The translations under genes and the position numbers were made by a program. Below are positions 1 to 32,000 of a stretch of DNA of 32,000 bases, piece by piece (positions within the stretch are counted from its first letter, which is position 1; each line of letters begins with the position of its first letter). Below the pieces are notes generated by a model. It saw nothing but the letters and a program-made list of their open reading frames with translations. It had not been told where the DNA came from and made no database searches. This DNA is from Candidatus Saccharimonadota bacterium (GTDB lineage: Bacteria; Patescibacteriota; Gracilibacteria; BD1-5; UBA2023): NCBI GenBank assembly GCA_042852035.1, contig BAAFHK010000002.1, positions 1 to 32,000 of the forward strand. Direction: 5' to 3'.

Positions 1-101
1 CGGATTCATGAAAAATAGATGCTTTGATTCATGCGAAAAAATCAAATGTTCCATCAAGTGCACCAGATCAATTTTTTATTGTTACAGCACTTAGTGAATA
101 A
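1..101 (+). CDS. 3' end of an unidentified CDS (partial, enters from the left edge)
   Basis: The frame is open from nt 3 to TAA at 99-101 if TGA at 9-11 is read as Gly. A hairpin terminator follows. Only 33 codons, with no recognisable motif. Confidence 0.3.
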
Positions 102-108
102 AATTACT

Positions 109-142
109 AAAAATACTTCCAACAAAATTGGAAGTATTTTTT
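109..142. terminator. Hairpin terminator (bidirectional shape)
   Basis: aaaatacttccaa / ttggaagtatttt form a perfect 13-bp stem with a 6-nt loop. The hairpin has an A-run on the left and a T-run on the right. Confidence 0.55.
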
Positions 143-225
143 GGTTTATGTAAAGTTGAGCGCACCTTATAGGATTCTATCCTTTTTTGATGAGAAAATC
201 ACTCTAATTTCTAGAAATTTATATT

Positions 226-257
226 AAAAATTTCCTTAAGTACTTAAGGAAATTTTT
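226..257 (-). terminator. Palindromic hairpin downstream of tRNA-Ser(UGA)
   Basis: Perfect 32-nt palindrome aaaaatttccttaagtacttaaggaaattttt, immediately 3' of the minus-strand tRNA. Confidence 0.55.
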
Positions 258-266
258 GTATTACAA

Positions 267-354
267 TGGCGGAGAGACAGGGATTCGAACCCTGGAAGGC
301 TTTCGCCTTGCCGGTTTTCAAGACCGGTGCATTCAACCGCTCTGCCATCTCTCC
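267..354 (-). tRNA. tRNA-Ser (anticodon UGA), encoded CCA
   Basis: The reverse complement reads GGAGAGA..CCGGT-CTTGAAA-ACCGG..long variable arm..CAGGG-TTCGAAT-CCCTG-TCTCTCC-G-CCA. It is 88 nt with a class II cloverleaf. Confidence 0.9.
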
Positions 355-425
355 AGATGTTTTTTTGAGCGCGAGAGGAGTATATATTGGGAATGCCTTT
401 TGTCAAAAAATTTTTCGAGAAATCC

Positions 426-1124
426 TTATTTTTCTCCGAAAAAATGCTCTGAAATTTCTTTCCTTCGATCTTCTGGATGAAACTTGAGCATACCATCAGA
501 AATGATAACTCCCCACGGATTTCCGAGCTTTGCATTTGTTTTTCGCGTTCGTGCTTCGAAGATAAAACAGCACAAAGCATTGAGGCTATCCAAAACACGG
601 TTTTCTTTTTGATTTCATAACACTTGTTTTAGGTCGGATATATTTTTCTGATACTGGGGAATATCCAGTTGTACCCATGGATTCGATGCCAGGAAACGAT
701 CATAGGTATAGTTTTTTGAATACATGGGTCGGAGGTAATATATCCAATAATAGAGGTAGATATCATTTTGTATGGCAATTTTTTCGAGATTCATTGCCTC
801 TGTTGTAAGGAAAAATGAGAGACAAAAATTCCCAGGAATATCTTTTCCCGAGCGACGAACTCAGAGTAGAGTGAGGATTATTGTCATAAGAATTCGTACG
901 AGCCAGAGTCGATTTTTTCCAGTGATCACAAAAAGATCAATATCAGAATCTGGATGGGTCGCGAGCATCGAGAGGGAATTCACTAGAGCAATCATTTCGA
1001 TCCCAGGAATCCAAGTGAGACGACGAATATATTTCTGAGCCCTTTCGAAGAGAATTTGTTCGTGCGCATTCGGATCATCTTTCCCACCGACGTATTCCTG
1101 AAAGGATTGTTTCCATGCTTTCAT
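426..1124 (-). CDS. Minimal (Pol-beta-type) nucleotidyltransferase domain protein
   Basis: Track ORF 861-1124 continues in frame through TGA at 861-863 and 615-617 to TAA at 426-428. The motif [20 protein letters not shown] matches the GS..(n)..DxD nucleotidyltransferase signature. Its start overlaps the ruvA stop by 1 nt. Confidence 0.6.
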
Positions 1125-1696
1125 TAGCTTGCGAGTTTACGGATAGCTTCGATCGTGCGTTTGTCGATCGGGAGTTCGGATGAGATTCATTGAATTACTT
1201 CTTCTACACGCGTTTTATCATATCCCATTTGTACCAGAGAGCTTATCAGGAGGGAATCGCTGTTATTTTTCATCGGTGTTTGAGGTGTTTTCTTGAAGTC
1301 GATAGAACCCTTGAGATCGACGATGATTTTTTGTGCCGTTTTTTTCCCGATTCCAGGAACAGAAGATATAACTCCATCGTCTTCGAACTGGATCGCACGA
1401 ACGATCGCATCGTGTCCCAGACCGAGGATATTGAGAGCGGTTTTCCCACCGACGCCACTCACTTTCAGGAGACTTCGGAAGAGCTCACGTTCTTCGGTAT
1501 TGATGAAACCAAAGAGAGTTTCCCCCATTTCGGTCATGTGATGATGGATAGAAATTTCGATCATTTGTCCAGAAATAGCACTCGAAAGAAGTCCGGGAGA
1601 AGAGAAAATCTCGAGTCCAAGTCCAGTTCCTTCAATGAGACAAACGAGGATGGGATGTTGCACGGACAGTACCGTACCGCGAATATAGGCAAACAT
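1124..1696 (-). CDS. ruvA: Holliday junction branch-migration complex subunit RuvA
   Basis: N-terminal OB-fold region, then two HhH motifs (LLKVSGVGGKTALNIL and SVPGIGKKTAQKII). The ORF reads through TGA at 1187-1189 to TAA at 1124-1126, which supplies domain III. Confidence 0.85.
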
Positions 1697-1751
1697 AGTG
1701 AAAAATTGATTGCATTATATAAAAACCCAGTAGAATCGCAACCATACTTTT

Positions 1752-2741
1752 ATGCAACGGATTCCTCTCGACATTCTCGTTCGACTGATTGATAATTTCT
1801 GAGATATTTGATTTGCTCTCGAATTGATCGTAGCTCTCGAATTCCAATTTCCAGGAATATTTCAGTTTCGGGTATTTACGAATGAGGTATCGCGTACGCG
1901 CGTGTTTTTTGCTCGGAATCAGCATCTCCTTCGATCGTACACCATTCATGATATGCTTGATTTTGAACCCAGTGAAGGAGCTCTTTGTATTCTTGCTTTG
2001 TTTCATGCTCCGATTCCGAAGTTTTCTGATGGGAAAAAACGATTGGTATTGCGGATAGACTATATCTCATTTGATCCTGCATGGATAGTTATGAATGGAC
2101 AGGAACATTTGTATTCTTCCGAAATCACTCAGATTATCGAACTCATCCCTTCGCCGTGTCCAAAAGGTGCTGGACTCATCTGTCATGATTTTCCTCATAT
2201 AACTCGTTCTGCATGGCTCGAATCCCTCGGTTTACCACAGGAATTCGCTGATAAAAAATGGATTTCTATTTTTTGCTATCCCGAAATATTCGCTCGAATA
2301 GATTTTGATTCTTTTCCAGAAGATGCCCTATGTTTTTGTCTTTGAATCAATCCTAAAAATATACCTTCACCCAATTGCATTGTGCTTCCATTTCTTGCGA
2401 TCGATCGGTATTATCTGTTACAAAAATTATCGGATTTCAATATTATTCGTGGAGAAGTGAGTTTTGTACAGGCACTTTTTTCGGGGAAGCCATTTCTCTG
2501 GGATATGTATAAAATGCAGGGCGGATGGAATGAGGAACAATCGAATCAATTTCTCGAATATTTCCATTTTTCGGCATCCTATAGAGAGTTCCATCAGAAA
2601 ATAAATGGAGAAAATAGGGGGCTAACATATGCAGATATATGTGTATCTGAACTGATTCCTTCGGGGCTTTTTTGAGATGATGGCAGGAATTTTACACAAA
2701 CCGTGAAAAATTATGTTGACAGTTTTCTTTTTTCCCTATAA
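1752..2741 (+). CDS. earP: EarP-like EF-P arginine rhamnosyltransferase (DUF2331 family)
   Basis: Three track ORFs fuse across TGA codons. The N-terminus DILVRLIDNF-G-DI-G-FALEL has both glycines encoded by TGA (1800-1802, 1809-1811). Other matching segments are LRIDYISFDPAW, ISIFCYPE and LPFLAIDRYYLLQKLSDFNIIRGEVSFVQALFSGKPFLWDMY, which parallel the Pseudomonas EarP blocks LNLEYLSAEEW, SLFAYE and NAVRGEDSFVRAQWAGRPLLWHIY. Confidence 0.8.
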
Positions 2742-2742
2742 T
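2716..2742 (+). promoter_or_regulatory. Sigma70-like promoter for the tRNA-Met/tRNA-fMet pair
   Basis: TTGACA (2716-2721), a 15-nt spacer, then TATAAT (2737-2742). It ends about 33 nt upstream of the first tRNA and is embedded in the earP 3' end. Confidence 0.5.
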
Positions 2743-2774
2743 CACGCTCAAACTTAATAGAGTTTGTGTCCCCT

Positions 2775-2851
2775 GCCAATGTAGCTCAGCTGGTTAGAGC
2801 ACAGGACTCATAACCCTGAGGTCGGCGGTTCGAGTCCGCCCATTGGCACCA
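2775..2851 (+). tRNA. tRNA with CAU anticodon, elongator type (Met, or Ile2 if lysidine-modified), encoded CCA
   Basis: GCCAATG acceptor pairs with CATTGGC. Anticodon loop is CTCATAA and the T-arm is GGCGG-TTCGAGT-CCGCC. G1:C72 and C11:G24 indicate a non-initiator. Confidence 0.9.
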
Positions 2852-2865
2852 TTCATACCATTTTC

Positions 2866-2940
2866 CGCGGAGTAGAGCAGTGGTAGCTCGCAAGGCTCAT
2901 AACCTTGAGGTCGTGTGTTCGATTCACACCTCCGCAACCA
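2866..2940 (+). tRNA. Initiator tRNA-fMet (CAU), encoded CCA
   Basis: C1 x A72 mismatch (CGCGGAG / CTCCGCA) and an A11:U24 pair are both bacterial initiator hallmarks. Anticodon loop is CTCATAA. Confidence 0.85.
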
Positions 2941-3003
2941 ACACTAAACAAAAAGTATAGATATACCTTCTTTGTTCCCTTTATTTTTTCACTTATTCTC
3001 CTT

Positions 3004-3282
3004 ATGCGTATCGCTCTTCTTAGTATCATTGCTGTAACTCTTCTTTCTTCATGTGGTATGCCTAAAGCTCCTGAGGCTCCAACAACTCCTGCTACTGGAA
3101 GTGTAGTTGAAGTTACTACTGGTGCTGTTGCTACTGGTACTGAAACTCCTGTAGTTGAAGTTACTACTGGTGCTGTTACTACTGGTACTACTGAAACTAG
3201 CGTTACTGGTGCTGTTGCTACTGGTACTACTGAAGTATCTACTGGAGTTGCCATTGAGTCTATGACTGCTACTGGGAAATAA
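3004..3282 (+). CDS. Small lipoprotein with Thr/Gly/Val-rich tandem repeats
   Basis: Signal peptide with a lipobox (MRIALLSIIAVTLLSS-C). The mature part is built of repeats such as VVEVTTGAVATGTETP. A terminator follows. Confidence 0.7.
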   Translation: MRIALLSIIAVTLLSSCGMPKAPEAPTTPATGSVVEVTTGAVATGTETPVVEVTTGAVTTGTTETSVTGAVATGTTEVSTGVAIESMTATGK

Positions 3283-3295
3283 TTAGTTTTTCTAT

Positions 3296-3327
3296 AAAAA
3301 AATCCTTCATTTCGAAGGGTTTTTTTA
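3296..3327 (+). terminator. Rho-independent terminator
   Basis: aatccttc / gaagggtt stem with loop atttc, followed by a T-run. Confidence 0.6.
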
Positions 3328-3393
3328 TTTGTTTTTTTTCGTATTTTCAGGTAGAATGCAAGGGAAATTATACCAGTATAACTCTTGTTTTCT

Positions 3394-6300
3394 ATGCTTC
3401 CAAATGCAGCGAATGATTCCGGACATCCTGAACAGGATGAAAACATAAAAGCACATAAGTCTACTCCTAATGTGCATGGTCTTTTAAAAGAAGCAATTCA
3501 GCAAGAATTCGGAGATCCCGTGAATCCAGAAAAGTTTGACACCTATAGGAAGGATAAAACGAAGATAAATGAACGTATTTTCCAGGGAATGCATGATCTC
3601 CGCCGTCAAAATATGGAAGACTGGGGTGACGTGACAGATGATCTCATACAACAGTATACAACAGAAACCCTCTTGAATGAAAAAGTGGCGAACATTGGAA
3701 AAAATCTGGTTATACGAAGAAAGCGAGCATTTGATCGAGTGGGTGAAGTTTTTCCCCAAATTTCTGATGAACGTGCCGATTGGGAAGCTATGGTACGAGT
3801 GTGACTCTCAGAAATGAATGAGCGTGAACTCGAGGCATTCATCCAAAAAACCCATCTTGTTCGGAAATTCATCCATCGTACGTTTCCGAATCTACAAAAT
3901 ACAACTCCATCCGAAAAACGAAACTTCGAACGTATATTTCATGACTGGAAAGATCGATTCCAAAATCCAGATGATCGAACTCGCGTAAAAAAGATTTTTC
4001 ATAATTATTCTGCGTATGGGCAAGTTCCTGATGCGGATGATATGAATTTCTTATTATCAGCGTACCATACCGAATCGATGAGTCGTAAGAAAGAGATTCT
4101 TTCAGCGATGGGAGTGGTGCTGAGCTTTCATGATGCTTATGACCTCGGATTGATCGATGATGATTTTCTCATCCAGTTTTCAGAAGAACAGTTCGGCTCT
4201 TCGTATGAGAAAATGGAGGAATTCGAGAAAAAGTCTCTGATTCGCTCCCTTTCAAAAAATGAATCACATGCTATTTCAGCAAAGGATTTTTCAGAACAGG
4301 GGATGGATAGGGTTTTCTCTGGAGAGGGGGTAAAGCGAAAGCTCCTCAATGAGTTGGTGCGTTCGATTGCACTCGATAGTCCCGAAGTACCTCGAAGTGA
4401 TGATATCGTATCACAAATTCGGGAACGAAAGCAGCGAGAAGCACTCGCTCGAGATAAAAATTCACCAGCATATGGAATAGAAGATGATTATGATCTCCAT
4501 GATGAATTCATAAATGAGATGATGCAGCGTCTCCAAAAATCGGATGGAACGAATCATGTTAAGAATCTAAAACGTCTCAAGGCAGTAGGTTCAGTGATTC
4601 GATTCGATGGAGTGGATGGAAATCCACAGTATATCCGTCTCGAGAAGGTGCAGGATACATCGGGTGGTCCACTGGAGGTAGATACGTCATATGGAGTTCA
4701 GCTCGAATGACTCTCCGTGACGAATGGATATATCCGAGATCATCAACACTTCCCCGTCACATATCAGAAATTCTATGAATTTCTCAAGGATAATCAGAAT
4801 GTCAATGTACTTTCATCCGATGAATTCGAGAATCTCCTGACGCTGGATGAGGTAAGTGCGGGGAAAGATGGGAAAATATTTGATGCGAGAAATGTAGATC
4901 AGGATCCAGTAACTGCTGAAAATATCCTCACAAAAATAAATCTCCTCGATCCAAGTGGTACGAAGTTCGGATTCGAAACGGGAACGTATTTTTCTGCGCC
5001 ATCTGAGGAGGCAAAAACGGGTATCAAGTCATCGAGTGATATCTGGAAAGTGCACAAAATCCATGGAGATACTCTCGATATTCAGAGTTCGACAGGAAAT
5101 ATAGAGACCAATATTCCTCTTCAGGACTTCTTTAATGTTATTGCTTCTTCTGGAACCTTTCGTCGAACCCATAAGTTGGTTGATGATGCTTCTATGATCG
5201 AGGCATTGACGGATTTTTGAGTTGCTCCCGGGGCGATGATAAAAGATGGGAAACTCGTTATGACCGAACATGGGCATGACGGACATGACAATGATACTAC
5301 TATTTCATGCTTTGCAAATAGTGAAAATAAAGAGGAACATATTCATATCGAGTTTTTCCGAGATGGGCTCGTTCGTTTCGGAGAGTATAAAAGTCCCGAT
5401 GAGCTCCAAAAAGTGAAAGAACACGTGAAGAAGAAGGGAATTAAGAATGGGATGTATTCCTGGAAGACGATGAGTTATGGAGCATTTGTCGAGTATCTCC
5501 AGAATCAGAAGAAACTCAAGGCTACCACCGAGCATGTACTTGTTCCAAATGCGAAACATGATCTTCATGGGGATCATCACCACGAGCATGCTCATACTGA
5601 TAAGAGTTTTCTGAAGCGTATCATGAAGTGGCAGAATCCTGCTTCGATTTGGAAGGGATTCGAGATGATTTTTCATAGTATTGAACATACGCTCGAAAAA
5701 GGGGCGAAACTCGATGCGGCTCGTTTTGCGATGGGAACGTCTCGATTTCTCGGTCTTCCAGATTCAGTCAATGCTCAGGTGTATTCGGATATTACTTCCG
5801 CAAGCAAGGAAATCATCGAAAAATATGAGAATAAGATATTTGGTCTCCCTGGTCCTGCGGGTCGAGAGAAATGTATCCACATTGTTCATAATAAGGATTC
5901 GCGTCCTGAAGAGGTAATGTCAGCAATTAACTATATGCTCAAAAGCTATGGTCACCTCTATGCTGAAGATATTCGCAAATATCAACCCATTGTGAATGAA
6001 CACAATATTAAAACTGCTGATAAGGGGTACTTTGCTTTCTTTGATGGCTTTGTATTGACCTCGAAACTGCCTGGTTCACTGATTTCTTGGCGTCAAAAGG
6101 CGTATAAGAAAGCTTTGGGTGAAATGGGTAATGATGAAATTCATGAAAATGAGCCAACAGAAGAACAGCTCTTGCATGCCTTATTTAAGTCCATTGATGG
6201 AAACTGGGATCAATATCCATATGCAGCGAGTGTGGTGAAGGCCTCAGGATGACCAAGTGGACTCGAAAAAAACTGGAAATTCGAAGGGTATAAAAATGCC

Positions 6301-7572
6301 TATGAAAAAGGAAAGGATCAGAGTAAGATGGTAAATGCGCAAGGACGCCTCAATAAATGAGTAGGATACTTTAATACGCATGAGATATATAAAGTAGTAG
6401 GTGCCATGGAGTCCGTAACTGCAAAAACAAAAGATCCTGCATTCCAGGCAATTCCATTTATCTGGGCGGTTGGTGGGTATTCACGATTTGCTTCCCATAC
6501 CGCCCTCCAAGAACTCAAGAAATATGCTGAAATTGGTTTCTCATTCCATGCATATTCATTTCTCCGAAATGAACAAAATAATACGATTTATCGCAATACG
6601 GTACGACTTGCTCTGGAGGATTTGAAATGAAAATGAAAAATCCCCGATCGTGCCATAGCCGAATTTGATTCTATCTGCAAGCGACTTGAGAGTGTAGAAG
6701 ATCCGAAAGTCACGGAATCAAAGTATAATAAAAAAGCGCCAGCAACGGCTCTGATGGAATTCTGGCAAAAATACCAAGGAGCAGGACTTCATGATATGCT
6801 CCAGTGACATAATGGTTGGCTTATCAAACAGGCAAAAGAAGGAAATAAAACGATTCGAGCCTATAATGAGGTACTTAATGGTGGTCATGCTATGCAATTG
6901 AATGATGGTAAAATACCAGGAAACGACCTTGGAAAAGATTGGTATGATGAGCATGGTCTCCGTATGAATCGCATATGGGAACAGGATACTAAGACAGGAT
7001 TGCGTTCCATGAAACGTATTCTGACGATGATTAATCTCGGACGAAGGACGGGGGACTTCGAGATGCAAAAGGAAATCCATGATAAACTCTGGATGGGTGT
7101 GATCGAGCAACTGCAGGCGAGTCGAGATATTGGTTATTTTGATGGTGATGAAGAGTTACAGAAGGCACAATTTCTCGCGTATAGAAATGAAATTCTTGAT
7201 CATTTTATAAAACAACTTAATCCATCAGGATCAGGAAGTGCTACTGCAGATTTAAATAAGCCATATCAATACTGGAAAGAATTACGAGATATAGGGATTG
7301 ATCCTCGATCTATATTTGATCCAGAATTCCGTCAAAGGAGTGCAGATTCTGATTATTTCTATTGGGTATGAAATGCTTGAGGATACCGTGCAAATTCCAC
7401 TCCTGTCGAGCAACTGCAAAAGTATTTTCAAAAAGAAGCTCATGTAAAAACGCAAGTACCACCTGCAAAAAATGATCCTATATGGACTGATCCTGACCTT
7501 GATCCTCGGTATCAAGGATGATCTGCAGATGCGAGTGATCAACCAGATCATCCAAATGATCATAATGATTAA
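3394..7572 (+). CDS. Giant hypothetical protein (1392 aa), no recognised domain
   Basis: Six track ORFs (3385, 3814, 4717, 5236, 6406, 6892) are all in one frame, joined by 11 in-frame TGA codons. The first TAA is at 7570-7572. There is no signal peptide. A His-rich patch (HDLHGDHHHEHAH) lies near residue 730. Confidence 0.75.
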
Positions 7573-7941
7573 TTATATCTCCACCCCTCTCTCATGCCAA
7601 AGACGATACCCAGTACCGTCTTTTTTTGGCATAATTCCGATAAAATCAATACGAATCATATCTTCACCAATATGATGTTTCGCAATATAGGTCATGACGG
7701 TTCGCCGCATCGCGCGACGTTTTGGCAGGGTAAACGTATCGAGAGGATGCGCATGAGATTCATCCGTTCGATATCGTACCTCGATAAAGATAGTAATATC
7801 ATCTTTCTGGGCGATAATATCGATCTCGCCACCAGGAATCGTATAATTCGTAGCAATAATTGCATAATCCTTTTCTTGGAGATATTTTAGGGCGATGAGT
7901 TCTCCATGATTTCCGATGTTTCGTCGTTCTGATTTGTTCAT
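7573..7941 (-). CDS. yraN: YraN-family (UPF0102) endonuclease-like protein
   Basis: GELIALKYLQEKDYAIIATNY..GGEIDIIAQKDD..IFIEVRYR matches the GE..A..yL...N.r...GEiDlia...vFvEVk.R pattern. Confidence 0.8.
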   Translation of the reverse strand: MNKSERRNIGNHGELIALKYLQEKDYAIIATNYTIPGGEIDIIAQKDDITIFIEVRYRTDESHAHPLDTFTLPKRRAMRRTVMTYIAKHHIGEDMIRIDFIGIMPKKDGTGYRLWHERGVEI

Positions 7942-8001
7942 GATATGAGAAAATAAAAAACGGAAGAAATGAGGTTCTGCCGTTTTTCCGAGAAAATTAT
8001 T

Positions 8002-8874
8002 TTATCCGAGTCGTTTCCTAAGGAATTCTATGAGCTGATCCCCGAGATCCTCTCGGGCGAGGGCATAGTCGATGGTTGCTTTCAGAAACCCGAACTTATC
8101 GCCTGTATCGTATCGAGTTCCTTCCATTTCGAGTCCATAAATCGGACTTTTTGTTACCATACGAGCAAAGGCATCGGCGAGACGAATTTCGCCATCTTTG
8201 CTCACTCCTTCACTATCCTCGAGAAGATAGTCGAATACTTCTGGAGTGATTACATACTTTCCGATGACTCCGAGACGCGATGGTGTTTCCGTCGGTTTTG
8301 GTTTTTCGAGAAACTTTGTAACCCGATGTAATCGATCATTCTCATCGATACCTTCGATAATTCCATACGATGAAACTCGTTTTTCGCTGACACGTTCGAG
8401 AGCGATAATGGGTGCATTTTTCTCTTCGAAAGCGGTGATCAATTGCTGGGCTCCTGACCGTTCCCCACGAATCAGATCATCTCCAAAAAGCACCAGACAC
8501 GGTTCATCTCCGATCAGCGTTCTTGCTCGCAGAAGAGCATCTCCATCTCCTCGTGGAATCGGCTGGCGAACATAGGCAATTCGTGCGAGATTCGATATTT
8601 TTTCTACTTCGGCGAGTTCTTTCGTCTTTCCTTTTTCCACGAGTGTTTGTTCGAGTTCGAAGGATTTATCGAAATGATCTTCGATACTTCTTTTTCCTCG
8701 TCCAGTAATAATGATAATATCAGTGATTCCTGCGGAAATTGCTTCTTCTACGAGGTATTGGATCACGGGTTTATCGACGATTGGAAGCATTTCTTTGGGT
8801 TGTGCTTTTGTCGCAGGGAGGAATCGAGTTCCAAATCCTGCAGCAGGAATAATACATTTTCGGATAACGGTCAT
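8002..8874 (-). CDS. galU: UTP--glucose-1-phosphate uridylyltransferase
   Basis: KCIIPAAGFGTRFLPATKAQPKEMLPIVDKPVIQYLVEEA is the classic GalU N-terminus, and the protein is full length at 290 aa. No in-frame TGA. Confidence 0.9.
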   Translation of the reverse strand: MTVIRKCIIPAAGFGTRFLPATKAQPKEMLPIVDKPVIQYLVEEAISAGITDIIIITGRGKRSIEDHFDKSFELEQTLVEKGKTKELAEVEKISNLARIAYVRQPIPRGDGDALLRARTLIGDEPCLVLFGDDLIRGERSGAQQLITAFEEKNAPIIALERVSEKRVSSYGIIEGIDENDRLHRVTKFLEKPKPTETPSRLGVIGKYVITPEVFDYLLEDSEGVSKDGEIRLADAFARMVTKSPIYGLEMEGTRYDTGDKFGFLKATIDYALAREDLGDQLIEFLRKRLG

Positions 8875-8880
8875 GAAAAA

Positions 8881-9582
8881 TTAGTTATGAGTAGGTTCGG
8901 ATGAGTTTGGAAGATTTCTCTCAGACATATATTTTCTCATTTCTGCCCTTTGTTTTACGGTGTCGATACAGATTTTTTTCGTCATTTCGTCACGAATAAC
9001 ATCACAATTTTCGCTGGTAGCCGTGTCCGAAGTATTAATAACTTCTAAGATACACTGATCCACTTCGTTATGTTGTACATACATCTTCGCCTCTCCAGAA
9101 TTTGTACCCTTTCCGAGAATATCAGACATCTGCTTGCAGGCCTCGACACTTTTTTTATTCATCGCATCACGGCGAATATATTGTGTTTTACAGTATACCT
9201 GAGAATCTCCAGAGAGGCTGTTACATAGATTCATATCTTTCTTATCTTCTGCGATCATGCTCACTACGGTCATGCGACAACTTTCGCGATTCGCAGGTTG
9301 TGAGAGTTCATTACAGATATTTTCTGATTTTTTTTCTTGAGCCATGCGCATCCCAACGCTGTTCTCACACATATTTACTGCAGGAGCCATACATTCACGA
9401 AATGCATCTGAATCTTTAATGAGGCTGGATGTATTTTTCAGAGCGGCTTCGTAGTCCATATTTTTCCCGAGAGGTCCATTTGTAGGAGTGCTTCCAGTAC
9501 TACTACTCTCCGTCTCAGGAGTACTTCCACAGCTCGAAAGGAGAATCATACTAAAACAGAGTATAAGAAGAAGAGATCGCAT
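8881..9582 (-). CDS. Cys-rich lipoprotein, function unknown
   Basis: Start chosen at MRSLLLILCFSMILLSS-C (lipobox). The mature part contains repeated C-x(n)-C segments (ECMAPAVNMC, ENICNEL..ESC, MNLCNSL..VYC, ENCDVIRDEMTKKIC). Confidence 0.65.
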   Translation of the reverse strand: MRSLLLILCFSMILLSSCGSTPETESSSTGSTPTNGPLGKNMDYEAALKNTSSLIKDSDAFRECMAPAVNMCENSVGMRMAQEKKSENICNELSQPANRESCRMTVVSMIAEDKKDMNLCNSLSGDSQVYCKTQYIRRDAMNKKSVEACKQMSDILGKGTNSGEAKMYVQHNEVDQCILEVINTSDTATSENCDVIRDEMTKKICIDTVKQRAEMRKYMSERNLPNSSEPTHN

Positions 9583-9662
9583 AAAATGGAAGGATAGTAA
9601 TAAGAATATCGGTATTATATAGATTTTGAATTTCGGGCAAATGGATTTGACTTGCGTTTTTA

Positions 9663-10819
9663 TTATTTTGTTCGAATATACATTCCATCTCAAAAACTAA
9701 AAAATCGATACCGTTTTTCAATAGCATGCCTATAGATACGTTTCATATTTTCTGTACCTATGAGAGCACTTACCAGTACGAGGAGTGATGATTCTGGAAG
9801 GTGGAAATTCGTAATGAGTTCATCGATAACCAAAAAGGGTTTCCCTGGAAAAATATAAATGGTTGTTTCGAAAAAGTAATGCTCGTTTTCGAGACGAATA
9901 GCATGAATATATTCAGGATTGGCATGTTCTTGAGTTTCATTCCAGAATGCCTGCGTCATGTCATCGAAGGTGTTTTTTTCCTCTTGGCTCAAATGTGCCC
10001 AAAGATGTGGAAGGGATTCGAGAGTTCGACAGGCGGTTGTCCCCACCGCTACCACTTTTTTCCCACTTTGCTTCATGGTTGTGATGGTTTCGAAGAGGGA
10101 TTTCTCGATTTCTATCGTTTCTCCATGAATCTGATATTCTCGAATGTCTGACACGTCGATTCCCTTAAATGTACCAAGTCCGACATGAAGGGTGACATAT
10201 TGTTTTTCATTTTTTATCCTGTCGAGCAATGCTTGCGTAAAGTGAAGGGATGCTGTTGGTGCAGCAACGGATCATTCTTTTTTGGCAAATACGGTCTGGT
10301 AGTCTTTTTCTTTCTCTTTGGTATATTCGATATACGGGGGGAGTGGGAGTTGTCCAAAATGCTCCATTAAGGACTCAATACTGATCTCATGAGCTTCCAG
10401 GATACGTCCCATGTCAGTCATGTCGACAACCTCAAGGTATCCGCTCGAAAGTGGATTTTTGTACCAATGCGAAATTTTGCTCCAGGCCGTACCAGGGCTT
10501 CAAATCGAGTAGAATCAATCTTTTTACAAAATAGAATCTCACCGTTGGAAATGCTTCCAAAACTTCCATTCAATCGTTCGATCGTTACTGATTCGAGTGG
10601 GATACGGGCTCGAAGAACACGTGAATCATTGAAAAATAAAACTCGATCTTTTTCGAGGAATTCATCTAAATGCCAAAATGTACTTTCTCATTCGATTTTA
10701 CCAGTGGCTCGATCAACGATCATAAGGCGAGCATCATGTGCGGGATGAATCGCTTCTTCCGCAATAAGATCAGGAGGAAGGAGATAGTCGTATGATGTAA
10801 GTTGGTGATGTACGTCCAT
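9663..10819 (-). CDS. queA: S-adenosylmethionine:tRNA ribosyltransferase-isomerase QueA, with an apparent 1-nt frameshift near 10441
   Basis: N-terminal half: YDYLLPPDLIAEEAIHPAHDARLMIVDR ... ALVRPGAKFRIGTKIHFRA. C-terminal half: GQLPLPPYI, KE-G-SVAAPTASLHFT and RFFSF-G-D. In-frame TGA = Gly at 10688, 10272 and 9690. The two halves are in different frames and switch at about 10439-10444. Confidence 0.8.
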
Positions 10820-10872
10820 GAGGCAGAACAAAAATAGGGATGCGGTGGCGAAGTATACATCAAATGGTATGT

Positions 10873-10901
10873 TTGACAATAATTTCTCAATAAAATAAAC
10901 T
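10873..10901 (+). promoter_or_regulatory. Candidate sigma70-like promoter for the TPR lipoprotein gene
   Basis: TTGACA (10873-10878), a 17-nt spacer, then TAAACT (10896-10901), about 34 nt upstream of ATG 10935. Confidence 0.4.
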
Positions 10902-10934
10902 ATCGTATTCTGGAGTTTTCACTATAGTATAGTC

Positions 10935-12353
10935 ATGAAATTAGCTTTATTTGGTGCAGGGATTGCACTTTTTTTACTTACATCATGTACTAACAATAGT
11001 ACTTCTCCCTTCCCTCTTTCGGTTTCTGGTGAGAAAGCTACTTATGCTTCTGTTATGGATCCTGATGAGAAGATTAAGCTCGCCAAAAAACGGAAGTCAC
11101 AAATGGTCGGAATCCGAAAGGGGGACTATTATTCCCTGCGAAATGCTCCAGAGGATGCACTGCGATATTATCTCGAAGTAGCAGAGCGATTGCCAGATGA
11201 TCAAGTAGTTCGAAAGAAGATTGCGCATGTATATTTTCTCCAGAAACAATGGAAGCAGTCATACGATAATTATGTGAAAGTGCCACTTTCTGAACTGAAT
11301 GATTCTGAACAAAATGAGTTGTTTTCGGCATTATTTTTCGATGAGAATGAATTGGATCGTGTTGGTGAACTCGGGAAGTTGGTAATAGGTACGGGCGCAC
11401 AAGAGTATTATCATACGATCGACACCTGTTATACGGGGATTCATAATTGCGTCATTCAGATTGAGTTATACACGGGTTCGTACGCTTCTCTTATGGAACT
11501 TGCATCCGTATCGAAAAATGCTTCAAAAATCTCCCCTGATTACCAATATAGAAATTTCGCAATAGCAGCAAAGCTCTATGAACAAGGCATGTATCGAGCG
11601 GTTGAGAAGCTTACTCGAGAGATTCTTGATTCGAGACCTGATTACTTTGAAGTGATAAAATTGCGTGCTACAGCACTCTTTTCGCTCGGTGAGTATGATG
11701 CGTCGAAAAAGCTTTTTCTCCAGTATATCGAACATGATCCGAAAGATCTTGAATCCATGGTATTTCTTGGAGAAATTCATTTTTTCTTAAAGGATTACAT
11801 CACTTCGAATCTCTATCTGAATAATGCGATTCTCGCTGGATATACCCCAAAAACGGATCTCGAACGTCGACTTGCCTATAATTATTCCCTTCTTTCGGAT
11901 ACCAATAGTCTTATGAAGGTAATGAATTATCTCCTCCAGGAGCCAGATGTGCTCGAAGATGATGTAGCTGTAGGTGTTTCTACGGCACTTTCTCTCGGAG
12001 AAAATACGCGAGCCCAAACATGGGCAGAACAGGGATTGCAAATCTACTCTGGATCAAACATGATTCGTCCTCTCTATATCACATCGCTTCGACTCAATGG
12101 TGATCGCGATCGTGCTATACAAGTACTTTCGAATGTATCCGAAACCGATAGAAAGAAAAATCCGAATTATGAATTGGAAGAGGCGATTCTCGATTTTGAT
12201 ATGGCGAAAATAGATGAATCGCTTGCACTGTTCGAAGAACTTTCACACCTTGAAGAGTGGCCTGATATTGTTGCGGAAGCAAATGATTATATCGAACGAA
12301 TTCATACTCTCCAGCAGGCACAGAGTTCTGGGAGTTCTGTATTTCCTTGGTAA
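10935..12353 (+). CDS. TPR-repeat lipoprotein
   Basis: Lipobox MKLALFGAGIALFLLTS-C. Downstream are helical-repeat segments that look like TPR (e.g. YRAVEKLTREILDSRPDYFEVIKLRATALFSLGEYDASKKLFLQYIEHDPKD). No in-frame TGA. Confidence 0.75.
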   Translation: MKLALFGAGIALFLLTSCTNNSTSPFPLSVSGEKATYASVMDPDEKIKLAKKRKSQMVGIRKGDYYSLRNAPEDALRYYLEVAERLPDDQVVRKKIAHVYFLQKQWKQSYDNYVKVPLSELNDSEQNELFSALFFDENELDRVGELGKLVIGTGAQEYYHTIDTCYTGIHNCVIQIELYTGSYASLMELASVSKNASKISPDYQYRNFAIAAKLYEQGMYRAVEKLTREILDSRPDYFEVIKLRATALFSLGEYDASKKLFLQYIEHDPKDLESMVFLGEIHFFLKDYITSNLYLNNAILAGYTPKTDLERRLAYNYSLLSDTNSLMKVMNYLLQEPDVLEDDVAVGVSTALSLGENTRAQTWAEQGLQIYSGSNMIRPLYITSLRLNGDRDRAIQVLSNVSETDRKKNPNYELEEAILDFDMAKIDESLALFEELSHLEEWPDIVAEANDYIERIHTLQQAQSSGSSVFPW

Positions 12354-12364
12354 CCTATTGTTCT

Positions 12365-13585
12365 ATGTTTCAAAATGATTTTCCATTTCTGCGAGAAGTT
12401 CCAGGTACTATTTTCCTGGATTCTGCAGCGAGTGCTCAGAAGCCCGATCGAGTGATTCACTCGCTTGTTGGTTGCCTTTCTCATTCCTACGCCAATATTC
12501 ATCGTGGTTCGTATGATCTCTCAGAGCGAGCGGAGGCATTGTATGAGGATTCGAAAAAACGAGTGGCTCGTTTTCTGGGGGCAAGTTCACCCCATGAGAT
12601 TATTTATACGTATAATGCTACCTATGCCTTCAATCTTCTCGCTCGCTCGCTCGTAAAGTCAGAACTACTGAAAAAGGGTGATGTAGTACTTCTTTCTCGT
12701 CTCGAACATCATGCGAATATTGTACCGTGGCAGATTATCGCCGAGGAATATGGAATTCAGATCCAGTGGATCGACATTACTCCAGAAGGTCGAATCGATC
12801 TCGATGATCTTTCACAAAAATTAGCACCAAATGTAAAGCTCATTTCTCTTTCTGGAGCATCGAATGTTACGGGAGCGACTCTCGATATAAATGCCGTTCA
12901 TGAGGTTCTCAGACGATATATGATGCGAAAACTCGCAGATCGTCCCCTCTTGGTAATCGATGGGAGCCAATCATTTCCTCATTTCCAGATCGATGTGAGT
13001 CGGTATGATATTGATTTTTTCATCGCTACAGGACATAAGGTGATGTCTGACACGGGAATTGGTATTCTCTATGGGAAAAAACAACTCCTCAAATCGATGC
13101 TGCCAGCATTTTGTGGCGGTGGTGCGATCAATACCGTTTCAGAGTCTGGCTATGAAGTAGCATGATTGCCGTATCGTTATGAACCAGGAACTCCTCATAT
13201 TGCGGGAGCAGCGAGTCTGGGGGCCGCTCTTCTGTATATCGAAGAAAAATGAGGATATGAGGTGATAGAAAAGCATGAACAAATGTTGGTAATGCATGTA
13301 CTGAAGTATATCCCGAAGCTTCCGGGTGGTGTTCGTCTCATTGGTCCACAAGATGTACATGGACGTATTGGGGCTTTTTCTTTCGCCTTTGATCGTCATC
13401 ATCCGAAAGATATTGCTGATTCTCTCGCGGATCGTGGTATCGCAGTGCGTGCGGGACACCACTGTACTGAGCCACTGCATGCCTATTATGGGATTCCTGC
13501 ATCGCTTCGTATGAGTCTCTATATCTACAATACGACCGAAGATATCGATGCATTTTTCCGTGAATTATTCCTCCTTACTGCATAA
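12365..13585 (+). CDS. sufS: Cysteine desulfurase, SufS/class-V aminotransferase type
   Basis: FLDSAASAQKP, HANIVPW, the PLP-lysine motif ATGHKVMSDTGIGILYG and the catalytic RAGHHCTEP. Two track ORFs are joined by TGA = Gly at 13163 and 13250. Confidence 0.85.
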
Positions 13586-13591
13586 TATCCT

Positions 13592-13996
13592 ATGGATACT
13601 AATAGTCTCATTATCGAATATTCGAATCAGCCCGCGAATAAGTACATCCTCGAAAATCCTACTATTCGATATCGTGAACACAATCGTGTGTGTGCCGATG
13701 TAGTGGAAGTATTTCTCCTGATTCAGGATGAAGTCATTATCGAAGCATCGTTTGATGGATATATGTCGATCGTCGCGACCGCATGTACGGCAATTACGCT
13801 CGAAGCGAGTATTGGTCTTTCGCTCAATGAAATCCTAACCTATAATGAATCCTATATTCAAAGTCTGATCGGAACCGATATTTCGCCACGCCGACGAAAT
13901 GCATCTCTCATAGGACTCTTGGCAATAAAAAATGCCATTCACCAGTATCGTGATGACGGCATACAGGAAGATTTTAGTGATATATTTATCGACTAG
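13592..13996 (+). CDS. SufU/IscU-like scaffold homolog, degenerate
   Basis: It sits immediately after sufS and has the length and layout of SufU. It keeps RVCAD (compare CGD), but GxGCxIS is replaced by GYMSIV and R.KCA.L by RRRNASL. Confidence 0.55.
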   Translation: MDTNSLIIEYSNQPANKYILENPTIRYREHNRVCADVVEVFLLIQDEVIIEASFDGYMSIVATACTAITLEASIGLSLNEILTYNESYIQSLIGTDISPRRRNASLIGLLAIKNAIHQYRDDGIQEDFSDIFID

Positions 13997-14982
13997 TGAT
14001 GATGGGCATCGTGGTGAGTGTCATGATGCTCTGTGTGCCCATGAACATCATGTGTATTTCCATGCCCATGACTTTCTTCATGATGACCATCTTCGGCATC
14101 TTCTTTCTTGCAGAGTTGGTACGCCTCATACCAAGTAGCTTCGACGAAAATTTCGAGGGTCGAATTCAGATGGGCGATAAAAATAAATAGTATCACGCAT
14201 ACGAGGAGTGAAAGTGTTATCAGTGTAATGACAACGCTTTGGATCGTGAAAAAGGCAACAATACCCGAGAGAAAAAAGGGAATAACGAGAAAAAATATTG
14301 CCACAAGGATGGTTCGAAGATAGAGAAGCACCATGGTATAGTAGAGTTGCATGGTGATTCCAATATGTCGAACTGCCATGCTGGTTGATGCTGCGAGGGC
14401 TGGAACCACTGATTTGTGTTCGAAAATAATAAAATATTTCGTGTAGGCAAAACACATATTCAGAAAGAAGGCGAATATCAGATAGCCACCCATAAGATAT
14501 GAAATAGGAACGAGGTATTTTGTTCCGAATATTCGCAAAAGGAGAATGTAGAAGGTAATAATGGATAATGGACGAAAGATTGCTACTACATTATGCGCCT
14601 CAAATAAGGGGAGAAAGTGGCGAAGGCCATCAAATATTCCTTGAAACGTGCGACGCACTTTTTCGCCATTTGTTTTTCGGTATGAGTGTATCATCTCGAC
14701 AATTCCACCTTCCGCAATAGGAACAAGAATCATGTAGAGAAGAAAAATACAAGCAAGTCCGATCAGTACTTCTGTAAAGTAATCTTTGTGGATGAAGTCC
14801 GAAATGAGCTGGATAAATTTATCTTTCTGATGAAAGACAGTAATGTAGGTAAAGGTCAGCTGATAGAGAAGAATCAAAAAAAGCCATACCATTCCTATGA
14901 ATGATGGAAAAAAATTAAGCTTTTTGAGCGATGGAAAATGAGTAATTACTTCCCAAGCATGTAATACGATCGATTCCTTCAC
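13993..14982 (-). CDS. Polytopic membrane protein with a His-rich C-terminal tail
   Basis: Multiple hydrophobic segments. The C-terminus is EDGHHEESHGHGNTHDVHGHTEHHDTHHDAHHH. GTG start and TAG stop, with a 4-nt convergent overlap with the SufU-like gene. Confidence 0.7.
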   Translation of the reverse strand: MKESIVLHAWEVITHFPSLKKLNFFPSFIGMVWLFLILLYQLTFTYITVFHQKDKFIQLISDFIHKDYFTEVLIGLACIFLLYMILVPIAEGGIVEMIHSYRKTNGEKVRRTFQGIFDGLRHFLPLFEAHNVVAIFRPLSIITFYILLLRIFGTKYLVPISYLMGGYLIFAFFLNMCFAYTKYFIIFEHKSVVPALAASTSMAVRHIGITMQLYYTMVLLYLRTILVAIFFLVIPFFLSGIVAFFTIQSVVITLITLSLLVCVILFIFIAHLNSTLEIFVEATWYEAYQLCKKEDAEDGHHEESHGHGNTHDVHGHTEHHDTHHDAHHH

Positions 14983-14992
14983 AAATTTTGAA

Positions 14993-17140
14993 TTAATGAG
15001 AATTTCCCCTGTTTCCTATCTGATGTCCGATCCATCGGAAAAACGCTAGGATTCACTTTCCCTCTGTTTGTATCATATAGGTTTCCTTGATACTTGCCTT
15101 TGCGAGAGTGCTATGCAGTGTAGTAATATCCTGAAAGGTTTCTATGGAGGTCACACCCTTGAGGTTTCGGTCAATGTAGAGTGTATGAATCGGACTCGAA
15201 ATAGGGGTAAAGAAAGCAGCATCCTGGAGATATTCTAGAATCTTGCGCTCAGTATCTTCGGTTACGCTTTTTTCGGTAGCGGTACGAAGGGTAGAAAACA
15301 GACTGTCGAGTTGTTTACTTTCAATTTTCGAAAAATTAATTCCATTTTTGGACTCACTCGAGAGAAATACTTGTCCCACTCGGGAAATTCTACCAGTGGC
15401 CTCAAATCCTACCAGAATAATATCATAGTCTTTTTTCCCTTTCTGAAGCATTGTTTGAAGGTCTTTCGTAGAAAGAGGAGTGATGCTACTCTTAATACCG
15501 AGATTCATAAGGGTCGACTCCACTTGTTTGGCATAGGAGGCAAGTGACGCTGGTTCTCCTGCATGCATGATCGTGAGTTCATATGGCTTGAGTGCCTCAT
15601 TGTAGTAGTATCGTGGATCGAGAGCGGTGAATTTTGCTTTTTTCTCCATGATTCATTTTTGGCGTTCGGCCACGAGTTCAGGGGTATTGAGCTTATTCAC
15701 ATATTCTTGTTCGAGTTGCTCTTTCATTGTTTTTAATTTCAGAGGATCTCGTGAATAGTACACCGTGAGAGTTTCTTTGGTTTCTTTTTTTCCATTTGCA
15801 TTTTCGGTTTCGAGGGTATATATATTTTTCCCTTCGATGAGCGTTTGGTTTTCGAGACTCACGCGATAGCTAAATGTCGTATTATCAGGAATAAATTCCT
15901 TTAAGGCATATCCACTGATGGAGACAGATTTTGTTCCTGCTGGTACATTTCCAGTCAGTAGAAGTGTGCCATCGGCTACTTCTGTAAAGAGAACTTTTTG
16001 TTTTGTTGGGGTGGTAAAATAATTCAGTGTTCCATAATCTACACTCGCACCCGTGAGTACGATGGGTATTTTTTCGAGGAGACTGATTTTTTCCGCAGGC
16101 TTCATATACCCCTTTTCTCGCATAATATCAGCGAGGTCTTTCGGGAGTTTTGGAGGAGGAATCGTAATAGAATCTGGAAAAATACTATGAACGGGACGTT
16201 CCTGATCGACAACCTGTCCTGAAAAGCTCGAGCTCAAGGCAAGAGAAAGATATTTTCTCACATCACCACTGATCCGATCCGTATTTTGAAAGAGTCCTAT
16301 AAATTCGTAAAATGAATACCTATAGGGTGAAAAACGGGGGCTTACGGGAATATGTTCATTTTTTACTGGTGGGATAATAACACTCACGGTATCGCTACTG
16401 CGCTCCAGGGATCCAATATCAGGAAAAAATAAAAAATGGTACTTATCGAGCCATCCTTCTCCCTCATTTTTTGCATTTCTTCCTATTGTGATACGATCAT
16501 ATCCATATTGGCTATTTGAGTCTTTCTCTAGAAATACATAGGGTCCAGAGGTAATGTACCCATCTGCTGCGAGTCGTCCTGTACGAATACGTTCGAGCAT
16601 ATCGCTTCGAATAATCGGGTAGATAAGAAGATCGAGCATAAGAGAATTCTTTTCTTTACTACTCAGATCGATCGAATTTTTATCTTTACTCGTGATGGTA
16701 ATGCCTGCGAGGAATGCTCTCATTTTATCACTTCCAGGGTTTGCCTGGAATGCTTTATAGCTCGCTACAATATCATCCACTTGGATTATTGTTCCATCAG
16801 ACCAAAATTGTTGTTTTTTGATTTCACAGTGTACTTTCGAAAGGTCTCGAATATCACAAGAACCAATATCTGCTCCATATTCTCCACTTTTTGCGTCATA
16901 TCGAATGACTGATCGAAATAGGAATTTCAAGATAAGGTCACTGTATTTTCATTGACCGTATTCGAGAGGATTGGGAATATCGGGAGATTCCCCAACAATT
17001 CCAATACTGATACTTCCTCATCGAACCCCGATAGATGCTCCTCCTTCGTAAATATAGACTCCGATAAGATGGAGAAAAAACACACCAAAAAGAATGGTCG
17101 CAGTGATGAGAATAGGCTTGCGAAGTTCGCTGATTATCAT
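14993..17140 (-). CDS. ABC-transporter family-5 (oligopeptide/dipeptide-type) solute-binding protein homolog with an N-terminal membrane anchor
   Basis: Track ORFs 15053-15649 and 15653-16930 fuse across TGA codons, and the frame extends upstream to ATG 17138-17140 and downstream to TAA 14993. The N-terminal anchor is KPILITATILFGVFFLHLIGV. Family-like segments are ISIGIVGESPDIPNPL..FRSVIRYD and DYDIILVGFEATGR..GINFSKIESKQLDSLF. Confidence 0.65.
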
Positions 17141-17167
17141 AAGAAAAGGTTGGATTTCCTTCAAAAA

Positions 17168-17374
17168 TTATCGAACAAAATACATAAAGATGGAGAGGAG
17201 TACAAATACGCTCACCATGATAATAGTGATAGTGTGAAGTGTCTTCTCTGGACCACGACGTTCGAATTTTCCAAAATCTCCAGAACCAGGAATGATAGAA
17301 AGTCCAGTACCCTTCGATTGCATCATGATGATGAGAATAACGATAAGAGCAACGACTACAAGGATATAAGTCAT
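17168..17374 (-). CDS. secG: Preprotein translocase subunit SecG
   Basis: 68 aa with two TM segments flanking IMMQSKGTGLSIIPGSGDFGKFERRG, which matches the SecG QxxKG..G signature. Confidence 0.8.
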   Translation of the reverse strand: MTYILVVVALIVILIIMMQSKGTGLSIIPGSGDFGKFERRGPEKTLHTITIIMVSVFVLLSIFMYFVR

Positions 17375-17460
17375 AAAAATCAGTGTAAAAAAACGCGACT
17401 ATTGTATAAAGAAACCCTTTTTTTGCAAATTGTCTTTTTTCTGTTTTTTTTGGATTTTTT

Positions 17461-17481
17461 CTCACTATATGATATAGTGAG
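17461..17481. promoter_or_regulatory. Perfect 21-bp palindrome upstream of the pilin-like array (candidate operator or 5'-UTR hairpin)
   Basis: ctcactatat-g-atatagtgag: 10-bp arms around a single central nucleotide. It ends 18 nt before ATG 17499. Confidence 0.35.
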
Positions 17482-17498
17482 CGAAATTACTTTTCTCT

Positions 17499-17894
17499 AT
17501 GCTTCGCTTTCTTCTGACCATCTATTTTGTTATCGTAAGTACGTTCTCGAGTCTTTTTGTTTTTGCTGAGGGGGTCAATGATATTGCGAGTCCTGATTTT
17601 CAGGTCAGTACCTGTGATATGGATCCAATGCATCAAAATTGCGGTTCCTTTACCATTACTGGAAAAGATGCATTTCAGCTTCTGCTCGGGAAAGTCTCCA
17701 CGATTTTACTCTATATGGTTCCGATTATTGCTGCCGTTTCCTTTATGGTGGCAGGATATTATTATGTCCTGTCAGCTGGCGATAGTGAGAAGGTGAGTCA
17801 AGCAAAAACGATTATTAAGTGGAATATTGTGGCGGTATGTGTTGCATTTTTCTCCCTCACGATCATAAAAATTATCCAATATATCATCACATAA
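17499..17894 (+). CDS. T4SS-pilin-like (TrbC/VirB2-like) small membrane protein, paralog 1
   Basis: Signal peptide, then two hydrophobic helices flanking the motif LSAGDSEKVSQAKTII. Confidence 0.6.
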   Translation: MLRFLLTIYFVIVSTFSSLFVFAEGVNDIASPDFQVSTCDMDPMHQNCGSFTITGKDAFQLLLGKVSTILLYMVPIIAAVSFMVAGYYYVLSAGDSEKVSQAKTIIKWNIVAVCVAFFSLTIIKIIQYIIT

Positions 17895-17899
17895 TTCAC

Positions 17900-18256
17900 A
17901 TGCAACGATTTCTTTTCCTTCTTGCTTTCCTTCTTCCTCTTCCTATTTCTATTGTTTCAGCGGTTGCTGAAGTTCTTGATCCAACGCGAGATTCATGAGT
18001 ATGAAATGGTATGCTTCCTGTTCCAAATGCCGATGGCGCTGATGTTATAGGTGCTATTATTGCTTATGGTATTGGCGTGGTTGGTATTCTTGGAGTGATT
18101 GCGATTACGTGGGCGGGGATTCAGATTATCTATGCAGCAGGCGATGATGAGAAGGTAAAAAAAGCTCGCTATACCATTATCTATGGCCTCATCGGAGTGC
18201 TTCTTGCGGGTATGGCCTATGGTATTATTAAGTTTGTTGGCTCTATTCAGATATAA
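17900..18256 (+). CDS. T4SS-pilin-like small membrane protein, paralog 2
   Basis: ATG 17900 is joined to track ORF 18011 through two TGA codons. Signal peptide MQRFLFLLAFLLPLPISIVSA. Motif YAAGDDEKVKKARYTII. Confidence 0.6.
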
Positions 18257-18265
18257 TTATTTTTT

Positions 18266-18622
18266 ATGAAACAGATTTTTTGATTCATCTTCGCGTACGG
18301 GTTCTTTCCATTGCATATGTTTGCGGCGGGAGCGAGTGATTTTGTATTTGGTCGAAATTTCGAAGGAAATATTTTTCGTGATTCCACTTCCTGGACGATT
18401 ATGCGATTTTTCTCGTATGCGGAGGAAATCTTACTTCGGGTCGCTCTTCCGCTTATTGTTGTGGGAGTTTCGATCTATGTCGCCTATGAGCTCTTGACCG
18501 CTGAGGGGGATGAAGAAAAAATGAAAAAAGCATGGAAAGCACTTTCGTATAGCGTGATTGGTTTAATCACGGTCATGTGTGCCTATTTCTTTGTGACGAT
18601 TGTTTCGCAAATTTCTTTCTAA
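18266..18622 (+). CDS. T4SS-pilin-like small membrane protein, paralog 3
   Basis: ATG 18266 is joined to track ORF 18311 through TGA 18281-18283. Motif LTAEGDEEKMKKAWKAL lies between two hydrophobic helices. Confidence 0.6.
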
Positions 18623-18635
18623 TACCTCCTCTCTT

Positions 18636-19061
18636 ATGTGGCGTTTTCTCTCTTTTCTTCTGTGCTCTTTCTTTCCTCTTGGATTTCTCTTTGCGGATAC
18701 TACTGCGACTACGAATTGTACCTTTGAAGCCAACCAGACGGCCAATGCTGCACAGTTTCTCAAAAATTGTGCACAGGATACTCCTGGTATTCCGCCAGGA
18801 AATACTTCTGATATTAAAGGAGTGAAAGAACGAATTGCGAATATCGCAAAAAAGGTTATACAGTTTGGAGCACTCTTTGCTGTAGGGGCACTCGTATTTG
18901 CTGGGATACAATATACAACCGCATATGGCGATGATGAGAAGTTAAAACATGCGAAAACAACAGGAATTTTCGCAGTAGTTGGACTCCTTCTTCTCATGGC
19001 TTCATTCGGACTTGTGGATATTTTAGTCCGGTTTATCTATGAATTAGTCGGTAATACTTAG
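18636..19061 (+). CDS. T4SS-pilin-like small membrane protein, paralog 4
   Basis: Signal peptide MWRFLSFLLCSFFPLGFLFA. Motif TTAYGDDEKLKHAKTT lies between two hydrophobic helices. Confidence 0.6.
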   Translation: MWRFLSFLLCSFFPLGFLFADTTATTNCTFEANQTANAAQFLKNCAQDTPGIPPGNTSDIKGVKERIANIAKKVIQFGALFAVGALVFAGIQYTTAYGDDEKLKHAKTTGIFAVVGLLLLMASFGLVDILVRFIYELVGNT

Positions 19062-19072
19062 TCGTGATCTTC

Positions 19073-19753
19073 ATGGTTCGTTCTCTTTTTTTGTGTATTT
19101 TTCTGTGTTTGCTTTGAGTCTTTCCTCTTTTTGCAGGAGAGGGTTTTGTAGTGAATACGATTGGTTCGGTAAAAAATGCAGAAGGAAGAAAGCAAATGAT
19201 CGAGGAGGTACTCTCTGCTGATACGCTTCGCTTTGGATATAGTGCCCTCTCGATTGTTATAGATGCAAAACAAACAGAGCCTCGTGGAAAAATGACAGGC
19301 CGTTCCATCACTCTTTCTCCGTATGTGGCTCGAGATAGTGAATTTATCAAATTATTAGCTCATGAGATCGGACACTATGTAGATATCTACTACCTGATTC
19401 CGAATGGAGGAAATGATCTATCGAATCTGTTTTATTCGATTAGTTGGCAGGATAAAACCGTAAAAAAATCAGGAGAAGGGCTCTCGAGTTTTGTTTCAGG
19501 GTATGCTGCGACGAATCAGTTCGAGGACTTTGCGGAATCCTTTGTTTTCTATATGTTTCATAATGATGAATTCGCTGATCGTGCCTTGCGTAATGATTCG
19601 TTACGTCAGAAGTATCTATTTTTTTCTGAACATGTTTTTATTCATAGGGAATTTGTAGGAACGGATTTTCGGACTCAGACGATCCCGAGTTATGTATGGG
19701 ATACGACGAAGATTCCTATTTCTGTGAAAAAATACTTGAATTCCCTCGAATAG
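19073..19753 (+). CDS. Secreted putative zinc metallopeptidase (HEXXH)
   Basis: ATG 19073 joins track ORF 19151 through one TGA. Signal peptide MVRSLFLCIFLCLLGVFPLFA. The motif LLAHEIGHYVD has a downstream acidic FEDFAESF segment. Confidence 0.6.
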
Positions 19754-19947
19754 TCTATATACTCCCTCCACGATTTCCTTGGTGGAAAGTTCAGTGAAAA
19801 TACGGTTTTTACTGATTTGTTCATCAAGTTTCTAGTTCTCCTTTTGTTGATATTTCATATTGGACGATTCAAGTGCTTGATAACATCTCATTCTTTTTTC
19901 ATTGCCAATATACGGGCAATCTGAATGCTTTCTTATTATTTTTTGTT

Positions 19948-21189
19948 ATGTCAAACATTTTTGGCGATACGCATGATATCGCTTTTGGTACTTTTTCTGA
20001 TGAGAAAAAGACATTTTCGGAGAAACCACGTTCGCAGGCGCCTGTATCCAAACCTGTTCGAGCACCTTCATCATCGATGTACCATCGTCCGATAGAATCT
20101 CGAAAGCCCGTGAGTCGTGAACGTTTCCATGGAACCAGTACTCCAGCACCCACTCCAAAGATTCCAAAAAATCCACTCATTCAGCTGGTTGAATCGATGA
20201 AACCGTCTTTTTTGCCACAAAATGAAGAGGGGACACTCCGATTTGTTCTTCTTTCTGAGGCAACTGCTTCGGATCCATTTTTCCTTTTGCGCTACGAAGA
20301 AACAACTCTTCTTTTTGGAACGGGATTTGGAAGTGTAGAAATGATGGGAACATCCTATCCGACATTTCCCGATATGCGTCTCGCCTATAGCGAACGGGAT
20401 CGACTCGCAGGTTGGGTCATCCTCGATCCAGGTTTTTCCATCGAACCATTTCGTATGATTCTTGAAGGACTTGGTTTTCCTCATGTGTACGGTTCTCGTG
20501 AAGTTATTGCAAAAATTCGTGATAGTATAAAGGATCAGGATTTTCTCGATCGTTGTCGCTTTTTCGAGCTTTTTTCTCCGTCGACTCCAGAGCGAAAAAT
20601 TGCTGATATTACTCTGAATCATACGGATGTAGGGGTGATGATTGCTGCGGGAAATACGAGTTTCATCGATGGAATTCATGGGAGCAATACTCCTCTTTCA
20701 TGAGTTCCCGTCCTTCGAAAGGATCAGTGAGTATTTCTTCTTGGCTTGTCGAATGAGCATATCGAAGTAGGGGAAATTATCGAACTGAAAAAATCATTAC
20801 CCACGAAACATTCGCTTCGTTTTACCTTTGACACATTTTTTCTCGATAAAAATTCTGTGGGTCTTCAGGCAGGATATGTCCTGAAAGATCGAAAGGAACT
20901 CGCAGAAAATGGGATACTTACTTTTGTGATCGAGGAAGATGGGGTGGCTCGCGCTATCGTTGGACATATTTTTATCGATTCTCGGGGTTTTGTGCATTCT
21001 CATGAGATGATGAGTGTCCATAAGGAGATTCTCAAAGGAATCCGTCATACCTATGAACAGTCGATTCTTGCAAATCCTCGTATCGAACGAGGAGAGCTCG
21101 TTCAGACATTTCGTCGCGAAATTACGAAATACTGTTATCTCCTGACGGGTCGAACCCCCGTGGTCATGCCGATTATTATCGAACGGTAA
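19948..21189 (+). CDS. RNase J-like paralog lacking the metallo-beta-lactamase HxHxDH motif (likely non-catalytic)
   Basis: Track ORFs 19873 and 20746 fuse across TGA 20701 and 20728. LRFVLLSEATASDPFFLLRYEETTLLFGTGFG parallels the RNase J N-terminus. The position of THGHxDH reads LDPGFSIE. The C-terminal part (YVLKDRKELAENGILTFVI ... IDSRGFVHSHE ... GRTPVVMPIIIE) parallels the RNase J C-terminal half. Confidence 0.65.
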
Positions 21190-21309
21190 TTTTCATTTAC
21201 TTCGTATGAGAATCTCTGAGTAAAAAGAGCTACTTCTTCAACGTATGACAACATCTTTATAAAATTCCTTCCCAAATAGATTAGATTCTACATTATAACC
21301 AAAATATTT

Positions 21310-23178
21310 ATGCGAAATAAACGATTCCAGAAGCATCCTGGAGAACAACATACGATGTTGGGATATGCCCCGAGAAACTTTTTTGATTCTGGAAAGAAAA
21401 TGCAGAGTAACCTCCGTCCTGGAGATTCCTTCCTGTTCGAAGATTCCTATCGACCAAAACGTTCGTATCCGTTTTTGACGCCCGTTCAGGCACTCAAAAA
21501 ATTTCTCGGACACCACGAAGATCGAGTCAAGCCGCTCGCAAAGGGGACGATGCGAGTGATTCCATTCGGAGGAACCGAGCAAGTCGGACTCAACTGTATG
21601 GGATTCGAATATGAAGATGAGATGATTATCATCGATATGGGTCTTCAGTTCGCTGATCAGTATCAGTATGGTATTAATTCCTCGATTCCTGATCTCACCT
21701 ACTGTCGTGGGAAAAAAGTAGTCGGTGCGTGTATTACCCACGGACATATCGATCATATCGGAGGAGTATACTACCTCATGGAGCAACTCGGACGCGGTAT
21801 TCCTCTCTATGCGACGGCGATGGCCTATGAGCTCATCAAGCTGAAACAATCAGATATGGGAGCAGCGCTTCCAAACCTGAAGGAATATGTGCGCTATCAG
21901 CCCGTTCAGATGGGAAAACACTTTCAGATTACTCCATTTGTGGTGGATCACTCGATTCCTGATTCGGTCGGACTGTTGATCGAGACACCCGTAGGTCGAT
22001 TTGTGCATACAGGAGATTGGAAGTTCGATCGAAATCCACTTCCGAATCGTCCATCGACGAACTATGAATATCTCGAAACTCTCGGGAAACGGGGAGTTCG
22101 CGCACTCTTTTCGGATTCGACGAACGCTCATCTGCTCGGATCTTCGATTTCTGAATCAGAGGTGGTCCACTCGATCGAAGATATTTTCGAAAAAGCGCCC
22201 GGTCGTGTCATTACCGCGACGTTTTCTTCGATCATCGATCGTGTAATGCTCATTATTTCGACGGCTGAGAAATATAACCGTAAGGTCGTACTCCTCGGTC
22301 GTTCGATGAATAACTATATCGATATCGCGATCAAGCTCGGATACGTCCGTCCAAAACCGGGAACGATTATTTCGATGGAGGATGCGGCTCGACTCCCCGA
22401 TGATCAGGTAACGATCTGTTGTACGGGGGCTCAGGGGGAGCGCTATGCGGCGCTCATGCGTATCGTGACAGGAGAATCTCGCGATACAACTCTGAAAGCC
22501 AATGACACGATTATTTTCTCATCATCCGTGATTCCAGGAAATGAACGTGCCGTCCAAGGACTCTTCGATCTTATTACCCAACAAGGACCAAAAATCCATC
22601 ATTATAAGGAATCAGAAATCCATGCAGGTGGACATGCGCGTGAAGAGGATACCAAGAAAATGATCAATCTCCTTCAGCCAGAGTACTATGTACCGATCTA
22701 TGGGTTCCCGCATATGCTTCGAGGAAATGCTCGAAATGCCTATGAACTCGGATATTCGAAGGATAAGGTGATTATCCTGAAAAATGGAAAAATTCTCGAA
22801 TTTGGTCCTAAGGCCGTTCGAGAAACCGACGAATATGCATCCCATAAGCTCATTACGGTGGATGGTCGTATGGTCGGATATACCGCTGAGAAAGAACTCC
22901 ATGATCGATTCCAGATTTCGTCTCAGGGAGTGCTCGTGATCGGTATTGTGAAGAAATCGAGTGGATTCGCGATCAAGTATTCGACCGTCGGACTTCCACC
23001 AGTCGCTCAGATCGCCACTCTCGAAAAATCGCTCGATATCGCGATCCAGGACATCCTGAAGGATCTCACTCGATTCAAGGATGCAGAGAGTTTCGTAGCT
23101 CACGTCGAACGAAAAGCATGTGATATCTGTCTCCATGAGATCGGAAAGGAGCCGAAAGTGGTGGTGGTAGTGCAGTAG
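21310..23178 (+). CDS. rnj: Ribonuclease J
   Basis: MRVIPFGGTEQVGLNCMGFEYEDEMIIIDMG and ITHGHIDHIGG (HxHxDH), plus beta-CASP-like regions. 622 aa with no in-frame TGA and a TAG stop. Confidence 0.9.
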   Translation: MRNKRFQKHPGEQHTMLGYAPRNFFDSGKKMQSNLRPGDSFLFEDSYRPKRSYPFLTPVQALKKFLGHHEDRVKPLAKGTMRVIPFGGTEQVGLNCMGFEYEDEMIIIDMGLQFADQYQYGINSSIPDLTYCRGKKVVGACITHGHIDHIGGVYYLMEQLGRGIPLYATAMAYELIKLKQSDMGAALPNLKEYVRYQPVQMGKHFQITPFVVDHSIPDSVGLLIETPVGRFVHTGDWKFDRNPLPNRPSTNYEYLETLGKRGVRALFSDSTNAHLLGSSISESEVVHSIEDIFEKAPGRVITATFSSIIDRVMLIISTAEKYNRKVVLLGRSMNNYIDIAIKLGYVRPKPGTIISMEDAARLPDDQVTICCTGAQGERYAALMRIVTGESRDTTLKANDTIIFSSSVIPGNERAVQGLFDLITQQGPKIHHYKESEIHAGGHAREEDTKKMINLLQPEYYVPIYGFPHMLRGNARNAYELGYSKDKVIILKNGKILEFGPKAVRETDEYASHKLITVDGRMVGYTAEKELHDRFQISSQGVLVIGIVKKSSGFAIKYSTVGLPPVAQIATLEKSLDIAIQDILKDLTRFKDAESFVAHVERKACDICLHEIGKEPKVVVVVQ

Positions 23179-23198
23179 CTTCATATTCTCAAATAACT

Positions 23199-23229
23199 AA
23201 AAAATCCCAAGGAACTCTTGGGATTTTTC
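23199..23229. terminator. Bidirectional hairpin terminator between rnj and the Gly/His-rich peptide gene
   Basis: aaaatcccaag / cttgggatttt is an 11-bp perfect stem with loop gaact. The hairpin has A- and T-runs on either side. Confidence 0.7.
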
Positions 23230-23230
23230 T

Positions 23231-23419
23231 TTAGTGATGTCCATGTCCGCCTCCACCGCCTTTGCCTTCGCGGAAGTTCTTCATCGCATTGGCTCCACTG
23301 ACGGCTCCAAAGAATCCGCCGATCATCGATGTGATCCCAAAATCGAATCCACCTCCACCTCCTCCTCCGTGCCCATGATCATCATGACCATGATCGTCGT
23401 GCCCGTGACCTCCTGACAT
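23231..23419 (-). CDS. Small Gly/His-rich protein with a central glycine-zipper-like hydrophobic segment
   Basis: MSGGHGHDDHGHDDHGHGGGGGGGFDFGITSMIGGFFGAVSGANAMKNFREGKGGGGGHGHH. ATG start and TAA stop, flanked by a terminator. Confidence 0.55.
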   Translation of the reverse strand: MSGGHGHDDHGHDDHGHGGGGGGGFDFGITSMIGGFFGAVSGANAMKNFREGKGGGGGHGHH

Positions 23420-23515
23420 ATGTGTATGATTATAAAATAACTCACATATTTTAGTACATAAAAAATATAAGTCAATAAAACTTTCTTCGTTTTCAGAAAA
23501 ATGAGGATTCTAAAT

Positions 23516-23543
23516 TTGCATTTCTTCCTCTTTTTTCTATAAT
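23516..23543 (+). promoter_or_regulatory. Sigma70-like promoter for tRNA-Ser(GCU)
   Basis: TTGCAT (23516-23521), a 16-nt spacer, then TATAAT (23538-23543), 10 nt upstream of the tRNA 5' end. Confidence 0.5.
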
Positions 23544-23553
23544 CCGCGCACGT

Positions 23554-23646
23554 GGTGGGTTACTCAAGTGGCTGAAGAGGCGGGTTTGCTAAACCTGTAG
23601 GGTGCCGCAAGGTGCCGCCGGGGTTCGAATCCCCGGCCCACCGCCA
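23554..23646 (+). tRNA. tRNA-Ser (anticodon GCU), encoded CCA
   Basis: GGTGGGT acceptor pairs with GCCCACC. Anticodon arm CGGGT-TTGCTAA-ACCTG, long variable arm, T-arm CGGGG-TTCGAAT-CCCCG. 93 nt. Confidence 0.9.
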
Positions 23647-25415
23647 TAAAGGTCAATATCCGAAGAAGAAGTCAGTAATGGCTTCTTTTTCTTGTTTTTA
23701 GAGTTCGAACCTTCCATTATGCTTATGTCAGTCTTTTTGGGGTCTATTAGAACCCCACGTTTATAAATACCCTTAAATAAAGGCTTTAAGTCAAAATATA
23801 TAATCTCTTTGTTTTGTATAACAATACTATTAAAAATAGAAGCAGCAATATGCTGTTTTTTTCTTGGTGAAAAGTTCTTAAATCCTGTTGCTAATTCTTT
23901 CGCGTATTTTAATGGTTCTTCTATCTGTTCTTTGTTATACTCCGCCACATCATCAAAGTTATTTAATCTATTTTTAATTTCTTCAATATCTCTTTTAATC
24001 TTTTTGATGGCAATTCCTAATTCCTCAATCATATCATCATCAGTTTCTTTTCCATATCGCTTTACATAGAGTTCTTTTTCACTTTCCAAGCGTCCTAATT
24101 CTTGGTTGAGTTTATGTTTTGTATCCTCTTGGAGCTTTCACTGTTTTTCTAATTCAAACTGAATTACTTTTTCTAACATCTTCAAATCAAAAGCGTTTAG
24201 TTTTAATTTTGATATTACTTTATCAAAAATCATATCTTCTAATCGTGTTCCAGAAATTGATGTTTTATCACAAAGAGTTTTATCATTACAAGAACAACGA
24301 TAATATTGATATCGTTGAACCTTTTTCTTTTTGGTTTCTGCTGTATAGAAACGAAGTGTTTTATACAATTCTGGGTGTTCTTTATTCTGACAAGAACATT
24401 GAGTTATTCACTTCCAAACATATATCTCACCATCATCCAGCCATTTCCCACGACTTCATACTGTATTTCATTCGCGCACATTTTTACAAGCATCAAATAA
24501 CTTTTTGTCGATAAGTTTTGGATATGCTCCTAATTGATCCAATAATTCTGTATATTCAACAAAAGCAAAATTACCTTTCTCTATTTTAAGTTCAGGGTAT
24601 TTTTCTAATAAATATTCTATTTTTTCAGTGGTTAATTTCTTGTATTTCACAACCACTCTTCACCAATAAAACTCATTACATAAAATACGTTCTATTTCGT
24701 GTCTATCAAAATCATATAAAATCTCTTCTCACTTCTTAATGGTATATCTTTTATATCATCTCTTTTTGAATTCATCAGTAAGGCTATCGTAGGTATATTT
24801 TCCAGTGCTATATAACTCAAAACATTCCTTTACTACTTTTGCGGCATCGTGATTGTTATCAAATGCTACAAAATTATTATCTTTTTTTCCGATACTTATG
24901 TATCCATATGGCATATTACCCGCTATACGTCATTTTTTATATGTCTGATCCATATTTATGATACTTTCCAGCGACTTTTCTTTGCTATCAAACATTGCCT
25001 CATTAAGGAGTTCCACAAAAGCCCTTTTTCAATCTAAACTTCCGCAGTCAATCAGTCTTTCTTTTTTGGATAATACTTTAATCTTATCGTCCAAAACTAA
25101 CTGTGTTATGTCATTTCCTTCTTCAAAGTTTCGTGATAATCGCGAAATAAAATACACATAGATATAATCCACCTTTTTTCATATACCTTTAATATTTCTC
25201 TTTCTTACTTCATCCAGCATATTACTAAATTGGTCTCGTTTTCATTCAGTATATGCTGACTTATTATCTTGAAAACTTCAAATAATCTCAAATCATTTTT
25301 TTTCACATATCTCCGTCAATTCCTCTAATTGTTTATCAATAGATATCGAAGTATCTCGGTTTTTCTCACTACTACGGCGAGCATAGATAAAAACGGTAGG
25401 CTTTTTATTATTCAT
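23589..25415 (-). CDS. Large serine recombinase (integrase type)
   Basis: Hand translation gives 608 codons with about 14 in-frame TGA = Gly. The N-terminal resolvase domain is VFIYARRSSEKNRDTSISIDKQLEEL..KKGFEIIGSFQDNKSAYTEGKRDQF..VDYIYVYFISRLSRN. There is a recombinase domain, a zinc-ribbon-like segment QCSCQ..YYRCSCNDKTLC, then a coiled coil. The TAG stop at 23589-23591 lies inside the tRNA-Ser gene on the antisense strand. Confidence 0.8.
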
Positions 25416-25423
25416 AAGATTTT

Positions 25424-25810
25424 TTAGTTATGTCTTTCATATTGCTTTATATATTCTTCTGGGTCTTTTCGCCATTGTTTCATAAGTTTTATAAATGAAC
25501 TTCGATAATGTATCATCATAATTAACAAGGCTTTTCATAATAACTCGTTCCTTTGTTCCTCAGTAATTGTATTAGTATCTACCGCGATATTTCATATTCA
25601 AATCTGTTTTTCACCAACTTGCCCAAGCATACCAATAACGATACGGTATCTTACCATCATCGTTCATCTTCATAAATCTTGATAATTCTTGGCTATCATT
25701 CGGGCTTCTTCATATGATAATACTCATCAATGATTTCTATCATTTTCATCTAAAATAGACGCTATTATACTATCTAATAATTTTTCCTCCGCAGACTGAT
25801 ATGTTGGCAT
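25424..25810 (-). CDS. Hypothetical protein (128 aa), directly upstream of the recombinase
   Basis: The frame is open for 128 codons in very AT-rich DNA if 7 TGA codons are read as Gly. ATG at 25808-25810, TAA at 25424-25426, and 8 nt before the recombinase start. No recognisable motif. Confidence 0.45.
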
Positions 25811-26227
25811 AATTTCTAACTTAATGAAGTAAATACTATGATTATATACATTAGTTAGAAAATACAACTTTTTCATCTTTTCAAAAGTTAAGTCTTAAAT
25901 ATTTTATTCTGATTTCAGCGGGAAGGTCATACCCGATATAGTAAAACCTCCCTTAAAACCATATCAAGTATGCCATTAAATAGTCAGTCACTGCCACTCA
26001 GTCAAAAAATGACTTATCGCCTGTTTGTCTTTCCCCAAAACATCGATATTTAACCAAATCCATCCTATTCAGATTTCATATGGGTCAGGAATACCTCGCA
26101 TTATTGGCACATTGCGACCCCGTGATTGTAGTTTTATATCCCGACAGGCTCACTACGCAGGGACGGTTGTTTTTACTCAACCAGCCATATTTGATGAATA
26201 GAACACTTTTAACTTTTTTTCAAACAG

Positions 26228-26253
26228 AAATCTTGAAAAAGAAGATTTTTTTT
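26228..26253 (+). terminator. Hairpin plus T-run (terminator-like)
   Basis: aaatctt / aagattt stem with loop gaaaaag, followed by tttttttatttttctttttt. Confidence 0.45.
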
Positions 26254-26391
26254 ATTTTTCTTTTTTGAAAATACCATTTTTTTCCTTTACCTGTGCGGTT
26301 TCGTGTTATCACGAAAAATAAAAAGAAAAAATCATTTGAGAAAATTATAAAAGTGTCGTATCAGAAAATACTACCTTTTAACTTTTCTTAT

Positions 26392-26889
26392 ATGAACCAA
26401 GAAACAAAACTCCAATCTATAACACTGGAAGATATCAATACTAATACCATTACCAAACATACTTGAAGCGATTGATTTGATGGTTCATCATTTATTTGAA
26501 TAGGACTATTGTTTCTTTTCCTTATTTATATGCTTCACGATGGCAGTAATAACTCAAATACCTCTTCATCTTCAAAACCTTCAAATCAAAATAAGAAATG
26601 AATAAAACTTGATAATAATGAAAAGAAATTATCGGATAAAGTTCGTGCCTTGGAAATGACGCTTAAAAACTTGGAATTAAAAAAGCGTGAAGCTGAAGGT
26701 GAAATCAGAAAAATTGAAATGAATAGCTTATCTCAAACTGACACCGAAGCCACTTATGATAATGAATTCAAAATAGACAAACTTACTATGAAAATAGAAG
26801 AAATCGAAATGATGATAGAAAAGAAAAATGAAGAGCTGGAAGACGCAAAAATAAAACTTGAACAATATCAAAACGAAAACTATTTATAA
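26392..26889 (+). CDS. Membrane-anchored coiled-coil protein, hypothetical
   Basis: ATG 26392 joins track ORF 26650 through 4 TGA codons. TM segment FIGIGLLFLFLIYML, a Ser/Asn-rich linker, then heptad-like KVRALEMTLKNLELKKREAEGEIRKIE... The frame is also open upstream to 25984, so the start is uncertain. Confidence 0.55.
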
Positions 26890-26905
26890 CCTAACAAAAA
26901 TACAT

Positions 26906-27616
26906 ATGGATATACAAACTATGAATGAACTTTTTATCACGAGCAAAATGAACTCATTCTTTTCATTCAAGAAAACAGATAAAAGAAAAACACTTGTTGA
27001 AGAAGTAATAGAACTCAAATCTTATACGATTATCCGACTTTATCTTACAAATGAAGAAGTATTGAAAACAAAACAAGAACATGCTATATTTAAGCCTGTT
27101 ATCGAGAGCCTATTGTTTCTTTATAATCATCTCTCGCAGCGGTATTATCCAAATGTTGGATTTACGCCGCTTATTATCAACGGACATAAGTTTCCAACGT
27201 GTATTGTTATATTTCGGTGACGACAACAAGGAACAAGTGTCCCACCAAGTATTGGCTACCAAAAAATTACCAATATAAATCTTCAAATTGATGAAAAATG
27301 ACCGTATGACGAAGAAAATACCCAAAACGATATAACCCAAGCAAATCCTAATGAACGACATCTAACGCCAGAAAATCAGCGTATATTCCAGCGTATTTAT
27401 GCGATGCTTGTAAATAGAAACATTTCCATAAGGAAAATATTTGATATTTGAATAAAACAATCCCAAGCCAGAGCCATCTACAAGAAACTGGAAGGGCTTT
27501 GATTATTTCAAGTGAAGGCATTCAATAATAATGAAAAGATGTATTTCCCTTGAAACTATGGAATATTTACAGAAGAACATATAAAAGAAATAATGAACCA
27601 AGAAAACCAAGACTAA
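26906..27616 (+). CDS. Hypothetical protein with a possible C-terminal winged-helix DNA-binding region
   Basis: Track ORF 26858-27220 continues through 5 TGA codons to TAA 27614-27616. The C-terminal segment ENQRIFQRIYAMLVNRNISIRKIFDIGIKQSQARAIYKKLEGLGLF loosely resembles FtsK-gamma-type wHTH. This is a weak judgement. Confidence 0.5.
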
Positions 27617-27646
27617 AATATATAACTTTTAGGATAAAGTTATCCA

Positions 27647-27673
27647 AAAACACCCCGTGATATGGGTGTTTTT
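27647..27673 (+). terminator. Rho-independent terminator
   Basis: aaaacaccc / gggtgtttt stem with an 8-nt loop and a T-run. Confidence 0.6.
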
Positions 27674-27754
27674 CCGTGTTCGTTCGTGATGATACAGTAG
27701 AGCAAAATTGCCTTATTGAGTTGCTTTTTCCTTTGAAAGTGATATTATATCCGT

Positions 27755-27876
27755 GCCTAAAAAATATTATTCTCTAACACACGTTCGTTTTTTTATTTGT
27801 CATAACGAAATTAAGGGGGCTTATAGCCCAACCCCTTTTTTATGACGAATAAACGAGGGAATAATGTTTTTTAGGC
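27755..27876. repeat. Long imperfect inverted repeat / extended hairpin (about 122 nt)
   Basis: The outer arms gcctaaaaaatattattc and gaataatgttttttaggc pair over 18 bp with one G-U. The inner arms gtcataa / ttatgac and flanking cgttt..att pair with bulges. The apical part aagggg-gcttatagcccaa-cccctt contains a nested gggct/agccc stem. Confidence 0.6.
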
Positions 27877-27947
27877 AAATTAAACATCTGGTGCTTTAAG
27901 TCCCCTTTGTTTTTTGCCAATTGAACCAAAATGGAATTGGAAAATCA

Positions 27948-27987
27948 AAAAGACTTTACACCAAAAATGTGAAGTCTTTATTTTTTA
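27948..27987 (+). terminator. Hairpin plus T-run ending 13 nt before the start codon at 28000
   Basis: aaagactttaca / tgtgaagtcttt stem (one G-U) with loop ccaaaaa, then attttttat. Confidence 0.5.
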
Positions 27988-27999
27988 TCCCGAGTAATT

Positions 28000-28353
28000 A
28001 TGTCTAAATATATTATTTCCCATCAACTTCGTATGAATATCCTTAAACACGAAGATTTTTGATTAAACTCACCAGAAATATTAAATGTTACATTATTTCA
28101 AACGGATAATCCAAGCGATATTGCTTATCCTATGTGTGCCAGCATAATTGAAAAATATTTCGATATTTTTTATGGGGAGCATAAATTAAACCTTATTTGT
28201 GAAATAGATAAGGAGCGTGTTCGTGAAAATTATAGTGTTCCATATGCTATTTATCAAACAGATTATTTTGGAAAAAAGATATTTATCGGTTGGTGAAGTG
28301 TGGAGATTTATGATACAATACAAGGAACACCAGAGGCTTACCTTAAATTATAA
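28000..28353 (+). CDS. Hypothetical protein (117 aa)
   Basis: ATG 28000 to TAA 28351-28353, with two in-frame TGA codons. It is absent from the standard-code track because of those TGAs. No motif recognised. Confidence 0.5.
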
Positions 28354-28358
28354 TATCA

Positions 28359-28997
28359 ATGTCTAAATACTTCAAAAACTCATCCTATACTGAAAACTCC
28401 CTTAAAAAGGAATATAGAAAGCTTGCCCAAATATATCACCCAGATAAAGGTGGTAAAGCAAGTATTTTTAAGGAAATGAAAGAAGAGTATGAAGTCATTC
28501 TCAAACAACTCAAAAATAATACTTATACCGCTGAACCCATAAAAGCAGAAAAGACTTATCAGAAAACTCCCCAACAAACAAAAACAACAAAAACAGAACC
28601 TAAAAAGAAAAAACAAGAACCCATTAACCATATTGAACCAGATTTTGTTTTCTTACGTTCAATGTTTAAGAAGGTTCGTATCTTTTCCATCAAGCATCCA
28701 CGACTTTGTTCTAATACTATACATACAACACTTGCTATAATTTTTGGACTTCTTGGAATAATATTGTTTCTTGGTAGCTGATATATATTGGCTTGAATAT
28801 TGCTCGTATATTCATTTACAACATTAATCATCTTCAAACATTATCTTTTTACTTTTTTATTGGCACTCGTTTTTACGCAATTCTGACATACACAGAACCC
28901 AGAATATTTTATTACCATTATTCTTGTAGCCACTATATTTAGTATGCCATTTATTTTGGTTCGTGCTGACGATGCTACACCCAATTTTTATCACTAA
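28359..28997 (+). CDS. J-domain (DnaJ-like) protein with C-terminal transmembrane segments
   Basis: LKKEYRKLAQIYHPDKGG carries the HPD motif. A Lys/Thr-rich linker follows, then hydrophobic segments. Track ORF 28359-28781 extends through 3 TGA codons to TAA 28995-28997. Confidence 0.7.
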
Positions 28998-29008
28998 TTT
29001 TTCTTTTT

Positions 29009-29548
29009 ATGAAAATATTTATCTTACTTCTGATTATTGCGAGCCTTATTGGTTTATATTTTATGATGAAGAATGAACGATTGTATAAGTGAAGAAACTA
29101 TATGGGAATATTTTTTATAGTTCTCCCTATTCTTTTTATTTTATCAGCATCATTTCTTCCTTTTATTGATTGATGAAGTAATAATGAAAGTGCGACATTA
29201 TTTCAATTTATTAAGGAGGCTGCTGATTTTTCTAAATCTAATTGAATACGCATATCTCTTATAGTTCTTATTATTTGGATGTTTCTTTTCGGATATATCC
29301 AAAGAAAAAGATATAGTCATTGACTTGGTATTTATATACTTTCAGTATTTATGTCATCCAGTGTAGTATTTTTTATTATGAATATTGCGGATGCTACAAG
29401 TTTTATATCAAAACAAAGTAGCCATATAAATTACCCAATCATTGGAGATACCTCATTCTTTATTATCATTTTTATAGCCATAGCATTTATACTTTATAGT
29501 TTTATCTATACCAAAGAAATCACTAAAAAGATACATAGTAAACAATAA
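29009..29548 (+). CDS. Polytopic small membrane protein (179 aa), hypothetical
   Basis: ATG 29009 joins track ORF 29351 through 5 TGA codons. There are about 5 hydrophobic segments. Confidence 0.55.
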
Positions 29549-29583
29549 TACAAAAATAGATTATTCCCTTAACCTCTTTTCTT

Positions 29584-29961
29584 ATGAAAAAACTGATAAC
29601 CTTATTCCTATTTTTCACTTTTATATCTGTTGTTTCCGCTGGGACGAGTATTCCTATACAACCAACAAAAGCAAAATCAATAATTCTTGATTTTAGGAGT
29701 TCAAATTATGTTCCAAAATATCAGGAATGCCAGTCTGAAACTGATATTGTTCGCAGTATTTGAAACCTGTATTATAAAGACATATCAAACCAACTTACAG
29801 AATGGGCGAATGAAATCAAAAGGACACGACCACTCACAATAGACGAAGCCGATGAATATACCCAAATAAAGATGATATTCCTTTCAGAATATAGCAGACC
29901 ATCAAACCGAACTTTTGCTCTTTGTGATGAGATGATGGATACATTTAATCAAAACAAATAA
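29584..29961 (+). CDS. Secreted hypothetical protein (125 aa)
   Basis: Signal peptide MKKLITLFLFFTFISVVSA, one in-frame TGA, and TAA at 29959-29961. Confidence 0.55.
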
Positions 29962-30008
29962 TCAACGAAACCAATAACCAAAATTACTTTTTATAACCGT
30001 TTCTTTTT

Positions 30009-30569
30009 ATGAAAAAACTCCTTATTACCGCATTTGTGGCACTTACAGTTTCCACTTCTCTCGTTTATGCTGGTGCTGGTGGTTGGTCTGATAGTGATGC
30101 TCCAATTTATGATTTTTCAACGGGCGCTGTTGTCAAAACAGGTTATGCCACTTCACCAATGTCAGATAAGGCTTCACGGATGGGTGCTATTAGCTTCAAA
30201 GTCCCTTGAATAGATAATCTTGGTTATGATATCAGTCATATCTATTTTGTTGATACAAAAGGAAATAAAGTATATCTCAATACCTTCAAAGCAAAAGAAA
30301 ATGGTGTATTTCATACCGTGTATGCTATTACGCCACGAACAGAGGCAGTAATACAACAAAATATGGGGCTACTATTTATCTCACGAACGAATTGTAGTAT
30401 AAACGACCCAATAAAGAAGGCGAAACTCTGCGACAGAATATCTAAAACAGAGTTCAATACTATTGGTCGTAAATATAAGTCTATCGGTGTGAAACTTCCA
30501 GATGGATCAACAAAAGAAATGAAAATCACTTTTTCAAATCAAGAAACCATTCAAGATTGGTATCAATAG
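30009..30569 (+). CDS. Secreted hypothetical protein (186 aa)
   Basis: Signal peptide MKKLLITAFVALTVSTSLVYA. Track ORFs 30009 and 30318 fuse across TGA 30207-30209. TAG stop. Confidence 0.6.
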
Positions 30570-30655
30570 TTTTTCTTTTTGATTTTGAAAAAACAAGATT
30601 TTATCTATTGTATAGAAAATTTGCGCAACATAGTATGATTTTCTATAATATTTTT

Positions 30656-30725
<70 letters not shown>

Positions 30726-30775
30726 TTCTTGATACTTCGTAATCAAAATAAGAACACATAATCCCATCTGATATA

Positions 30776-30803
30776 TTGACAAAATAATTATATAGACTAT
30801 AAT
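30776..30803 (+). promoter_or_regulatory. Consensus sigma70-like promoter for the gene starting at 30838
   Basis: TTGACA (30776-30781), a 16-nt spacer, then TATAAT (30798-30803), 35 nt upstream of ATG 30838. Confidence 0.55.
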
Positions 30804-30837
30804 GGAACGGTAATTTTTATTTTCTTACATATTCGCT

Positions 30838-31596
30838 ATGAACTTTCAAGAACAACTTCGTTATGATAAACTTCAACTTATGAAGTCAAGACGACAAAAA
30901 AGAGCAACTTCAACTGTTCAGGCAACAACAGAAACAACAAAAGTTGCCGTTGAATGACCAAAAACCATAGAAATCGCAGGCAAGAAAATCCTTGCGATGC
31001 CACTTGAAACTATGGCACTCACCCCAGAACAACAAAAGAAGTTTGAAGAAGCAGGTGGTCTTATGAACCCTGCGCCAAAAATAGCAACAGCAGATAAAAA
31101 TCAAGACAAGATGATGTATTGGTCTGAAAGTTTTGAAACACTTCAAGCAGAAATCGACGGAACGCTTTACAAGGGTTTTGACCTCTTCAAAAAAGTTTAT
31201 GAAGCATTCCCAGATATTCGTTCTATGACAAAAGGCGAAGCCACAGAAGCAGGACTTTACCCAACTATTCATTACCGCAACTTTGCCGCTCGCAAATGGA
31301 TGGCAGAGATGAACGGCGGACACCTTGCTACTTTGGATAAGGATTATAATGGCGAACTCCGTGATATCTTTAACGCAGCAGAAGGAAAAACAAACCTTGA
31401 AAAACTCGCTGCTATGGGTCAAGCACCGCTTGGCTGACGTTATGCTAATGATGCGAAGGTGTATTACTTGGGGGATTGGGCGGGATTGGGTTCTGGCTCG
31501 CTCAATGGTGATGGTGATGTCCGCGTGTTGGGCGCGCACCGTGATAAGGTCGGGCGCTGACAATTACTGATATTGGCAGGGGAGCGCTGTCAGTAG
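30838..31596 (+). CDS. Candidate DGR target protein with a GC-rich C-terminal putative variable region
   Basis: ATG 30838 joins track ORF 30997 through TGA 30955, continues through TGA 31435 and 31558, and ends at TAG 31594-31596. The C-terminal segment FAARKWMAEMNGGHLATLDKDYNGELRDIF ... AKVYYLGDWAGLGSGSLNGDGDVRVLGAHR resembles the ligand-binding end of C-type-lectin/DUF1566-type DGR targets. The local GC content is far above the surrounding element. Confidence 0.55.
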
Positions 31597-31697
31597 TGTC
31601 GTTGTATTGGATAAATAGTCTCTTTGACACTTTGTCTCTTTTGGTTTCAGAAAATCGTATATACAGTTAATTTTGAAGTCTATATAACAGATGGGAT

Positions 31698-31719
31698 ATC
31701 CGCTTTATGCGGATTTTTC
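31698..31719 (+). terminator. Rho-independent terminator / hairpin
   Basis: atccgc / gcggat stem with loop tttat, followed by a T-run. Confidence 0.55.
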
Positions 31720-31744
31720 TGTATTTCTTCATTTCAAAAACCGT

Positions 31745-32000
31745 ATGGCTACTTATGACCTTCTTCCTGTATATAAGACAACCTATGATTTTCTATTACA
31801 GACTTTTCAATTTTCAAAAACATTTACCCGTGAATACAAATACACTATCTGACAAGAACTCAAAAATGAAACCATACGACTCATACTGGCAATATATCGT
31901 GCCAATGGATCACAAGCAAAAAGATATGAACTCCTTGATGATGCTCGGACAACATTGGAAACCATACGACTTCTTTTGCGTCTGACAAAAGACCTAAAAC
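31745..32000 (+). CDS. Avd-like four-helix-bundle protein (DGR accessory variability determinant / S23-IVS family), partial at the window end
   Basis: MATYDLLPVYKTTYDFLLQTFQFSKTFTREYKYTI-G-QELKNETIRLILAIYRANGSQAKRYELLDDARTTLETIRLLLRLTKDLK fits the remembered pattern lP.y.k..d....i......fP...ry.lG..l......l...i..An........L..a...l..lr.llrla.dlk. The Gly in the lG position is encoded by TGA at 31850-31852. Confidence 0.6.

What the first reader, a model, noticed from the sequence alone, without database searches (positions are those of the whole stretch)
30838..32000. Probable front half of a diversity-generating retroelement: target gene with a GC-rich C-terminal block followed by an Avd-like gene
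The gene order matches the canonical DGR layout of target(VR)-avd-TR-RT:
- The partial last gene fits the Avd/S23-IVS four-helix-bundle pattern.
- The preceding gene ends in a block of about 120 nt (roughly 31438-31560) whose GC content stands out sharply from the AT-rich element.
- That block encodes a Gly/Asp/Tyr/Trp-rich stretch ending in VRVLGAHR, like the variable ligand-binding tip of CLec/DUF1566-type DGR targets.
- GC-only runs (gggcgcgcacc, ggtcgggcgc) sit where an IMH would be.

The TR and reverse transcriptase would lie just beyond nt 32000. A DGR carried on a serine-recombinase element in a code-25 host would be notable.
Basis: partly seen in the sequence, partly recalled or inferred. 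Interest (0 to 1): 0.8.

Follow-up and report, generated by a model that had tools for sequence, protein, structure and literature searches.

The report
DGR front half on integrative element
The end of this window holds the variable target gene and the accessory gene of a diversity-generating retroelement, a known system that rewrites the tip of a binding protein, and the whole cassette sits on a small mobile element inserted next to a serine tRNA gene in a bacterium that reads TGA as glycine.

Summary
Nt 30838-32000 hold a promoter, a 252-259 codon target gene and the first 85 of about 117 codons of an Avd gene. The target gene's last 186 nt (31426-31611) are a variable repeat (VR).

The window ends before any template repeat (TR) or reverse transcriptase (RT), and its own contig could not be found. 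Four relatives about 90% identical in DNA continue as avd-TR-RT. Their TRs match the window's VR, and 18 of 22 mismatches fall on TR adenines (p=7e-8).

Corrections:
- The GC runs are mutated adenine sites, not an IMH.
- The window copy has one extra base near 31550. It cuts off the conserved C-terminus.
- One relative (L011) has this target and Avd followed by an IS, with no matching TR.

The target family is tiny, has no annotation, and is only remotely like Fib_succ_major/DUF1566 lectin-fold targets. An empty-site relative shows that everything from 23648 onward, including the serine recombinase and the DGR, is an insertion at tRNA-Ser. TGA=Gly is supported (11 of 15 substitutions). This is a new member of a known kind, of moderate interest.

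The parts
23554..23646 (+). tRNA-Ser(GCT). Its 3' end (core CACCGCCAT, 23639-23647) is the left junction (attL) of the insertion that carries the DGR.
   Evidence: ARAGORN and Rfam. Homology to the empty-site relative L014 stops at 23647. Junction comparison.
23589..25415 (-). Large serine recombinase, 608 codons with 13 in-frame TGA. As an ORF it runs across attL into the antisense of the tRNA.
   Evidence: Pfam Resolvase (E=8e-16), Recombinase (E=1.5e-11) and Zn_ribbon_recom (E=2e-3). TGA count.
25424..30569 (.). Cargo of the insertion: eight ORFs without family matches. Exceptions are a DnaJ-domain membrane protein (28359-28997) and two proteins with N-terminal signal-like segments (29584-29961, 30009-30569). 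All use TGA as sense.
   Evidence: The stretch 29091-30569 is syntenic in L011.
30656..30719 (+). (AGCC)16 tetranucleotide repeat upstream of the target promoter. Copy number differs among relatives.
   Evidence: window 16, L011 14, L009 10, L006 >=18, L007 >=29; absent in L001.
30776..30803 (+). Sigma-70-type promoter-like site (TTGACA, 16 nt, TATAAT; 12 of 12 matches), 35 nt upstream of the target start codon.
   Evidence: It is conserved in L001, L007, L009 and L011, and duplicated in front of the second target in L011.
30838..31618 (+). DGR target gene. As assembled, the ORF ends at 31596 (252 codons). Without the extra base near 31550 it would end at 31618 (259 codons), like its homologues.
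   Evidence: There are 48 homologues and 55 representatives in 1.84 billion proteins. The AlphaFold model of the homologue P0002 has pLDDT 90.
31426..31611 (+). Variable repeat (VR), the 3' end of the target gene. It is 86-88% identical to the TRs of L001, L006, L007 and L009.
31546..31550 (+). One extra base (a T in 'AAGGTCGG'; exact position ambiguous within these 5 nt). It is absent from all three TRs and all six other VRs aligned, and it shifts the frame.
31698..31714 (+). Terminator-like hairpin (ATCCGC/GCGGAT followed by a T run) between target and avd. It is also present in L001.
31745..32000 (+). avd (accessory variability determinant), first 85 of about 117 codons, cut by the window end. 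The TGA at 31850 is GGA in L001 and L006.

Best explanation
Nt 30776-32000 are the front half of an avd-TR-RT type diversity-generating retroelement (architecture B1 of Wu et al. 2017). A strong promoter drives a small target gene whose C-terminal 62 codons (31426-31611) are the variable repeat. A hairpin and the avd gene follow.

By analogy with four relatives about 90% identical in DNA, these positions are extrapolated rather than seen:
- avd should end near 32098.
- A 188-nt template repeat should lie near 32243-32430.
- A 392-codon reverse transcriptase should lie near 32455-33633.

The mechanism is inferred from the family. TR RNA is reverse-transcribed by RT with Avd, adenines are copied unfaithfully, and the cDNA replaces the VR. 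This rewrites about 26 codons that carry A at position 1 or 2 in the TR, mostly AAY.

The target is a divergent relative of the Fib_succ_major/DUF1566 (CLec2) class of lectin-fold binding domains.

The whole cassette is cargo of an integrative element of about 10.6 kb. The element carries a large serine recombinase and is inserted at the 3' end of tRNA-Ser(GCT), between 23647 and 23648, in a TGA=Gly (code 25) bacterium.

The copy in the window carries a 1-nt insertion in the VR that removes the conserved last strands. This is either an assembly error in a heterogeneous region or a currently defective allele.
For: Avd. It matches bAvd (E=2.2e-9) and DivGenRetAVD (E=4.5e-9), with no rival family.

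Relatives continue as avd-TR-RT. L001, L006, L007 and L009 align to the window through its last base at 89-90% identity. The L001 RT carries IGNLTSQ and YVDD.

TR/VR mismatches at TR adenines in relatives:
- L006: 20/21.
- L009: 18/19.
- L001: 17/22.

The window VR against relatives' TRs:
- Against the L009 TR, 18/22 mismatches are at A, while A makes up 26% of the TR (binomial p=7e-8).
- Over 7 VRs, A columns differ at 40.5% per column per VR, against about 2% for C, G and T.

Protein family. Over 37 family proteins, codons with A at TR position 1 or 2 have 2.56 bits of entropy. Other VR codons have 1.29 bits and residues outside the VR have 1.00 (Mann-Whitney p=1.6e-7).

Fold class:
- The Foldseek BFVD best hit is a Fib_succ_major phage protein (E=4.4e-3), and C-type lectins top the PDB list.
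- hhalign of the family against the L011 target B gives 72.7% probability and E=3.2e-5.
- Target B's TR-encoded peptide matches PF09603 at E=2.4e-5.
- Some RT relatives are fused to PF09603.

Mobile element:
- The L014 empty site reads tRNA-Ser|TGTT...tRNA-Met.
- L011 has the same locus with a recombinase remnant, the DGR, then a right end next to tRNA-Met.
- L009 joins the right end to the left end.

Genetic code.
Against: - No TR or RT is present in the window.
- Its own contig was not found in any collection. The downstream half is therefore an extrapolation.
- In L011, the relative sharing the window's chromosomal locus, the orthologous target+avd is followed by an IS. The only TR there belongs to a different target.
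- The window's VR carries a frameshift found in no other copy, which would fit decay.
- Fold assignment is weak. There are no Pfam or PDB sequence hits, and the best Foldseek PDB E-value is 0.28.
- No read data were available to show ongoing variation.
Confidence: 0.8

Rival explanations
1. This is an orphaned or decaying front half. The target and avd are genuine DGR parts, but in this genome they are no longer followed by a cognate TR (for example an IS or another cassette follows). The VR is then frozen and drifting.
For: L011 shows exactly this for the orthologous target at the same locus: avd, then an rve-type IS, then a second promoter-targetB-avd-TR_B-RT. TR_B is not homologous to VR_A. 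The window's VR has a unique 1-nt insertion that truncates the conserved C-terminus. Standalone target homologues without avd or RT exist in L002, L003 and L008.
Against: Four of five relatives with sequence beyond avd have TR_A-RT directly downstream. The window's VR differs from those TRs almost only at adenines, with little other drift: 4 non-A changes in 188 nt against the L009 TR. A single extra base in a hypervariable region of a metagenome assembly is a common artefact.
Confidence: 0.15
2. The DGR is chromosomal, and the serine-recombinase element is a separate neighbouring insertion. The DGR is then not cargo of the recombinase element.
For: In L001 the cassette lies directly after an ApbE gene, with no recombinase or (AGCC)n. 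The recombinase is reduced to a remnant in L009 and L011. The right end of the insertion is outside the window.
Against: The empty site in L014 has only 90 nt between tRNA-Ser and tRNA-Met, so everything in between is inserted. In L011 the recombinase remnant abuts tRNA-Ser. The sequence after the DGR ends in GCACCGCCA|TGTT next to tRNA-Met, with the same 9-nt core as attL. L009 joins that right end to the recombinase-side left end.
Confidence: 0.1
3. It is not a DGR. The GC-rich C-terminal block is a compositional quirk, and the last gene is an unrelated four-helix-bundle (S23 IVS-like) protein.
For: The Avd scores are just under the curated cut-offs. The target has no family annotation.
Against: The cut-offs are missed only because the gene is truncated at the window end. 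The full-length orthologue is called bAvd. Orthologous loci contain TR and RT with adenine-specific TR/VR differences.
Confidence: 0.02

Closest known systems
Bordetella phage BPP-1 DGR (mtd-avd-TR-brt); architecture B1 of Wu et al. 2017 (PMC5758913)
   Same: Same gene order on one strand. The VR lies at the extreme 3' end of the target gene. An Avd accessory gene is present, the TR lies between avd and RT, the TR is rich in AAY codons, and differences fall at adenines.
   Different: The carrier is a serine-recombinase integrative element, not a phage tail locus. The host reads TGA as Gly. The target is a protein of about 259 residues with no Mtd or FGE-sulfatase match. The TR itself contains TGA codons. 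No GC-rich IMH like that of BPP-1 is evident: homology simply ends at 31611, where VRs read A and TRs read T.
Legionella pneumophila DGR (LdtA) and other 'category d' / CLec2 targets (DUF1566, Fib_succ_major) (PMC5758913)
   Same: It is a cellular DGR of architecture B with a short target. The variable C-terminal domain is remotely related to this class (hhalign to a Fib_succ_major-like sister target; best Foldseek hit is a Fib_succ_major protein). My recollection is that the Legionella element also sits on horizontally acquired DNA.
   Different: The target family does not reach any Pfam model. The window's copy has no lipoprotein signal, though the homologues P0021 and P0035 have one. The C-terminal motif is ...AVSSVVVLDK rather than the usual ...G.SVRC..
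DGRs of Candidate Phyla Radiation bacteria (Paul et al. 2017, cited in PMC10221324; 'CPR set' of PMC5758913; clade 2 of PMC8144416)
   Same: The host belongs to the same radiation (Gracilibacteria-like, code 25). Like many CPR VR classes, the target has no annotation.
   Different: Ninety percent of the CPR set has architecture B3, TR-(avd)-RT (PMC5758913). This one is B1. Its RT's next relatives, at 50-55% identity, are mostly labelled Bacteroidota or Marinimicrobia, with one labelled Gracilibacteria.
Integrative elements with large serine recombinases that target tRNA 3' ends
   Same: It has the Resolvase+Recombinase+Zn-ribbon recombinase next to the junction. It is inserted at the tRNA 3' end, and a short common core (CACCGCCAT) is shared by the attB-, attL-, attR- and attP-like junctions.
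   Different: The cargo is a DGR plus small secreted or membrane ORFs. Recombination itself was not observed. The right end is outside the window.

Membership tests
Diversity-generating retroelement (DGR) | A reverse transcriptase of the DGR clade (motif 4 [I/L]GxxxSQ, YxDD) in the cassette | not testable with these tools
   It lies beyond nt 32000, and no RT is in the window. The window's contig was not retrievable. In relatives 89-90% identical in DNA, the RT follows with IGNLTSQ and YVDD.
Diversity-generating retroelement (DGR) | A TR/VR repeat pair whose differences fall at adenines of the TR | tested here: met
   This was tested by proxy, because the window's own TR is not in the window. 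The window VR against the orthologous L009 TR has 18/22 mismatches at A (p=7e-8). Within relatives the counts are 20/21, 18/19 and 17/22. A columns vary 20-fold more than other columns over 7 VRs.
Diversity-generating retroelement (DGR) | Avd accessory gene adjacent to the target and TR | tested here: met
   PF22296 bAvd at E=2.2e-9 and NF033474 DivGenRetAVD at E=4.5e-9, on 85 of about 117 residues. Both are just under the curated cut-offs because of truncation. The full-length orthologue is called bAvd.
Diversity-generating retroelement (DGR) | VR inside an ORF, at its 3' end, with variable codons designed to avoid stops (AAY) | tested here: met
   The VR at 31426-31611 ends 7 nt before the stop of the conserved frame. 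The orthologous TRs carry 13 AAN codons, of which 10 are AAY. Caveat: the window copy is frameshifted near 31550.
Diversity-generating retroelement (DGR) | IMH / IMH* at the 3' end of the VR and TR that sets directionality | tested here: inconclusive
Homology ends at 31611, where all VRs read GGATAA and all TRs read GGTTAA. No GC-rich 14-nt element like that of BPP-1 is present.
CLec2-type DGR target (DUF1566 / Lcl_C, Fib_succ_major) | Match to PF07603 or PF09603 | tested here: not met
   No Pfam hit for the window protein, for 37 family members or for distant relatives. No PDB sequence hit either.
CLec2-type DGR target (DUF1566 / Lcl_C, Fib_succ_major) | C-type-lectin-like fold with the variable residues on its C-terminal face | tested here: inconclusive
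   The AlphaFold model has pLDDT 90. Foldseek against BFVD gives a Fib_succ_major phage protein as best hit (E=4.4e-3, probability 1.0). Against the PDB, the best hits are C-type lectin domains at E>=0.28 and TM 0.35-0.43. hhalign to the Fib_succ_major-like target B of L011 gives 72.7% probability and E=3.2e-5.
Large-serine-recombinase integrative element | Recombinase with Resolvase, Recombinase and zinc-ribbon domains | tested here: met
Large-serine-recombinase integrative element | An insertion bounded by att junctions relative to an empty site | tested here: met
   The left junction was tested directly. L014 is collinear with the window up to 23647 and then reads TGTT...tRNA-Met. The right junction was seen only in relatives: L011, L001 and L006 read GCACCGCCA|TGTT. 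The attP-like junction is in L009. The window's own right end is outside the window.
Genetic code 25 (TGA = Gly) | In-frame TGA in conserved genes, exchanged with Gly codons in relatives | tested here: met
   Comparing the window with L014, 11 of 15 TGA/non-TGA codon pairs are GGN and none is TGG. The avd TGA at 31850 is GGA in L001 and L006. No tRNA with anticodon UCA lies in the window, so the decoding tRNA was not seen.

The most novel reading that the evidence does not exclude
A compact integrative element of about 10.6 kb, native to TGA=Gly bacteria, moves a Bacteroidota-like DGR between genomes by serine recombination at tRNA-Ser. Three further features would go with it:
- A 4-kb deletion derivative holds little more than the DGR (L009, whose ends join right end to left end).
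- Whole target+TR modules are exchanged between conserved flanks (L011: target A and target B share the same promoter and the same downstream sequence from the VR end onward).
- TGA codons in the TR serve as diversifiable Gly codons (Gly/Trp/Cys), which a standard-code DGR cannot do.

Standalone copies of the target elsewhere in related genomes (L002, L003, L008) would then be diversified in trans.
Probability: 0.3. Interest if true: 0.6.

Novelty: new member of a known kind. Interest (0 to 1): 0.42.

Why it matters
DGRs are already known to be abundant in CPR bacteria, so finding one is not surprising. Four things this locus adds are worth recording.

- **Target family.** It is a very small, unannotated family: 55 representatives among 1.84 billion proteins. 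It can now be tied, weakly, to the lectin-fold CLec2 class.
- **Mobility.** The case that the cassette is mobile cargo is unusually clean, with an empty site, an occupied site, degraded copies and an attP-like junction.
- **Genetic code.** This DGR works inside a recoded genome, and its template itself uses TGA as a mutable sense codon.
- **Target exchange.** One natural example shows the target and TR replaced together between fixed flanks.

For episymbiotic bacteria with tiny genomes, a portable hypervariable surface-binding module could be a direct route to changing host or partner range.

Tried and rejected
Retrieving the window's own continuation failed.
- Exact 39-mer scans of viral, genome and metagenome contigs found nothing.
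- Look-ups of the table-11 sub-ORFs found nothing.
- Every gene of the insertion contains TGA, so no code-independent product could be looked up.

A TR upstream in the window was rejected. There is no second copy of the VR and no RT motif.

Sequence-level assignment of the target was rejected. Pfam, NCBIfam, PDB sequences and a full HMMER search of 1.84 billion representatives gave no annotated relative.

I considered that the structured sequence at the element's right end might be a tmRNA or tRNA. It is a 73-nt hairpin ending in GCACCGCCA and has a GGTTTCGAC motif. ARAGORN and Rfam found nothing, so the idea is left open.

I considered that the L009 terminal overlap might be an assembler circularisation artefact. 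The overlap is only 94% identical, so it is not a simple k-mer overlap. At 2.9x coverage, a mixed-strain path cannot be excluded.

My first greedy ORF call at 20797-23184 (-) was spurious. The real gene there is RNase J on the + strand.
Full report
**1. What is in the sequence**

The window only gives long ORFs if TGA is read as sense. With that reading, an ORF starts at ATG 30838 and stops at TAG 31596. It has 252 codons, with in-frame TGA at 30955, 31435 and 31558. A perfect sigma-70-type site (TTGACA, 16 nt, TATAAT) lies at 30776-30803.

After a terminator-like hairpin (31698-31714), a second ORF starts at 31745 and runs off the window. That puts it in the top 0.5% of 123-nt windows. Adenine falls to 16.7% there, against 37.6% in the rest of the gene.

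**2. The last gene is Avd**

Its 85 residues match Pfam bAvd (E=2.2e-9; 38.2 bits against a gathering score of 40). They also match NCBIfam DivGenRetAVD (E=4.5e-9). Nothing else matches. Both scores fall short of the cut-offs only because a third of the protein is missing. The full-length orthologue in L001 (117 codons) is recorded as bAvd.

**3. The window stops before any TR or RT**

There is no second copy of the block and no RT motif anywhere in the window. The window's own contig could not be found by exact DNA scans or by exact-protein look-ups. I therefore worked through relatives.

**4. Relatives**

The target protein has 48 homologues in the 5.8-billion-protein collection. It has only 55 representatives among 1.84 billion clusters, and none carries a Pfam domain.

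Four contigs align to the window through its very last base at 89-90% DNA identity:
- L001, a JGI contig.
- L006 and L007, ENA and JGI contigs.
- L009, from activated sludge.

All four continue as avd, a gap of about 145 nt, a 188-nt repeat of the target's 3' end, then a 392-codon RVT_1 gene. That gene contains LPIGNLTSQ and YGRYVDDF.

Within those loci, the repeat pairs differ almost only where the downstream copy has adenine:
- L006: 20 of 21 mismatches.
- L009: 18 of 19.
- L001: 17 of 22.

These are bona fide TR/VR pairs.

**5. The window's block is the orthologous VR**

Window 31426-31611 aligns to those TRs at 86-88%. Against the L009 TR, 18 of 22 mismatches are at TR adenines, which make up 26% of the TR (binomial p=7e-8). 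The few non-A differences are mostly shared with other VRs of the lineage, so they look like TR drift.

Over seven VRs, columns where the three TRs agree on A differ in 40.5% of cases. Columns with C, G or T differ in about 2%.

At protein level, over 37 family members:
- Residues encoded by TR codons with A at position 1 or 2 have 2.56 bits of entropy.
- Other VR codons have 1.29 bits.
- Residues outside the VR have 1.00 bit (Mann-Whitney p=1.6e-7).

Homology between VR and TR simply ends at 31611, where all VRs read GGATAA and all TRs read GGTTAA.

**6.

All homologues end '...AVSSVVVLDK'. In the window that peptide is encoded in a different frame, ending at 31618. The window has one extra base (a T within 31546-31550) that is absent from all three TRs and all six other VRs aligned.

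As assembled, the protein loses the last two conserved strands of the high-confidence model. This may be an assembly error in a heterogeneous region or a genuinely defective allele. Frameshifting TR/VR indels are known in DGRs (PMC5758913). Only reads can decide.

**7. What the target is**

No Pfam, NCBIfam or PDB sequence match exists for the family. An AlphaFold model of the homologue P0002, built with the family alignment, is confident (pLDDT 90).
- Foldseek against viral models puts a 'Fibrobacter succinogenes major paralogous domain' phage protein first (E=4.4e-3, probability 1.0).
- Against the PDB, the top structural matches are C-type lectin domains, but none is significant (E>=0.28).

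Independent support comes from L011, whose second DGR target ('B') ends '...GLSVRFIVDKK'.
- Target B's TR-encoded peptide matches PF09603 Fib_succ_major (E=2.4e-5) and weakly matches Lcl_C/DUF1566.
- The target-A family profile aligns to B over 117 columns (hhalign probability 72.7%, E=3.2e-5). The aligned stretch includes the helix 'NFAARKWMAEMNGGHLATLD'.
- Several RT relatives are ORFs fused to PF09603.

It is not a family membership.

**8. A caution from L011**

L011 shares the window's chromosomal locus: RNase J, tRNA-Ser, then window 29091-32000 at 91% identity. There the orthologous target A and avd are followed by an rve-type IS. After the IS comes a duplicated promoter, target B, a second avd, a TR that matches only target B (11 of 14 mismatches at A), and the RT.

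So an RT is nearby in every relative, but in one of five, target A has lost its cognate TR. I give the orphan reading 0.15 for the window.

**9. The mobile element**

A contig whose RNase J is 99% identical to the window's (L014) is collinear with window 11403-23647. After tRNA-Ser it reads '...CCCACCGCCA|TGTTCC...', with tRNA-Met following 90 nt later. In the window the same tRNA is followed by '|TAAAGGTC...' and the recombinase.

The other junctions fit the same pattern:
- In L011, L001 and L006 the sequence after the DGR ends '...TTTTTAGCACCGCCA|TGTTT' next to tRNA-Met.
- L009 joins that right end to the recombinase-side left end ('GCACCGCCA|TATAGTCG...'). Its two ends repeat each other at 94%.

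The four junctions share the core CACCGCCAT and behave as attB, attL, attR and attP. The recombinase has Resolvase, Recombinase and zinc-ribbon domains. It is intact in the window but reduced to a 3' remnant in L009 and L011, with different deletion end-points.

By offset from L001 and L009, the element in the window would run from 23648 to about 34,280. All its genes use TGA as sense, 13 times in the recombinase alone. It is therefore at home in recoded hosts.

**10. Genetic code**

Between the window and L014, 15 codon positions have TGA in one genome and another codon in the other. Eleven of these are Gly codons and none is Trp. The avd TGA at 31850 is GGA in L001 and L006. One family member and an RNase J relative are labelled Candidatus Gracilibacteria by NCBI. 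Code 25 is supported.

**11. Comparison with what is known**

DGRs are well documented in CPR bacteria (PMC10221324, PMC8144416, PMC11661182). The avd-TR-RT order is the commonest architecture overall, B1 (PMC5758913). However, 90% of the CPR set in that survey has TR-(avd)-RT (B3).

This RT's next relatives, at 50-55% identity, are mostly labelled Bacteroidota and allies. That hints at horizontal origin. I found no paper in the library that describes a DGR specifically in Gracilibacteria, but that is a thin basis for novelty.

**Verdict**

Its extras are a mobile carrier, TGA in the template, target swapping and an unannotated target family. These make it moderately interesting.

Noticed in passing
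window 30656-30719: A perfect (AGCC)16 tetranucleotide repeat lies between an upstream promoter-like site (TTGCGC, 17 nt, TATAAT at about 30623-30651) and the target promoter. The same repeat at the same place has 14, 10, >=18 and >=29 copies in L011, L009, L006 and L007, and is absent in L001. Two contigs break inside it. It could be a slippage-prone switch for target expression.
   Followed up: partly
window 31546-31550: A single extra base in the VR, unique to this copy, shifts the frame and replaces the conserved C-terminal 22 residues with 12 unrelated ones.
   Followed up: partly
window 31435-31437 and 31558-31560; TRs of L001, L006 and L009: The template repeats contain TGA codons (Gly in this code). 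Because the third base is an adenine, the DGR can turn them into TGG (Trp) or TGY (Cys). The window's TGA at 31435 is TGG in L006 and L008. A standard-code DGR could not keep TGA in its template.
   Followed up: partly
window 23589-23647: The serine recombinase ORF, read with TGA as sense, continues across the attL junction for about 19 codons into the antisense of tRNA-Ser. Its C-terminus would therefore differ between the integrated and excised forms.
   Followed up: no
L009 1-4150: This 4.15-kb contig has ends that repeat each other (1-116 against 4035-4150, 94%). It contains only a recombinase remnant, (AGCC)10, the full DGR and a small reverse ORF. It joins the element's right end to its left end. 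It is either a circular or tandem deletion derivative, or a mixed-strain assembly path at 2.9x coverage.
   Followed up: partly
L011 4950-11823; window 30773-30828 and 31611-32000: In L011 two different target genes (A and B) sit between the same upstream 56 nt and the same downstream sequence. The downstream sequence starts exactly at the end of the VR. Each target has its own avd copy (99.6% identical), and they are separated by an IS. This suggests exchange of target+TR modules between fixed flanks. A 30-nt inverted repeat (window 30761-30790 / 31668-31697, 80% complementary) lies in those flanks.
   Followed up: partly
L006 3558-3763; L001 about 6950-7025; L011 about 11750-11823: The right end of the element carries a promoter-like site and a 73-nt hairpin that starts GCGGAGTGCTAAAACGGTTTCGAC and ends GCACCGCCA (z=-2.75). 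In L006 it is followed by a further 133-nt structured stretch (z=-3.5) ending in a 21-nt copy of the tRNA-Ser 3' end. There is no Rfam, tRNA or tmRNA call.
   Followed up: partly
L002 10001-10783; L003 10001-10441; L008 10001-10813: Standalone homologues of the target sit in unrelated chromosomal contexts, with no avd, TR or RT within several kb. Their C-termini still differ from the TRs mainly at adenine positions (19 of 28 and 20 of 37 against the L006 TR for L002 and L003; L008 not compared). They may be trans targets or relics.
   Followed up: partly
window about 17499-18622: Three small adjacent ORFs (131, 139 and 118 codons) share a repeated motif (repeat family D6). In the syntenic relative L014, three of the small genes in the corresponding region carry Pfam T4SS_pilin (PF18895).
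   Followed up: no
window 2775-2940 and 3102-3252: Two tandem tRNA-Met genes are followed by a gene that starts with degenerate 15-nt periodic repeats, which would encode a Thr/Gly/Val/Ala-rich stretch. Downstream lies an ORF of about 1392 codons (3394-7572).
   Followed up: no
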